64,000 bases of DNA. Source: an uncultured Chloroflexia bacterium. Its GTDB lineage: Bacteria; Chloroflexota; Ktedonobacteria; Ktedonobacterales; Ktedonobacteraceae. Every line of letters starts with the position of its first letter. Positions within the stretch are counted from its first letter, which is position 1. A model generated the notes under the pieces. It was given only the letters and a program-made list of their open reading frames with translations, was not told the origin of the DNA and did no database searches. This document shows positions 1 to 64,000 of the stretch, piece by piece. Location of the stretch: contig OY969433.1 in assembly GCA_963699315.1 (NCBI GenBank), positions 767,579-831,578 on the forward strand, written 5' to 3'. The position numbers and the translations under genes were made by a program.

Positions 1-1351
1 TTTTGGTTATCAGATCGGCTATGTGGAAGGAATGCGCATTACAAGCCACTGGGATACACTTAATCTTATCCGCGAATGGGGTTTTCCGGTCAATCCGCAT
101 GTACAATTAGCACATAATCTCGACGAGGTCATGGCATATTGTAATAAGTGGGAAAAAGAACGTTTTGATCTTCCTTATGAAATAGATGGTGTGGTGATCA
201 AAATCAACGATCTAGACCACCAGGAGGAACTTGGGACAGTTGCTCATGATCCACGCTGGGCTATCGCCTTTAAATATCCACCAATTCAGGTAGCGACACA
301 ACTTTTAGACATTCGCGTCAATGTTGGTCGTACTGGCTCACTGAATCCCTGGGCTGTCCTTGAACCCGTCAACATTCGTGGCGTTACCGTCTCACGTGCA
401 TCATTGCACAATGAAGGAGATATCCAGCGTAAAGACCTGCGCATCGGAGACTGGGTACTAGTACAACGTGCTGGTGAAGTTATCCCTCAGGTTGTAAAAC
501 CAGTGATAGAGAGACGTACGGGCAAAGAAAAAGTTTATCAACTTCCTGAACGTTGTCCGTTTTGTGATACGCCAATCATTCGTATTCCTGATCAAGCGAT
601 GGCCTACTGTCCCAATAAAGAGTGCCCAGAACGCATTCTGCAAAGCGTCACCCACTTTGTCTCCAAGGGAGCTATGGATATCGATACCATTGGCGAAAAG
701 ATGTCAGAACAGCTTGTCAAGGCTGGCTACATCAAAAGCCTCTCCGATTTCTACCATTTGACCGAAGAACAATTGCTAGCACTAGATGGCGTTAAGAAAA
801 AGAGTGCTGACAACATGCTCAAGGCCATTCAAGCCAGTAAGCAACGACCATTATGGCGTGTCCTCTTCGGTCTTAATATTCGTTATATCGGTGAGAAATC
901 GGCCCAACTATTGGCAAACGCATTTGGTAGCATTGATGACTTAAAACAAGCCAGCGCAGAAGAGATTATCAAAGTGCCTGGCGTTGGCCCGGAGATAGGT
1001 CAGAGCGTTTATAGTTGGTTACAGGATGAAGATAATCTGGCGCTTATCGAACGTCTACGTGCCGCCGGATTAACATTAATAGAGGAAAAATCCGATCAGA
1101 TAGGACCACTCACGGGTCAGTCGTTCTTGCTCACAGGACGCCTGCACACGATGACACGTACAGATGCTGAAGAGTCAATTACACACTTAGGCGGAAAGAT
1201 CGCTACTGGCGTTAGTAAATCGCTTAGCCATCTGATAGTTGGCGAAGACCCAGGTTCCAAATTAGCTAAAGCACAGAAAACTGGCGTGACAATTCACGAT
1301 GAAGAATGGCTAGTCAATTTGCTCAAAGAGCAGACTGCTGAAGCAAGTTAA
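1..1351 (+). CDS. ligA: NAD-dependent DNA ligase LigA, C-terminal ~450 aa (5' end off-window)
   Basis: The frame is open from base 2 (FGYQIGYVEGMRITSHW...), so the gene starts upstream of the window. It has a Cys4 zinc finger (CPFCDTPIIRIPDQAMAYCPNKECP), an HhH region and a C-terminal BRCT-like segment (GQSFLLTGRL...HLIVGEDPGSKLAKAQKTGV). Confidence 0.95.
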   Translation, partial: FGYQIGYVEGMRITSHWDTLNLIREWGFPVNPHVQLAHNLDEVMAYCNKWEKERFDLPYEIDGVVIKINDLDHQEELGTVAHDPRWAIAFKYPPIQVATQLLDIRVNVGRTGSLNPWAVLEPVNIRGVTVSRASLHNEGDIQRKDLRIGDWVLVQRAGEVIPQVVKPVIERRTGKEKVYQLPERCPFCDTPIIRIPDQAMAYCPNKECPERILQSVTHFVSKGAMDIDTIGEKMSEQLVKAGYIKSLSDFYHLTEEQLLALDGVKKKSADNMLKAIQASKQRPLWRVLFGLNIRYIGEKSAQLLANAFGSIDDLKQASAEEIIKVPGVGPEIGQSVYSWLQDEDNLALIERLRAAGLTLIEEKSDQIGPLTGQSFLLTGRLHTMTRTDAEESITHLGGKIATGVSKSLSHLIVGEDPGSKLAKAQKTGVTIHDEEWLVNLLKEQTAEAS

Positions 1352-1362
1352 CCTTTATTTTG

Positions 1363-1412
1363 CTATGATTGTTCTACTATGTCGCTGTTACATCATCCTA
1401 GAACAATCATAG
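1363..1412. terminator. Hairpin between convergent ligA and kinase genes (14-bp stem, 22-nt loop)
   Basis: Perfect inverted repeat: ctatgattgttcta (1363-1376) pairs with tagaacaatcatag (1399-1412). Confidence 0.6.
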
Positions 1413-1433
1413 ACATTCATTCTGCAATTAATG

Positions 1434-3152
1434 CTACTTTGAAAGGGCATTGAGATTGGATGTAGGCAGAAGCTTTAACTCACCAGCATCTAGACCAACA
1501 ATATAATAACCCTGAAAGTTTTTAATTATAGTTACACCACTATCATCAACTTCAGTTGTTGCTATACGCACATTGACTTGATACGTACCATCAGTACGCT
1601 GAATAGTATCCTCGTAGGTCACATTATCATGTTGCGTCCCTGCAAATCCTCCAGCAAATTGGTCATAAGGATATTTCAACTGGTATGCTGCTGACCATTG
1701 ATGGTAAGCATCCAGAAAATCTGTCTTGTTGATATCACGGTAATAGCGCTGAACAACAGCTTCTGCTTCTTCAGATGGCGTTGCCGTCGCTGTTGGGATG
1801 GGTGTTGCCGTCGCAACAACCAGAGGAGTCGAGATCGGCGAAAAATCAGAGAGGGAGGTGAAATATCCGGCGATATGAGGCACGAGCAACACACCCACAA
1901 TACATAAAACGATTACAACACAAAATGCCAGGATCCAATTCGATCCAACTCGTGATTTGTGAGGCTGATTTTGTACATGATTAGTGTAGACTGGTGCTTG
2001 AGGATTTTGTGTCGCATTGAACGTATTTGTCAATGGCGAATATGGCATGCTTCCATGTGGTGTATACACGACATCACCTGGTGCAGATGTATAAGAAATA
2101 TTGGGTATACTTCCATATGGAGCATTCGAGTTAGTAGATGGTGGCTCCGATCGATTAGAGGTTTCAAACGGATAATAGGCATTTGGGACGGCCCCGAAAA
2201 GAGAATTACTGCTGTTGTATGGCTGCGATGGTGCAGGAAACGGAGCAACAGGAGAACTATTTGCATTCAGAGAAAATGAAAGCGGTGCTATGATAGCATT
2301 ACGAACCGCTTCAACCATTTCACGCGCCGAATTATAACGATCCTCAGGTCTTTTAGACAGAGCCTTCAGCACGGCCATATCAAGTGCCAATGGGATAGAT
2401 GGGTCTAGTCGAGTGAGGGATGGTGGCATCTCATTGATATGCTTGGCTGCAATAGAAAGAACTGTCTCTCCCTGAAAAGGAACACGTCCAGCAAGCATTT
2501 GAAATAGCACAATTCCCAGTTCATAGAGGTCAGCTCGGTAGTCGATCTTATGTCCCTGAACCATTTCAGGGGCCATATATTCAACAGACCCCAAAAATTG
2601 TCCAACTGCTGTCAGCGATGGATCGGATAAATCACCGGCATTGCTATCTTGCGTAATGCGAGCTATACCAAAATCCACTAACACCAGACGTCCATCTGCA
2701 TGAAAAAGTATATTGCCAGGCTTGATATCACGATGAATAATTTGATGTTCATGAGCATATTGCAAAGCTGAACCAGCCTGCTCGATGTACTTGAACGCTT
2801 CTTGAGGAGAAAGTTTGCCTCGTTCTTCTAGCAAAGTCCGCAAGCTCCCTCCAGTAAGATATGGCATAATAAGATAGGCTAATCCATCTTGCTCATCGTA
2901 TTCATAAATGGGAAGAATGTTTACATGATCAAGCCGAGCAATCACATTTGCCTCACGGCGAAAACGGGCCAGAAATTCCTTGTGAGCGTCAGTATATATG
3001 CTAGATCCCGAGCGCAGAACCTTCACAGCAACATCACGTATAGGACGAGTTTGATGAGCCAAATAGACCATCCCCATACCGCCAGCACCAATCTCGCGAT
3101 CCAGTACACATGTACCTAGTTGTTTTCCAATGAGATGATCATTACTTTCCAT
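1434..3152 (-). CDS. Hanks-type Ser/Thr protein kinase with one TM helix and an extracytoplasmic C-terminal domain
   Basis: Kinase motifs are GAGGMGMVYLA, VAVKVL, HRDIKPGNILF, DFGIA and YMAPE. These are followed by a Pro/Ser/Asn-rich linker, a hydrophobic helix (WILAFCVVIVLCIVGVLLV) and a ~110-aa C-terminal domain. Confidence 0.93.
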   Translation of the reverse strand: MESNDHLIGKQLGTCVLDREIGAGGMGMVYLAHQTRPIRDVAVKVLRSGSSIYTDAHKEFLARFRREANVIARLDHVNILPIYEYDEQDGLAYLIMPYLTGGSLRTLLEERGKLSPQEAFKYIEQAGSALQYAHEHQIIHRDIKPGNILFHADGRLVLVDFGIARITQDSNAGDLSDPSLTAVGQFLGSVEYMAPEMVQGHKIDYRADLYELGIVLFQMLAGRVPFQGETVLSIAAKHINEMPPSLTRLDPSIPLALDMAVLKALSKRPEDRYNSAREMVEAVRNAIIAPLSFSLNANSSPVAPFPAPSQPYNSSNSLFGAVPNAYYPFETSNRSEPPSTNSNAPYGSIPNISYTSAPGDVVYTPHGSMPYSPLTNTFNATQNPQAPVYTNHVQNQPHKSRVGSNWILAFCVVIVLCIVGVLLVPHIAGYFTSLSDFSPISTPLVVATATPIPTATATPSEEAEAVVQRYYRDINKTDFLDAYHQWSAAYQLKYPYDQFAGGFAGTQHDNVTYEDTIQRTDGTYQVNVRIATTEVDDSGVTIIKNFQGYYIVGLDAGELKLLPTSNLNALSK

Positions 3153-3418
3153 GAAAAATTATCCACTTCTATAACTTGTCTTATAAAACATACCAGTGGC
3201 TATATATTGAACAATAGACGCAAAAATTCATGTCAACGCCTCGCGTAACATCTCTTCGTAAACGTCATACCGCCTATTATTTATGGAGCAAAATAAGTGG
3301 TCTTTTTTATGAACGAAAGAAAACACAAGAATGTATCTAAATATGCCAAATAAACAAAGAATAAGAAATTTATGCATTCAAAAGAAATTGTTACTTCTCA
3401 CTAAACAATCCAAAAGCC

Positions 3419-3444
3419 GGGACAAGATGTATTGATCTTATCCC
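3419..3444 (-). terminator. Rho-independent terminator candidate downstream of glyA
   Basis: On the minus strand, GGGAUAAGAU-CAAUAC-AUCUUGUCCC forms a 10-bp stem with one G-U pair. It is followed by GGCUUUUGG. Confidence 0.6.
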
Positions 3445-3470
3445 AACCTCTTCTGCCAAATCATATTGAT

Positions 3471-4766
3471 CTAAACATATTTCATTTCTGTATACCGAGT
3501 ACGAAACGCATGAACTTGCTCTTTGACATTTTTACCACGTACGCTATCGTGAATGAATTGGGCTATTTCGCCCATCCCCTGTTCATCTACACCAAAACGC
3601 GTCATCTCAGAGACCCCAATACGTAAACCCGAAGGATTACGAGGATCAGCATCACCCGGGAGCATATTATAATTCAAGATAATATCGCTCTCCTCCAGGC
3701 GCTTCGCTACATCCACACCACCGCCCCATTCAGCGACATTCACAGCAATCATGTGACTCTGGGTGTAGCCAAAATCACGCGCCTCAACAGGCGTACCAAG
3801 ACCATCCAGACTACGTCCAAGCACCTGAGCATTGCGCACAATCTGCGCTGCATATTCGCGTCCATAGCGCTTCATCTCACGAATAGCAACCACTAGAGCC
3901 GGAAGTGTATTTAGATGGTGATTGCTGGATGATCCCGGAAATACACCGCGATCAGCAGGTTGCCAATACTTCTTGATCGCAGCAGCATCTGTCAGATTGC
4001 TCAGAATAATGCCACGCTGTGGTCCGGGAAAGGTCTTATGAGTGCTGCCTGTCATCCAGGTTGCCCCCTCTTTTAATGGAGACTGAAATTGTCCACCAGC
4101 GACCAAACCGAGTACATGGGCTGCATCATAAAGAACGGGAATCTCTTGCGTTTTACAAAAGGCGGCAATCTCTGAGACTGGCTCAGGGAACAAGAAAAGG
4201 CTTTTCCCCAAAATCACGAGTTGTGGATGGAGTTGATCGACAAGTTCGATGGTCTTCTGCCCATCAACATGATAACGATCTTCTGTCAGCGGCAGATAGT
4301 TAAGATGAATGCTACTGGCACCTCCCAGTTTGAGCGATTGACCCCGATTCTGTATGCGTCGTCCAAAGACCCCTACAGCACCGTGGCTGATGTGTCCGCC
4401 AGCATCTGTCGAGTTCGCAATGACTGTATCACCGCCACGTAGCACACTTAAAGCCAGAGCTGTATTTGCTGCATTACCACTAATGGGGCGAACATCAGCC
4501 TGCTTCACATCAAATAAGTCCAGTAGCTCATGCTCAGCCATCCGCTCAATTTGATCAATGTAGTAGGTCCCTTGATAATAGCGATTGACGTCCTCACCTT
4601 CGTTAGGATGTCCTTCGGCATAGCGACCCATAAAATCAGAATTCTGCACTCGGCGTACAGCATCGCTGGGCGTGTTCTCGCTGGCAATTAAATTTATCGT
4701 TTGAGTCTGACGCCAATTCTCTTGTTGGCGAATAATTTCTTCAATATCATGTATATCAATGGTCAT
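3471..4766 (-). CDS. glyA: Serine hydroxymethyltransferase
   Basis: The PLP-lysine motif is GSTHKTFPGPQRG and SHMT-like blocks run throughout. I chose the start at ATG 4766 (MTIDIHD...) because AGGAG lies 7-8 nt upstream; the ORF-track start at 4856 has no RBS. Confidence 0.9.
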   Translation of the reverse strand: MTIDIHDIEEIIRQQENWRQTQTINLIASENTPSDAVRRVQNSDFMGRYAEGHPNEGEDVNRYYQGTYYIDQIERMAEHELLDLFDVKQADVRPISGNAANTALALSVLRGGDTVIANSTDAGGHISHGAVGVFGRRIQNRGQSLKLGGASSIHLNYLPLTEDRYHVDGQKTIELVDQLHPQLVILGKSLFLFPEPVSEIAAFCKTQEIPVLYDAAHVLGLVAGGQFQSPLKEGATWMTGSTHKTFPGPQRGIILSNLTDAAAIKKYWQPADRGVFPGSSSNHHLNTLPALVVAIREMKRYGREYAAQIVRNAQVLGRSLDGLGTPVEARDFGYTQSHMIAVNVAEWGGGVDVAKRLEESDIILNYNMLPGDADPRNPSGLRIGVSEMTRFGVDEQGMGEIAQFIHDSVRGKNVKEQVHAFRTRYTEMKYV

Positions 4767-5401
4767 AAAAAAACTCCTTTTATGCGAATCATACTGAGCA
4801 AAGACTTTTTCAGTATAGCATATCCTTGCCAAAAGAAGCATACTCGACGTTGCCATTTTTTACGCACTTATAACATGTACAACATATAATATTACGCAAA
4901 TGAACACACAACGTCATCTAAAAAGAAAAGAAAGGTCAGGTCCTTCTCATGCTTGGTGGTGCGCCGAAAGCACATAGGTCTCGCTACCAATTTTATTTCG
5001 TAATCATATAGATGGCTCCTTGTAAAGAAGAGATCGCTTAAACAATTCGGGTACGATGCCGATTGTATTAAGGATAGAAAATAACAGTTCTACCAAGAAA
5101 TATATGGTCTATTGTATCCTGCAATGGTAAGGATTGCACAATGGATGAGGCAATAAATCTCAGCAGGTCATCTTTTACATCACCATGATATAGTTTGATA
5201 CTTGGTTGAACATGTTACATAATTTTGATATACTACGTTTACGCCTTCTAAATGAGAAGGGAGAATGTGTATAACTTTTCTCTGTACTGTGAAACAGCCA
5301 TTCACGTGGCCGCGTCGCATTGGTGGTCTAAGACAGACCTCCCCACCGAAATAGTCTGATCCCAGACCACTGCTGTGTAGAAACTCAGGAGGATTGGGTT
5401 T

Positions 5402-7462
5402 ATGAAAGTTTATCGGGCGGAACACATTCGCAATGTTGCACTCATTTCTCACGTTGGAACTGGTAAAACGTCCCTCATTGATGCTGCACTCTTTGACAGT
5501 GGTGCAGTTACACGCTTGGGCAAGGTGGATGATGGAACTTCGGTAATTGATTATGATCCAGAAGAACTCAAACGACGTATGTCACTACAAGTGAAAGTGA
5601 TCCCCGTCGAATGGAGAGATCATAAAATCAACTTTATTGATACTCCTGGCTATCCCGATTTTTTGGGTGAGGTAAAAGCCGGTCTACGCGTTGCAGATGC
5701 TGCACTCGTGGTGGTTACGGCAGAAAAAGGAGTGGAAGTCGGCACAGAACTTACCTGGCAATTTGCGAATGAACGAAACCTCCCTCGCATCATCCTCGTC
5801 AATAAACTGGATCGTGAAAATACTTCTTTTGAGCAAGCTATAACATCTCTTCGTACACAATTCGGTCCTAAAGTCATTCCCATACAACTTCCGATCGGCG
5901 AACAGGCCAACTTTAAAGGTATTGTTGATTTAGTATCGTGTAAGGGTTATACCTTCGAGGGGGACAATAAAGTACAGGAAATTTCTGTTCCAGCAGAACT
6001 ACAAGAACAGGTCACAAGCTATCGCGATCAGTTAATCGAGGCAGCAGTGGAAAGTGACGACACGCTGATGGAAAAATTCCTGGATGGCATATCCCTCAGT
6101 GATGAAGAAGTGCTCTCGATTATTAAGGAAGGTACATCCACTGGTATCATTATTCCTGTTCTATGTGGATCAGCCACTAGAAATATCGGCATACAACCAT
6201 TACTAGATGTCATTGTTAATTATATACCTGATCCTCTCCACGCGGTTACCGAGGAGGTCAAGGCCTTTGGCAACGATGTTTCCGCCTTTATCTTTAAGAC
6301 CGCCTCGACACAGGTAGGAACGACCTCAGCGTTTCGTGTCTTCAGCGGCACGCTCAAATCAGATATGCATCTCACCAATATGCGGACAAACGTTGAGGAA
6401 CGCATGAGCCAACTCGTGATTCAACATGGCAAGACACAGGAACCAGCCAATGAGATCCCTACAGGGGACTTTGGAGCGGTCGCAAAACTCACTGATACAC
6501 ATACCAACGATACACTCACCAACAGCAAAGAGATTACAACACCACTGAGTCCCATCTGTTTTCCAATGCCATGTTACGTGGTGGCAATTGTGCCACATAG
6601 CCAGACCGATCTGGATAAGATGGGTAGCGCCTTAGCACGTATTAGTGAGGAAGATCGGACAATACAGATTTCACGAGATCCAGAAACTGCGGAAGTATTA
6701 TTGTCAGGGATGGGAGAAACACATTTACAAATTCTAGTAGAGGGGATAAAACGTAAATATGCGGTGGATCTCCTCACCCATGATCGGCGTATCTCATATA
6801 GAGAGACTATTCGCAAGAAGGCTAAAGCGAATGGGCGACATAAACGCCAAAGTGGCGGTCATGGACAATTTGGCGATGTCTGGCTAGAAATCGAACCATT
6901 ACCACGCGATAGTGAAAAAACGTTTGTGTTTGAAGATAAAATCGTAGGTGGTGTCGTACCTGGACAATTTATTCCCGGTGTCGAAAAAGGTATCCGTGAA
7001 GCGCTTAAGCGTGGCTTTCTCAGCGGCCATCCAATGGTCTATGTAAAAGTTGCCCTCGTCGATGGCAAATATCATCCAGTGGATTCCTCTGCCCAATCTT
7101 TTGAAGTCGCAGCTTCATTAGGAATGCAGGAGGCCGTATCACAAGCCAATCCCGTGCTCCTTGAGCCTATTATGAATGTGACGATAGACATACCCGAGCA
7201 TAATATGGGCGATGTTATGAGCGATATTAATACGAAGCGCGGCCACGTTATGGGCATGGAGTCGGCTGAAAACGGCTATCAACGTATCACAGCAGCCGTC
7301 CCCCAAGCAGAAATGTTGCACTATGCGACTGATCTACGCTCGATTACGCAAGGTCGTGGTACGTTTACGATGGAGTTTGCTCAGTACGCAGAAGTTCCAG
7401 CCAACGTTCAACAGGATATTATCTCCGAGCGGAAGAAACACGAGGAAGTCGCTCACAAATAG
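5402..7462 (+). CDS. Elongation factor G paralog (EF-G2-like translational GTPase)
   Basis: AGGAGG lies 9 nt upstream of the ATG. The G domain has ISHVGTGKTS (G1), DTPGYPDF (G3) and NKLD (G4), and the five-domain EF-G length is 686 aa. The gene is not in a str-operon context. Confidence 0.88.
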   Translation: MKVYRAEHIRNVALISHVGTGKTSLIDAALFDSGAVTRLGKVDDGTSVIDYDPEELKRRMSLQVKVIPVEWRDHKINFIDTPGYPDFLGEVKAGLRVADAALVVVTAEKGVEVGTELTWQFANERNLPRIILVNKLDRENTSFEQAITSLRTQFGPKVIPIQLPIGEQANFKGIVDLVSCKGYTFEGDNKVQEISVPAELQEQVTSYRDQLIEAAVESDDTLMEKFLDGISLSDEEVLSIIKEGTSTGIIIPVLCGSATRNIGIQPLLDVIVNYIPDPLHAVTEEVKAFGNDVSAFIFKTASTQVGTTSAFRVFSGTLKSDMHLTNMRTNVEERMSQLVIQHGKTQEPANEIPTGDFGAVAKLTDTHTNDTLTNSKEITTPLSPICFPMPCYVVAIVPHSQTDLDKMGSALARISEEDRTIQISRDPETAEVLLSGMGETHLQILVEGIKRKYAVDLLTHDRRISYRETIRKKAKANGRHKRQSGGHGQFGDVWLEIEPLPRDSEKTFVFEDKIVGGVVPGQFIPGVEKGIREALKRGFLSGHPMVYVKVALVDGKYHPVDSSAQSFEVAASLGMQEAVSQANPVLLEPIMNVTIDIPEHNMGDVMSDINTKRGHVMGMESAENGYQRITAAVPQAEMLHYATDLRSITQGRGTFTMEFAQYAEVPANVQQDIISERKKHEEVAHK

Positions 7463-7473
7463 TTTTATGCTTT

Positions 7474-7525
7474 TTGCGCGCTGTTTATTTTTCAGGCTTA
7501 AGTCTGAAAAATAAACAGCGCGCAA
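7474..7525. terminator. Perfect 22-bp inverted repeat between convergent EF-G-like and MFS genes
   Basis: ttgcgcgctgtttatttttcag (7474-7495) pairs with ctgaaaaataaacagcgcgcaa (7504-7525). The loop is gcttaagt. Confidence 0.7.
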
Positions 7526-7563
7526 ATCGCTTTTAATGTATTGCCTGATTAGATAACAGCAAT

Positions 7564-8817
7564 TTATTCATTACGCCTCAAGGCATGCATACGCATATTC
7601 TTTGTATTCAATACAAAAACAGCTAAAGCGATAACTATAAATGCGCAGGCAACAATACTAACGCCGGTCCACTGGTCGATACCCCAACCGATTGTAGCAA
7701 GCAAAGATCCTAACGAACCACCAACAAAGTAGCAAAACATATACACTGTATTCAAGCGATTACGCGCTCCAGAGCCTAGGCTATAGATACGCGATTGACT
7801 GGTCACTTGATTTCCTTGTGTACCAAGATCTAACAAAACAGTACCAATAATCAATCCCCATAACCATTGGCCAGCGATCCACATCAGCACAAACGAAACT
7901 AGCGAAATCACTAGAGTAATACCATTCGCAAAACGTGGATCACGACGATCGGCAATCTTACCGACCACTGTTGCAGCCAACGCTCCCGCCATACCAACCA
8001 AACCAAATAGGCCAGCTACTTCACTCCCGAAATGGTATGGAGGTGTCTCCAGGAGAAAAGAGAGCGTTACCCAGAATGCGCTAAAAGCGCCGAAAGCCAT
8101 CGCTCCAAAGATACTAACTTCACGTAATACTGGTTCATTACGCATCAGCCCCCACAATGAGCGCAACAACTGTGGATAACTCATCGTACCCTTCTGGGAA
8201 TGATCATTAGGCAATAATAAACGTAAGAGTAATGCCAACAAAATCATGATAGCGGCCGCAATCCAATACATTGCACGCCATCCTAGGCTAGCAGCCACAA
8301 AACCGCTTAACGTACGAGCCAATAAAATACCAATGAGTAAACCACTCATTACCGTTCCGATCACCTGGCCGCGTGCATTTTCAGGAGCCAGGTTTGCAGC
8401 ATAGGGAATAATAAGCTGCGGTACTACTGTCGTCAGGCCAACCAGAAAACTAGCAATCGTAACGATCAACACGGAAGGAGAAGCCGCCATGGCGATCAAT
8501 GCGATCGTTACGGCAACCAGCATACCCACAATAAGTTTGCGCTGGTTATATTTATCGCCCAGAGGAATTATCAATAATAAGCCAACAGCATAGCCAACTT
8601 GCCCCATCGTTGCAACAAATCCGATCTGGCTCACTGACACAGAAAAACCTTGTGCCATTGCAGCCAGCATAGGCTGGATATAATAAAGATTCGCAACCGC
8701 TAAAGCACAGGCCACAGCCATAATGAAGACCAAACGTTTATCTATCGTAGCAGGTTCATTCCTGATTACTTCAGTGATAGAGTTAGATTCTATAACGCTA
8801 GTAAGTTCTTTATTCAA
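7564..8817 (-). CDS. MFS transporter
   Basis: A TTG start sits 8 nt after AAGGAG. There are about 12 hydrophobic helices and an MFS motif-A-like loop (PLGDKYNQRKL). Confidence 0.85.
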   Translation of the reverse strand: MNKELTSVIESNSITEVIRNEPATIDKRLVFIMAVACALAVANLYYIQPMLAAMAQGFSVSVSQIGFVATMGQVGYAVGLLLIIPLGDKYNQRKLIVGMLVAVTIALIAMAASPSVLIVTIASFLVGLTTVVPQLIIPYAANLAPENARGQVIGTVMSGLLIGILLARTLSGFVAASLGWRAMYWIAAAIMILLALLLRLLLPNDHSQKGTMSYPQLLRSLWGLMRNEPVLREVSIFGAMAFGAFSAFWVTLSFLLETPPYHFGSEVAGLFGLVGMAGALAATVVGKIADRRDPRFANGITLVISLVSFVLMWIAGQWLWGLIIGTVLLDLGTQGNQVTSQSRIYSLGSGARNRLNTVYMFCYFVGGSLGSLLATIGWGIDQWTGVSIVACAFIVIALAVFVLNTKNMRMHALRRNE

Positions 8818-9046
8818 AAGAATTACTCCTTTCTAACCACCAAATCAATTGATATATCGATTTTTTATACATACTATGCATACTATATAGGCAAAATAGG
8901 CAAATATATGAGTGAGATAGTCGCACAATCCACGTTCAAACCAGAACAACAAGCGGATCCATGGCACAATAGAATCCACCAATGTCTATATAGTAACAAA
9001 AAAGAGTTCCGATTTTATTGCATATCCTTAGCTGGAAAATGAAGTA

Positions 9047-9118
9047 AGAGTGATGGAAGGTGGCGCTTATTTAGCGGCTGGAAAGCCCTAGACATATACG
9101 CCATCTTCCATCACTCTT
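9047..9118 (-). terminator. Long hairpin (20-bp stem, 33-nt loop) just downstream of the oxidoreductase fusion gene
   Basis: aagagtgatggaaggtggcg (9047-9065/6) pairs with cgccatcttccatcactctt (9099-9118) with one G-U position. There is no strong U-tract. Confidence 0.4.
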
Positions 9119-9146
9119 CTGAGCTTAATTTAAAATTGGAGGCACT

Positions 9147-11156
9147 TTAGCTATTTTTATCTTCCAGGTTCAACCAACGAATTTCTGCTGGCGTCAGTTC
9201 AACAGTAAGCGCGGGTAAGGAGGTACGTGTTTCGGACAGCAATCTGGGACCGATTAACGGAAAGGTTGGAAATGGCTGATTTAACACATACGCGAGTGCG
9301 ATATTAATAGGCAGGACACCACGTTCCTGCGCCATCTGATTCACCCGTTCCAGACGCTGGAAATTATCTGCACTGTACCAGCAACGTACCAGTTCTGCAT
9401 CAGAATAATCATCAGGATGAGCACGACCGGTGAAAAAGCCACGCGCCTGACTGGACCATGGCATGATGGGCATCTGTGTCTCTGCTAGCCAATGACGAGA
9501 TTTCACGTCCGAGGCTGATATACAGCCAGCCCATACGGGATCAATCATGCGCGCCAGGCTAAAATTATTGCTTATCGCTGAGAAACCGGCCATACCATGT
9601 TCGGCAGCCCAGAAATTCGCTTCCTGAATACGCTCAATAGACCAGTTAGACACTCCAAAGGCGCGCATACGACCTGCATTCTTATGCTCATTGAGCACCG
9701 TGACAAACTCGCCCACCGGAATAGTAAGATTATCTCGATGCATCATATACACATCAACGTAGTCGGTCTGCAAACGATCTAGACTTTCCAGGAGCTGTGA
9801 ACTAAGTGCCTGCGGATTACAATGTGGTGTATGTGCACCTTTATCTAAAATCACGACCTGCTCACGAATACCACGATTCCTTATCCACTCTCCTAGTATG
9901 CCTTCGCAACGTCCCTTGCCATAGATATAGGCAGAATCGAAGCAGTTACCACCCTGCTCGAAGAAATCATCAAACATGACGGCCGCATGAGACCAGCTGG
10001 TCTGATTATCTACACCCATAACTAGACGTGAGACGGGCTTCTCGACACCAGCAAGCTGCCCATATCTCATATTATTCTGTGGTCTTACCCGCAAAGGACG
10101 TTTGGAGACTGGAAGTTTTTGACCAGGATCTTGTGGAAGCTCAATCGCATATTCCAATCCAAGCGCTGCACGCCATTGATCCAGAGTACGCATATTCCCC
10201 AGCGTATCATCCCAACTCATAACTGTCGTCTGACGATCTTGAATATGCGCGGCGATAACATCAGCCTCCAGACCATACAGGTCTCCAACATTCTCGAACG
10301 TGATCTGACGAGCTTCTGCCTCACCACTACGCTTCACGATGATAGAAGTGGATTGATCCCTGCTTGGATTCCATGGAGTAGGAATAACCATGGATCCCTC
10401 AGTACCATAGATCCTCACAGAGTTTTCGGCTTCAAGCTGCACGCCAGTAAGCAACTGTGCCACAATATCGCCGGGGAAGGTGAGTGAAGCAATGGTATAT
10501 TCATCAACCTTGCTCACTGCTCCAATATGGCCTGTAGCGGTTACGTTGATAGGATCGGCAAAAGTCTTCCCACTCGCAGCGCCAGCAATCAGGCGAGCCA
10601 TAGATACACAATAGCCCCCAACGTCTAAGATACCGCCACCTCCAAGAGCGGGATTCAGCAAGCGGCTCTCTGGATCAAACGCAGTCCGAAAAGCAAATGT
10701 GACCTGGATAACCCGAACATCTCCGATGGCTCCCGCTTGAATAAGCTCTACTATCCTGGCAATCTGTGGATGACAACGATACATAAAGGCTTCCATCAAA
10801 AACACATCATGGCGCTGAGCCGCCTCGATAATAGCCATTGTATCGGCATGGTTGAGTGCAATAGGCTTCTCACATAAAATATGCTTGCCAGCCTCGGCAG
10901 CTTTGATCGCCCACTCGGCGTGCAAAGGATGTGGAGTAGAAATATAAATAGCCTGCACTCCACTATCAGCGAGTAAATCCTCATAGCGAGAATAGCGCCG
11001 AGGTACGTTCCAAGCGTCACCGAAACGGTCAGCAGCTTCTTGCGTACGACTTCCTACAGCTAAGAGCTTTCCCGTTTTCGATTGTGCCAGACCATTCGCA
11101 AAAATACCTGCAATTCGCCCTGTACCAAGAATACCCCATGATAACGTTTGACTCAT
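9147..11156 (-). CDS. Fusion protein: Gfo/Idh/MocA NAD(P)-oxidoreductase (N-terminal) plus aldo/keto reductase (C-terminal)
   Basis: GGAGGAG RBS is present. The N-terminal half has WGILGTGRIA (Rossmann) and the EKP motif (ILCEKPIAL). The C-terminal ~320 aa carries AKR-like blocks (FDSAYIYGKGRCE, DVYMMHRD, FGVSNW). Confidence 0.85.
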   Translation of the reverse strand: MSQTLSWGILGTGRIAGIFANGLAQSKTGKLLAVGSRTQEAADRFGDAWNVPRRYSRYEDLLADSGVQAIYISTPHPLHAEWAIKAAEAGKHILCEKPIALNHADTMAIIEAAQRHDVFLMEAFMYRCHPQIARIVELIQAGAIGDVRVIQVTFAFRTAFDPESRLLNPALGGGGILDVGGYCVSMARLIAGAASGKTFADPINVTATGHIGAVSKVDEYTIASLTFPGDIVAQLLTGVQLEAENSVRIYGTEGSMVIPTPWNPSRDQSTSIIVKRSGEAEARQITFENVGDLYGLEADVIAAHIQDRQTTVMSWDDTLGNMRTLDQWRAALGLEYAIELPQDPGQKLPVSKRPLRVRPQNNMRYGQLAGVEKPVSRLVMGVDNQTSWSHAAVMFDDFFEQGGNCFDSAYIYGKGRCEGILGEWIRNRGIREQVVILDKGAHTPHCNPQALSSQLLESLDRLQTDYVDVYMMHRDNLTIPVGEFVTVLNEHKNAGRMRAFGVSNWSIERIQEANFWAAEHGMAGFSAISNNFSLARMIDPVWAGCISASDVKSRHWLAETQMPIMPWSSQARGFFTGRAHPDDYSDAELVRCWYSADNFQRLERVNQMAQERGVLPINIALAYVLNQPFPTFPLIGPRLLSETRTSLPALTVELTPAEIRWLNLEDKNS

Positions 11157-11394
11157 GATGCTCCTCCAAACCTCTGTGAAACCTGATGATCAACTTATTA
11201 ACTTCATCATACCAATATAGGCAAACAAAGCACGTTGACCAATAAAGAGACACAAATAAGTATTACAGTTCGCAGCATAATACATTTCAATGTATCTTTT
11301 TCACAATGGAAGTCGTTGACCTTCACTCACCTTTGGTGAGTTATATCACGGCCTGCTTACCACATCAAATATTGTAGCACAAAAAAAGAAAAGG

Positions 11395-11748
11395 TTATCT
11401 ATGATTATCAGAGTGCTTGGTTTTATTCGGTAGCGAGCGTTGAGATCCATTACCGCCTCTAGCACTCCGAGAGCTTTGTGATCCTTTACGGGAAGAAGAT
11501 AAACTAGTCCCAAAGATAGCCTCTGCTTCACTGACGTGTTCGTGACTCATCAACCACGCACGAGCCTGCGGATGTAAATCTTTGAGTGTCCGAGAACTGG
11601 CAATCATCATCCACATCGCAAAATCTGCATCCTTTGGTGGACCATCTACCCATTGTCCTTCAGCAACTAAAAAGTCGCATACCCGATGAACATCCAGTGT
11701 GCGCAAAACAGCATCCAGCCGTTCTCTAAAATTGTGATAATTGGTCAT
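11395..11748 (-). CDS. Hypothetical protein with a basic Ser/Arg/Gly-rich tail
   Basis: A 117-aa ORF fills the gap between flanking minus-strand genes. I recognise no motif. Confidence 0.5.
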   Translation of the reverse strand: MTNYHNFRERLDAVLRTLDVHRVCDFLVAEGQWVDGPPKDADFAMWMMIASSRTLKDLHPQARAWLMSHEHVSEAEAIFGTSLSSSRKGSQSSRSARGGNGSQRSLPNKTKHSDNHR

Positions 11749-11805
11749 ACTTGCTTTTATTCTCTCTCTTCTAGCACGAACAAAGACGCACTCAATATGC
11801 TGATC

Positions 11806-12465
11806 CTAGTTTAGCATAGTCAGATCATCATCAGGCCTCTTCAATAACAACTGACGCATAAATGGGATTTCGCGCCGTAGCACGGTAATCTCGTCGAGCA
11901 AACGCTGCCGGGTAGAAGTCAGTTCGAGATACTGTTGCTTCTTGCTATCTTCAATCTCAAGGAAGTAGGCAATGAAATGCGAAAGGTCCTCAGGCAATTT
12001 CGGGAGGTGAGCATGGATTTCATTCCCGACCGGAGCTTCCAGCAGCAAATTCAGATAGGTTTCAAAGAAACCGCGTCCTTGCTGTACTAACCTGTCCAAA
12101 CTATCTTCAGACCCTTGCTCGTCTTCATCTTCATATGGCTCAACCAGGGCTGAAAGATACGGCATATCATAATGCTGACTCACAATACGAAAACGTCGGA
12201 TGCCCACCGCCATCAGATCATAGCATCCATCATCTAACGGCTGCAGATTATGGATCGCGGCCAAAGTCCCTATCTTACAGACCTCTTCGCGTATAACATT
12301 GCTACCTGACTTCATCAAAACCACACCAAATGGTTTATCTGCCATTTGACAATCTACGATCATCTGACGATACTGGGGCTCAAAAATATGTAACGGCAAC
12401 ACAGTACCTGGAAAAAGAACCACATTTAAAGGAAACAACGGTAATTCAATTGCTGCTGCAGACAT
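11806..12465 (-). CDS. LON peptidase N-terminal (substrate-binding) domain protein
   Basis: GGAGGA RBS is present. LPLFPLNVVLFPGTVLPLHIFEPQYRQMI is the typical LON-N signature. There is no ATPase or protease domain. Confidence 0.85.
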   Translation of the reverse strand: MSAAAIELPLFPLNVVLFPGTVLPLHIFEPQYRQMIVDCQMADKPFGVVLMKSGSNVIREEVCKIGTLAAIHNLQPLDDGCYDLMAVGIRRFRIVSQHYDMPYLSALVEPYEDEDEQGSEDSLDRLVQQGRGFFETYLNLLLEAPVGNEIHAHLPKLPEDLSHFIAYFLEIEDSKKQQYLELTSTRQRLLDEITVLRREIPFMRQLLLKRPDDDLTMLN

Positions 12466-12704
12466 AGCATAAATCCTCCATCGTTAAGAAACAGTCACCG
12501 CATTTAATTGGTCGTCCCTTAAGACGCTGGCAACATACGTTCTGGGGCAAGTGAAATCAACGCTCTCAACGCGAATGGTGAGCAACATCAAACGCGCTTG
12601 ATTCCTCGATAAATATGACTGTCTCATGAATAACAAGTACTATAAGCACTATACCATATCAATGACCCTTGCAATACATAAGAGCAGTAAAAGATTATAA
12701 AAAA

Positions 12705-12733
12705 TCCGGCGAGAAATTTAAATTCTCGCCGGA
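12705..12733 (-). terminator. Rho-independent terminator of yqeY
   Basis: On the minus strand, an 11-bp stem (TCCGGCGAGAA / TTCTCGCCGGA) with a 7-nt loop is followed by UUUUUUAUAAUC. Confidence 0.8.
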
Positions 12734-12778
12734 CTGATCATGAATACTAACTCAATATGAATAATTAGCCAAAACCGC

Positions 12779-13258
12779 TTATTGCGTTAGTTCTCTGACA
12801 AGGCGCTGTACACGAGCTCCATCAGCATGACCTTTAGTTTCTTTGGCTGCGAGAGGCATCACTTTACGAAACTCTTTTCCATTAGCATCGATAATACGAC
12901 TCACAACTGCTCGTAGCTCCTCATCGCTCAATTGTGAGGATTGCAGATACACTTGCAAGATTTCCAACTCATGCTGCTCTTTGTCCGCCAGATCAGTACG
13001 TCCACCTTGTCTATAGAGAGGTATTGCCTGGTTACGTTTCTTTATTTCTTGTTCAAGAACCTTCATGCAGTCGGCTTCGCTCAAAGGCTGGCCATATTCT
13101 GGATTCTTACGATCAGTCCGAGCAACTTCTAAATTATGAATCGCCCCTACAGCCATACGTAATGTATCCAAGCGTGCTTGATCTCAATTCCGCTGAGCGT
13201 CCTGAATATCCTTCTTCAACTGTGTCTCAATTGGAAATTCCTGCCGTACGTCCGCCAT
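12779..13258 (-). pseudogene. yqeY: GatB/YqeY-domain protein interrupted by an in-frame TGA (13184-13186)
   Basis: ATG 13258 lies behind GGTAGGAG and encodes MADVRQEFPIETQLKKDIQDAQRN, then TGA. The same frame continues DQARLDTLRMAVGAIHNLEV... to stop 12779. Both pieces align by eye to the Bacillus YqeY N-terminus (MKNREKDKLTVVRM). Confidence 0.8.
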
Positions 13259-13390
13259 CAGTGATACTCCTACCTTATTAATAGTCTTCAACGCACCTTT
13301 TAGTATACTACGAAGAAGCAAAAAAAGCACCCATAGGAAATTCCATATACTGGACCCAGGCTTCAAAGTAGGGAAAGATTGTGAAGATCT

Positions 13391-13419
13391 GGTGAGAATT
13401 CTAAAATGTTTTTCTCACC
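13391..13419 (-). terminator. Hairpin downstream of the small membrane protein gene
   Basis: An 8-bp stem (ggtgagaa / ttctcacc) encloses a 13-nt loop. It shares a ~29-nt conserved 5' block with the yqeY terminator. Confidence 0.5.
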
Positions 13420-13446
13420 GGACTGATCTCGAATACGACTAGACAA

Positions 13447-13719
13447 TTAATGAGTTCGCTGCCTTTTACTAGAGATATAGCCGCCAATACTCATAACTAC
13501 CCCGAAGGCAAGCATCAATATACCCCACCATAAATTAATATTAATACCATCACTACGGCTATAATCAACCGGACCGAACAATCCATAGAGCACAAGCACA
13601 AGGCCAATCACACCAATTGTTGCTCCAATGGTCAATGCAATCGACATGCGTTGTGTCTGGCCCACTTTTTCCATACCTTGAGGATCATTCTGACTCATAA
13701 CTATCACCTTTCCATGCAT
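13447..13719 (-). CDS. Small two-TM membrane protein translationally coupled to the symporter
   Basis: Its ATG overlaps the symporter TAA (TAATG at 13717-13721). It has two hydrophobic helices. Confidence 0.7.
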   Translation of the reverse strand: MHGKVIVMSQNDPQGMEKVGQTQRMSIALTIGATIGVIGLVLVLYGLFGPVDYSRSDGININLWWGILMLAFGVVMSIGGYISSKRQRTH

Positions 13720-15359
13720 TAGAAGAATATGATATTGAGAGCAACAAAGATAACCAGGGCAGCACCAGCCAAGACCATCGGTCTTTTATACCAGACAGTT
13801 TCAACCACTTGCAACTTTGGCGTTAAGCTATAGACCAATCCTCTCAACTCTGATTCCGGCTGACGTTTGGTAAAAAGAGAAACAACAATCGTCACAACAA
13901 AACAGACAGTCCAGGCAATCAAAGCTCGCCACATACTGGAGCCCTCTGAACTTCCGAAAGAGAGGAGATGAAAGAATTGTTCCCCGACCCAGAGCACAAT
14001 AGAGCACACTGTACCAACAACCAGGCCCCAAAATCCTCCCCAGGGTGTGGTACGCTTCCAAAACATACCAAGCAAGAAGGTTGCCAACAGTGGAGCATTG
14101 AATATTGAGAACAGAGCCTGTACATAATCCATAATACTTGTGAAATCTGACGCAATATAAGCAGTACCAACGCTCAGGACAATACCAACCACAGTCACAA
14201 TACGCCCCATCCGCAGGTAGTGGTTATCGGAAGCATCACGCTTGATGTACGAGCGATAGATATCATACGTCCAGACTGTATTAAAGGCCGTGACATTGCC
14301 AGCCATGCCGGACATAAAAGCGGCTAATAAAGCAGTCAGCCCCAGACCTAGCACACCATTTGGGAGATAACGAGCCATCGCATACGGAACTGCCATATTG
14401 TATGAATTTTCAAAGCCACTACTATGACCCAGACCAGGCATCACTGACAGAATAATTAACCCAGGAATAATGGCCAGAAATGGGAAAAACAACTTGGGAA
14501 AAGTCGCAATCAGCGGCGTACGCTCTGCAGCCGCTTTATCCTCTGCCGCCAGCGCACGCTGCACCACAAGGAAGTCGGTACACCAATAGCCAAAACTTAA
14601 GACAAAACCCAATCCTAACACGATACTGATAAAGTTGACGCCAAATGGATTATTGTTTCCAGCAGTGTTAGCCCACAAGTGAAAAAATGCAGGATTGCTT
14701 ATTCTAGCTTTCAAACCGTCCCAACCACCTACACTGATCAAACCGATGATGGTAAGAGGTAAGAGTCCAGCCACAATCAAGAAAAATTGGAGTGTCTCGT
14801 TGTAAATAGATGATGTTAGACCTCCCAATAAAATGTAGATCATGATGAATAAAGCGGCCAACCATATACAAGCATTAAGTGACCAGCCAAGCAACAGGCT
14901 GAATACCAGTGCGGCGGCAAACATGTTAATGCCTGATGTCAACAATGTGAGCACGGCAAAAGATATAGCATTAAAAGCACGTGTTGCCTCATTGTAACGC
15001 ATTTTCAGAAAGCCAGGGACCGAGTGCGCTTTACTACCATAATAGAAAGGCATCATAAAGATCGCCACAAAGATCATAGCGGGAATAGCACCGATCCAGT
15101 AAAAATGCGCCTGCATCAGACCATACTGAGCAGCATTTGCGCCCATACCCAGGATCTCAAGCGCACCTAGATTTGCACCCACAAATGCCAATCCTGTTAC
15201 CCAACTTGGCAACGAACGACTGGAAAGAAAAAAATCTTCAGAAGATTTCATGCGTTTTCTTAATGCAAAACCAATTCCCAAAGTAACGGCAAAATAAATG
15301 CCAATGATAAGATAATCTACCCAGTTCGCGTTTGCAGTAATTGCAGCGATAATGAACAT
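13719..15359 (-). CDS. Sodium:solute symporter family (SSS) transporter
   Basis: AAGGAGAC RBS is present. This is a 546-aa polytopic protein with about 13 helices and SSS-like blocks (GANLGALEILG, GGLTSSIYNETLQF). Confidence 0.85.
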   Translation of the reverse strand: MFIIAAITANANWVDYLIIGIYFAVTLGIGFALRKRMKSSEDFFLSSRSLPSWVTGLAFVGANLGALEILGMGANAAQYGLMQAHFYWIGAIPAMIFVAIFMMPFYYGSKAHSVPGFLKMRYNEATRAFNAISFAVLTLLTSGINMFAAALVFSLLLGWSLNACIWLAALFIMIYILLGGLTSSIYNETLQFFLIVAGLLPLTIIGLISVGGWDGLKARISNPAFFHLWANTAGNNNPFGVNFISIVLGLGFVLSFGYWCTDFLVVQRALAAEDKAAAERTPLIATFPKLFFPFLAIIPGLIILSVMPGLGHSSGFENSYNMAVPYAMARYLPNGVLGLGLTALLAAFMSGMAGNVTAFNTVWTYDIYRSYIKRDASDNHYLRMGRIVTVVGIVLSVGTAYIASDFTSIMDYVQALFSIFNAPLLATFLLGMFWKRTTPWGGFWGLVVGTVCSIVLWVGEQFFHLLSFGSSEGSSMWRALIAWTVCFVVTIVVSLFTKRQPESELRGLVYSLTPKLQVVETVWYKRPMVLAGAALVIFVALNIIFF

Positions 15360-15647
15360 AGAAGTCTCCTTGACTTTTACGATATATCGATAGTGACAAT
15401 TTTATCTAGTAGAAAAAAAGCTTTCAATTGTAATAGAAGTGGCTTTAAATTTTAACAAATAAATATCACTACCTATATTAGGATAAGGGAACCCTAAAAA
15501 GATAAAGATGAACCAATAATCCATCATTCTTAAAAAATTCGCTATAAATACGAAATAGACCAGGAAGTAGCTTTAAACGATCCTTGTAAACATGTAGTAA
15601 TATGGAGAGAGACAGTATGTGTCACCGATAAGAAAGAGATTGGACCA

Positions 15648-17135
15648 ATGACAAAGCCTCAGTTTCGTGGTGAGGTCAGAGCACCTGATTTTCCTGCTGG
15701 ATTAGATTGGTTGAATAGCGATCGCCCATTACGTATAGGTGAACTCTGTGGTCATCTAGTGCTCCTGCACTTTTGGACCTTCTGTTGTATTAATTGTATA
15801 CATGCCCTTGATCAGCTTCGGAAGATTACCGAAGCTTTTCCAGACACGTTGACTGTGGTTAGCATCCATTCTCCCAAGTTTCCGCGTGAGCAATTTACTA
15901 ATAGTGTGCGCGACGCTGTACTGCGTTATGGTATTGATCATCCTGTCGTAAATGACCGTAGTATGTATCTCTGGCAGCAGTATGCGGTACGCGCGTGGCC
16001 AACATTTATCTTTATTGATCCAGAAAACCGCGTCATTATGCGGCACGAAGGCGAATTTTTTCCTGCGCAGGCGATAGCATTAATTAAACTAATGCTTGAA
16101 GAGTTTGATGCACAAGGATTGTTGACTCATCAACCACTCCACTTTACACACGAGGTTTCATCCAATTCTTTCTTGGCCTTTCCTGGCAAATTGTGCCTGG
16201 ATGCGCCAACTGATCGCTTGATCATCAGCGACTCGGGACATCATCGACTAATTGAAACAAGTCTCTCCGGTCAAGTGCGCCAGATTATCGGTACAGGCGA
16301 AGCTGGTCATACAGATGGCCCATATGCTACGGCACAGTTCAGCCGCCCGCAAGGAATCGCTCTGGCTGATACAACCCTTTATGTTGCGGACACCGAAAAC
16401 CATCTGATCAGGAGCGTCGATCTTGAGACACGACAGGTGACAACAATTGCTGGGACAGGTCTCCAATATGGTATGGTCCGCACGCCCATCAGAGGTCCGG
16501 CTCGTACCGTCGCATTGAATTCCCCTTGGGATCTGCAGTATAGGGAAAATGGTCTATACATTGCGATGGCGGGAAATCATCAAATTGCAGTGCTCCACCT
16601 CGCGACAATGGAGATTGAGGTATTCGCGGGCAAAGGTCCAGAGGGACTTGGTGATGGTTCTTATCATGAAGCTTTCTTTGCTCAACCTAACGGTCTAGCG
16701 TTGGACGATCATACTCTTTACGTTGCCGATAGTGAAACAAGTGCGATTCGAGCAATCGATTTAACAGACGCGAAACAGGTGCACACATTGATTGGCGAGG
16801 GACTGTTCATTTTCGGAGATCGTGATGGCGTCGGAGATGAGGTTCGCTTGCAACATGTACAGGCCATTTGTATATACGCTGGACAGCTTTATCTAACCGA
16901 TACCTATAATAACCGCATCAAAAGACTTAATCCACACACGCGAGCCGTGCAGTCGCTAGCAGGTGACGGAAACGCAGGCTTTCGCGATGGCCCTTTCCAA
17001 GAGGCTCAGTTTAACGAACCAGCAGGCATTGCAGCGGCAAACGGAAAACTCTATATTGCAGACACCAACAATCACGCGATTCGTATTTTGCAATTGGACA
17101 CACAAACTGTTGAGACAGTACATATCTACCAATGA
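15648..17135 (+). CDS. Thioredoxin-like domain plus NHL-repeat beta-propeller protein (NHLRC2-like)
   Basis: The N-terminal redoxin fold carries [11 protein letters not shown]. It is followed by about six NHL-type repeats ([58 protein letters not shown]). Confidence 0.88.
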
Positions 17136-17244
17136 CTCTCTGACTCATGTATGCTTTCATCAACTCCCGCTATGAGATACAATGAAAGATACGTTCTCCA
17201 CGATAGGAAAGCACTTCTATCGCTATAATTTTAAGGAGTATTCA

Positions 17245-18822
17245 ATGACTACTGTATTTGAAAGTGCTTTATCGCATGCTCAAACACCATTTATAAATGA
17301 GCCCTTTACTGATTTTTCCAGAGAAGAAAACAAACGCGCTCAAGCAACAGCACTGGAACAGGTAAAAAAAGAGTCCGGTCAAACATATCCACTGATCATC
17401 GGTGGTCAAAAAGTGACAGGCGAAAAAACATTTGCCTCCATCAATCCCTCCCAACCTGATCAGATTATTGGAAACTTTGCTGCTGCCACCAGTGACCAGA
17501 CCGCGCAAGCTATTCAGGAGGCCGCAAAGACATTTGAAACCTGGAAGCACGTAGCGGCAAACGAACGAGCAGGTTATCTTTTCGCCGCAGCTGAACTCAT
17601 GCGCCAACGCCGTTTTATCATCAATGCCTGGATGATTTATGAAGTTGGAAAGAGTTGGGTTGAAGCCGATGTGGATACAGCTGAGGCTATCGATTTCTTA
17701 GAATTTTATGGGCGCGAGATGCTCCGTATGGCAGCAGAGCAACCAATTATTCATATCGAGAGCGAAAAGAATGAGTTAGTCTATATTCCGTTAGGTGTTG
17801 CAGCAGTGATTCCACCCTGGAATTTCCCATGTGCTATTCTAGTAGGTATGACCAGCGCAGCACTTGTAGCAGGCAATACAGTGGTGCTCAAACCAGCCAG
17901 CACTGCACCAGCAATTGCATACCAATTTATGCGTATACTGGAAGATGTCGGTTTACCCGCTGGAGTGGTCAATTTTCTCACGGGATCAGGAGCGACGATC
18001 GGTGATACATTGGTGGATAGCCCGGCTGTCCGTTTCATTTCATTCACAGGATCACGTGAGGTAGGACTTCACATCTTCGAACACGCAGCAAAAACTCAGC
18101 CTGGCCAACGCTGGCTCAAACGTACCATTCTAGAGATGGGTGGCAAAGATGCGATTATGGTTGATGAAACAGCAGACCTGGAAGCCGCAGCCACCAACAT
18201 AGTCTTCTCAGCCTTCGGTTTCCAAGGGCAAAAATGCTCAGCTGGCTCGCGCGCAATTATTGTCGCCCAGGTCTATGACGAGGTTGTACAAAAAGTCATC
18301 GAAAAGACGCGACAACTCGTCTCGGGAGATGTCACCAAGCCAGAAACATACGTAGGTCCAGTTGTTGATAGTAATGCCTATAAGAAGATTCTGGATTATA
18401 TCGAGATTGGAAAAAGCGAAGGTAAAATGGTTAGCGGAGGACATTCGCATGAGCCAGGCTACTTTATCGAGCCAACCATTTTTATTGATGTTGATCCCCA
18501 TGCCCGCATCGCACAAGAGGAAATCTTTGGGCCAGTCCTGACCGTCATTAAGGCCAAAGATTTTAATGATGCTTTAGACATCGCTAACGATACGGAGTTT
18601 GGGCTGACCGGATCACTCTACTCTACTGATGAGCAACATATCACACGTGCCAAAGAAGAGTATCACGTTGGCAATCTGTACTTCAATCGGAAGTGCACAG
18701 GTGCATTAGTAGGCGTCCATCCGTTTGGCGGCTTCAATATGTCAGGAACTGACTCAAAAGCTGGCGGTCGCGACTATCTATTACTTTTCACTCAGGCCAA
18801 AGCCATCTCAAGAAAAATATAA
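17245..18822 (+). CDS. rocA: L-glutamate gamma-semialdehyde (1-pyrroline-5-carboxylate) dehydrogenase
   Basis: ATG 17245 lies behind AAGGAG. The protein is close by eye to Bacillus RocA (EPFTDF..., ADVDTAEAIDFLEFYGREM), with catalytic ELGGK-type EMGGKD and FGFQGQKCSAGSR. Confidence 0.9.
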   Translation: MTTVFESALSHAQTPFINEPFTDFSREENKRAQATALEQVKKESGQTYPLIIGGQKVTGEKTFASINPSQPDQIIGNFAAATSDQTAQAIQEAAKTFETWKHVAANERAGYLFAAAELMRQRRFIINAWMIYEVGKSWVEADVDTAEAIDFLEFYGREMLRMAAEQPIIHIESEKNELVYIPLGVAAVIPPWNFPCAILVGMTSAALVAGNTVVLKPASTAPAIAYQFMRILEDVGLPAGVVNFLTGSGATIGDTLVDSPAVRFISFTGSREVGLHIFEHAAKTQPGQRWLKRTILEMGGKDAIMVDETADLEAAATNIVFSAFGFQGQKCSAGSRAIIVAQVYDEVVQKVIEKTRQLVSGDVTKPETYVGPVVDSNAYKKILDYIEIGKSEGKMVSGGHSHEPGYFIEPTIFIDVDPHARIAQEEIFGPVLTVIKAKDFNDALDIANDTEFGLTGSLYSTDEQHITRAKEEYHVGNLYFNRKCTGALVGVHPFGGFNMSGTDSKAGGRDYLLLFTQAKAISRKI

Positions 18823-18838
18823 AGCGGAGGAGCAGCTC

Positions 18839-19774
18839 TTGGCAACTATTACCAAACAATCCCCTGGTCTCTGGCACATTTCATTGCCGTTCCAGGGCGA
18901 GCATGATGTAATTGGGACATATGTCCTTGCGGGCAAAGATGAGGTTGCGCTCATCGATCCTGGTCCCACGACGACCGTTGATTCTCTGCTAGCTTCGTTA
19001 GAAGAAACTGAAATCGTTCCACAGAATGTGACGCATATTCTGCTTACGCATATTCATTTGGATCATGCTGGTGGTGTGGGAACATTATTACATCATATGC
19101 CTAACGCCAAAGTATATGTACATAGTAAAGGTGCTGCCCATATTCAGGATCCAGCCAAGCTAATTGCAAGCGCGACCAAGATCTACAAGGGTCGCATGGA
19201 AGAGCTTTGGGGTGATATTGAGGCCGTTCCGGCTGACAATGTCAAGGTCATCGATGGTGGAGACATTCTCAATATTACTGGCCGCCGCCTGGAAGTGCAC
19301 TATACGCCGGGTCACGCCAGTCATCATGTTGTCTTCTTTGATGTTCACTCTGGTGAACTTTTCGCGGGTGATGTAGCCGGCGTTTATCTGCCACCGGTTG
19401 ATTATATTCGCCCTCCAACACCACCACCAGATGTGAATATCGAGTTGTGGTCAGCCAGTATTGATCTTCTAAAGAAGCTACGCCCAGATGTAATGTATCT
19501 GGCTCACTTCGGCCCTGTACGCAATTCCGTTCCGTATTTAGAGAAACTACGTGCCCAGATCATTGCTTGGGGTGATATTGTCTTGAAAGCCTTACTAGAA
19601 GGAAAAACTGAAAAAGAGATCCTTCAAATAATGATCGAGACAACTGAACCACAACTTCAACACAAAGGCGCAAATGCACAGATGTTGAAACGCTTTGAAC
19701 TCGCGACTAATTATGAAATGACTGTTCAAGGGTATATACGCTACTGGAAAAAGCAACATGCGGAGAAATTCTAA
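18839..19774 (+). CDS. MBL-fold metallo-hydrolase
   Basis: HxHxDH motif is THIHLDHAGG. I chose the in-frame TTG at 18839, 6 nt after GGAGGAG and just past the rocA stop. The ORF-track start at 18725 would overlap rocA by ~100 nt. Confidence 0.8.
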   Translation: MATITKQSPGLWHISLPFQGEHDVIGTYVLAGKDEVALIDPGPTTTVDSLLASLEETEIVPQNVTHILLTHIHLDHAGGVGTLLHHMPNAKVYVHSKGAAHIQDPAKLIASATKIYKGRMEELWGDIEAVPADNVKVIDGGDILNITGRRLEVHYTPGHASHHVVFFDVHSGELFAGDVAGVYLPPVDYIRPPTPPPDVNIELWSASIDLLKKLRPDVMYLAHFGPVRNSVPYLEKLRAQIIAWGDIVLKALLEGKTEKEILQIMIETTEPQLQHKGANAQMLKRFELATNYEMTVQGYIRYWKKQHAEKF

Positions 19775-20361
19775 AGAGACGTCATTCTTGCAGAATCCAC
19801 GCAGCAAGTCAGGTACCCCCTCGCGTTCAGCGATGGGCTTGTAAACTGTTGGTGGCTTTACACCAGGCAGTGACAAGCTTGAACCTGACCAGACCCAGCC
19901 AGGGGTGCTTGCACCCATCGGGCTACGATAGCAGCAACGTTGAAGAACGTACCTTGGGATGCTTGCCAGTTCCAAGCTCTATAACTTTCAAGTTAACCAG
20001 CAAAACGGGGTCTATGCAGTGCTTGAGAGGTGTACGGACTGCTATCTTCGTCGAGGCAAACATTACCTTCGAAGGGCAACCAGAGAAGAGGGGTTTTGAG
20101 CCATTCCGACAGAAAATGGCTCTCCCGTAAGGGATGTTGGATCAGTTTTTCATAAGGAGGCGCACTCCTCCCCATGCATTAAATGCAGGGGTATCCGTAC
20201 GATTGAAAAAAGATGAATTGCCAGAGGACGGTTGTCCTCCGGTCACACGCTTCATAACGTATATGCCAGGGGCCAAACCGAAACTACTTTCTGCATTGAC
20301 CATGATTAGGGCGGCGTGTGCATCGCCATGATGTCCTACAATCTGAATTAACCTTCCAGCC

Positions 20362-20961
20362 CTAACGTAAAAAGGAACGCACCACTCCACAAGCCTTACA
20401 CCAACCAGATAGCTCCCCCGTATCATCGTGTGTCTGTACATTCGTCAGGCGACGCGCACAATGGCAGACGTAGCCACAAAAACGTGCGGGATTTCCTATC
20501 ACCAGAGCATGCGAAGCAACATCCCTTGTCACCACAGAACCCGCTCCAATCAAAGCAAATTCACCAATGGTCACGCCACAGATAATCACCGAACCCGCTC
20601 CAATAGAGGCACCATATTTTACATATGTGGGCACGATATCCCAATCATCTGCGCTTTTTAAGTGACCCTCAGGAGTAATAGCACGGGGATACATATCATT
20701 CGTAAAACAGACATGTGGTCCAATAAAAACGCCGTCTTCGACGGTAACCCCCTCAAAAAGTGAGGCATGGTTCTGAATCTTAACGCGCGATCCAATCGAA
20801 ACACGAGACTCAATGTACACGCCTTTACCTATATTGCATTGCTCACCCACACAAGCAAAAGAACGTATATGAGCTTGACGCCAGATGCGTGTTCCCACTC
20901 CAATCTGTACATTAGCCTCTACTTCTGCCAATGGATGAATATAAAACGCATGTTCCTGCAT
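20362..20961 (-). CDS. Left-handed beta-helix sugar N-acetyltransferase, WbpD/WlbB-like, with a C-terminal Cys4 ribbon
   Basis: Hexapeptide repeats are present. FIHPLAEVEANVQIGVGTRIW...GVKIQN-type blocks resemble UDP-GlcNAc3NA N-acetyltransferases. The tail is CHCARRL...CKACG. Its ATG overlaps the upstream TAA (TAATG). Confidence 0.85.
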   Translation of the reverse strand: MQEHAFYIHPLAEVEANVQIGVGTRIWRQAHIRSFACVGEQCNIGKGVYIESRVSIGSRVKIQNHASLFEGVTVEDGVFIGPHVCFTNDMYPRAITPEGHLKSADDWDIVPTYVKYGASIGAGSVIICGVTIGEFALIGAGSVVTRDVASHALVIGNPARFCGYVCHCARRLTNVQTHDDTGELSGWCKACGVVRSFLR

Positions 20962-22034
20962 TACACTCCTTTTTTACTCACAGCATTGGTGAAATTTTTG
21001 CGAATAAAAGGTAGCCAGCGTAATCGGGAGAAGAAGCCCCAAAGTCCTGCTGCCTCTGCTGCGACCACGAGCCAATGTTGAGTAACATCCGCCTCAATAC
21101 GCTTCAGCCGATAAGGATCGCTAGAAGAGGTATTCATACCATAGGTTGTAGTCAAAGCCCAGGTATAACCCGCATCCTTGACTGCTTGCACCACTACATC
21201 GTCTATATGTTGATCCTGCCCAACAGGATACGCAAAGGTACGTATTTGATACCCTAACTTGTGCTCAAGAACACGGCGACACTCAGTTACTTCATATTGT
21301 ATCTCTGCAGGATTAGTTAAATAAGCCAGAATAGGATGGTACATTGTATGGGCCCCAAAGGAGATCCAACCACTTTTATCCATCTCCAAGACCTGCTCCC
21401 AATTGACCGATAAACGTTCCCCATCACGATCTCGCTCATCGGGCTGAGGAGAAAGTTTGAGCTTTTCTCGTGCTATCTCAAGAAATGCCTCTCGCTCAGC
21501 TATCGACGTAGCATAACGAGCACGGTCATCAATATATTGAGCCAGAGATCCACGTGCTCTGTCATCCTGTAACCGGAAATTTTGCTGCTCCAAAGTCACA
21601 TCGGCCACGCGCGCACGACGAACCATACTCTGCCCCTCAAACCACCAGAAACGATTTCCTGCATCGATATAGCCAGGAATCAAGTAAATTGATAGAGGAA
21701 TACAGTAATTACGAGCGATCTCTGTAGCATACGTGAAATTATCCACATACCCATCATCCAACGTCACCACCAGAGAAGTTCGTCGATCAACCTTTCCACT
21801 AATGCTCCTGCCAGTGGGAGGAGTGAAAAGATCATCTAACGCCGCCTCCACATGCATGATACGATAGTGACGGCGTAAGTAGAGCAGGTGCTTCAAAAAT
21901 TGCCCATCAGCAGCAGTATGGTAATTCAAAATCACAACGTGTGGCCCTGAATGCCGCGTCCACCAACGCGCGAGAGCAACAAGGCCACTATAATAAAAGC
22001 ATCCAGCGATCAAAATCAATAACCATTTACGCAT
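20961..22034 (-). CDS. Polysaccharide deacetylase (NodB homology) with N-terminal TM anchor, copy 1
   Basis: NodB motifs are TLDDGYVDNF and GAHTMYHPIL. The N-terminal helix is LLILIAGCFYYSGLVALARWW. I chose ATG 22034 behind GAGGTG. Confidence 0.88.
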   Translation of the reverse strand: MRKWLLILIAGCFYYSGLVALARWWTRHSGPHVVILNYHTAADGQFLKHLLYLRRHYRIMHVEAALDDLFTPPTGRSISGKVDRRTSLVVTLDDGYVDNFTYATEIARNYCIPLSIYLIPGYIDAGNRFWWFEGQSMVRRARVADVTLEQQNFRLQDDRARGSLAQYIDDRARYATSIAEREAFLEIAREKLKLSPQPDERDRDGERLSVNWEQVLEMDKSGWISFGAHTMYHPILAYLTNPAEIQYEVTECRRVLEHKLGYQIRTFAYPVGQDQHIDDVVVQAVKDAGYTWALTTTYGMNTSSSDPYRLKRIEADVTQHWLVVAAEAAGLWGFFSRLRWLPFIRKNFTNAVSKKGV

Positions 22035-22096
22035 TTCACCTCTCACCCCTGCTTCGAGTAGCTCTTTAGCATACTCACCCAATCTATCTATCAGCC

Positions 22097-23347
22097 TTAA
22101 CGAGAACGTGTAACCTGTCTGGCAACTGCGCTAGCAGTGCGGCGAGCAGCAGCATCAACACCTACAACAAAACGATAAAAAGGGCCAAAACTACGCGCTG
22201 CAGAAAAACCAATGAAGTAGAGGCCAGGAATATTTGACTCAAACCAGTTATTCAATACAGGTGAGCCATGATATGTCTGTAAAGAGTCTTTCAGATGCTG
22301 ATCCAACATTGGCAACTCCTTCACATCTGCTTGATAGCCGGTGCCAAGGATAACATGATCAAACAAGAGTTCTTCACCATTTGTAAGCGTGATCTGTGCG
22401 TTTTCATCCACTGCTTTAATCTGTGCAACAACAGTATTTTCGCGGAGATCGACTTTCCCAAGCAGACGTGGCTTCAACCATGCTGATCCAGCTGGCCCAT
22501 GGAGCGACTTCAGGATGGCATTCCGACGCGTACGAGTTACCCAATACAACAGATATGGATATTTTTCTAGTAGGACATTCAACCATCCATCGCCCATACC
22601 AGCCTGCGGTGCGCGAATGTTCTGCAACCACGCGGGAATTTTGGGGTTAGCTTCGGTAAGCCAGCGGATGGTTCCACGATAGAGCACATGAACATCGCAA
22701 CCTTGTTCTTGTAGCAAGGCTGCCGTCTCTAGCGCCCCCTGACCCCCACCGATAACAGCGACTTTCTTCTGCGCAAACATTGTGAAATGACTATAATCAG
22801 ATGAATGAGACACTAAAGCTTCTGGCATATGAGCATATGATTGAGGTTTATAGAGATAATAGTGAAGTCCAGGAGCCAATACAACTGCATTGCTGGTAAT
22901 AACACGTTCATCCTCTAAAGTTATAGAATATTTATTATTACTGTATGCAATAGTTTGGATATATGTTTCATCGATATTGGGTACCGCATGCTGCTGGAAC
23001 CAGAAACCATAATCAATAAAGGTTTCACGAGCGAATGGAGCTGTTGGTAGAATACCTTTCTCTTCAAAGTATTTTGTGAGAGTGTATTTTTGCTGCGGGT
23101 CCGAGAGATTGGTTGCCCACCAATAAGAACGTAAGAGCATACCATCAGGCATATGATTACGCCAGAAATAGAGTGGCTTGCCAAAGGTTGCCACCTTCAA
23201 TCCCTGTCCCAATAAATGGGCCGAAACAGAGAGACCATAAGGGCCAGCACCAAGCACAACAACATCAAATTGGGTGGCAGGGATAACTTCTTGAATTCTT
23301 TTGGTATTGAAAGAGACGCTCACAGTTAACTCCTCCGAAAGGACCAT
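22097..23347 (-). CDS. FAD/NAD(P)-binding two-Rossmann flavoprotein (FMO / N-hydroxylase-like), copy 1
   Basis: Two dinucleotide motifs are present: VVLGAGPYG and VIGGGQGA. It is a paralog of the 25767-26993 gene. Confidence 0.8.
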   Translation of the reverse strand: MVLSEELTVSVSFNTKRIQEVIPATQFDVVVLGAGPYGLSVSAHLLGQGLKVATFGKPLYFWRNHMPDGMLLRSYWWATNLSDPQQKYTLTKYFEEKGILPTAPFARETFIDYGFWFQQHAVPNIDETYIQTIAYSNNKYSITLEDERVITSNAVVLAPGLHYYLYKPQSYAHMPEALVSHSSDYSHFTMFAQKKVAVIGGGQGALETAALLQEQGCDVHVLYRGTIRWLTEANPKIPAWLQNIRAPQAGMGDGWLNVLLEKYPYLLYWVTRTRRNAILKSLHGPAGSAWLKPRLLGKVDLRENTVVAQIKAVDENAQITLTNGEELLFDHVILGTGYQADVKELPMLDQHLKDSLQTYHGSPVLNNWFESNIPGLYFIGFSAARSFGPFYRFVVGVDAAARRTASAVARQVTRSR

Positions 23348-23349
23348 TG

Positions 23350-24693
23350 TTACTTCTGTAAAATAGTCTTATCATTCTGAGTGGTAGATGATCTTAATTT
23401 GTTTGTTGCACGATACATAAAATCCATAGTCGCGGTCCAAACAGGAGCAAGATCCCACCAATCAACGTAATCATAACCAACACGGATAAAAAAACTAGCA
23501 CAAAAATCCAGCACAGTTTGCGCTGGTGACATCACATCTGGCCTACCACGCTCCACCAGAGCTTCCACCATTGATACAATATCGCCACTGAGATAGCGCA
23601 TCCAGAGTCCTGTCTGATACCCATCAACGTGCGTAACAGGCTCTCCTAACGCCCATTGATAGAGTAAATAAGGAAAATCAACACCTGAACGAACAGCTAC
23701 TTCAACCGAAGCAGATAAACGAGGATTAATTTCCATTAGATAAGGCTTACCAGCCTGGTCGCGCCGAAACTCAACCTCAGCATAGCCTTCTAACTCAATT
23801 TCACGCACTAGGAGCTCAGACTGGATACCAATATCCATAGGCACCGCAATACTCTGTCGTAAAACCGAGGTTCCTCCCAGTGGAGGCTGTGTGCGTTTCG
23901 CCAACTGAGCAAAACGAGCGGCTATCTCGCCCTGTGCATATAGGAGACTAACTGCTTCACGTCGCCCGGTTAAAAACTGCTGAAAAAGGATTGTTCCACC
24001 GTATTGTGTGACCTTTTCAACAGCCTTACGGGCTTCATCAGCAGTCGTTACAAGTTCACAGATCAAGCGGACTCCCCGCTGTTCATGCCAGCTCCATGTT
24101 TCGATAGGCTTGATCACCGCCGGCAAACCAATATCATGGATAGCTTCGGTCACCTCGCTGACCGAAGTCACCATGACGCCCTTTGGCACACCAATGCCAA
24201 GGCGCTCGGCAATCTTTAATGTCTGATCTTTATTAGTAGCAGCCTCCAGAGCGGGTTCTTTAGCTAATGCGAGACGCGTATAGCGCTCAATCTCTGCACG
24301 ATGTTTTCTCAATACTGCCAGAGTGCCATCAGAAGATGCAAATAGCACTTTAGCACCGGCATGCTCCAATAGTTGGCGCAGATAGGTTATGTATGGTTCG
24401 GTGTGTTGACCATAGTCTGGAGCAATATACGAGCGCTTGCACCAACGAGAAGAAAATGTCGGAACATACAGAGGCTTCCTTTGCTGTCGAGTCATCTCTA
24501 ATGCAGCAATATGCATACCTCGTCGTCCAAGTGAACGTACAGCAACCAACGATTGCCGCAACATTGCATCAAGTATCAGAGCATCGTACGTTTTTTTGCG
24601 CGTATCACGAACCATCGACTCCTGTTGAAGAGTAGATGGGATAACAGGTATTGCTGATCCATACATATCGCTACTTTTTAAAGAGTCTGGCAT
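23350..24693 (-). CDS. ATP-grasp domain ligase, copy 1
   Basis: GAGGA RBS is present. ATP-grasp blocks are LPAVIKPIE, GGTILFQQFLTGRRE and YLMEINPRLSASVE. It is a paralog of the 26990-28321 gene. Confidence 0.82.
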   Translation of the reverse strand: MPDSLKSSDMYGSAIPVIPSTLQQESMVRDTRKKTYDALILDAMLRQSLVAVRSLGRRGMHIAALEMTRQQRKPLYVPTFSSRWCKRSYIAPDYGQHTEPYITYLRQLLEHAGAKVLFASSDGTLAVLRKHRAEIERYTRLALAKEPALEAATNKDQTLKIAERLGIGVPKGVMVTSVSEVTEAIHDIGLPAVIKPIETWSWHEQRGVRLICELVTTADEARKAVEKVTQYGGTILFQQFLTGRREAVSLLYAQGEIAARFAQLAKRTQPPLGGTSVLRQSIAVPMDIGIQSELLVREIELEGYAEVEFRRDQAGKPYLMEINPRLSASVEVAVRSGVDFPYLLYQWALGEPVTHVDGYQTGLWMRYLSGDIVSMVEALVERGRPDVMSPAQTVLDFCASFFIRVGYDYVDWWDLAPVWTATMDFMYRATNKLRSSTTQNDKTILQK

Positions 24694-25753
24694 ATTTTTT
24701 CCTCAATCGAGATACAATTCCCAACAAGCCAACCAGTTCCGCAGCCATGACCATCCAGTGCAGATCGACATCGCCAGGCATACGTGCTAACAGCAAAGGA
24801 TCAGTATGCTGTGTATTTTCTTGCTCAAAAGTTGTCACTGCCCATGTATAGCCAGCAACCTGCACAGCCTTCACTCCCAGCTCACCAATATGTTGAAACT
24901 TGCCCACTGGATAGGCAAAAACATGGATTGGATGACCTAATTTTTCTTCAAGGATCACGCGTAAATCCTGCACCTCACGCATGACCTCTTCAGGATCAGT
25001 CAGGTAAGCTAGAATAGGATGATTAACGGTATGTGCACCAAATGAGATCCAACCGGTTGCTTCCATTTCTCGAAGTTGTTCCCAGGTAAGAGGAATGCTG
25101 GTATCACTAGTACTCAGACTACGGGTAGGCAGAGCAACACCAAGTGTCTGTTGCACATGCGAAAGAAATGCTTCTCGTTCAACGACAGAAGAGGCATATC
25201 GAGCATGTTGATCAATAACCTTGATCAAATCACGACGCCCAGCGGGACAGGTCAATTGGTAATTTTGTCCATCCAGCGTAATTTGTTCTGCCTGAAGTTG
25301 CATCACTAATTGTGCAGCTGCCAGCCACCAGAAGTATTGTCCGCTTTCCACATAGCCTGGAATAATAAAAATGGTCATGGGAATACGATAGCACTGAGCC
25401 AATTGAAATCCAACCGTATAGTTATCCAGATAGCCATCATCGAAAGTCAGGACCAGCGGCAAACGCCGGCCCTGCCGGGCCTGATCAGGTTTGGGAGCGT
25501 ACAATTCCTCAAGAGCTGCCTCAAGGTGCATAATGTGATAGTGACGCCTGAGATAACGCAACTGCGAGGACAAATTCCCTCCTGCGTTATGATAATTCAG
25601 AATAAGAAGTTGCTTATTAGAACGTTCTTTTAGCCATAAGGCCAGGCGTGTCAAACCAGAATAATAAAAAATTACCGCAATTAATACACGCAGACGCTCA
25701 TGCATACACATCCTCTCCATTTCCCAGGCGCTATCCCCAATTATCTCTGACAT
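24671..25753 (-). CDS. Polysaccharide deacetylase (NodB homology) with N-terminal TM anchor, copy 2
   Basis: Motifs are TFDDGYLDNY and GAHTVNHPIL. I chose ATG 25753 behind GAGGTG, 14 nt after the upstream stop. Confidence 0.86.
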   Translation of the reverse strand: MSEIIGDSAWEMERMCMHERLRVLIAVIFYYSGLTRLALWLKERSNKQLLILNYHNAGGNLSSQLRYLRRHYHIMHLEAALEELYAPKPDQARQGRRLPLVLTFDDGYLDNYTVGFQLAQCYRIPMTIFIIPGYVESGQYFWWLAAAQLVMQLQAEQITLDGQNYQLTCPAGRRDLIKVIDQHARYASSVVEREAFLSHVQQTLGVALPTRSLSTSDTSIPLTWEQLREMEATGWISFGAHTVNHPILAYLTDPEEVMREVQDLRVILEEKLGHPIHVFAYPVGKFQHIGELGVKAVQVAGYTWAVTTFEQENTQHTDPLLLARMPGDVDLHWMVMAAELVGLLGIVSRLRKKYARLFKK

Positions 25754-25766
25754 AGGCACCTCATTT

Positions 25767-26993
25767 CTAGTGCCTAACATAGCGTGCAACCGCACTGGCA
25801 ACTCGGGTGCCGGATGCCTTCGCACCTACGACAAAGCGATATAAAGGACCAAAGGAGCGCACAGCGCTCAAGCCAAGGAAGTACAAGCCGGGAACGCTAC
25901 TTTCAAAGCTGGAATTCAAGATAGGAATATCCTGATCGGCCTGAATCTGCTCAGCTAATGATGGATGAAGCATGTGGAGGTTTGTGAGATGTACTTCATA
26001 GCCGGTTCCAAGCAAAACATGGTCGACCTGAAGTTTCTGACCATTCGAGAGCTCAACATCCATGCAATTATCATGAACGCGCATCTCTTTGATCGAGGTG
26101 TTCTCATACAGATGAACCTTCCCCAGCACACGCTCACGTAACCATTCAGCCGCCGCAGCTTGATAATTTGAATGGATATAGCGATCCTTTCTTGGTTGCG
26201 AGAAACGATGAAAAAGATAAGGCAAATACTCCAGAGCCCAGTTTCTCCAGCCAGGAGCAATACCTGCATTGGGTGCAACGATCTTTTCAAACAGAGAACG
26301 CTCATTCGCACGATCTCGTTCCAGCCAGCTAATGGAATGACGAGCTACCAGATGCACATTGGTAACCTCTCCATCCTCAAGCAGCAGAGCCGCATATTCT
26401 ACCGCGCTTTGTCCACCACCAATGACCAACAAACGTTTCCCTTTGAACTGACTATAATCACTATGGTCAAAAGCATGTGAGACAAGCTCTGTGGGGAAAC
26501 CACGATACTCCTCTGGGCGTTTGGTATAGTAGTACACACCGATAGCCATGACAACTGCCGCTGCGTGTACCACACGACCATCTTCCAACGTCACCACAAA
26601 CCATCCATTTTGTCGCTCGATTGAAGCAACGTACGTCTCATCGATATCTGGTACAGCATTTTTTTGAAACCAGAGCGCATAATCAAGAAAAAGGCTCATC
26701 GGAACTGGATACGGTTTCGCCAGTTTTTTTAGTTGAAAATACCGCGCAAAACTATATTTCTTTTGTGGATCAGAAAGATTTGTTGCCCACCAATGAGAAC
26801 GTAAATACATTCCCTGTGGCATATGATCACGCCACAGTTCCATTGGTTTGCCAAATACGCCAACATGTAAACCTTTCCCGATTAAGTGAGCAGCAGAGGT
26901 CAAGCCATAAGGGCCAGCACCAATAACGACCACATCATATTTTGCTACCGCTACCGATTGTTGAGATGTTTGCAGATCAGATGCTATACTCAT
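25767..26993 (-). CDS. FAD/NAD(P)-binding two-Rossmann flavoprotein, copy 2
   Basis: ATG 26993 lies behind AAGGAG and overlaps the upstream TGA (ATGA). Motifs are VVIGAGPYG and VIGGGQSA. Confidence 0.8.
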   Translation of the reverse strand: MSIASDLQTSQQSVAVAKYDVVVIGAGPYGLTSAAHLIGKGLHVGVFGKPMELWRDHMPQGMYLRSHWWATNLSDPQKKYSFARYFQLKKLAKPYPVPMSLFLDYALWFQKNAVPDIDETYVASIERQNGWFVVTLEDGRVVHAAAVVMAIGVYYYTKRPEEYRGFPTELVSHAFDHSDYSQFKGKRLLVIGGGQSAVEYAALLLEDGEVTNVHLVARHSISWLERDRANERSLFEKIVAPNAGIAPGWRNWALEYLPYLFHRFSQPRKDRYIHSNYQAAAAEWLRERVLGKVHLYENTSIKEMRVHDNCMDVELSNGQKLQVDHVLLGTGYEVHLTNLHMLHPSLAEQIQADQDIPILNSSFESSVPGLYFLGLSAVRSFGPLYRFVVGAKASGTRVASAVARYVRH

Positions 26994-28321
26994 GAAAAAC
27001 TCCTTCGCATACGGGATAATCTCTTCAATACAGCCCCTCCAACCCAATCGCGCGTAAATTCCGCCGTGGCTTGTATAGCTGGAGCTAGATCATTCCAATC
27101 AACACAGTCATAATGCATAGGCTTCAAACAAGAAAGGGCAAAACCAAGCACTGCCTGAGCTGGTGGTGCCACTCCTGGTCGCCCACGTTGTTGAATGGCT
27201 TCGATGGTGGTCATGATGTCGCCTTTAAGATAGCGCATCCAACCACCGATACGATAAGATTTAACAGTATCAATATGTTCACCTGTCGCCCATTGATACA
27301 TGAGATAGGGAAAATCTACGCCGGAACGTACTGCTATCTCTACTGAAGCGGACAAGCGGGGATTAATTTCCATCAGGTAGGGGATACCTCCTCGATCTCG
27401 ACGAAACTCAACTTCGGAGTAGCCCTCCAAATCAATCTCGCGAACCAGATGTTCAGCTTGTTTACCAGTATCGGGCGGCAGAGCAATACTTTGACGTAAT
27501 ACAGATGTTCCACCTAATGGTGGTTCAGTGCGCTTCGCCCATTGTGCAAAGCTTGCATGCACTTCATGATCGGCATACAGCAAACTAATCGCCTCACGCC
27601 GACCAGTCAGAAACTGCTGGAAAAGAATCGTGCCTCCCAGGCGTGTCAGATCTTCAACTGCGACTCTGGCCTCATCTGCAGTCATAACCAATCGTGAAAC
27701 CAAACGGGCACCACCCTCTTGAGATTCATCCCACAGCCAGGACTCAATAGGCTTGATCACTGCGGGCAAGCCTATCTCATTAAGCGCCGCCGTGACCTCA
27801 GACACAGAACTTACCGTCACTCCCCGAGGAATATTCAGTCCCAACTGCTTGGCGATCTCCAACGTCTGCTCTTTATTGACGGCAATCGCTAGTGCGGGAT
27901 CCTGAGCCAGAGCAATAGCAGTGTGCTTTCCCAAACGATCACGATACTGCCGGATCAACGCTATCGTACTGTCAGAAGATGCAATCAAAACACGAACCTT
28001 TGTATGCTCCAACCACTGTTCCAGAAAGTCGAGATAGTCCCTAGAACCACCTCCAGTCGGAGCAACAATTCCTTGCTGGCACCAACGCGAGGAGAAGGCC
28101 GGAACGCGTTGATCTGCCTCTAGGGCAGCTACAGCCAGGCCGCGCTGACCAAGTGAGCGAATAGAAACTAAAGATTGACGTAATGCCGCATCCAACACAA
28201 ATGCATCGTAACTTCTGGTTGAAACATCCAAACTCCCTTGAGACTGCATGAAAGCAGCAGACTGGGAGCTCTTTGTCGGCTCGATATCAGATGGATGACG
28301 TAGCACACAACACCTCAACAT
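26990..28321 (-). CDS. ATP-grasp domain ligase, copy 2 (start uncertain)
   Basis: It has the same blocks as copy 1 (LPAVIKPIE, GGTILFQQFLTGRREA, YLMEINPRLSASVE). No candidate start (28324 TTG, 28321 ATG, 28249 ATG) has a clear RBS. Confidence 0.78.
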   Translation of the reverse strand: MLRCCVLRHPSDIEPTKSSQSAAFMQSQGSLDVSTRSYDAFVLDAALRQSLVSIRSLGQRGLAVAALEADQRVPAFSSRWCQQGIVAPTGGGSRDYLDFLEQWLEHTKVRVLIASSDSTIALIRQYRDRLGKHTAIALAQDPALAIAVNKEQTLEIAKQLGLNIPRGVTVSSVSEVTAALNEIGLPAVIKPIESWLWDESQEGGARLVSRLVMTADEARVAVEDLTRLGGTILFQQFLTGRREAISLLYADHEVHASFAQWAKRTEPPLGGTSVLRQSIALPPDTGKQAEHLVREIDLEGYSEVEFRRDRGGIPYLMEINPRLSASVEIAVRSGVDFPYLMYQWATGEHIDTVKSYRIGGWMRYLKGDIMTTIEAIQQRGRPGVAPPAQAVLGFALSCLKPMHYDCVDWNDLAPAIQATAEFTRDWVGGAVLKRLSRMRRSFS

Positions 28322-28375
28322 CAATATGCATATGATCTATACAAAAGCATGTCAGCTTCCAATATCACATAACAG

Positions 28376-29413
28376 CTATACATCTTCTTTTTCATTAATG
28401 AATGGTTTCCAGAGCGGTGCAAAGATATGCCAGATGCCCGCAGTTTCAGCAGCGATCAAGAGCCAATGACGCCGTACATCTACTAGGACACGCTCTATGC
28501 GATAAGGATCACTGAGCGACGTCGCAATACCATTTGTTGTTGTCACTGCCCATTTATATTCTGCTTCGCGCACTGCTTTGAGAGCTTCAGCACCGATGTG
28601 TTCAGCACGACCTATCGGGTATGCGAATGTATACACTTTCATTCCTAGCTGTTGCTCCAACACTTCTCGACATGCCAGCACCTCATAGCGTACTTCGGAT
28701 GGATCTGACAAACTAGCTAAAACTGGATGGTGCATAGTATGTGCACCAAATGAAACGAAACCACTTTTCTGCATTTCATATACATCCAACCACGACATAG
28801 GCATATTATCATCTATTGCACTCGATGTGCAAGTATCAAATTCAGATATAGCTAAAGTTTGGCGCATCTGTGCTAAAAATTGTTCGCGCTCTGCTACAGA
28901 GCTAGCTGTTCGCAAGCGTGTGTCGATCAAGACAGATAATTTCTTTTGATCCTCTCTTAATTGCAAATGGTACGTGAGACCGGCAACGGTTACATCTTTA
29001 ACTTGTGCCTGCTCCACAAGATGCGTACTTTCTCCCCACCAGAAACGATCTCCGTTATCGAGATAACCAGGGATGAGAAAAATTGTGATTGGTATCTGCA
29101 ATTCAACAGCAGTTTTAAATGCGTATTGAAAGTTGTCACGATACCCATCATCAAACGTCATAACGACCGGAGTCCGGCGATGACTTTTCTGTGTTACCTC
29201 TGCATACAGCTCTTGTAAAGCGTCTTCCAGAGGGAGCACACGATAATGACGCTGCAAATAGCGCATATGCTGTCGGATATCACCCTGACTCGCTCGATGA
29301 TAATTAAGAATAATTAAATGTGAGCCCCGTCGCCGCATCCACCAACGACAAAGAGCCACCAGACCACTGTAGTAGAAAAAGGCTGCGACAACTAAACGTA
29401 CGATCCTGCGCAT
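28376..29413 (-). CDS. Polysaccharide deacetylase (NodB homology) with N-terminal TM anchor, copy 3; first gene of the minus-strand operon
   Basis: Motifs are TFDDGYRDNF and GAHTMHHPVL. The N-terminal helix is VVAAFFYYSGLVALCRWW. The start is probably ATG 29413; the ORF extends to 29452. Confidence 0.85.
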   Translation of the reverse strand: MRRIVRLVVAAFFYYSGLVALCRWWMRRRGSHLIILNYHRASQGDIRQHMRYLQRHYRVLPLEDALQELYAEVTQKSHRRTPVVMTFDDGYRDNFQYAFKTAVELQIPITIFLIPGYLDNGDRFWWGESTHLVEQAQVKDVTVAGLTYHLQLREDQKKLSVLIDTRLRTASSVAEREQFLAQMRQTLAISEFDTCTSSAIDDNMPMSWLDVYEMQKSGFVSFGAHTMHHPVLASLSDPSEVRYEVLACREVLEQQLGMKVYTFAYPIGRAEHIGAEALKAVREAEYKWAVTTTNGIATSLSDPYRIERVLVDVRRHWLLIAAETAGIWHIFAPLWKPFINEKEDV

Positions 29414-29928
29414 ACAATCCTTTCTCAACAAAGCCCATTTACAGTGTTGCAATTACAGATGAATTTTCATAAAGGCCGACGCTGAAGTTAGCCAGGAGAG
29501 AGGACAATAGAACATAAAACCTGAATAGAATGTTACCTTTATCAAAATACCATAGGTGTTGTATCAAAGAGATGTTTATATTGGTGTAGAATCAGTGAAC
29601 CACATTACAAAGATGTAGAGAAATCTATGGAACGTCAAATAGTCACGCTCCGGGTATGAGTAAGTGCAGATACAATAGCGAGCATCAGGGATTACTATCT
29701 AAACAAAAGAGTACTGTCCTAAACACCTTCTCAACACCAGCAACAACCTGATTAGCAATCCATAGGGAGTATCTTCTAAAAGGAGCGCATGTAAAAATCG
29801 CCGCAAACTTTTTGCTGTAGCACAGTTATTTCTTTCTGAGTGCAATATATAGATATTTTTATAAAGAAGCCTGCTAACGTTATTTTCAACGTGCTACAAA
29901 TCTTATCATTGGTAAGGATGGTATTTAA

Positions 29929-31365
29929 ATGCAGAGTACACTTAATCGCTATATACTACTGACAAAGCGCTGGACATGGATAGTACTGCTTGGTATGGTT
30001 ATTTGTAGTGGAACGACATATTTTGTCACCAAATTTACGATGCAGCCTGTCTATGAAGCACAGACGCGACTACTGATCACGGTGCCAGGAAGCTCACAAA
30101 ATGATAGCACCGTGGCAGCTATTGCTCAGCAACCGGCATATAATGCATTAGTTACTAATTCAAACATACTCGCTCCCGTTGCCGCTGATAATGGCATGAG
30201 CCTCACACAATTAAGTGACATGGTAAAAACGCAATCTGATACCAACACACCATTTATCGATGTGCTCGTCGACAACAGTAATCCCCAACTGGCGACAAAA
30301 CTATCAGAAGAAATTGCAAAAAGCTTCACTACCTACGCCTATACAAAACTGGGTAGCCAGGCTACGTTTGACATTATTGACCCTGTCGTTCCTACGACTC
30401 CGATCAAACCCCAACCACTGCAAGATGCCATTATAGGTGCCCTCGTAGGGCTGGGTCTTGCACTTGCGATCATTATTATTTTTGAATGGATTGATGATCG
30501 TTTAACTTCACCGGACGATGTGAATAAATTGCTCGGTCTCGACGCACTCACCATCATTCCGGCGCTCTCACGCAGGCAGCGCGCCCAGAATGCTGAAAAT
30601 ACTCCAGAACTCGCAGAAGGTTGTCGTATCCTTTGTGCTAATCTCAACATGACACAAATGATCCATCCATTCAAATTAGTAATGATAACAAGCGCGATGG
30701 CAGGTGAAGGAAAAAGCACCATCGCCGCCAACACAGCAGCATTTCTGGCCATGTCAGGAAAACACGTGCTATTAGTAGATGCTGATCTGCGCCATCCGGC
30801 CCTGGATAAGCACTTCCAGCTGAGCAATCAGACAGGTCTATCCAACGCCTTCCTGGAAAAGTGGACACAGATAGAAGCTGATCTGGATGGTCAAGCAACC
30901 GATATACCATCATTACGGGTATTAACAGCTGGCACACTACCATCCAATCCATCCGAATTGCTGCAGTCACAGTTAGCAAATCAGATCTTCAACCACTTTC
31001 GGAACACGTCAAAATTCGATTATGTCATCTTCGATTCTCCACCACTACTGCCAATTGCCGATGCGCAAATAATAGCTGCATATATGCAAATGACTATTCT
31101 GATTGTCGATGCATCCAAAACTCCTCGCAAAGCTATGCTACGAGCCAAACGAATACTCAATCGAACAGGCACACACATTCTAGGAGTCGCATTAAATAAG
31201 AGTAATTGGCGGGAATATGGTGAAGTGCATGACTACTTGAGCAATATTCAATCACGTCCACGAGCTGACTTGAACATGGTCATGCCCCCTAGTACGCCAC
31301 CCATCAACCATTCGATCGATGCTGCAAATACCGCCGTTCTTCCATCCACAAACAACAAACATTAA
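29929..31365 (+). CDS. Wzz chain-length-determinant domain fused to a BY-kinase-type P-loop ATPase
   Basis: The N-terminal TM plus periplasmic-type Wzz region is followed by a second TM (IIGALVGLGLALAIIIIF). ATPase motifs are Walker A SAMAGEGKST, A' LLVDADLRHP and B DYVIFDSPP. Confidence 0.88.
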   Translation: MQSTLNRYILLTKRWTWIVLLGMVICSGTTYFVTKFTMQPVYEAQTRLLITVPGSSQNDSTVAAIAQQPAYNALVTNSNILAPVAADNGMSLTQLSDMVKTQSDTNTPFIDVLVDNSNPQLATKLSEEIAKSFTTYAYTKLGSQATFDIIDPVVPTTPIKPQPLQDAIIGALVGLGLALAIIIIFEWIDDRLTSPDDVNKLLGLDALTIIPALSRRQRAQNAENTPELAEGCRILCANLNMTQMIHPFKLVMITSAMAGEGKSTIAANTAAFLAMSGKHVLLVDADLRHPALDKHFQLSNQTGLSNAFLEKWTQIEADLDGQATDIPSLRVLTAGTLPSNPSELLQSQLANQIFNHFRNTSKFDYVIFDSPPLLPIADAQIIAAYMQMTILIVDASKTPRKAMLRAKRILNRTGTHILGVALNKSNWREYGEVHDYLSNIQSRPRADLNMVMPPSTPPINHSIDAANTAVLPSTNNKH

Positions 31366-31465
31366 CCGAAGCGTTATAAAGCAGCAAGTAGTGAAAACGT
31401 CATGTATACACGCTTCCATAATTACATACAAGCTATCGCCTACATACAAAGGAAAATAAGGAAGA

Positions 31466-32767
31466 ATGAAAAGTCAACTCTTAGATAAAATATCCTCTCG
31501 ATCATTACAGGTGGCGATTATTGGTCTTGGTTATGTGGGACTACCGTTGGCAACAACCTTTGCTGAGGCTGGTTTTCATGTCACTGGTATTGATGTTGAT
31601 CAGAGCAAAGTTGATCTCGCCAATAAAGGGCAAAGTTATATCTCTGATATTGACAGTAATGATCTTCAAAGGCTGATCGCAGCGGATCGACTCACATTTA
31701 CAACAGATTTCAATGCCCTCGATCAGGTTGATGCGATCAGTATCTGTGTACCAACTCCATTACGTAAAACTCGCGAGCCGGACATCTCGTATATTCTCTC
31801 TGCGATGCAACAGCTACGTGCGCACCTCCATAAGGGTCAACTTATCGTTCTCGAGAGCACAACCTATCCAGGAATGACCGATGAAGTGCTGCTACCCGAT
31901 TTGGAATCTACAGGATTAAAGGTCGGAACAGAATTTTTTCTGGCTTTCTCACCCGAGCGTATTGATCCAGGTAATCCACATTTCGACACCAAAAATACAC
32001 CCAAAGTAGTCGGTGGTATTACACCTGTCTGTACCGAAGTGGCTCAGGCATATTACGGTGCCGCCATTGATCACATTGTGCCTGTCTCTTCTGCCCGTGT
32101 AGCAGAAATGACCAAATTGCTCGAAAACACGTTTCGAGCAGTGAACATCGGTCTGGTGAATGAGATTGCCATCATCTGTGAAAAACTCAACATCAACGGG
32201 TGGGAAGTCATCGATGCAGCAGCCACAAAACCATTTGGCTTTATGCGGTTCCAGCCTGGACCAGGCCTGGGCGGTCATTGCATCCCCATTGATCCACATT
32301 ATCTATCCTGGAAACTAAAAACGCTCGACTACACAGCACGTTTCATCGAATTAGCCACTGAAATTAATAGTAGCATGCCTCACTATGTCGTAAATAAAAT
32401 CACAGATGCACTCAATGAACAGCGCCGTAGCCTGAATGGAGCGACAGTACTTGTGCTTGGGCTTGCATATAAACGTAATGTCAGCGACATACGCAAGTCA
32501 CCTGCACTCGATATCATTCAAGATCTACTTAAACATAAAGCAGTTGTCCTCTACAACGACAACTATGTTCCTTCACTGACACTCAAGGAACAAACATTAC
32601 ATTCACAGCCACTGAGCAGTGGCCTACTACAGGCGGCAGATTGTGTCGTCCTGGTCACCGATCACAGCTATTATGACATCTCAACTATTGTTCAGGAAGC
32701 ACGCTCTGTCGTCGATACCCGCAATATGACAAAAGGCATCAAGGACGCCAAAATATTTTTGCTCTAA
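31466..32767 (+). CDS. Nucleotide-sugar 6-dehydrogenase (UDP-GlcNAc/UDP-ManNAc dehydrogenase, WbpA/WecC-like)
   Basis: AAGGAAG RBS is present. The Rossmann motif is IIGLGYVGLPLA and the catalytic Cys block is GLGGHCIPIDP. Confidence 0.9.
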   Translation: MKSQLLDKISSRSLQVAIIGLGYVGLPLATTFAEAGFHVTGIDVDQSKVDLANKGQSYISDIDSNDLQRLIAADRLTFTTDFNALDQVDAISICVPTPLRKTREPDISYILSAMQQLRAHLHKGQLIVLESTTYPGMTDEVLLPDLESTGLKVGTEFFLAFSPERIDPGNPHFDTKNTPKVVGGITPVCTEVAQAYYGAAIDHIVPVSSARVAEMTKLLENTFRAVNIGLVNEIAIICEKLNINGWEVIDAAATKPFGFMRFQPGPGLGGHCIPIDPHYLSWKLKTLDYTARFIELATEINSSMPHYVVNKITDALNEQRRSLNGATVLVLGLAYKRNVSDIRKSPALDIIQDLLKHKAVVLYNDNYVPSLTLKEQTLHSQPLSSGLLQAADCVVLVTDHSYYDISTIVQEARSVVDTRNMTKGIKDAKIFLL

Positions 32768-32802
32768 ATGTTTATGCACACGATAGAACGGTAAATAAAA
32801 GC

Positions 32803-35772
32803 ATGTCTCAATCCTTGGGCAACGATAGAAATAATAGTCAACGGCTAAGCACCACAAGTGCCAAACTGGTAGCAATCAAAATACGCTTCGCCAATAAACA
32901 TATCTTTCGAGCATTGCTCAGCCTGGCCTCAGCCAATCTGCTGATCCGCGTTATAGGCTTACTGAACCAGATAGTAGTAAGCGCCAAATTTGGACAAGAT
33001 CAGCATATGGATGCATATTATGTCGCTTCACTCATTCCAACGACACTCGCACCTATGCTAGCAAGCGCACTAGAGGCTTCAGTCATCCCTGTGTACGTGC
33101 GCTTACGTACACAAGGGGGCCGCGAACAAACATCAAGACTCTTTAGTACGCTTTTAAATTTATTAATTATCGGTTGTGTGCTTTTTACGATTGCCCTAAT
33201 CATCTTCAAAACACCATTATTAGGAATAATCGATCCAGGATCACAACTCGTAGAGCCTGATGCCTTTGTCATAGCACAAAATCTGGCACCATTTATTTTT
33301 CCGGTGCTCGGCTTAATGACGCTCAACAGTTTCATGGAATGTCTACTCAATGCGGAAGGCAAATTCGGCTGGCCTGCCTATGCAGGTTTACTTGTACCAC
33401 TTACAACTGCCACATGTGTCCTGCTTGGAGGGAACTCGCTGGGTGTATTAATGCTCTGCATTGGCTCTGTCATCGGGCAATTACTCCAATTATGTATCAT
33501 CATCTATCGTGCCCACAAAACAAAGATCATTTATCAACCCATCATGGATTTAAGTATCCCTGAATTGAAACCCATTATGAGTACAGCGTGGCCGGCGCTC
33601 TTCGCTGGAGTTATCAGTATGGCCAGTCCAATTGTAGACACGTTCTTTGGATCATATCAACCTGCAGGGACCATTGCGGCACTGAACAATGCGCTCAAGC
33701 TCAATAGCGTTCCTACCGGGGTGCTCTTTGCAGCCGTTGGAAGGGCCGTATTACCTTATCTGGCAAGCCAGGCTGCCATCAAGGATATGCGAGCATTTAA
33801 AGGGACACTCCGTTTATATCTCTGGATCGTTGGGCTAGCAACATTGGTCCTGTCGGTGGTGATGACATTTGGAGCCTGGCCAATTGTCTTTGTCATTTTT
33901 AAGCATGGACGCTTTGATATCCAAGATGTGAACAGAACATCATGGATACTGGCTGGATTTTCTATTGGAATGTTTCCAATGGCGATTGGTTTTATCGTCT
34001 CAAGAGCTTTTAGTGCATTAGGACGTACACGTATATTGATGGGCGTCAGCATTTTTAGCATCTTTGCGAATGCAGCCCTGGATGCACTCTTCGGTAGATG
34101 GTGGGGAGGCTTTGGCATCGCTTTCGCCACTTCTTTCTATTACTTCTGTACAATGATCATCTTAATCGTTACGCTGCGCATGATCATCGGAAAATTGAAT
34201 TTACTCACACCACCTAAAGAGTTGCTGGATATAGTGCAGAAGATGAGCGCAGGTGATTATTATCTCCAATGGGCCATCTGGAAAGATGCTATGTCGAAAA
34301 AATTAGGCTTCACCTATGCTCTCCGCAATCAAATCATGCGTATTGCTTTTGTATTGATAGTTTTTATAGGCGGGACAGTTGGTACAATCAAGAATGCCAC
34401 GTTTACCGTGCGTATTGCCTGCGGATCGGTACTTATTCTCGCGCTCTTACGTTATCAATATGCATTACTACTTGCCTGGGCCTGCATAAATGTCTTTATT
34501 GGTTCATCATTACCATTTTTCAATGGAAATAACCTGCTATCAGGACTAACACTACCAACCCTGATTCTCCTCTTCACACTACCAACTAAAGAGGCATTTA
34601 AGCGCATGCCAGCATTACCTTTCTGGCTGGCCTATTTTGTATGGGTTCTACTGAGTATAGGTATTTCGCCAATCCCCCTTCAGACATTCCTCATCAATTG
34701 GACATCGGAGTTGGATTTCCTTGCAGTCAGTGTCTTAGTAATCATTCTGATCGACTCACGCAGGAAACTCATCGGTTTCCTGGACGCGATGATTGCACCG
34801 GCCATCTTCATTGCTCTGTATGGCCTGTGGGGATTTACAGTACAGCAACATGGTGTGGTAGACACGTCAACAGGTATTTTTCGTATCAGCTCTATTTTCA
34901 TGGATACTCCACCTACGCTAGGACTCTATCTCTCGATCCTGATTCCCATCACTATTTACCGACTCTTCACACTACGAGGCTTTTTCAAATGCTGTGCAGG
35001 TATAGCTGTGCTACTTTTACTCCTTTTAGCATTAGGCCTCACATTTAATCGTGGCACATTGCTCGCTGTAGGCATCGGCCTGATCATTACAATACTCTTC
35101 CTACCATCAAAAAAAATGAAAGGCATGGTCATAGGAGCTGGCACAGCTCTGATGGGACTGATCTTCCTGGGAACAACGCTGGCAAATATTCCTCTATTGA
35201 GCCGCTTTGCGAACAGCGATATCAGCTCGCTCAATGGGCGTACCTATCTATGGCAAGCGGTCATCGATCATTTTGATCCAACACAAATCCTGGGCAAGGG
35301 CATGCAGTCGTCCGATGTCCTACTGACCAATCTCAGAGTTGGCTTCGATGGGAATGTAATTGCTACTGCCGCACATAATATTTATTTGGAAGCTATGTAT
35401 GAGCACGGATTTATCGGTTTGACACTGATGCTATTGGCATTTGGAACCATCGGATATGTGTTACTACGCCAATATAAGATTGGTAGTTATGAACAAAAAC
35501 TGCTACTGGCAATAGCGCTTGGCACCTTAATCAGTATCCTCATCCAGGGTTATGAATCAAACGACATCTGGAACCAGGGAGTTGGCATCTACTTCTTCAT
35601 TTTTATGGCTCTTCCCTTCTCACGCTATTGGGATAAAACACAGGGGAGAAATTCAGTGACGCAACCACAATTTGAAGAGTTAAAAAACCACCATAAAGAG
35701 GATAGTGCAATAAAAGAAGCAGAATCACTTACAACTGTAGAGGAAAGACCAATAGACATCCTTCTTTCTTAG
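32803..35772 (+). CDS. Fusion of a MurJ/MviN-type MOP flippase (N-terminal ~490 aa) and an O-antigen polymerase/ligase (Wzy_C) domain
   Basis: The N-terminal part is MurJ-like (ANLLIRVIGLLNQIVVSAKFGQDQHMDAYYVASLIPTTL). The C-terminal part has Wzy_C blocks (TFNRGTLLAVGIGLII, GRTYLWQAVIDHFDPTQILGKGMQS, AAHNIYLEAMYEHGFIGL). It is one uninterrupted 989-codon frame. Confidence 0.85.
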   Translation: MSQSLGNDRNNSQRLSTTSAKLVAIKIRFANKHIFRALLSLASANLLIRVIGLLNQIVVSAKFGQDQHMDAYYVASLIPTTLAPMLASALEASVIPVYVRLRTQGGREQTSRLFSTLLNLLIIGCVLFTIALIIFKTPLLGIIDPGSQLVEPDAFVIAQNLAPFIFPVLGLMTLNSFMECLLNAEGKFGWPAYAGLLVPLTTATCVLLGGNSLGVLMLCIGSVIGQLLQLCIIIYRAHKTKIIYQPIMDLSIPELKPIMSTAWPALFAGVISMASPIVDTFFGSYQPAGTIAALNNALKLNSVPTGVLFAAVGRAVLPYLASQAAIKDMRAFKGTLRLYLWIVGLATLVLSVVMTFGAWPIVFVIFKHGRFDIQDVNRTSWILAGFSIGMFPMAIGFIVSRAFSALGRTRILMGVSIFSIFANAALDALFGRWWGGFGIAFATSFYYFCTMIILIVTLRMIIGKLNLLTPPKELLDIVQKMSAGDYYLQWAIWKDAMSKKLGFTYALRNQIMRIAFVLIVFIGGTVGTIKNATFTVRIACGSVLILALLRYQYALLLAWACINVFIGSSLPFFNGNNLLSGLTLPTLILLFTLPTKEAFKRMPALPFWLAYFVWVLLSIGISPIPLQTFLINWTSELDFLAVSVLVIILIDSRRKLIGFLDAMIAPAIFIALYGLWGFTVQQHGVVDTSTGIFRISSIFMDTPPTLGLYLSILIPITIYRLFTLRGFFKCCAGIAVLLLLLLALGLTFNRGTLLAVGIGLIITILFLPSKKMKGMVIGAGTALMGLIFLGTTLANIPLLSRFANSDISSLNGRTYLWQAVIDHFDPTQILGKGMQSSDVLLTNLRVGFDGNVIATAAHNIYLEAMYEHGFIGLTLMLLAFGTIGYVLLRQYKIGSYEQKLLLAIALGTLISILIQGYESNDIWNQGVGIYFFIFMALPFSRYWDKTQGRNSVTQPQFEELKNHHKEDSAIKEAESLTTVEERPIDILLS

Positions 35773-35804
35773 CTGTAAGAGAAAATCTACCAAGGAGTAT
35801 ACGC

Positions 35805-37134
35805 ATGGATAAACAGCTACACATCTGTATGATCGCATTTCAATATGCACCAAATATTGGAGGAGCTCAAACGCGTGCCGCAGAATCAGGCTCACCAACT
35901 CCAGGAATGTGGTCATAAGGTGATGGTCGTTACATTGCAACATGAAAAACAATGGAAAAGATATGAAACGATAAATGGTGTACCGGTTATACGTATAGGT
36001 GGATTATTTAATACACATGGAACATTGCGAGTTGGACGGCTGGGCCATCTCCCCGTGGATATCCTGCTGTTGATACAACTCTGGCGTATGCGTCATCAAT
36101 ATGACATTCTTCACTCAATACAAATCTCACCGCTATCCGGTGTAGCCGCCCTTATCGGAAAACTGACTGGCAAGCCAGTCATCATTAGCATCCCCAGCAC
36201 AGGACCTGGGAAGATACCTCAGCTTGAAGATGCGGTAATGATGGTTGATACTCTGGCCGGCAAACTTAGTGACAGCAGTTTTCTCAAAGTACCCTACGCT
36301 GACACGGTAGTCGGAGATATAACGCATATGAGGAAAACCGCTTTTGGAGGGGACTTAATCCTTGCCTATCTTAAAAAATCTGATGCATTTTACCAGATCC
36401 TTAGTAGCCGTAGCCTGAACTATATGACATCGAATGGCTTTCGAGCAGAGAGAATTGTACATATCCCCAATGGTATTGAGGTTGGAAAATTTACACCTAT
36501 TCCAGAGTTAAGGCCAGATCCTGCGCTGCCAGAACGCGACATCCTATGCGTAGCACGGCTGCAATATCCCAAGGGTATTGATGTACTCTTACATGCCTGG
36601 AAACGGATGCTGAGCGCCCCCAATGACTGGCGAACCCAGATCAAGCCTCGTCTATTACTTGCAGGTACAGGTCAATCAGAAGCCCAGCTCAAACGCCTGG
36701 CGCAAGAACTCGAACTGGGAGAGGGCGTCGTTTTCCTGGGATCACACGATGATGTCATTCCCCTACTGCATACAGCCTGGGGATTTGTGCTTCCATCGCG
36801 CTGGGAAGGCATGCCTAACGCGCTATTAGAAGCCATGAGTTGCGAAGTGCCATGTATTGCTACGAGGGTCAGCGGAAGCGAGGATATTCTCGTAAACGGC
36901 GTCAATGGCCTACTCGTCGAAACAGAGCAATCCGCCGAACTAGCTCAAGCGCTCCAACAATTGATCTCCGATACCGAATTGGCAAAAAGATTAGCATTGG
37001 CAGGACGCGCGACGGTCCTAAGAGATTACCAGCTCGCACATATCACAGAACAATTTATTCGATTTTATCGTCAAACGTTGACGGATGAAACCCAGATCAA
37101 AACAAAGGTCCTTGAGATCGTGGGAGAAAAATGA
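35805..37134 (+). pseudogene. GT4 glycosyltransferase whose N-terminus lies in a different frame (frameshift near 35880-35890, or a sequencing error)
   Basis: ATG 35805 behind AAGGAG encodes MDKQLHICMIAFQYAPNIGGAQTRAAE..., which stops at 35916. The +1 frame continues NQAHQLQECGHKVMVVT... to 37134 and carries EGMPNALLEAM. The joined sequence aligns residue-for-residue with the N-terminus of the next GT4. Confidence 0.8.
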
Positions 37135-37135
37135 T

Positions 37136-38458
37136 ATGGAGAAAAAACCACGTATATGCATCGCAATCAGCACATTTTATCCGCTGGTAGGTGGCGCAGA
37201 GACTCAGACACTTGCCCAATGTCAACGACTGATTGAAACCGGCTATCCAACCCGGGTTATCACATTTCACCATAAACAGATCTGGTTGCCTTACGACAAA
37301 GTCAACGGCGTACCAATTCGACGTGTTGCCGGTGTACTGCTTGGCAAGCGCGAAAAGTTGCCGCGTATTGTACAGCGTAGCCTCTACTTCCTGGCCATGC
37401 TGGTAATGGCAATCTCTATCTGGCGCGAACGTAACAACTTTGACATCTTACAAGTCTGTCAGTTTAGTCTACTCGTCTTGCCATTAGCGCTCATCTGCTA
37501 TATAGCCAAAAAGCCAATGACAATTGTTGTCATCAGTGCTGGCGCTGAGAAACCGTCAAAGACAGGCGAGGCCGCTAGATTGTTAGCAGGTCCTCTCGAT
37601 CCAAATACGCCCTGGTTACGGGTTGATGGAAAAACATGGATCGACGGCGACCTCTATGGTTTGCAATCGGCAGGCACGATAGTTGTCAAGATAACACGAT
37701 GGCTATTGAGGCAGGTGAAAGCAGTTGTTATTGTTCTCAGCACTCGTACAGAGAGCTATCTCAGAAAAAATGGCTTTGATCTGCCAGGAACGCAGATCAT
37801 ACCGAATGGGGTTGATATCACACGATTTCAGCCAGCCCCCCAGAAAAGGGAGCTCGCCCAACAGGCAAAAACAGTCATATGCGTATCAAAAGCGCGCTAT
37901 GAAAAAGGTCTCGATGTCCTCTTACAAGCCTGGCACATCGTCCATCAGCACGTGCCCGAAGCCTACCTGGTCATTGTAGGCAACGGGCCGGTCCAACCTC
38001 AATTGGAACATATGGCAAACGCACTCAACATCGCGCAGAGCGTGGAATTTGCGGGCTTACAAACGGATATACCGGTACAACTACACCGTGGCTTGATCGG
38101 TATTCTGCCTTCACGCTGGGAAGGTATGCCCAATGCGCTCCTCGAAGCGATGGCCAGCGGACTGGCATGTATTGCGACCCGAGTCAGTGGCAGTGAAGAT
38201 ATCATTCAGCCGGGAGTAAATGGCCTTCTCGTTGAGTCGGAGGACTACCAGAGCATGGCACAGGCACTGATTACATTATTGCAATCTCAAGAGCTAACGC
38301 AACAATATGGAACCGCCGCCCATGCTCTTATCGAACAATCTTACACACTTGACCATGTATTAAATATGTACATACAACTCTATCACAATCTGCTCTCAAA
38401 CATGCCAAGTAGTCCAAAGGATCTCATTTCTACTAGCAGTTGTGCTGTGACTCCGTAG
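37136..38458 (+). CDS. GT4 glycosyltransferase
   Basis: ATG 37136 lies 1 nt after the upstream TGA. Blocks are MEKKPRICIAISTFYPLVGGAETQ and EGMPNALLEAM. Confidence 0.88.
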   Translation: MEKKPRICIAISTFYPLVGGAETQTLAQCQRLIETGYPTRVITFHHKQIWLPYDKVNGVPIRRVAGVLLGKREKLPRIVQRSLYFLAMLVMAISIWRERNNFDILQVCQFSLLVLPLALICYIAKKPMTIVVISAGAEKPSKTGEAARLLAGPLDPNTPWLRVDGKTWIDGDLYGLQSAGTIVVKITRWLLRQVKAVVIVLSTRTESYLRKNGFDLPGTQIIPNGVDITRFQPAPQKRELAQQAKTVICVSKARYEKGLDVLLQAWHIVHQHVPEAYLVIVGNGPVQPQLEHMANALNIAQSVEFAGLQTDIPVQLHRGLIGILPSRWEGMPNALLEAMASGLACIATRVSGSEDIIQPGVNGLLVESEDYQSMAQALITLLQSQELTQQYGTAAHALIEQSYTLDHVLNMYIQLYHNLLSNMPSSPKDLISTSSCAVTP

Positions 38459-38482
38459 GATTCTTGAAAGGGTAAACTTTCT

Positions 38483-40423
38483 ATGTGTGGAATAGTAGGC
38501 TTTGTTAATATGCAATGTGGATATGCGAATGCGGAACAGCTTATAAACTCTATGTGCGCGGTTATTCGCCATCGTGGACCCGATGACCAGGGAATATGGG
38601 TCAGTGATGACGACGTCGACCAGCCGACGGCGGCGCTTGGCATGCGCCGTCTCTCCATTATCGATCTTGCTGGCAGTCATCAACCTATCTTCAATGAAGA
38701 TAGGAGCAAACTGATTGTCTTCAATGGCGAAATCTATAATTATCGAGCCTTGCAGCAAGAGCTACTGGCACGTGGTCATCAGTTTCGTACAGGAGGCGAT
38801 AGCGAGACTATTCTCCATGCTTATGAAGAATATGGAGATGAATGCGTCAACCTCCTACATGGAATGTTCACATTTGCCATCTGGGATATTAAACAACAAC
38901 GCCTCTTCGCCGCACGTGATCGCTTCGGAAAAAAACCACTCAACTACTATTGGGATGGTCAGCGCCTGATTTTTGGCTCTGAAATCAAGTCGATACTTGA
39001 AACAGATATTCCACGCGAAGTTAATCCACTTGCGCTAGACGAATTTCTTGTCTATCGCTACGTGCCATCCCCATTGACTCTCTTCAAAAATATCATGAAG
39101 GTGCCAGCCGCCCACCTATTGATTTATGAGCATGGACAGGTCAGCATAAAGCGCTACTGGGATATCTCTTTTGCGCATAGCTGCCTGGATGATGAAATAA
39201 CCGCAGTGCAACAAACAAAAGCACTACTCGAGGAAGCTATTAGCATCCGCCTGATGAGTGAGGTGCCTCTGGGAGCATTCTTAAGCGGTGGTCTGGATTC
39301 TAGTGTGGTTGTTGGGATAATGAGTAAGCTGATGTCTCAACCCGTGAAGACGTTTTCTATTGGCTTCGAAGAGGATGACTATAATGAGTTGCCATATGCT
39401 CGTAAGATTGCTCAGCATTTCGGCACTGATCATCATGAATTCTTCGTCAAATATGATCTTGTATCGATACTCCCTCAACTCGTCTGGGCCTACGATGAAC
39501 CCTTTGCTGATTTATCGATGCTACCAACGTACTACGTCTCCAAACTCGCCCGCGAACATGTTACAGTAGCGCTTACCGGAGATGGTGGAGATGAAATATT
39601 CGGCGGCTATGAGCAATATCGGCGAGAATATCAGATCTATCACATTCCACGCTTGCTGCGAGGATCGCTAGCCCATGCCTCCTATCTGCTACCCGATGGC
39701 CTCCGTGGCAAAAAACGTCTGCAAACCTGGCTACGTGACTATGGAACTCGCAGCATTGAAGCATCAATGCTCTTTCCTGATTACACACGCGCTGAACTTT
39801 ATTGCGCTGATTTCTTTCAGCAGGTGCAGAAGCACATGCCTTTCGAGCGTCACTTGAGCATCTATCGAGCAGTCCAGCATCTGGACCCGACGGCCAGAAT
39901 GCAATATGCCGACACCTGTACCTATCTGGCCGATGATATCCTCGTCAAGGTCGACAAGGCCAGCATGCTCAACTCTCTGGAGACCCGAGCTCCTTTATTG
40001 GATCATCGTCTGGCAGAATATGTTGCCTCGTTGAATCCATCACTGCGCGTCAACAATGGACGTATTCATGAGGGACATGGCAAATATCTGCTTAAGAAAG
40101 TCGCACAGGATCTATTGCCAGCAGATATACTTGAACGTCCTAAGAGAGGTTTTTCGGTACCGATCAGCAATTGGTTCCGCAAGGATATGCATAGTTATGC
40201 TCATGAAGTACTCGGTTCAGCGAAAGCACGAGGACGTGGTATCTTTAGCGACAAACTTCTGCATGATCTCCTCAGAACCGATGGGGCAAGCACTCTCACC
40301 AATCATAGTCAAGCACTCTGGACGCTACTCTGCCTTGAGTTGTGGTTCCAAACCTATATGGATCCTAAAACAGAGCAAACGCGTTCAACTCATTCATCTT
40401 CCTACACAATTCAGACACCATGA
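38483..40423 (+). CDS. Asparagine synthase (glutamine-hydrolysing) family amidotransferase, copy 1
   Basis: The Ntn nucleophile is MCGI, the PP-loop is SGGLDSS, and the length is 646 aa. Confidence 0.9.
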   Translation: MCGIVGFVNMQCGYANAEQLINSMCAVIRHRGPDDQGIWVSDDDVDQPTAALGMRRLSIIDLAGSHQPIFNEDRSKLIVFNGEIYNYRALQQELLARGHQFRTGGDSETILHAYEEYGDECVNLLHGMFTFAIWDIKQQRLFAARDRFGKKPLNYYWDGQRLIFGSEIKSILETDIPREVNPLALDEFLVYRYVPSPLTLFKNIMKVPAAHLLIYEHGQVSIKRYWDISFAHSCLDDEITAVQQTKALLEEAISIRLMSEVPLGAFLSGGLDSSVVVGIMSKLMSQPVKTFSIGFEEDDYNELPYARKIAQHFGTDHHEFFVKYDLVSILPQLVWAYDEPFADLSMLPTYYVSKLAREHVTVALTGDGGDEIFGGYEQYRREYQIYHIPRLLRGSLAHASYLLPDGLRGKKRLQTWLRDYGTRSIEASMLFPDYTRAELYCADFFQQVQKHMPFERHLSIYRAVQHLDPTARMQYADTCTYLADDILVKVDKASMLNSLETRAPLLDHRLAEYVASLNPSLRVNNGRIHEGHGKYLLKKVAQDLLPADILERPKRGFSVPISNWFRKDMHSYAHEVLGSAKARGRGIFSDKLLHDLLRTDGASTLTNHSQALWTLLCLELWFQTYMDPKTEQTRSTHSSSYTIQTP

Positions 40424-40509
40424 CGCCATTAGGTATACCATTGAAGCATAGTTTGTCTATAAGAAAACTGGTAGCGACTTCAACAATTTATTAGCAAAAG
40501 GGAGAGTTT

Positions 40510-42450
40510 ATGTGTGGCATTTGTGGAATTTATAACACACACGGCGGCGAACCAGTCTCTCCGCAGACTATCGACTATATGACACGCCTGATTGCTCATC
40601 GTGGGCCAGATGATAGCGGCGCTCATATCGATGGTCCTCTCGGACTGGGTTTTGCGCGTCTCAGCATTATTGATCTCAGTGGTGGACATCAGCCAATGTG
40701 TAATGAAACCGGAGAGATCTGGATTGTCTTTAACGGTGAAATCTGGAATTATAAAGAGCTTCACAAAGATTTACAAGAAAAAGGTCATCGCTTCCGCACC
40801 AGTAGCGATACCGAAACAATTGTCCATGCCTACGAAGAGTATGGTGTGGATTGTGTAGCTCGCTTACACGGTATGTTTGGTTTCGCCATCTGGGATGGAC
40901 CACGCAAACGTCTTCTATTAGCACGAGATAAAGCAGGCAAGAAGCCACTCTACTATACACGTCTCAATGGAACAGTTATCTTTGGTTCAGAAATCAAAGC
41001 TATCTTAGGTCATCCACAAGTCAAACGCGAAGTTGACATTCAGGCAATGGCCGACTTCCTGAGTGTCCGCTATGTACCAGCACCAGCAACCCTCTTCAAG
41101 GATATTGTCAAGGTCAAGCCTGGACACTGGATACTCTTTGAGGGCGAGATTGTCCGTGAAGAATGCTATTGGGATTTCTCGTTCGGAAAGGTTGAAAAAC
41201 ACTCAATTCCGGATTATTTGGTGGGGATTAAACAACATGTCCAGCGAGCGGTTGAGGAACGGATGATGGCGGATGTTCCAGTTGGTGCTATGCTCAGTGG
41301 CGGAGTCGACTCTAGTATCATTACAGGCATCATGAGCCAACTCACCAACCATAAAGTCAACACGTTTTCTGTTGGCTTCGACCATCCAGACTATAGCGAA
41401 TTACCTTACGCTCGTATGGTTGCCAGCCATTTTAATACCGAACATCACGAATTAGTCGTTAGTGCCTCGGATCTAACTCAATATTGGCCCTTACTTACCT
41501 GGCATCGTGATGAACCAGTCAGTGAGCCGTCCGATCTGGGAGTCTATCTCATCTCCAAACTGGCACGGCAACACGTCAAAGTTGTTTTGTCAGGCGAGGG
41601 AGCCGACGAGCTCTTTGCAGGTTATCCGAAATATGTCGTTGATTGGCTAGCAAAGTATTACCACATATTACCAGCTACAGTACGCGATCAGGTCATCCAA
41701 CCACTGCTAGAAAGCCTGCCATATAGTATGCGCAAAGTAAAAACGGCGGCCCGTAATATCTCACAGCCAGCTCCGCAGCGCTGGATGAACTGGTTTGGTA
41801 TCTTCAACGGATCGCTCAAAGAGCAATTGCTGTCACATGAAACAAAGATGGCTATTGATCTAGACGCCAGCCGGGAATTCAGCCACTGGCTCCAAACAAA
41901 TCCGCAACGCGATAACCTCTCAGCAATGCTCTATCTCGACACCAAAATATGGTTGCCAGACAATCTATTGATGAAGGGCGATAAGATGACGATGGCAGCC
42001 TCACTAGAATCACGCATTCCCATGCTCGACTATAAGCTAATCGAATACGCAGCCAGCATCCCCTCGGAAGCCAAAATTAAATCATTCAAGACAAAATATC
42101 TGCTCAAACACGCATTCGCCGATCTCTTGCCTGAGCCAATTCTGACACGCAAGAAGATGGGCTTCAATGTACCAACCGGTGCTTGGTTCCGCGCAGAACA
42201 ACGCAATCTTATCAACACATTGTTACTCTCGGAGCGCATACGGAGTCGAGGCTACTTTCAAAATGACTTTATTGAACGCATGGTACGCGATCATTTGGAT
42301 GGCAAGACGAATTATCAAGCCCAAATCTTCACGCTCGCCAGCCTGGAACTCTGGTTCCGCGTCTTTATTGATCCACCCAATTTGGAGATGCCTCAAGGAT
42401 CAGTTGAAGCGTTGCTCTCTGAAGAGTATGCAGTCACCCATGCGCACTGA
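40510..42450 (+). CDS. Asparagine synthase (glutamine-hydrolysing) family amidotransferase, copy 2
   Basis: AAGGGAGAG RBS is present. It has MCGICGI, the PP-loop SGGVDSS, and is also 646 aa. Confidence 0.9.
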   Translation: MCGICGIYNTHGGEPVSPQTIDYMTRLIAHRGPDDSGAHIDGPLGLGFARLSIIDLSGGHQPMCNETGEIWIVFNGEIWNYKELHKDLQEKGHRFRTSSDTETIVHAYEEYGVDCVARLHGMFGFAIWDGPRKRLLLARDKAGKKPLYYTRLNGTVIFGSEIKAILGHPQVKREVDIQAMADFLSVRYVPAPATLFKDIVKVKPGHWILFEGEIVREECYWDFSFGKVEKHSIPDYLVGIKQHVQRAVEERMMADVPVGAMLSGGVDSSIITGIMSQLTNHKVNTFSVGFDHPDYSELPYARMVASHFNTEHHELVVSASDLTQYWPLLTWHRDEPVSEPSDLGVYLISKLARQHVKVVLSGEGADELFAGYPKYVVDWLAKYYHILPATVRDQVIQPLLESLPYSMRKVKTAARNISQPAPQRWMNWFGIFNGSLKEQLLSHETKMAIDLDASREFSHWLQTNPQRDNLSAMLYLDTKIWLPDNLLMKGDKMTMAASLESRIPMLDYKLIEYAASIPSEAKIKSFKTKYLLKHAFADLLPEPILTRKKMGFNVPTGAWFRAEQRNLINTLLLSERIRSRGYFQNDFIERMVRDHLDGKTNYQAQIFTLASLELWFRVFIDPPNLEMPQGSVEALLSEEYAVTHAH

Positions 42451-42474
42451 TCAGCAGAAAGGATTAGCCTTATT

Positions 42475-43566
42475 ATGTCTGAGACAACTACTACACTACC
42501 AGCCAAACCTTTTCGCGTTCTGATGGTAACAGGCATCTACCCAACACAACAGCGTCCGCATGCGGGCACCTTTGTCAAAACCCAAGTTGACTCACTCATC
42601 AAAGCAGGGTTAGAGGTAGAAGTTCTCCATCCCAGCATCGGACAACCCGCGCTGGTACGTTATGCCTCTACCATCGTACAGATCTGGCAGAAGGCGTTCA
42701 GCAGGCGCTATGACGTCATCAACGGCCAGTATGGACTCTGGTGTCTGATCTGCCGATTGCAATGGACAACGCCTGTCGTAGCCGCTTATATTGGTGACGA
42801 TTTATTGGGCACGATCAAAGCAGATGGCAATTATAGCTTCAAAGGGAACGCCGTTGCTCTACTGAGTCGTCAACTTTGTTATTGGGTTGAGGCCGTGATA
42901 GTTAAATCAGAACAAATGAAGCGGGCAGCGCGAGGGCATCAAGAGAAAATCTTTGTCATTCCCGATGGCGTCAACTTTGAACAATTTCATCCCGTCCCAC
43001 GTCCTGAAGCACGCAAAGACCTTGGCTGGCAACAGGATAAATACTATGTGCTTTTTGGCAATAATCCACTTATTCCAGTCAAAAACTTCGCACTCGCGCA
43101 GGCAGCAGTAGAGCGCATACGCGCAAAAGGGATAGATATCGAACTTGTCGTCGCAAGTGGCCTTCCACATGCAACGGTTATGCAATACATGAATGCAAGC
43201 AATGCTCTCATTCTATCATCACACGCCGAAGGGTCTCCCAACGTTGTCAGAGAAGCGATGGCTTGTAATGTGCCCGTGGTCGCTACCGACGTTGGGGACG
43301 TGCGTGATGTCATTGCACGTACCGCTGGATGTACTGTCTGTACACCAAACAATGTAGAGGAGATGGCAGCCGGTATTGAGGTTGCTCTCGCCCACACAGA
43401 GAGAACTACGGGACGTCAGGATACACAACATCTCGCAAGCGATGTGATTGCACAACAAATTATCAAAGTCTATGCGCAAACCACTGGCCATAACATCCAG
43501 CAGTTTCCAAAAGAAACAGGTGATGAACAAATAGCAAAGGAGACACCTTATGCACAAAAACAATAG
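42475..43566 (+). CDS. GT4 glycosyltransferase
   Basis: The N-terminus is GT-B like (FRVLMVTGIYP). The C-terminal E-x7-E region is AEGSPNVVREAM. Confidence 0.85.
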   Translation: MSETTTTLPAKPFRVLMVTGIYPTQQRPHAGTFVKTQVDSLIKAGLEVEVLHPSIGQPALVRYASTIVQIWQKAFSRRYDVINGQYGLWCLICRLQWTTPVVAAYIGDDLLGTIKADGNYSFKGNAVALLSRQLCYWVEAVIVKSEQMKRAARGHQEKIFVIPDGVNFEQFHPVPRPEARKDLGWQQDKYYVLFGNNPLIPVKNFALAQAAVERIRAKGIDIELVVASGLPHATVMQYMNASNALILSSHAEGSPNVVREAMACNVPVVATDVGDVRDVIARTAGCTVCTPNNVEEMAAGIEVALAHTERTTGRQDTQHLASDVIAQQIIKVYAQTTGHNIQQFPKETGDEQIAKETPYAQKQ

Positions 43567-44794
43567 GGTTCTCCTCCTGGTTGAAAACCTCTCAGTTCCA
43601 GCCGATCCACGGGTCTGGCGCGAAGCACAGACATTGCACCAGCATGGCTATCAAGTCAGCGTGATCTGTCCGCGCGGTGAAAACTGCGATACAGAATCCT
43701 ATGTGAACATCAATGGAATACATATATATCGCTATACACTTTCAACCAAAATTGAGAAAGCTACCGATTATATCAAAGAATATGTAACAGCCATGCTTAA
43801 CACACTTGGATTGAGCCTGAAAGTATGGCAACGGCACGGCTTTGATATCATTCATGCCGCCAATCCTCCAGACACCTTTTTCGTTATCGGACTACTTTAT
43901 CGCATCCTCGGCAAAAAATACATCTTTGATCAACATGATCTAGCTCCAGAAATGTTCGCGATTAAATTTAAAGGGCGCATGAAATGGCTTTATCATCTAC
44001 TTCAGCTCTTCGAAACGCTCTCTTATTGGACAGCCAATCTTGTCATTACGACTAATGAATCGCAGAAACGCAATGCCATTGAACGTGGTCACTGTAAACC
44101 TGAGAAAGTCGTCGTCGTACGCAATGGTCCCGACGACGATCTCCACGTTACAGCACGTGCCCCTGAGCTCGATCTGAAGATGGATTATAGATACCTGCTG
44201 GCATATATTGGTGTTATGGGGGTGCAGGATGGTGTTGAGTATGTACTTTATGCACTCAATGAGCTGATTAATAAACGCAATCGACAAGATATAGGACTGG
44301 TCTTGATGGGCAATGGTGAACAACTTCCCATGCTTAAAAATCTTACACACGACCTGCATCTCAACGACTATGTCCGCTTCACAGGTTGGATAGAAAAACA
44401 TGATTTATTACGCTATCTGAGTATCTCGACGATAGGACTTTCTCCAGATCCCAGTAACCAACTCAATGACTATAGTACGATGCTCAAAACGATGGAATAT
44501 ATGGCAATGGGATTGCCTGTTGTCGCCTTTGATCTACTTGAAACACGATACTCCGCTGCAAATGCGGCACTTTACGCTATGCCTAATCGCGTCGAAGATT
44601 TCGCAGACAAGATCGAAATCCTTTTGGAAGATGCTGCTTTAAGACAGGCAATGGGAGACTATGGGCGGAAACGCGTTGAAGATGAGCTAAGTTGGAATCA
44701 GACCAAAAAGCATCTCTTAAATGCATATCAACAAATTTTTGCAAATTCGTTCCACCCAAATAATAAAAGTAAAAAACAGCCAGTAGTTGTGTGA
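43550..44794 (+). CDS. GT4 glycosyltransferase
   Basis: AAGGAG RBS is present and the gene overlaps the upstream one by 17 nt. It has GT-B fold blocks and TMLKTMEYMAMGLPVVA. Confidence 0.85.
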   Translation: MHKNNRVLLLVENLSVPADPRVWREAQTLHQHGYQVSVICPRGENCDTESYVNINGIHIYRYTLSTKIEKATDYIKEYVTAMLNTLGLSLKVWQRHGFDIIHAANPPDTFFVIGLLYRILGKKYIFDQHDLAPEMFAIKFKGRMKWLYHLLQLFETLSYWTANLVITTNESQKRNAIERGHCKPEKVVVVRNGPDDDLHVTARAPELDLKMDYRYLLAYIGVMGVQDGVEYVLYALNELINKRNRQDIGLVLMGNGEQLPMLKNLTHDLHLNDYVRFTGWIEKHDLLRYLSISTIGLSPDPSNQLNDYSTMLKTMEYMAMGLPVVAFDLLETRYSAANAALYAMPNRVEDFADKIEILLEDAALRQAMGDYGRKRVEDELSWNQTKKHLLNAYQQIFANSFHPNNKSKKQPVVV

Positions 44795-44911
44795 TCATGC
44801 ACATGGATTGCCTAAATTAAATACATTTATTGTTAAATTACTATTAACATGAGCAAAAGAAGGGACAGGTGCTTTTATACAAGTAAAAGTATCTGTAGCA
44901 GGTAAAAACAT

Positions 44912-45865
44912 ATGAATCCAGCACGTTATTTAGTCACTGGTGGAGCAGGTTTTATTGGATCGCACATTACAGCGACTCTACTCGAGCGAGGAGAATCTGT
45001 ACGCGTATTAGATAACTATTCTACTGGTCGTTTACGCAATCAAGAGGCCTTTAAAGGATTACCAGGTCAAGTTGAAATTATTCAGGGCGATATCCGTAAT
45101 ATTGAGATCATTAACAAAGCGGTTCAAGGTATCGAGGTCGTATTCCATCAAGCTGCGCTCGCCTCAGTACCCCGCTCGATTGCCGATCCGATTAGCGCAC
45201 TTGAAGTGAATGTGAATGGAACCCATAATGTGCTGGTAGCAGCACGTGATGCCTCTGTACGTCGCGTAGTCTTTGCAAGCTCGTCATCCGTCTATGGAGA
45301 CACACCGACTCTTCCTAAGCATGAAGACATGCCCACAGCTCCCATGTCGCCATATGCGGTACATAAGCTGACTAGCGAACTGCTCTGTAGCGTCTTTACA
45401 CGCATTTATGGCCTTGAAACTGTCGCATTACGCTACTTTAACGTCTTTGGTCCGCGCCAGGATCCAAAATCTGAGTACGCGGCGGTCATTCCACGTTTTC
45501 TCACCGCACTTCTTACAAAAGAGCAGCCAGTAATCTTCGGCGATGGTGAACAGACACGAGATTTCACCTTTATCGAGAATGTTGTTCAGGCCAACCTCAA
45601 AGCCGCGACGGCTCCCGATGCGAATGGACAGGCGATGAACATTGGCTGTGGCACACGTGTATCACTCAACGAAGTGCTACAGATTGCAGGCAAACTGTTG
45701 GAAACAAAGATCAATGCCGACTACCATCCTGCACGACCTGGGGATGTCAGAGATAGTCTGGCCGACATACATAAAGCGCAACACCTGCTAGGCTATGAGC
45801 CAACTATCGGATTCGCTGCAGGCCTGGCCCGAACACTAGAAGCCATACGAACGGGTAACGAATAG
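44912..45865 (+). CDS. SDR-family NAD-dependent sugar epimerase (UDP-GlcNAc / UDP-GlcNAcA 4-epimerase-like, WbpP/TviC type)
   Basis: Motifs are GGAGFIGSH, the Y-x3-K block (SPYAVHK) and a DFTFIENV block. Confidence 0.87.
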   Translation: MNPARYLVTGGAGFIGSHITATLLERGESVRVLDNYSTGRLRNQEAFKGLPGQVEIIQGDIRNIEIINKAVQGIEVVFHQAALASVPRSIADPISALEVNVNGTHNVLVAARDASVRRVVFASSSSVYGDTPTLPKHEDMPTAPMSPYAVHKLTSELLCSVFTRIYGLETVALRYFNVFGPRQDPKSEYAAVIPRFLTALLTKEQPVIFGDGEQTRDFTFIENVVQANLKAATAPDANGQAMNIGCGTRVSLNEVLQIAGKLLETKINADYHPARPGDVRDSLADIHKAQHLLGYEPTIGFAAGLARTLEAIRTGNE

Positions 45866-45876
45866 TCCAATGCAAC

Positions 45877-45919
45877 CTCTTACGCATCTGGAGAGAATGC
45901 CATCTCAGATGCGTAAGAG
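45877..45919. terminator. Hairpin between convergent epimerase and WbpB-like genes (14-bp stem, 15-nt loop)
   Basis: ctcttacgcatctg (45877-45890) pairs with cagatgcgtaagag (45906-45919), followed by agcaaaaaattt. Confidence 0.65.
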
Positions 45920-45930
45920 CAGCAAAAAAT

Positions 45931-46944
45931 TTATTGCACAACTGTAATTGTATGCCGGGGATGACGTTGTGACTCTTCTAACGACTTCTGAGCTGCCTCT
46001 AAAACACGTACGACAGAGAGGCCGACTTCACCATTCGCACGTGGCTCTATCCCTGTACGGATCGAATTCGCAAAATCCTCACATTCCAGACGTAACGGCT
46101 CAATCCAATCTATATGCGGAATAGTAATGGCACCATAGCGATAGGAAACAACGGGATCAGCATGTACATCAGCGCCTTTATTATAGATCTTGATCATCTC
46201 AGAAGGATTTGTATCATCATAGACAACCATCCTGGCATTGCCAATCACTGTCACACGACGGATTTTGCACGGGTGCAACCAGCTCACATGAATATGGGCC
46301 GTCATAGCATCGGCAAAATCTAGATCAAGATGAGCAACATCACAGATCTGCGATTGAATATGAGCATGTGCCTGAACTTTGACATTTACAGGTGCATTGC
46401 CGAACAAATAAAGAAGTATCGATATATCATGCGGCGCCAGATCCCATATAACATTAGTATCGCTGCGAAATAGTCCTAGATTGACGCGTTCTGTTTCCAC
46501 ACAATAGATTCTTCCAAGGTCGCCACTCTGCACCAGCTTACGTAGCTCATTGACGGCTGGACTATATTCAAAGGTATGCCCCACCATCAAAATCAGCTTC
46601 CGCTGGCGAGCCAATGCCACCAGCTCCTCTGCCTCCACAACGCTGGTCGTAAGAGGTTTCTCCACCAGAACATGTTTACCATGCAACAATGCCTCTTTTG
46701 CCAAACGATAGTGCATACGTACTGGTGCTGAAATGACAACACCATCGACATCGGATTGCAACATATCATAAAAATTTGTCGTAGTCTTAATCCAAGGTTG
46801 GCTTACAGCAATTGAGTTCAGACGATTCTGATCCAGATCAGCCACTGCCGTTACAGACGCTTGAGAGAGACCATCAAGATTGCGAGCGATCTTAGGTCCC
46901 CAATATCCCCAACCAATAACCCCAAATTGTAGATCTTTTCTCAT
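45931..46944 (-). CDS. Gfo/Idh/MocA oxidoreductase (WbpB-like UDP-GlcNAcA 3-dehydrogenase candidate)
   Basis: Motifs are FGVIGWGYWGP (Rossmann) and the EKP motif (VLVEKPLTT). It is adjacent to a DegT-type aminotransferase. Confidence 0.82.
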   Translation of the reverse strand: MRKDLQFGVIGWGYWGPKIARNLDGLSQASVTAVADLDQNRLNSIAVSQPWIKTTTNFYDMLQSDVDGVVISAPVRMHYRLAKEALLHGKHVLVEKPLTTSVVEAEELVALARQRKLILMVGHTFEYSPAVNELRKLVQSGDLGRIYCVETERVNLGLFRSDTNVIWDLAPHDISILLYLFGNAPVNVKVQAHAHIQSQICDVAHLDLDFADAMTAHIHVSWLHPCKIRRVTVIGNARMVVYDDTNPSEMIKIYNKGADVHADPVVSYRYGAITIPHIDWIEPLRLECEDFANSIRTGIEPRANGEVGLSVVRVLEAAQKSLEESQRHPRHTITVVQ

Positions 46945-47031
46945 TGGAACAATCCTTTAAAGTCTTACACAGCACACAATTTTGATCTAGAGTTACACAT
47001 ACATACATGTTATCCTACTATTGACGTAGCC

Positions 47032-48165
47032 TTATGAATGATGAGGGGTGATAGAATTGGAGACAAACTGCTTTACCACCTGAATGATATGCTGAATTTG
47101 GTGTTCAGTAAGTTCGGGATACATTGGTAGGGAGACAATACGTGTCGCAACTGCTTCAGTGACAGGCAACATACCCGGCTTATATCCATAGTCAGCACAC
47201 GCAGGCTGTAAATGAATCGGTGTCGGATAATGGATATTTGTACCAATTCCTTCTTCCTCAAGGACTGAACGAAAACGTTCGCGTTCAGAAACCTGCACCA
47301 CATAATAACAATACACATGGGTAGCCCAGGATTTCACTACTGGTACCGCAGCAACGACATCACGCAAGTGTTCAGTATACATCTCAGCATGAGCCTGACG
47401 CGCTGCATTCCAGCGCTCAAGGTAAGGCATCTTCACAAGTAAGACGGCCGCCTGTAGCTCATCCAGACGAGCATTTGAGCCCATAATTTCGTGGAGATAA
47501 CGTACACGCGAACCATGATCACGCAACATCCACATCTTCTCAGCCAGAGCAAGATCGCTGGTCGTACAAATGCCAGCTTCACCAAAAGCACCCAGATTCT
47601 TACTAAAATAAAGACTAAAACAAGCGATATCTCCAAAAGAGCCGACTCGCTGTCCCTTATAAGTGGCTCCATGAGCCTGAGACGCATCCTCAATCACACG
47701 TAGCTCATGCTCGCGAGCAAAATCCATAACAGGCTTCATCTCCACAGCATGTCCATAGAGATGCACAGGGATGATAGCACGCGTGCGAGGAGTTACTACC
47801 TGTTCAAGTTGCCGCCAATCCATCAGATACGTCTCGGGATCAATATCCACAAACACAGGATGAGCTCCTACCGCTGCGATAGCTTCGACAGTAGCAATAA
47901 AGGTATTTGATACTGTGATAACCGCGTCACCAGGTCCAATATCACAAGCACGTAGTGCAAGTTCTAGAGCCGTCGTACCAGAAGAGGTTCCTACCCCATA
48001 ACGGCAGCCACAATACGTAGCAAACTCCTGCTCAAATGCCCTCTGACGAGGGCCCTGGAACAATTGCATACCTTCAAGAACCTCTTCAAAAGCCAGCATG
48101 ATTTCAGGCTTTAAAGCAAAATATTGCGCTCGTAAATCAACGAGAGGTATATATTCAGATGACAT
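47032..48165 (-). CDS. DegT/DnrJ/EryC1/StrS PLP-dependent sugar aminotransferase (WbpE-like)
   Basis: AGGAG RBS is present. Blocks are typical of the family: SGTTALELAL, EDASQAHGA and FSLYFSKNLGAFGEAG (PLP-Lys region). Confidence 0.88.
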   Translation of the reverse strand: MSSEYIPLVDLRAQYFALKPEIMLAFEEVLEGMQLFQGPRQRAFEQEFATYCGCRYGVGTSSGTTALELALRACDIGPGDAVITVSNTFIATVEAIAAVGAHPVFVDIDPETYLMDWRQLEQVVTPRTRAIIPVHLYGHAVEMKPVMDFAREHELRVIEDASQAHGATYKGQRVGSFGDIACFSLYFSKNLGAFGEAGICTTSDLALAEKMWMLRDHGSRVRYLHEIMGSNARLDELQAAVLLVKMPYLERWNAARQAHAEMYTEHLRDVVAAVPVVKSWATHVYCYYVVQVSERERFRSVLEEEGIGTNIHYPTPIHLQPACADYGYKPGMLPVTEAVATRIVSLPMYPELTEHQIQHIIQVVKQFVSNSITPHHS

Positions 48166-48562
48166 GACGATTTCCGCTCCTTTAACACGTACAGAATTTT
48201 ATTACATATTTTTTTGATGTACTATATAACACCTAAAATGAACATACTTACCGGCTATACCCATCTATTACTATAGATTTATGTTCACATAATATCAAAT
48301 ATAAGTGCTGGCAAGATGACTATATGGGTGTTAGATAGGTGATTGTGACACTAAACAGTAAAGAATAGACAACCATAGATGCATTTTTATATAAAGCAGG
48401 CCTGATATTTCCATCACTTATTTCCTGGCTATTTACCATATCTCCATGAAAATACTCACCTATTATGCACCTTCGTCGTCTACTATTGAAATCAGGAAGA
48501 ACAGAGAGGGGGAAACATCGAGTGTTTTTCCCTCATGGTTGCATTTTTTATGGAGGGGTATT

Positions 48563-49237
48563 ATGATTGTTCAATCGACGCCAGTCCGAACGATCAGCAT
48601 CGATACGGGCTACCTGAAAGCAAAACGTATACTCGACATCACATTTACGCTTCTCATCGCACCTCTAGTTATTTTGGTTGGTATTGTTGTGGCAATATGT
48701 ATTAAACTTACATCGAAAGGCCCTATCTTTTTTCATCAGAAACGTATTGGTCAAGATGGGGCTGTGTTCGAAATGCTTAAATTTCGCTCTATGTATGTCG
48801 ATAGTGATCAAGTGGCTCATCGTGAAAAAATCCTCCAATATATGCATGGACAAAAACTAAACGCAGATGATGCAGAGAGTTTGTCATATAAGGATGTCCA
48901 TGATTCACGTATCACCAGGGTCGGCCGCTTTATTCGTAAAACAAGCCTGGATGAAATTCCACAATTCTGGAACGTTTTTAGAGGCCAAATGACTCTGGTA
49001 GGGCCGCGTCCTCCTATGCCATACGAAGTGGAACTCTATACATCTCATGAGTGGCTACGCATGGTCGGAAAACCTGGGTTGACTGGAACATGGCAAGTTT
49101 ATGGCCGCTCACGTGTCACTTTTCAGAGTATGGTCGAGATGGATATTGACTATCTTGAACATCAATCGATAGTAACTGATCTCAAACTTATCTTTTTAAC
49201 GGTTCCGGTAATGATCTTCGCACGTGGTGGCGCATAA
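48563..49237 (+). CDS. Small bacterial sugar transferase (polyprenyl-phosphate phosphoglycosyl transferase, PglC/EpsL type)
   Basis: ATG 48563 lies behind GGAGGGG. It has one N-terminal helix, then KGPIFFHQKRIG, DEIPQFWNVFRGQMTLVGPRPP. Confidence 0.88.
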   Translation: MIVQSTPVRTISIDTGYLKAKRILDITFTLLIAPLVILVGIVVAICIKLTSKGPIFFHQKRIGQDGAVFEMLKFRSMYVDSDQVAHREKILQYMHGQKLNADDAESLSYKDVHDSRITRVGRFIRKTSLDEIPQFWNVFRGQMTLVGPRPPMPYEVELYTSHEWLRMVGKPGLTGTWQVYGRSRVTFQSMVEMDIDYLEHQSIVTDLKLIFLTVPVMIFARGGA

Positions 49238-49262
49238 ACACAATATAGTTATATATATAAAT

Positions 49263-49312
49263 ATAAACGAAACAACCGCTTGACCAGGCATGGAAGCAGT
49301 TGTTTCGTTTAT
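49263..49312. terminator. Hairpin between convergent sugar-transferase and response-regulator genes (14-bp stem, 22-nt loop)
   Basis: ataaacgaaacaac (49263-49276) pairs with gttgtttcgtttat (49299-49312). Confidence 0.65.
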
Positions 49313-49397
49313 ACCAATAAAGAACTATGACCTTTGAGGTAAGAACATAATGAACAAATTATCGATCATCAAAAGCGCGATCGAGGAAACGAATATA

Positions 49398-50126
49398 TCA
49401 GACAGACGCTACACGTAAAGGTCGGATATTTTCGTCATTATTTGAACGGCGAATAAGCGTATAGCCTACGCCAGGAATAGTCAGAATATAATAGGGGTTG
49501 CCAGGATTCGGTTCTATTTTCTGACGAAGATGTCGAATATGGGCTTTAATTAAGCCAGAGTCACCATCACCCTCGTAGCCCCAGACATGGGTAACGATCT
49601 GGCCCGCTGTGCACACATCATTTGCATTAACGGCTAAAAGATGCAACATTTTGCTTTCAGTAGGTGTCAGACGTGCTTCCTTACCATCAACAGTCACGGC
49701 ATTATGTAAAGAATCGACGCAGATCGGTCCAACATGAATGAGAGAAGAAGGCCGACATTCCAAGGTGTTACGAGATCTACGGCTGACCGCACGAATACGG
49801 GCCAATAATTGAGAGGGAAAGAAAGGTTTACGCAAATAATCATCTGCGCCTGACTCCAAGCAACGCACCTCATCGTGTACATCTTTTCCATCAGTAACCA
49901 CGACAGTAAGCGCATCATGTACCATACGTAAATCGCGACACAGACTTAACATATCAACATCTTTCAACACAGTATCCATAATGACAAGATCTGGTCGCTG
50001 CTCTAGCCATTCAGCTTTAGCCCGCTCAGCTGTATAAGCCCTATGCACCTCATAACCGAGCGTCTTCAACCAGCTTGTAAGCATCTCAACCAGATCCCGA
50101 TCACTATCAATAACCAATAGCTTCAT
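49398..50126 (-). CDS. OmpR/PhoB-family response regulator (receiver plus winged-helix)
   Basis: The receiver is MKLLVIDSD...DLVIMD. The C-terminal wHTH is LTPTESKMLHLL...GVGYTLIR. No histidine kinase gene lies in the window. Confidence 0.9.
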   Translation of the reverse strand: MKLLVIDSDRDLVEMLTSWLKTLGYEVHRAYTAERAKAEWLEQRPDLVIMDTVLKDVDMLSLCRDLRMVHDALTVVVTDGKDVHDEVRCLESGADDYLRKPFFPSQLLARIRAVSRRSRNTLECRPSSLIHVGPICVDSLHNAVTVDGKEARLTPTESKMLHLLAVNANDVCTAGQIVTHVWGYEGDGDSGLIKAHIRHLRQKIEPNPGNPYYILTIPGVGYTLIRRSNNDENIRPLRVASV

Positions 50127-51025
50127 CGTTTCGCCTCCCAGATCCTTTATCGCCTATGCACCTTCTAATAATTACCCTAAAAGGGGGGTATATCAAGAAT
50201 GTTACAAAAACAATCACAACACGATAAAACAGTTCGCCCCTACTACATAGCAATTCCCAACCTAGTTATACCGTTCAAAACGGAACAGATAACTTCTTTT
50301 CTTGGCATTAGTATGTGATGAATTTGCAACTGATAGACTATCGTAGATAACAAACGCATCCATTGCATCAGTATATACACAGAATAGACGCTGGTAGAAG
50401 AGGTATTTATCACATCTCTTCTACTATGAATAATTTCCCCCTCATTAATAAAGTATTTACTAAAAAATGCAGGTGAATCATCTTGTTTCTAGTGCAGAAG
50501 AGTGAAGATTTCTGTATTACAACACACATTGCCGATTGGTATTTCCTTCATGATGAAAGTTTTGCCAATAAAGCAAGCAAAGAAACATATATTGTAGGCG
50601 CTCATATTGTTGTAGAATATGAAAAATCATAAGAATCTATTAGATTTTGCGCACTGCCTGATAAAGACTATACCCCATCAGCTTTTAAATTTCAATGTAT
50701 GTATATGGTAATTTCTCACAATATGCATAGCATATATACCATCAACTCTTTTCTCAATAATTAAGTAGAAAGCCTTTCACACAGTAAAAACCCACGTTCG
50801 TAGCACGAAACCAAAAGTATCATTCGAAGAATTTTGAATTCAGGCGCAAGTCTGGAGATTTGATCAGGAGATACTACGGGCATAAATATCTTTTGCTAAA
50901 CAAATAAAAAGATTGCCCGTACTATATGAGTATGAAAGGCGTAATATTTAGTACAAAAGTTCTTACGCAGAACAAAATCATAAGATGTATAAAATAAACA
51001 TCATTTTTTCTCTATGTAGAAAACA

Positions 51026-51472
51026 TTACATAGTGAATAACACCCCCACACAGATACCAAGGATGCCACCAACAAAAACTTGTATTGGTGTATGGCCTAT
51101 CAGCTCGCGTAACCGTTTCTCGGCCATAGGACTTCCCTGGAAGGCTTCTTCAATCATTTGATTAAGGATACGTGCCTGGATACTTACCGCACGGCGCACA
51201 CCAGCAGCATCATACATAACAATACCAGCCAGCACAACAGCGATAGCAAAGTCAGCAGACTGGATACCAAGCTTACGTCCAGCAGCTGTAGCCAAACCAG
51301 TCACAAGGGCTGAATGGGAACTAGGCATCCCACCTGAAGAGACAAGACGGCTAAGAGACAATCTGCGCTGCTTAAATAGCTCAAGGATAGTCTTGCTTAC
51401 CTGCGCAATTGCCCAAGCCATAAAGGCTGCCAGCAAAACGCGATTATCAAAGATAGTTGTATTATTTATCAT
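51026..51472 (-). CDS. Divergent PAP2 / DUF212 (YuiD-like) membrane protein
   Basis: The block GGMPSSHSALVTGLATAAG is typical of the acid phosphatase/vanadium-haloperoxidase-related DUF212 family. Confidence 0.82.
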   Translation of the reverse strand: MINNTTIFDNRVLLAAFMAWAIAQVSKTILELFKQRRLSLSRLVSSGGMPSSHSALVTGLATAAGRKLGIQSADFAIAVVLAGIVMYDAAGVRRAVSIQARILNQMIEEAFQGSPMAEKRLRELIGHTPIQVFVGGILGICVGVLFTM

Positions 51473-51495
51473 AACGTTTGCAGTAAAACTCCCTT

Positions 51496-51720
51496 TTACA
51501 GCTCAAGTGGTGAAACAGAGAGTGTATCAGAACCCTCATTCACACTAAGTTGCTGCACTGAAAGCTCTGCCTTCTGCAAAAGTTCGTTGCAGTACTGTGC
51601 CAGTTGCATGCCATTCTGATACTGGTGTAATGCCTGTTCTAAAGGGACCTTCCCTTCTTGTAATGCGGTAATTGAGGCTTCGAGCTGTTCAAATGCTTCT
51701 TCAAATGTTAACGTTTCCAT
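51496..51720 (-). CDS. xseB: Exodeoxyribonuclease VII small subunit
   Basis: This 74-aa helical protein (FEEAFEQLEASITALQEGKVPLEQAL) lies directly downstream of xseA. Confidence 0.9.
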   Translation of the reverse strand: METLTFEEAFEQLEASITALQEGKVPLEQALHQYQNGMQLAQYCNELLQKAELSVQQLSVNEGSDTLSVSPLEL

Positions 51721-51741
51721 CTTCTTCCCCCAAATCGTTCC

Positions 51742-52986
51742 TTAGGTCAGACGTAATGTTGGACGTACCTCTACAGGTATCTGCCCATCTTGAACTTGAA
51801 TAGTTAGTGAGTCACCAGCTTGAACTTGTCGAACACTTGTGACAATTACTTGATTCTGTTGTTGTCGCACAACCGTGTAACCACGAGCAATAGTTAAGAG
51901 CGGACTTAACGAGTGTAGTTGTAGGCTTGCTCCACGCAATCGCTCAGCACGTAAAGTCAATACATGCTGGAAAGAAATTTGCAATCTATCTGTGTATTCA
52001 TCAAGTTGCTGCCTACGTTGTACAATCATATGCTGTGGGCTAAGGCGCTGTAAATCATGTGTGCGATAGGCCAGTTGCTCAGCAAGATCCTCAAGCCTGG
52101 CCGCCATTAAAGCAGACAAAATTTGCTGCTTTTCCAGAATATCTGTGTACCAATCTGTAATATCTGGCACAGCGGCCGTTGCGGCAGCCGTTGGTGTAGA
52201 AGCTCGATGATCGGCAACAAAATCAGCGATGGTGAAATCTGTTTCGTGCCCAACGCCACTAATAACAGGAATACGAGAACGAGCAATCGCCCGTGCCACC
52301 ACCTCTTCATTGAAGGCCCAGAGCTCTTCAATCGAACCACCGCCGCGACCAACAATCACCACATCTGCCTCGCCATGTTCATTGAGGAGATCCAGGGCAG
52401 CCGCAATGGAGGCAGGCGCTTCAGCACCTTGTACCAGCGCAGGCGAAAGAATGACACGAGCTAATGGATAGCGATTGCGCAATGTGCGCACGATATCGCG
52501 TAACGCCGCCGCTTGAGGAGAGGTAACAATTCCAATGACCGCAGGTTGTTCAGGTAGCGGGCGTTTACGGTCAGGAGCAAAGAGCCCCTCTGCCTCTAAT
52601 TGTGCTTTTAATTGTTCAAACCGACGAAAGAGAGCCCCTTCCCCAAGAGGCATAACCTCATCGACATAGAACTGTAACTTTCCATCACGTTCATAAAATG
52701 AAACGCGGCCATTGACAGCCAGCGCCATACCATCCCGCAACGCCGGAGCAGAAGTACGCAAGCGTGCAGACTTAAAAAAAACACAGGATATCTGAGCCTC
52801 CCCCTCCTTCAATGTAAAATAGCAATGGCCTGAGGGATATGTTTTACAGTTCGAGACCTCACCATGGACCCAAACATTTTGCAAGATATCATTTGTCTCT
52901 AACAACTCTTTGAGATAGAGAGAGAGTACTGAGACACTAATTGCAGATGGGGTACCAAGGGTGTCTAGAAGAGGCATAGAACTCAT
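51742..52986 (-). CDS. xseA: Exodeoxyribonuclease VII large subunit
   Basis: It has the OB-fold N-terminus (VWVHGEVSNCKTYPSGHCYFTLKE), VGRGGGSIEELWAFNEE and GHETDFTIADFVAD. Its ATG overlaps the upstream TGA (ATGA) and follows GAGGAGG. Confidence 0.92.
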   Translation of the reverse strand: MSSMPLLDTLGTPSAISVSVLSLYLKELLETNDILQNVWVHGEVSNCKTYPSGHCYFTLKEGEAQISCVFFKSARLRTSAPALRDGMALAVNGRVSFYERDGKLQFYVDEVMPLGEGALFRRFEQLKAQLEAEGLFAPDRKRPLPEQPAVIGIVTSPQAAALRDIVRTLRNRYPLARVILSPALVQGAEAPASIAAALDLLNEHGEADVVIVGRGGGSIEELWAFNEEVVARAIARSRIPVISGVGHETDFTIADFVADHRASTPTAAATAAVPDITDWYTDILEKQQILSALMAARLEDLAEQLAYRTHDLQRLSPQHMIVQRRQQLDEYTDRLQISFQHVLTLRAERLRGASLQLHSLSPLLTIARGYTVVRQQQNQVIVTSVRQVQAGDSLTIQVQDGQIPVEVRPTLRLT

Positions 52987-53513
52987 GCCTCCTCTGAACT
53001 ATCGATGACCACCAACGGCTGTCCATATTCGACGGGTTGCCCATCCTGAGCTAGAATTTCAACAACGTTTCCGGCAATAGTACTTTCAACTTCATTTAGG
53101 ACATTTAATGATTGAATCGTGCCTACCAATTGACCAACCCGGATATGATCACCAAGAGCAATCGCAGGAGCGCCCTTAGGTTTTCCCCAGGTATGAAAAA
53201 CACCTACCAGCGGAGCAATAATCGTATGTTTCGCATCGGCAGTGCCTATTTCCGAGGAAGACCCTGAACTGTTGGACTCCCCAGCCATGAGGACTGAATA
53301 TCCGCTGGCTTCGCTGCCTATTTGCACTTTAGCCTTACGCAGCACTAAGTGCATCCCCTCATGGGCTCGCTTCACCTCTATTTCAGAGACATCGCTCTCA
53401 TCAAGCAGCTGTACCAGGCGTCGCAACTGCCCAACGCTCACCTGTTGAGCAGAAGAGGTATCTTCTTCGACGTCTGTTTTAACTTTATAAGGATACTGAT
53501 TGTTGTAGTTCAT
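52983..53513 (-). CDS. BCCP-like biotinyl/lipoyl-domain protein lacking the canonical biotinyl-lysine
   Basis: The C-terminal 75 aa align with AccB (APLVGVFH...GQPVEYGQPLVVI), but the EAMKM hairpin reads QSLNVL. The start is ATG 53513 (GGAG 8 nt upstream) or 53525. Confidence 0.8.
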   Translation of the reverse strand: MNYNNQYPYKVKTDVEEDTSSAQQVSVGQLRRLVQLLDESDVSEIEVKRAHEGMHLVLRKAKVQIGSEASGYSVLMAGESNSSGSSSEIGTADAKHTIIAPLVGVFHTWGKPKGAPAIALGDHIRVGQLVGTIQSLNVLNEVESTIAGNVVEILAQDGQPVEYGQPLVVIDSSEEA

Positions 53514-53595
53514 AGAAGACTCCATATACGCTCTATTTTTTCGAGCAGGCCTGGACGGCCATACTCGAAAAGAGATATGGAACACACATGTGTTC

Positions 53596-54153
53596 CTATG
53601 CACGCTCTACATAGGCTCCAGTGGTGGTGTTGACACGAATAAGATCACCAGTAGAGACAAACAACGGGACGTGTACAACCAGACCAGTTTCAGTGGTAGC
53701 AGATTTCGTGCCACCAGTAGCGGTATCACCCTTGAAACCTGGTTCGGCATATGCCACACGCAACACAAGCTTCTCAGGCAATTCAACCGACAAAGGCTCT
53801 TCATTATAGCTTACGATATCCAATTCCAGGTTATCGATCAGATAGTCCTTCGCCTCACCCAGCTGAGCTTCAGTCAAAACAACATCATCGTACGAGCGGG
53901 TATCCATAAAATGGTATTGCTCACCCTCTTGATATTGATATGTCACCGTAGCACGGTCCAGAAAAACACGCTTGAACTTATCACCTGCATCACACGTACG
54001 ATCAACGATAGAACTGGAGCGGAGATTACGGAGCTTCATGCGTACAATAGCCCCACCGCGCCCAATTTTCACATGCTGCCATTCAATAAGGGAGCAGATC
54101 TGTCCCTCAAACTCAATAGTCACACCTTTTTTCAAATCGCCAGTTGATATCAT
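53596..54153 (-). CDS. efp: Elongation factor P
   Basis: At 185 aa it is close by eye to Bacillus EF-P (MIS..D...G..IE, KLRNLR, GDTATGGTKSATTETG). The loop reads HVKIGRGGA. Confidence 0.95.
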   Translation of the reverse strand: MISTGDLKKGVTIEFEGQICSLIEWQHVKIGRGGAIVRMKLRNLRSSSIVDRTCDAGDKFKRVFLDRATVTYQYQEGEQYHFMDTRSYDDVVLTEAQLGEAKDYLIDNLELDIVSYNEEPLSVELPEKLVLRVAYAEPGFKGDTATGGTKSATTETGLVVHVPLFVSTGDLIRVNTTTGAYVERA

Positions 54154-54167
54154 ATAAGGACACTCCT

Positions 54168-55268
54168 TTAACGTGGGATCACCAATTCAGTTGGTGATTG
54201 TGTTAATATTTCAACACTATCTTCTTTTACCAATACACAATCCTCTACACGTGTACCAGTCCAACCAGGGATATACACACCTGGTTCAACAGTCACGACA
54301 CAGCCCACCGGCAATTTGAAATTCTCAGGGGCACGTTGTGCAAGGGAGGGATGCTCATGAATCTCAAGGCCAACCCCATGACCAGTAGAATGGATATAAT
54401 ATTCAGCGAGACCGGCATCCGCCAGCACATCACGAGCCAGGGCATCTGCCTCACGTCCTGTAAGGCCAGCACGTAACTGTTGTTCACACGTCTTCATAGC
54501 CTTCAATACCGCCGCATAGACCTCTTTCATGCGAGGCTCGGCAGGCTCGCCAAGACAGATTGTTCGCGTCATATCTGCACAGTAGCCTTTATAGCGTGCG
54601 CCCATATCAATGGTGATCAACTCTCCAAGCTGAATGCGACGCTCACTCGGAATAGCATGGGGCATTGAACCATTTGGACCAGAAGCGACAATAGAATCAA
54701 AGGAGGTACTATCAGCACCCAGTTCGACCATCTTACGCGCGATCTCTAATGCAACGGCTTTCTCAGTCATTCCAGCCTGAATCCACTGACAGAGATGAGC
54801 AAATGTCTCATCCGTAATAGCAATAGCCCGTCGTAATGCTTCCATTTCGTAAGGCTGCTTAATATAGCGCAATTGCTCTACGATATTCTCATCAAAAGGC
54901 TGTAACGTAAAAATACCTTCACCAGCCTGTCGAATTTGCTCATAGGTAGCATAGCGAATAACAGGAGATTCAAAACCAATCTTCTTCCAACCATGCTCCT
55001 GACCCAAATGAGCAATAGTGTCCGCAATTTTACGGCCTGTAGGGATGACCACATTCCATCCAGGCGATTGCCGCCCAGCAACTTCGGCATACAAATGATT
55101 TGTCAAAAGGAATTGCTGCTGCGCACTTACCAGGAGAATATTCGCACCTTCCTCATCATTCAGCCAGCCACTCAAATATGAGGCACTCTGGGGTTGCATC
55201 ACGCAAAATACGTCGATACCTTGTTCCGCGATCCATGCCCGAAATTGTTGTATGCGCTCTTGACTCAT
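54168..55268 (-). CDS. M24-family Xaa-Pro aminopeptidase (YqhT/PepP-like)
   Basis: It has a creatinase-like N-domain and pita-bread metal ligands (DMGARYKGYCADMTR, HSTGHGVGLEIHE, EPGVY). Confidence 0.9.
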   Translation of the reverse strand: MSQERIQQFRAWIAEQGIDVFCVMQPQSASYLSGWLNDEEGANILLVSAQQQFLLTNHLYAEVAGRQSPGWNVVIPTGRKIADTIAHLGQEHGWKKIGFESPVIRYATYEQIRQAGEGIFTLQPFDENIVEQLRYIKQPYEMEALRRAIAITDETFAHLCQWIQAGMTEKAVALEIARKMVELGADSTSFDSIVASGPNGSMPHAIPSERRIQLGELITIDMGARYKGYCADMTRTICLGEPAEPRMKEVYAAVLKAMKTCEQQLRAGLTGREADALARDVLADAGLAEYYIHSTGHGVGLEIHEHPSLAQRAPENFKLPVGCVVTVEPGVYIPGWTGTRVEDCVLVKEDSVEILTQSPTELVIPR

Positions 55269-55286
55269 AGCAATATCTCCTTCTAT

Positions 55287-55727
55287 TTACTCGTTTATCA
55301 GGGCTGTCAATGCTTCTAGAGCCAGAACGTAGCCACGCCAACCAAGGCCAGCTATCTGTCCTCGACAGACCGGAGCAATTACCGAATGATGTCGAAACTC
55401 CTCGCGTGCATAGACATTACTTAAATGAACCTCGATTGTTGGAAGCCGAGCATCAGCAATGGCATCGCGTATAGCAATCGAATAATGAGTAAAGGCTCCC
55501 GGATTCATCACAATACCAGCCGAGTGCTCACGGTGCTGTTGAATGTAATCGATCAAAGCGCCCTCATAATTTGACTGAAAACAGTCCGCACTTACCCCTA
55601 AAGTCGCAGCACGCTGACGAACCGCATCATGGATTTGTTCCAGGGTCATCGTACCATAAATAGCGGCTTCACGCGTCGTCCCCAACATATTAAGGTTGGG
55701 GCCACTTAAAATGAGGAAATTAAGCAT
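55287..55727 (-). CDS. aroQ: Type II 3-dehydroquinate dehydratase
   Basis: This 146-aa protein has LSGPNLNMLG, INPGAFTHYSIAIRDA and EVHLSNV. Confidence 0.93.
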   Translation of the reverse strand: MLNFLILSGPNLNMLGTTREAAIYGTMTLEQIHDAVRQRAATLGVSADCFQSNYEGALIDYIQQHREHSAGIVMNPGAFTHYSIAIRDAIADARLPTIEVHLSNVYAREEFRHHSVIAPVCRGQIAGLGWRGYVLALEALTALINE

Positions 55728-55733
55728 GCACTT

Positions 55734-57392
55734 CTACTTCTCTTCCATAAATGATGAAACAACGCGTTCAACCAGTTCAGCAGGTAATGGCATAGCAACT
55801 ACCTCACCGATCTTTTTGGGCATAATCCAACGCAGCTGTTTTCCAACAACCTTTTTATCAAGTTGCATAGCCACCAAAATATCACGTGCCTGCGCAGAAC
55901 CCGAATACACAATAGGTAATCCCAGAGCAGCCAGCAGTTGGTTTTGACGAGCCACATCACTTGCTGCAAATAGACCAGCCTCCTGAGCCAGCGCAGCCGC
56001 AACAACCATACCGATGGAAACGGCCTCACCGTGTAACCACTCACCATAGCCAGAGACGTTTTCTAGAGCATGACCGAAGGTGTGCCCATAATTTAAGATA
56101 GCGCGAAGGCCTTGCTCACGCTCATCATTCTCTATCACCGCTACTTTTAAATCAATACAACGCGCAATGATCTGACAAAGCAGTGCCGCTGGAACCTGTG
56201 AAAATTTGCGTAATACATCTGCATGTGCATCTAATAGTGTGAACAACTCAGCGTCAAGTATGATACCATACTTTACAATTTCTGCCCATCCCTCTGTCCG
56301 AGAACGCACAGGCAACGAAGAGAGTACTGAAGGGTCAGCCAGTACCAGTCGAGGATGATAGAAAGCACCAATCAAATTTTTCCCGCGCGTATGATTGATG
56401 CCGGTTTTGCCTCCAATGGCCGAATCGACCTGTGCTAGCAGAGAGGTTGGAATCTGGATCAGCGGGACCCCTCGCAAATACGTGGAGGCTGCAAAGCCAA
56501 CAAGATCACCAACGACGCCACCGCCTAGTGCGATGATTGCTTCTCGCCTTTCAGCATGAAGTTCTAACAGCCAATCATAAAGCATAAAAAGCTGCTGCTG
56601 GGACTTACTCCCCTCACCAGCGGGAATAGCGTACACATGAGGTTCAAAGCCAGCGGCAATCAAATTTTCCACCATGGAAGGAATATATATATCATGAATA
56701 TTACTATCTGTCACAACAAAGACGCGCGGCGGCATCTGCAACTGTTGAAGGTAAAATGGCAGACGGCGAAGTCCTCCCCAATCTACCACAGCATCATATC
56801 CAATACCAACATGGACATGACGCACAATTGGATCTACCTTAGCGGACAGATTTAAATCAGTAAGCATAGCTATAATCTCCATAGTTATCTGCTCAACACT
56901 TTTATCCTGAGTGGAACAGATAACTTCCGCTTCTCTATACCATAGCTCACGAGCAGTCAACATCTCTTGAAGATTCGTCAGAGGATCGGGGCCGGATAAG
57001 AGGGGGCGAATCTCAGGAGTATAGCCCTGCTGCTGCTCGCGGGCATGTTGAGCTTGCAATCGTGCTAATGAGACATGGGGAGCAACTTGCATAAAAACGC
57101 GCACGCCATGTCGAACCATCAAGGCACGATTCTCTGCCAACACAACAACACCACCACCAGTAACGATGATAGCCTCATCACGATGTTGAACCGCCTGGGC
57201 CAATATGCGGCTCTCTAGAGAGCGAAAATACGCTTCACCATGTCGATTAAAGATTACAGGAATACGTTCTCCATATTCCTGTTCGATGAGCGCATCGATA
57301 TCAATTAAAAGGCGTCCCAGGTGTTGAGCCAGCAAACGTCCAACGGTGCTTTTTCCACTCCCAGACAGCCCTATCAAAAATACATGCTGCAT
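55734..57392 (-). CDS. aroKB: Bifunctional shikimate kinase / 3-dehydroquinate synthase
   Basis: The N-terminal Walker A is LIGLSGSGKSTVG (AroK). From about residue 190 there are AroB blocks: GGGVVGDLVGFAA, DSAIGGKTGIN and NYGHTFGHALE. Confidence 0.9.
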   Translation of the reverse strand: MQHVFLIGLSGSGKSTVGRLLAQHLGRLLIDIDALIEQEYGERIPVIFNRHGEAYFRSLESRILAQAVQHRDEAIIVTGGGVVVLAENRALMVRHGVRVFMQVAPHVSLARLQAQHAREQQQGYTPEIRPLLSGPDPLTNLQEMLTARELWYREAEVICSTQDKSVEQITMEIIAMLTDLNLSAKVDPIVRHVHVGIGYDAVVDWGGLRRLPFYLQQLQMPPRVFVVTDSNIHDIYIPSMVENLIAAGFEPHVYAIPAGEGSKSQQQLFMLYDWLLELHAERREAIIALGGGVVGDLVGFAASTYLRGVPLIQIPTSLLAQVDSAIGGKTGINHTRGKNLIGAFYHPRLVLADPSVLSSLPVRSRTEGWAEIVKYGIILDAELFTLLDAHADVLRKFSQVPAALLCQIIARCIDLKVAVIENDEREQGLRAILNYGHTFGHALENVSGYGEWLHGEAVSIGMVVAAALAQEAGLFAASDVARQNQLLAALGLPIVYSGSAQARDILVAMQLDKKVVGKQLRWIMPKKIGEVVAMPLPAELVERVVSSFMEEK

Positions 57393-57419
57393 AACCGCTA
57401 TTGTATCACGATTTTGACC

Positions 57420-59303
57420 TTAATAAAGCTCCTCATTTCTGATGGGAGTACTCAATGAGTCCACCAGACTAAAAAGTGTGGTATCGACAGATTGTACATG
57501 CTCTTGCACCGGTACACCATCACGTAAAAAGCCCTGAGCGCGATTATCATAGATAGAAAATTCTCTGCCAAAAGAGAAAACATATTGCTCAAGCTGGCCA
57601 GTTTGACGATTAAGCACAAGGAGTGTATCGTTCTTAGCGCAATTTACATCCTGCGCACAATCCTGCTGATCAACAAAATCGCCCACTAGAATCTGCCAAT
57701 TCTGATCCCATGTTTTCACCAGATACTGATGAGTGACATTGATATTTTGATCAAATGCCAGGAAAGTACTCTGGGCATTCTGCACATCGTATAACATCAC
57801 GCTAAGTGTAGGTAAACCGAAATGACCAACATACAACACCTGATGCGTCCCTACATTTGATAACGTCTTCGTTTTGGTCAAAGCCAGTTTCGCGTTAAAC
57901 TGCAAAACATTGATATCACCGCTACTAGGATCATATAGTAAGAGTTGAGAACGTCCAGAATTCGTAAAATCTCCGCTGTAAACAACCCAACTACTTCCCA
58001 GATTATGCAGTTCATGATAGTCATTGACTAGCAGATGCTGATCAAAATCCATGATACGGCCTTCTCCCTCTGTACGGTCATACAGGAAAATGCCATCTTG
58101 CTGCGTATTGACGAAACGACCAACATACACCTCCCAATTGGCATGCCAGAGCGTATACATTTGACGATCGCGAATAGTCAAGTTGGCATTAAAGTCCAGC
58201 AGCATAATATTCGCTGAACGTCCCTGCTTCTCCCAATCAGCCAATTGTGTACCACTAAGATCACCGCCCTGATCAGGGGTTGAGCCTTGATTCAATGTAG
58301 ATGCAGATGGTACATCATAGCTCACATTCTGCGTAGCCAAACTATTCGTTGAAGTCGCTTTTACAGTATTCGCTGCCGTTGGCGTCGTTACAACGGCAGG
58401 CGGTACTGCCGTAGGTGCTGTGACTGGCGGTGTTGTTGGAGTTGCCACTACGGTAGGAACCGCGGTAGGCGTTGCGCTGGGAACGACAGTCGCAGTGGGG
58501 GTTGCGGTGACCACAGGCGTCGCAGTCACCGTAGGTGTTGGATCAGGCGTAGCCACCACTGTCGAAGTCGGTGTTGGCGTCACCGTAGCAACAGGCGTTG
58601 CTGTAGAGGTCGGTGTTGGCGTAGGAACCGCTTTTACAGTAGACGTCGCCTGAGGCGTTGAACTGCTAGTAGGCAACTTGTTTGTTACGGCAGGTTGTGT
58701 TGCTACTGAGTTAGTCGGACCGCTCTGATTATTCGTATCAGATGGCAAAGGGGAATCAGAGACATTACTTGTAGTTATAGCATAGCGTTTATACATAAAA
58801 ACGCCACTACTTTTCCCATTGAAACGTCCAACAGCGAGTTCCCAGTCCGTACCAATATCCGGAATCGTTACATGCTTTTTGATGTGAAAATCTGATGTCA
58901 AGCTTATAAGTTGTATCGTCCCTGCTACACGGTCATACAACAAAATTTCAGATGCCTTACCGCCTGAAAAATTACCTATATAAATATCCAGTGACGAACC
59001 CCACGTACCATCAGGAGTAATCGAGTCACCGAGATTCACTATTGGTGAATCGGCCGCCGGAACCTGAAAAAGATTATCATTAAGTGATCCGTCAGCAGAT
59101 ATATGCGGACGCACCTTCTGTGCCATCACTCTCTGCTGATTCAGTCTATAAATCTGAAGTTTGCCTTGCTGCCGATTGTAGAGGAGTAGACTATTCGTAC
59201 CGGTACCAGTAAAATCAGCGTTGTACTCCTGATCTGATGAGGCAGGAGAAAGGCCTAGCGCGATGCGATCACTCGTATATGTTGTCTGTGGCTGCTGTGT
59301 CAC
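57420..59303 (-). CDS. Repeat protein with FG-GAP/VCBS-like beta-propeller blades split by a ~100-aa Pro/Thr/Val/Ala linker
   Basis: Recurrent blades follow the pattern hG.F....h.hhLYD...G.h.hh (IGNFSGGKASEILLYD, VGRFNGKSSGVFMYK, VGRFVNTQQDGIFLYD, SGDFTNSGRSQLLLYD, VGHFGLPTLSVMLYD). Its start overlaps the CHAP gene stop by 4 nt. Confidence 0.75.
   Translation of the reverse strand: MTQQPQTTYTSDRIALGLSPASSDQEYNADFTGTGTNSLLLYNRQQGKLQIYRLNQQRVMAQKVRPHISADGSLNDNLFQVPAADSPIVNLGDSITPDGTWGSSLDIYIGNFSGGKASEILLYDRVAGTIQLISLTSDFHIKKHVTIPDIGTDWELAVGRFNGKSSGVFMYKRYAITTSNVSDSPLPSDTNNQSGPTNSVATQPAVTNKLPTSSSTPQATSTVKAVPTPTPTSTATPVATVTPTPTSTVVATPDPTPTVTATPVVTATPTATVVPSATPTAVPTVVATPTTPPVTAPTAVPPAVVTTPTAANTVKATSTNSLATQNVSYDVPSASTLNQGSTPDQGGDLSGTQLADWEKQGRSANIMLLDFNANLTIRDRQMYTLWHANWEVYVGRFVNTQQDGIFLYDRTEGEGRIMDFDQHLLVNDYHELHNLGSSWVVYSGDFTNSGRSQLLLYDPSSGDINVLQFNAKLALTKTKTLSNVGTHQVLYVGHFGLPTLSVMLYDVQNAQSTFLAFDQNINVTHQYLVKTWDQNWQILVGDFVDQQDCAQDVNCAKNDTLLVLNRQTGQLEQYVFSFGREFSIYDNRAQGFLRDGVPVQEHVQSVDTTLFSLVDSLSTPIRNEELY
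58374..58673 (-). repeat. Low-complexity coding repeat (PT/TPV/ATP linker)
   Basis: It encodes PTSSSTPQATSTVKAVPTPTPTSTATPVATVTPTPTSTVVATPDPTPTVTATPVVTATPTATVVPSATPTAVPTVVATPTTPPVTAPTAVPPAVVTTPTA. On the plus strand it appears as ggNgtNgc-type periodic DNA. Confidence 0.85.
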
Positions 59304-60073
59304 GCTCGCGCTGGTATCTGTACCGACATTTGCCGTCGATTGGTTGTCGGCGTATTCAATGCATTATTGGCCTGTTGCACAGCAGCCGTTGGATCAGCAA
59401 CGCCATCAATGCCCGGAAGTTGAGCAAATAACTTTTCATCAATCGCCTGGGGGAAATAAATAAATCGCAACTGACCATTCTGAAACTGTGGCTCATTGAT
59501 CAGTGACACACTATAATTCGTGCCTGTATACATATATTGAGCATCGCCATAATTTTGATAAGTCACATCAAAAGTCGAGCCATCGCCACTTACAGATGTC
59601 ACAAAGGCCACATGGCCAGCCGGTCCAGCTGCCCAATATCCATCGTCGACAGGAAAAACCGCGATTGAACCCACACGAGGAGTTGTTCCTAAGGTTAAAC
59701 CAGAAGCTTGAGCATCGACAGCCCAATCAGCAGCATTTCCCCAAGTCGGAGGAAGATTATAATTAAGCGAATGCCATTGTTCCCAGGCCCACCAAACACA
59801 ATTTCCGCCTGTTGGATAGGGTCCTGGACAAAGAGCGTATGGATTTCCATCAGAAGAAAAATACGCCTGACTACATGTGTCAGAAGCCTTCTGTATATGA
59901 GATTGTTGCGCGCTAGCAGACAATGAGAAAAACGGCGAAAATTCTAGTGTAACAATACAACAAAGGAAAAATAATCCAGCGGCTCTTGCCCACATGCGGC
60001 TGTTATAGTAACCGCTCATCATGCGTCGACCCTTCAGCATCCGTCCTTGAGCTGAAACAAGCATACAGGCCAC
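59300..60073 (-). CDS. Secreted CHAP-domain amidase/peptidase
   Basis: It has a signal-like helix (AAGLFFLCCIVTLEF...SASAQQ), the CHAP Cys block GNCVWWAWEQW and the His block PAGHVAFVTSV. The exact start is uncertain. Confidence 0.82.
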   Translation of the reverse strand: MACMLVSAQGRMLKGRRMMSGYYNSRMWARAAGLFFLCCIVTLEFSPFFSLSASAQQSHIQKASDTCSQAYFSSDGNPYALCPGPYPTGGNCVWWAWEQWHSLNYNLPPTWGNAADWAVDAQASGLTLGTTPRVGSIAVFPVDDGYWAAGPAGHVAFVTSVSGDGSTFDVTYQNYGDAQYMYTGTNYSVSLINEPQFQNGQLRFIYFPQAIDEKLFAQLPGIDGVADPTAAVQQANNALNTPTTNRRQMSVQIPARA

Positions 60074-60519
60074 ACCTTCCTACGGCGAACAGAGATGGTA
60101 CATTTTATTCGATCAAACCCATGTAAACCAGACATGCACGCAGACTAATTGGAGCATCTCAAAAAACAAAAAAGCATATCCAAGCACGCTTGCAATGGCA
60201 TATCTAGCCCCAGGGGTAGTAGACACATTCTCAAATATATACAGGTTTATAGCCTCAATACTCGACGAAGTATACCATCGTATTTATATAGAATCAAGTT
60301 ACTGTCATGCTTTTCTAGTACTTACGATAACTTACAAAAGATTTGTGTCAGCACAAAAAATTGAAGAGCTATGTTTGTTCTTTCCTGGTCAAGGTCGTTC
60401 AGCACTTGTGAATGAAGACAAAGTGAGTAAAAATATTATGGAAGAAACCTGTCCCAAAACCATAAAATGCTCAGGACTTTTCGAACCTTCGAAGAGCCCT
60501 GAGAAAGCGGCCAAAACAA

Positions 60520-60548
60520 TTGACAAGATGCACTGCGCGTGCTATTAT
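60520..60548 (+). promoter_or_regulatory. Sigma-70-type promoter for the tRNA-Val pair
   Basis: TTGACA (60520-60525), a 17-nt spacer and TATTAT (60543-60548) end 12 nt before the first tRNA nucleotide. Confidence 0.7.
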
Positions 60549-60560
60549 TGTCAGCGTTAA

Positions 60561-60634
<74 letters not shown>

Positions 60635-60671
60635 CTCGAGCAACTATTTCTGTTATGCTTGTTCGTATTGA

Positions 60672-60749
<78 letters not shown>

Positions 60750-60750
60750 C

Positions 60751-60782
60751 GGTCATCTACATCTGGATGACCACTTTTTTTG
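60751..60782 (+). terminator. Rho-independent terminator after the tRNA pair
   Basis: GGTCATC (60751-57) pairs with GATGACC (60766-72), followed by acTTTTTTTT. Confidence 0.8.
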
Positions 60783-60885
60783 TCCTCTTCCCCATCTTTA
60801 TCTCTTTATCCTTGTTTTCAGAAACGCAGCCTACGTCGTACCTTAGGACAAAGTGACCTGCATAGGTGGCACGATGACGAAAAGA

Positions 60886-60920
60886 AGCGTTGTAGCAAAT
60901 AATTATTTAGCCACAACGCT
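60886..60920 (-). terminator. Terminator candidate downstream of ispG
   Basis: On the minus strand, AGCGTTGTGGC...GCTACAACGCT (one mismatch) is followed by TTCTTTTC. Confidence 0.55.
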
Positions 60921-60950
60921 TCAATAAAAGCATATCCAGAAAAAACTAAG

Positions 60951-62189
60951 TTATGCTCTCGGCAAAATTGGAATATTCATACCTTCGTCGCGTGTACGAT
61001 GGGTACCCGCAATCGCACTAATACCACCCTCTGGATAGACGAGTCTGGCTTCTGCTTCAGGCAGGAGACTGGCGACCTCCTTAAGGACAGCATCTAGAAA
61101 CTGGTCTTCAGGTACAGTCTTGACGACTAGACCTTTACGGAAGATTACCCCTTTGCCCTTGCCACCAGCAAGACCCACATCGGCATCTCGTGACTCTCCA
61201 GGACCGTTCACGACACATCCCATCACAGCAACCTGGATCGGCGTTTGCACCTTGGATAAACGTTTTTCAACCTCGTTGGCGACGCTGATCACATCAATCT
61301 CGACGCGGCCACACGATGGACAAGAGACGAAGGTTACGCCTCGATTACGCAATTCAAGAGAACGCAGAATTTCAAAAGCGACAGGAATCTCCTCCTCAGG
61401 TTCTGCACTCAAACTAACGCGTAGAGTATCACCAATACCTTCAGCCAGCAGGATACCCAATCCAACGGAGGATTTCACGGAACCAGAGACAAGCGTGCCA
61501 GCCTCTGTGATACCCAGGTGTATTGGATAGTCAGAACGCTGCGAGAAACGACGATATGCTTCGATGGCAGTTAAGACAGTCGAAGATTTCAAAGAGACAT
61601 CGATCTCATGATAGTCCAAAGCTTCACACCAGCTAATATATTCCAGTGCTTTGACCACCATGCGCTCAGCTAAACGCTCGCGCTCAATGCGTCGTGCTTC
61701 TGCTGGATCAGAACGCTCCAGGGTCCCATCATCACGCAAGCGCACCTGAACACGCTGCATCTGAGCACCCTTATCTATTGCATCAATCGAACCAGAGTTC
61801 ACACCAATACGCATTGCAACACCACGCTCTTTAGCTGCCAGAACGATTTTCTCCAAAGACTCACGGCCTTTGAGGAGATTTCCAGGATTAATACGTACTT
61901 TATCAATCCCCTGACGGATCGATTCTAAAGCTAACTCTGGATTATAATGAATATCGGCCACGAGGGGAATATTGATACGTCGCTTAATTTCGCCTAATAC
62001 AACCGCATCATCCATTTCAGGGACCGCAACGCGCACGATCTCACAGCCAACATCCTGTAGGCGATAAATTTGAGCAACAGTGGACTCTACATCACGCGTA
62101 TAGGTAGTGGTCATAGATTGTACAGAGACGGGCGCGCCTCCGCCAATCGCAACATTTCCTACATGTATTTGTCGTGTTTTTTTTCGCAT
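60951..62189 (-). CDS. ispG: 4-hydroxy-3-methylbut-2-enyl diphosphate synthase
   Basis: I chose ATG 62189 (MRKKTRQIHVGNVAIGGGAPVSVQSMT), which clears the rseP stop. The Fe-S Cys block is FVSCPSCGR...MGCVVNGPGE. Confidence 0.92.
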   Translation of the reverse strand: MRKKTRQIHVGNVAIGGGAPVSVQSMTTTYTRDVESTVAQIYRLQDVGCEIVRVAVPEMDDAVVLGEIKRRINIPLVADIHYNPELALESIRQGIDKVRINPGNLLKGRESLEKIVLAAKERGVAMRIGVNSGSIDAIDKGAQMQRVQVRLRDDGTLERSDPAEARRIERERLAERMVVKALEYISWCEALDYHEIDVSLKSSTVLTAIEAYRRFSQRSDYPIHLGITEAGTLVSGSVKSSVGLGILLAEGIGDTLRVSLSAEPEEEIPVAFEILRSLELRNRGVTFVSCPSCGRVEIDVISVANEVEKRLSKVQTPIQVAVMGCVVNGPGESRDADVGLAGGKGKGVIFRKGLVVKTVPEDQFLDAVLKEVASLLPEAEARLVYPEGGISAIAGTHRTRDEGMNIPILPRA

Positions 62190-62208
62190 AACTGAAATTG
62201 AGCTCCGT

Positions 62209-63420
62209 TTAGCTTCCCCAATGCATAATGTCACTTACAGTGACCACAACCATCAGGACTAATAGTAAGGCAAAACCAACCAGATTTATAAGACCTTCGC
62301 GCTCTGGTTTTAGACGCTTCCCACCACGCAATAATTCCACTAATATAAGAAAGACGCGTCCACCATCCAAAGCGGGGAATGGTAAGATATTAAATATCGC
62401 TAGATTAATACTTAAAGCAGCAGTAAGACTTAAAATGGGCCACCATCCGATTGTAGGCGTTTCTGATGCAACGGTCTGGGTCACCTGCGCAATGCCCACC
62501 GGCCCTGAAATTTGTGGCTGAATAGCGCCAACAATCATTTTGCCTATAATTGACAGATAATCATGAATAAACTGAACAGTATGCACCATTCCTCGAAATG
62601 GAGCTTGCCATAAAGGATAATGCATGATCTCAACTTTACTATCTATCCCCATCGCACCTTCTCCGGCGGGCGGATGAAGACGGGCGGCAACGGTCACAGC
62701 GATAGGGGTCTTCTCGTTACTACGCAGTACCGTTAAGTGAACAGGCACTGTGGCAGTACCACTACTCTTTGCAGTTGCAAGTACCTGGCTCACAGTTGTT
62801 GACACACCAGTAAAATCTTGAACTTTCTTCCCATTGACGGTCAGGATTTTATCATTCGCCTGTAAACCGGCCACAGCGGCTGGAGAATTCGCCCCAACTG
62901 ATCCTACGATTGCCTCATTGGAAATGACCGGTTCTCCCAGACCATAAGCAACCGTAAAGAGAGCAATGCCCAACAGGAAATTCATAAACACGCCAGCGCA
63001 CAGCACAACAATACGTTTGCCAGCAGGTTTAGCTGCGAACGAACCAGCATCATAGTGACCATCTTCATCAAGAACATCACCGCTTTCACCTGGCATCCGT
63101 ACAAAACCGCCGATTGGCAAAAGATTGAGCGAGTAAATAGTATGGTGTGGACGTTCAGACGCGGTAGCTCCCTTGCCACCACTGACGCCATTGAAAGGAT
63201 TTTGGATATTACTGGTATCCACCGAACTTCCCCGACCCAACCACATTACTTCCCATCCTCCTCGGTCACGCTTGCGCACACTGACAATATTAGGAGGGAT
63301 ACCAATACCAAACTCTTCTACACGAATACCAGCCCACTTCGCCGTCAAAAAATGACCAAGCTCATGCACAAACACAAGCAATGCAAAGACTGGAATAACA
63401 GCGAGTATATACCAGCTCAT
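62209..63420 (-). CDS. rseP: M50 site-2 protease RseP-type with PDZ domain
   Basis: It has the HExxH motif (VHELGHFLTAK), a central PDZ-like segment (AGLQANDKILTVNGKKV) and NILPFPALDGG. Confidence 0.92.
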   Translation of the reverse strand: MSWYILAVIPVFALLVFVHELGHFLTAKWAGIRVEEFGIGIPPNIVSVRKRDRGGWEVMWLGRGSSVDTSNIQNPFNGVSGGKGATASERPHHTIYSLNLLPIGGFVRMPGESGDVLDEDGHYDAGSFAAKPAGKRIVVLCAGVFMNFLLGIALFTVAYGLGEPVISNEAIVGSVGANSPAAVAGLQANDKILTVNGKKVQDFTGVSTTVSQVLATAKSSGTATVPVHLTVLRSNEKTPIAVTVAARLHPPAGEGAMGIDSKVEIMHYPLWQAPFRGMVHTVQFIHDYLSIIGKMIVGAIQPQISGPVGIAQVTQTVASETPTIGWWPILSLTAALSINLAIFNILPFPALDGGRVFLILVELLRGGKRLKPEREGLINLVGFALLLVLMVVVTVSDIMHWGS

Positions 63421-63536
63421 CCCATTTTCCTTTACTCACACAAAATCCCATCAAGGAATTGTGTCCACTATTTCCCGCTCCTTCTGATACACACTCGTGG
63501 AGCAACATTGCAGCAGGAACATCCAGAGAAGTGTAG

Positions 63537-64000
63537 CTAGACATGTTTCTTCCACATCTCGCGCACTGCACGACGTCCCCAGGCACAAGCCTCAAGAGTT
63601 GTAGCTACATCAGGTTGTTCAACGGATTGGTGGCGTTCCAGCGCACCTTCAATCAACTGAGCAATCTCAACATATCCAATCTTGCCAGCCAGGAACAATT
63701 CAACAGCCTCTTCATCAGCACCGACGAGTACACAAGGATAGGTTCCACCACGTTTCCCTGCTTCAACAGCCAGACGAAAACATGGGAAACGAGATAAATC
63801 GAGATCTTCAAAATGGAGAGCAGCCACATCAGCCCAATGCAATTCGCGAATAAAATCCGTTGACGCTGCATCAAGACGATGAGGATATCCCAGAGCATTC
63901 ATAATAGGAAGATGCATACTTGGCAGACTAGCCTGCATTTTTATCGAGCCATCGATAAACTCGACCATAGAGTGGATTATGCTTTCTGGTTGCACTACCA
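63537..64000 (-). CDS. dxr: 1-deoxy-D-xylulose 5-phosphate reductoisomerase, C-terminal part (5' end off-window)
   Basis: It has the Dxr C-terminal blocks PESIIHSMVEFIDGSIKMQASLPSMHLPIMNALGYPHR. The frame stays open to the window edge. Confidence 0.9.
   Translation of the reverse strand, partial: VVQPESIIHSMVEFIDGSIKMQASLPSMHLPIMNALGYPHRLDAASTDFIRELHWADVAALHFEDLDLSRFPCFRLAVEAGKRGGTYPCVLVGADEEAVELFLAGKIGYVEIAQLIEGALERHQSVEQPDVATTLEACAWGRRAVREMWKKHV

Follow-up and report, generated by a model that had tools for sequence, protein, structure and literature searches.

The window analysed here, a stretch of 64,000 nucleotides from an uncultured Ktedonobacteraceae bacterium, carries on the minus strand of positions 20362-29452 an operon of eight tightly joined genes. 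All eight open reading frames of a preliminary description were recovered in the ORF list at the positions reported there. The first gene, PDA3 (28376..29413), encodes a CE4/NodB-type deacetylase of 345 amino acids counted from the ATG at 29413. After a spacing of 51-69 nt it is followed by AG2 (26990..28324; 438 amino acids from the public start at 28306), an ATP-grasp carboxylate-amine ligase, by FMO2 (25767..26993), a two-domain FAD/NAD(P)H flavoprotein resembling N-hydroxylating monooxygenases, and by the CE4 deacetylase PDA2 (24671..25753; 360 amino acids in the public call, with an ORF that reaches 25825). A second ATP-grasp ligase (AG1, 23350..24693, 447 amino acids), flavoprotein (FMO1, 22097..23347) and CE4 deacetylase (PDA1, 20961..22082, with a likely start at ATG 22034, MRKWLL...) come next, and the last gene, AT (20362..20961), encodes a WlbB/WbpD-type N-acetyltransferase with a left-handed beta-helix. 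The ORF list for PDA1, PDA2 and FMO2 runs upstream of the likely starts. Two of the junctions described earlier are present in the sequence, TAATG at 20961 (PDA1 stop and AT start) and ATGA at 26990-26993 (AG2 stop and FMO2 start). The third, a 2-nt gap at 23348-23349, stands if FMO1 begins at the ATG at 23347; the public call places this start 24 nt later, at 23323 (408 amino acids), so that the gap becomes 26 nt. The first 23 nt of AG1 coincide with the last 23 of PDA2 (24671-24693).

According to the ORF map, a divergent intergenic region (29414..29928) separates this tailoring operon from polysaccharide assembly genes on the plus strand. The same divergent layout recurs in seven other loci (L003, L004, L006, L008, L010, L011 and L084), and a promoter scan of the region gave nothing above chance. 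Based on Pfam matches, the genes for glycan assembly and precursor supply extend over 29929..49237 and comprise a tyrosine-kinase/chain-length regulator (29929-31365), a UDP-sugar 6-dehydrogenase (31466-32767), a MurJ~Wzy_C fusion (32803-35772), four GT4 glycosyltransferases, two AsnB-like amidotransferases (38483-40423 and 40510-42450), an SDR epimerase (44912-45865), a GnnA-like 3-dehydrogenase (GFO; 45931-46944, minus strand), a DegT aminotransferase (47032-48165, minus strand) and a Bac_transf phosphoglycosyl transferase (48446-49237). The GFO protein matched the unnamed oxidoreductase 3c1a first and 7bvj second (1.8e-23) in the PDB, and the DegT protein matched QdtB and WbpE. AT, which ends the module block also in L003, L004, L008, L010, L011 and L015, matched Hexapep above the Pfam gathering score and 3mqg/3mqh best in the PDB (E 1.3e-38), followed by WxcM-like proteins and QdtC, and is predicted to be a WlbB/WbpD-like 3-N-acetyltransferase. 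The flanking genes had been called Wbp-like, and these family and PDB matches do predict a Wbp-type synthesis of 2,3-diamino sugars.

Both ligases match ATPgrasp_Ter and CPSase_L_D2 above the Pfam gathering scores (AG2 with PF15632 at 43 bits, plus PF02786), and the ATP-grasp residues K155, K195, E321, N323 and R325 are conserved in AG2. A Foldseek search with the AF2 model of AG1 (pLDDT 83) returned generic ATP-grasp proteins, namely biotin carboxylase, 2pn1, RizA and BL00235, and the best PDB matches of the family profile were 2pn1 (4.6e-22) and carbamoyl-phosphate synthetase. No characterised protein is a close relative of AG, a CPS-like ATP-grasp enzyme that by fold and profile comes closest to biotin carboxylase, carbamoyl-phosphate synthetase and PurK. 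Since these three enzymes activate bicarbonate, the acyl group might come from a donor that is not an amino acid. Concerning the flavoproteins, both match Pyr_redox_3, Pyr_redox_2 and Lys_Orn_oxgnase above the gathering scores (in FMO2, Pyr_redox_3 at 90 bits and Lys_Orn_oxgnase at 46 bits over profile positions 3-338 of 339). FMO1 shows the motifs GAGPYG, GGGQGA.E and DHVILGTGY; the motifs GGGQ(S/G)A.E and LGTGY, the absence of a conserved Cys and the Lys_Orn_oxgnase match are points of resemblance to N-hydroxylases. The best Foldseek matches of its AF2 model (pLDDT 81) were PvdA (TMq 0.70), SsDesB (0.69), SidA, SMFMO (0.66) and YpdA/Bdr (0.60). In spite of this closeness to PvdA, SsDesB and SidA, the protein has less than 20% identity to any N-hydroxylase, and the matches of FMO to YpdA, TrxR-type reductases and ferredoxin-NADP reductase are nearly as good; N-oxygenation would be its putative reaction. 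All three deacetylases match PF01522 above the gathering score (PDA3 at 67 bits, PDA2 and PDA1 at 62). In the alignment PDA3, which weakly matches PgaB/IcaB and has an N-terminal FYYSGL helix, retains the invariant YH, DDGY, HTxxHP, YPxG, R and D..H residues, and the homologues of PDA1 are proteins of about 350 amino acids named 'polysaccharide deacetylase family protein'. The best PDB matches of the PDA profile were 6dq3, 4v33, IcaB (4wcj) and PgaB/BpsB, and the nearest solved relatives are 6dq3 (PplD), BC0361/BA0330, IcaB and PgaB/BpsB, all of which act outside the cytoplasm.

The operon had been described as a tandem duplication of diverged paralogs, and the comparisons bear this out. The deacetylases share 43-48% identity over about 345 amino acids (E 1e-102 to 1e-120), FMO1 and FMO2 46% (E 1e-135) and AG1 and AG2 61% (E 7e-175), similarities far beyond chance. 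The identical runs listed earlier are all in the translations: GGTILFQQFLTGRREA, PPLGGTSVLRQSIA, YLMEINPRLSASVE and AVRSGVDFPYL in the ligases, RSxWWATNLSDPQxKY in the flavoproteins, and FYYSGL and ILNYH in the three deacetylases. AG1 and AG2, FMO1 and FMO2, and PDA1, PDA2 and PDA3 form separate orthogroups across several Ktedonobacteria, and Dictyobacter kobayashii, D. aurantiacus, Ktedonosporobacter and MAGs have the eight genes in an identical arrangement. At each of the three PDA positions both the gene order and the orthogroup are conserved, and Ktedonobacteria have from 1 to 3 modules. The catalytic residues are invariant and the active sites intact. Values of dN/dS between 0.09 and 0.15 for six genes (PDA3 0.10, AG2 0.115, FMO2 0.09, PDA2 0.15) show purifying selection. 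The duplication is ancient and maintained, as the preliminary description had proposed.

In 44/49 close loci FMO is either the next gene downstream of AG or part of a fusion with it. These loci cover at least five lineages, archaea included (Ktedonobacteria, Gemmatimonadales, Thermoplasmata, Solirubrobacterales and Acidimicrobiia). Among the 50%-identity cluster representatives we found fusions of AG~FMO (P0242, P0255, P0256 and P0258), GNAT~AG~FMO (P0257), AG~PDA (P0246) and GT4~AG (P0243, P0250 and P0253). Because of this co-occurrence and these fusions, the adjacency of the three families is not random. Yet it is AG with FMO, and not the trio, that forms the unit in evolution: PDA is a frequent partner, found near AG in 12/13, 11/36 and 14/32 loci, but is separable from the pair. 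Outside Ktedonobacteria 25/36 AG-FMO loci have no PDA within 10 kb, so deacetylation is not required for the pair, and some modules have no FMO (L009, L015). The proposed connection with amino-uronic sugars did not extend beyond Ktedonobacteria: a UDP-sugar 6-dehydrogenase lies within 10 kb in 8/13 loci, and outside that class in just 2/36 and 0/32. At the same distance a gene for PDA or DegT was present in 12/13, 14/36 and 17/32 loci, and acidobacterial loci show the order PDA-GT4-AG-DegT-PGT with the acetyltransferase absent. AG-FMO is linked to amine-generating enzymes rather than to uronic acids. We found no NCBIfam equivalog and no paper for the AG/FMO/PDA set, and the source names of its proteins are generic, in agreement with the earlier impression that the trio matches no characterised pathway.

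We tentatively read the operon as a cassette that tailors, from the cytoplasmic side, a surface polysaccharide with amino sugars; it would free a sugar amine, ligate a carboxylate to it and oxygenate, at two positions. The flanking 3-dehydrogenase, aminotransferase and 6-dehydrogenase, together with the WlbB-like acetyltransferase, would make a 2,3-diacetamido sugar. The CE4 deacetylase, held by its helix at the membrane surface, would strip an N-acetyl group from the nucleotide- or lipid-linked sugar, and the ATP-grasp ligase would turn a small carboxylate (an amino or organic acid) into an acyl phosphate for transfer to the freed amine. FMO, as a class B monooxygenase nearest to N-hydroxylases, would oxygenate nitrogen using NAD(P)H and O2, either on the sugar amine before ligation or on the appended group, the ligase and flavoprotein working together as a single unit. 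With the third deacetylase, the two modules, which have diverged, would apply the same chemistry at two different positions in the repeat unit or to two of its residues. The substrates and the step order are conjectural, and the cycle of deacetylation, re-acylation and oxidation or N-hydroxylation suggested before is consistent with all the findings. Cytoplasmic N-deacetylation followed by re-acylation has precedents in NodB and NodA, MshB and MshC, and LpxC and LpxD.

A topology puzzle had been raised, as the deacetylases seemed membrane-anchored while their partners must be cytoplasmic. The PDA N-terminus consists of MRKR and some 19 hydrophobic residues, and its helix has only moderate hydrophobicity (a Kyte-Doolittle mean of 1.71) and about three K/R on either flank. 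Directly after it come 3-4 Arg/Lys, and the catalytic strand is only about 12 residues away. Several PDAs near distant AGs (L052, L055, L060, L027 and L039) have no hydrophobic N-terminus and begin at the catalytic YH strand, and in that of L071 the FYSG helix is polar. These features would soften the puzzle, although they do not solve it, and we infer a cytoplasmic location. The extracellular action of the nearest solved relatives speaks against such a location.

An unlikely alternative, although one to be weighed seriously, divides the work between compartments. Cytoplasmic AG, assisted by FMO, would amidate the C6 carboxylate of a uronic acid in the growing glycan or its precursor, in the manner of the Campylobacter amidoligase Cj1438, and the amine used may be N-hydroxylated beforehand by FMO; the deacetylases would be membrane-anchored ectoenzymes acting on exported polymer, like PgaB, IcaB and PplD. 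The interleaving of the genes would mean that every module is dedicated to a single residue, and not that the enzymes pass products to each other. The Ktedonobacterial locus does make uronic acids and has the two AsnB-like amidotransferases, GT~ATP-grasp fusions exist in the AG family, and a GT2~ATP-grasp amidoligase acting on capsule GlcA is proven (PMC11800379). The extracellular IcaB and PgaB/BpsB are among the nearest PDA relatives, the N-terminal MRKR and helix also fit a signal anchor, and the AG~PDA fusion retains this helix between its domains, as expected of a membrane-spanning protein, so that AG inside and PDA outside fits equally well. However, UDP-sugar dehydrogenases are rare near AG outside Ktedonobacteria, Cj1438C is a member of another, TupA-like ATP-grasp family to which AG has no Pfam match, the basic residues and catalytic strand lie very close behind the PDA helix, and helix-less PDA homologues adjoin AG in other phyla.

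It is very improbable that the genes make a small-molecule glycoside like mycothiol or bacillithiol, in which a GT4-made GlcNAc glycoside would be deacetylated, ligated to an amino acid and capped by the acetyltransferase, the flavoprotein being an NADPH-dependent reductase that recycles the product. The set of GT4, deacetylase, ATP-dependent ligase, acetyltransferase and flavoprotein does parallel MshA/B/C/D with Mtr in mycothiol and BshA/B/C with YpdA in bacillithiol, GNAT~AG~FMO and GT4~AG fusions occur, Foldseek placed Bdr/YpdA second, and YpdA (TIGR04018) is the best or second-best NCBIfam match of the FMOs. But that match scores 52-59 bits where the cut-off is 340, no invariant cysteine was found among 44 FMO homologues, the deacetylase is CE4 and not of the LmbE/MshB type, the loci are polymer-export loci with tyrosine kinase, MurJ~Wzy fusion and phosphoglycosyl transferase, and a single metabolite leaves the tandem module duplication unexplained. 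That independent tailoring enzymes merely share an operon, repeated by an accident of segmental duplication, is extremely improbable in spite of the unrelated tailoring genes that polysaccharide loci often gather and the many outside AG-FMO loci without PDA, given the AG~FMO, AG~PDA and GT4~AG fusions, the adjacency of FMO and AG across phyla, the conserved PDA positions and the overlapping start and stop codons.

The surface-polysaccharide gene cluster of this soil bacterium has two old copies of an enzyme set, both apparently still functional. The core of ligase and oxygenase, which turns up again in many soil bacteria and archaea and is frequently fused there, probably puts a decoration on amino sugars.

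The window carries eight ORFs that lie back-to-back on the minus strand between positions 20362 and 29452. In reading order these encode a CE4 deacetylase (PDA3, 28376-29413), an ATP-grasp ligase (AG2, 26990-28324), a flavoprotein with two dinucleotide-binding motifs (FMO2, 25767-26993) and a second deacetylase (PDA2, 24671-25753), followed by the other copy of the same module, AG1 (23350-24693), FMO1 (22097-23347) and PDA1 (20961-22082), and by a WlbB/WbpD-like acetyltransferase (AT, 20362-20961). The tight junctions reported in the preliminary description were found in the sequence: TAATG at 20961, ATGA at 26990-26993 and a 2-nt spacer at 23348-23349, which becomes 26 nt when FMO1 is started at 23323 as in public gene calls. 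AG1 and PDA2 overlap by 23 nt, and a gap of 51-69 nt separates AG2 from PDA3. A promoter and terminator scan of positions 19700 to 30000 was uninformative because the counts equalled the shuffled expectation (19 vs 16.6 and 9 vs 8.7). All eight products scored above Pfam gathering thresholds: PDA1-3 with Polysacc_deac_1, AG1 and AG2 with ATPgrasp_Ter and CPSase_L_D2, FMO1 and FMO2 with Pyr_redox_3, Pyr_redox_2 and Lys_Orn_oxgnase, and AT with the hexapeptide-repeat transferases. Among NCBIfam equivalog models none came near its cut-off for the deacetylases, ligases or flavoproteins, which gave sub-threshold matches only, and the database names of these proteins are generic. No published description of the trio was found in the full-text literature, a scope that leaves out most subscription journals and makes this absence less than proof. 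Searches for ATP-grasp with N-hydroxylase, O-antigen ATP-grasp amidoligases and the archaeal AglU threonine ligase yielded nothing relevant except the Cj1438 precedent discussed below; a lasso-peptide paper naming both terms was unrelated.

The window organism is a Ktedonobacterium near Dictyobacter, and the eight-gene order is repeated in D. kobayashii (L003), D. aurantiacus (L004) and Ktedonosporobacter rubrisoli (L010), as well as in one MAG (L011) and one soil metagenome contig (L084). Full-length identity between the paralogs is 43-48% for PDA, 46% for FMO and 61% for AG. Neighbour-joining trees placed AG1 and AG2, FMO1 and FMO2, and PDA1, PDA2 and PDA3 in separate clades, each holding the positional orthologues from L003, L004, L010, L011 and L084; the duplication therefore predates the divergence of these genomes. 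All six module genes gave dN/dS values of 0.09-0.15 when compared with L084 (~80% identical). Alignments containing the window copies show the catalytic residues to be either unchanged throughout or conserved to at least 90%, namely the Asp-Asp, His-x3-His and N-terminal Tyr-His of PDA, the ATP-grasp-site Lys, Glu, Asn and Arg of AG and both dinucleotide motifs of FMO. The paralog clades, the low dN/dS and the conserved catalytic residues bear out the earlier proposal of an old duplication kept under selection. Module number varies among Ktedonobacteria, with one in L012, two in most genomes and probably three in L005, and L009 and L015 have modules devoid of FMO.

Two local differences were observed around the operon. 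In the ENA assembly of the window's organism (L001, ERZ25039467 contig_19455), PDA1, AT and an aldehyde dehydrogenase are fragmented (12612-14331 and 15871-17449), while they are intact in the window; these fragments are probably assembly frameshift errors, not pseudogenes. Upstream of PDA3, in a divergent region, D. kobayashii (3537-5198 of L003, plus strand) and D. aurantiacus (3490-5172 of L004, plus strand) carry an extra ORF of about 550-560 aa that is missing from the window, the L003 product matching DMFA2_C (PF20254).

The predicted structure of AG1 (pLDDT 83) is a generic ATP-grasp fold that matches biotin carboxylase, 2pn1 and L-amino-acid ligases; the Foldseek search returned generic ATP-grasp neighbours only, with no clue to the substrate. 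The best matches of the family profile are the uncharacterised 2pn1 and carbamoyl-phosphate synthetase. Membership of the ATP-grasp carboxylate-amine ligase superfamily is indicated by the fold together with its conserved Lys and with the Glu and Asn that bind Mg-ATP: 24 diverse members all share K155, E321 and N323, and K195 and R325 occur in at least 90% of them. The match to ATPgrasp_Ter (PF15632, 43 bits against a cut-off of 29.1) is sequence similarity only; Ter (tellurite-resistance) genes were found neither in the window nor in 80 related loci, where the neighbours are glycan genes.

The FMO1 model (pLDDT 81) is nearest over the whole chain to PvdA, SsDesB and SidA, which are ornithine/diamine N-hydroxylases of three-domain fold (TMq 0.67-0.70) and give the best full-length cover, at less than 20% identity. 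The next matches, also below 20% identity, are the small bacterial monooxygenase SMFMO and then YpdA, the bacillithiol-disulfide reductase; both come close to the N-hydroxylases once scores are normalised by their own length (TMt 0.75 for YpdA). A profile search of PDB sequences was less decisive than the structure comparison, placing ferredoxin-NADP reductase, SMFMO, TrxR and DesB all between 1e-8 and 1e-13. Both window flavoproteins score 45-46 bits with PF13434 (Lys_Orn_oxgnase, cut-off 21.3), Pyr_redox_3 scoring higher. Their translations contain GAGPYG, GGGQ(G/S)A.E and DHV(I/L)LGTGY, corresponding to the two dinucleotide-binding motifs and an ATGY-type motif, and the FAD motif GAGPYG has an invariant Tyr in 44 homologues. 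No invariant Cys was present among these 44 proteins. The YpdA/Bdr family has a conserved active-site cysteine, and with its model TIGR04018 the window proteins reach 52 and 59 bits where the cut-off is 339.9; with neither the cysteine nor a score near this cut-off, a disulfide reductase was dropped as the main reading. We conclude that FMO is a predicted class B monooxygenase-like protein, most like the N-hydroxylases and a candidate member of that group.

When 1.84 billion cluster representatives were scanned in full with HMMER, 8388 relatives of AG1 were retrieved, 317 of them at <1e-30. Several of the best were about twice the normal length and proved to be fusions by Pfam: of AG with FMO (P0242, P0255, P0256 and P0258), of a GNAT with AG and FMO (P0257), of AG with PDA (P0246), of a GT4 glycosyltransferase with AG (P0243, P0250 and P0253) and of AG with a methyltransferase (P0244). 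Scanning one genome per GTDB species with an AG alignment gave 80 loci, whose ORFs were searched with the window proteins. The loci span Ktedonobacteria, Gemmatimonadales, Thermoplasmata, Solirubrobacterales, Acidimicrobiia, Acidobacteriota, Patescibacteria, Bathyarchaeia, Proteobacteria and others. Neighbours were counted in three classes: Ktedonobacteria (13 loci), others with a close AG (at least 200 bits; 36 loci) and those with a distant AG (~30% identity; 32 loci). FMO lies within 10 kb of AG in 10/13, 34/36 and 2/32 loci of these classes, respectively, PDA in 12/13, 11/36 and 14/32, and the UDP-sugar 6-dehydrogenase in 8/13, 2/36 and 0/32. In 44 of the 49 close loci FMO is fused to AG or directly downstream of it. 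Most AG loci hold glycosyltransferases, phosphoglycosyl transferases, DegT aminotransferases, tyrosine kinases or Wzy-type proteins; L030 and L014 had no glycan-type family among the scanned neighbours. From these counts it follows that AG and FMO are the conserved functional unit, that PDA is a frequent but separable partner, and that the setting is glycan assembly, not specifically uronic acids. Uronate amidation was down-weighted as a general AG function, since dehydrogenase genes are not regular companions of AG beyond the Ktedonobacteria.

Clustering of the neighbours disclosed further conserved partners only at the level of lineages, namely a PF13480 FemAB-like GNAT, a GINT1_N-like protein and Wzy_C in Solirubrobacterales. 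There all three come after the AG-FMO fusion, as does a GT4, and in L034 PF13480 GNATs flank the fusion on both sides. The single AG-FMO ORF, of about 800-830 aa, occurs in eleven Solirubrobacterales and Acidimicrobiaceae loci (L025, L026, L029, L030, L033-L035, L037-L039 and L048), with PF13480 downstream in seven of them, a GINT1_N-like protein in six and a large Wzy_C protein in six. Three Acidobacteriota loci (L052, L055 and L060) show a compact cassette of PDA, GT4, AG, DegT, phosphoglycosyl transferase and epimerase, in which no acetyltransferase was detected and the PDA is without any hydrophobic N-terminus; this cassette may offer a simpler system for asking if AG can acylate a sugar amine.

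The last gene of the operon encodes a left-handed beta-helix acetyltransferase whose closest solved relative is WlbB (3mqg, E 1.3e-38 over residues 4-170), and the partner genes expected of a WlbB/WbpD pathway, 3-dehydrogenase-like (GFO) and aminotransferase (DegT), lie at 45931-48165; AT is accordingly predicted, by sequence, to be a WlbB/WbpD-type 3-N-acetyltransferase. The first PDB match of the GFO protein is an unnamed putative oxidoreductase (3c1a) and the second a named entry (7bvj, 1.8e-23), which we take to be GnnA, the UDP-GlcNAc 3-dehydrogenase; the DegT protein matches QdtB and WbpE. With the UDP-sugar 6-dehydrogenase also present, the locus is predicted from these matches to supply 2,3-diacetamido sugars or the corresponding uronic acids. 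The likeness is to WbpA/B/E/D and WlbA/C/B, which make UDP-2,3-diacetamido-2,3-dideoxy-glucuronic acid, and to GnnA/GnnB, but it covers only the flanks and AT and leaves PDA, AG and FMO without counterpart.

Two tandem AsnB-like glutamine amidotransferase genes (38483-40423 and 40510-42450, plus strand; 646 aa each, 43% identical) form a second old tandem pair with a divergence similar to that of the PDA and FMO pairs, and the four GT4 genes likewise stand in neighbouring twos; the locus as a whole may serve a pair of modified residues of similar kind. A 989-aa protein (32803-35772, plus strand) joins a MurJ-type flippase domain to Wzy_C (O-antigen ligase/polymerase) and is kept in the related Ktedonobacteria L006, L008 and L010. 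Immediately upstream of a CHAP-domain protein (59300-60073) is a 627-aa ORF (57420-59303, minus strand) that gave no Pfam hit at E <= 1e-5. A 495-aa fusion of a thioredoxin-like domain with NHL repeats (15648-17135, plus strand), also kept beside the locus in D. kobayashii, has no evident link to the glycan operon.

We tentatively favour, at somewhat under even odds, a cytoplasmic tailoring cassette. The CE4 enzyme would take the N-acetyl group off a nucleotide- or lipid-linked amino sugar, the ATP-grasp enzyme would join a small carboxylate to the freed amine, and the flavoprotein would oxygenate a nitrogen, either in the substrate or in the group added to it; the two modules would act at two positions of the repeat unit. 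That AG tracks amine-making enzymes rather than uronic-acid genes fits this mechanism. NodB/NodA, LpxC/LpxD and MshB/MshC are precedents for the deacetylate-then-acylate logic, and in the first two, NodB then NodA in Nod factor and LpxC then LpxD, de-N-acetylation followed by N-acylation takes place in the cytoplasm. As with NodB and NodA, a CE4/NodB-fold deacetylase gene adjoins that of a putative enzyme forming an amide on a sugar amine, and PDA1-3 carry the metal and catalytic residues (D-D, H-x3-H). However, acylation here would fall to an ATP-grasp ligase instead of an acyl-carrier-dependent acyltransferase, the deacetylases belong to the permuted PgaB/IcaB type and have a YH motif at the N-terminus, a helix and an insert of ~100 residues, and the flavoprotein is an extra component.

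The main rival of this mechanism has AG amidating a uronate, as Cj1438 does, and the PDAs acting outside the cell. PDA1, PDA2 and PDA3 score 62, 62 and 67 bits with PF01522 (cut-off 23.1), and all three contain T(L/F)DDGY and GAHT(M/V)xHP with the catalytic Asp and the Asp-His-His metal triad intact; all 33 homologues share D93, D94, H229 and H233. Among solved sequences, the nearest to the family profile are 6dq3 (3e-11), which we take to be PplD, the PDB table printing only 'Polysaccharide deacetylase', together with BC0361/BA0330, IcaB 4wcj and PgaB/BpsB. The good alignment with these surface polysaccharide de-N-acetylases is confined, however, to the C-terminal half of PDA. Best scores with TIGR03938 (PgaB) and TIGR03933 (IcaB) are weak, 28-35 bits against cut-offs of 322 and 248; the kinship is remote and the function need not be shared. 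These nearest solved relatives are extracellular enzymes, which counts against a cytoplasmic location. Every window PDA has a single N-terminal helix with a conserved FYYSGL motif. Across 106 homologues this helix begins at about residue 4 and has a mean Kyte-Doolittle value of 1.71 (range 1.1-2.4). The positive-inside rule does not settle its orientation, because in these homologues about 3.0 positive charges precede it (the free N-terminal amine counted as one) and 3.4 K/R follow. The active site must be at the membrane surface, since the catalytic Tyr-His strand begins only ~12 residues past the helix. In the AG-PDA fusion P0246 the helix is retained between both domains, which fits AG inside and PDA outside equally and was counted against cytoplasmic PDAs. 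Deacetylases adjoining distant AGs without a hydrophobic N-terminus (L052, L055, L060, L027 and L039), and the polar version of the motif helix in L071, were counted in favour of a cytoplasmic or peripheral location, and in contrast to PgaB, IcaB and PplD the PDAs are interleaved, and once fused, with cytoplasmic ATP-dependent enzymes.

The precedent for amidation, the C-terminal amidoligase of Cj1438 from the Campylobacter jejuni HS:2 capsule, is a glycosyltransferase-fused ATP-grasp enzyme, described as TupA-like, that uses a uronate carboxyl to form an amide on a sugar of the growing polysaccharide (PMC11800379). GT4-AG fusions occur in our family too. Yet AG matches ATPgrasp_Ter and CPS-like models with no TupA-like match, the family does not track uronic-acid genes, and Cj1438 lacks a flavoprotein partner. 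We regard uronate amidation with external deacetylases as a possible but rather unlikely account of the cassette.

A bolder form of the tailoring proposal, which we hold to be distinctly improbable, is that the cassette builds a hydroxamate or other N-O group directly on the polysaccharide. The deacetylase or an aminotransferase would free a sugar amine, the N-hydroxylase-like flavoprotein would turn it into a hydroxylamine, and the ATP-grasp enzyme (or a GNAT or beta-helix acetyltransferase) would acylate it to an N-hydroxy-N-acyl amino sugar. If this proposal is true, the glycan would bear a siderophore-like metal-binding group, Ktedonobacteria would make the N-O group at two positions per repeat unit, and so would the fused AG-FMO proteins found in Gemmatimonadales, Solirubrobacterales, Acidimicrobiia and Thermoplasmata produce it. 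Among known systems, the N-hydroxylating flavin monooxygenases of hydroxamate siderophore pathways (PvdA, SidA, DesB and IucD), which work with acyltransferases and ATP-dependent ligases, give the best structural matches to FMO1, in which FAD/NADPH and ATGY-type motifs are present. The coupling of FMO with an ATP-dependent carboxylate-amine ligase, and with a GNAT as well in P0257, recalls IucD/IucB/IucA-C. On the other hand, identity is below 20%, YpdA, TrxR-like reductases and ferredoxin-NADP reductase resemble FMO just as strongly, the ligase belongs to the ATP-grasp enzymes and is not an IucA/IucC synthetase, and the AG-FMO loci encode glycan assembly instead of siderophore export or uptake.

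The cassette has the same series of enzyme types as the mycothiol (MshA/B/C/D and Mtr) and bacillithiol (BshA/B/C and YpdA/Bdr) pathways, that is, a GT4, a deacetylase, an ATP-dependent amino-acid ligase, an acetyltransferase and an NADPH flavoprotein, and the FMO fold resembles YpdA. All the families differ, though, with CE4 here against LmbE and ATP-grasp against a Cys-tRNA-synthetase-like ligase, and a small-molecule pathway of this kind is very unlikely given a flavoprotein with no conserved cysteine and far under the YpdA cut-off, a polymer-export context and modules in tandem. The fusions speak against an absence of functional coupling among the three families, the least probable reading of all.

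None of the three folds is unusual, and polysaccharide loci often contain tailoring genes that are uncharacterised, so the finding is not categorically new. What is new is the recognition that a conserved, often fused ATP-grasp/N-hydroxylase-like unit occurs across the glycan loci of many little-studied phyla and that, in Ktedonobacteria, it is anciently duplicated in a three-deacetylase arrangement. To our knowledge, almost nothing is known of the surface polysaccharide chemistry of soil Chloroflexota, Gemmatimonadota, Actinomycetota and Thermoplasmata. The unit is widespread, with thousands of metagenome homologues, and solving its reaction would add a new kind of modification to those of glycans (amino-acyl groups, hydroxamates or other N-oxygenated groups) and make glycan chemistry predictable from sequence in many uncultured lineages. 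Even if the decoration is ordinary, an annotation gap would be filled for three large 'family protein' groups. The Ktedonobacterial double module is a natural experiment, its two diverged copies per operon being suited to the mapping of substrate specificity.
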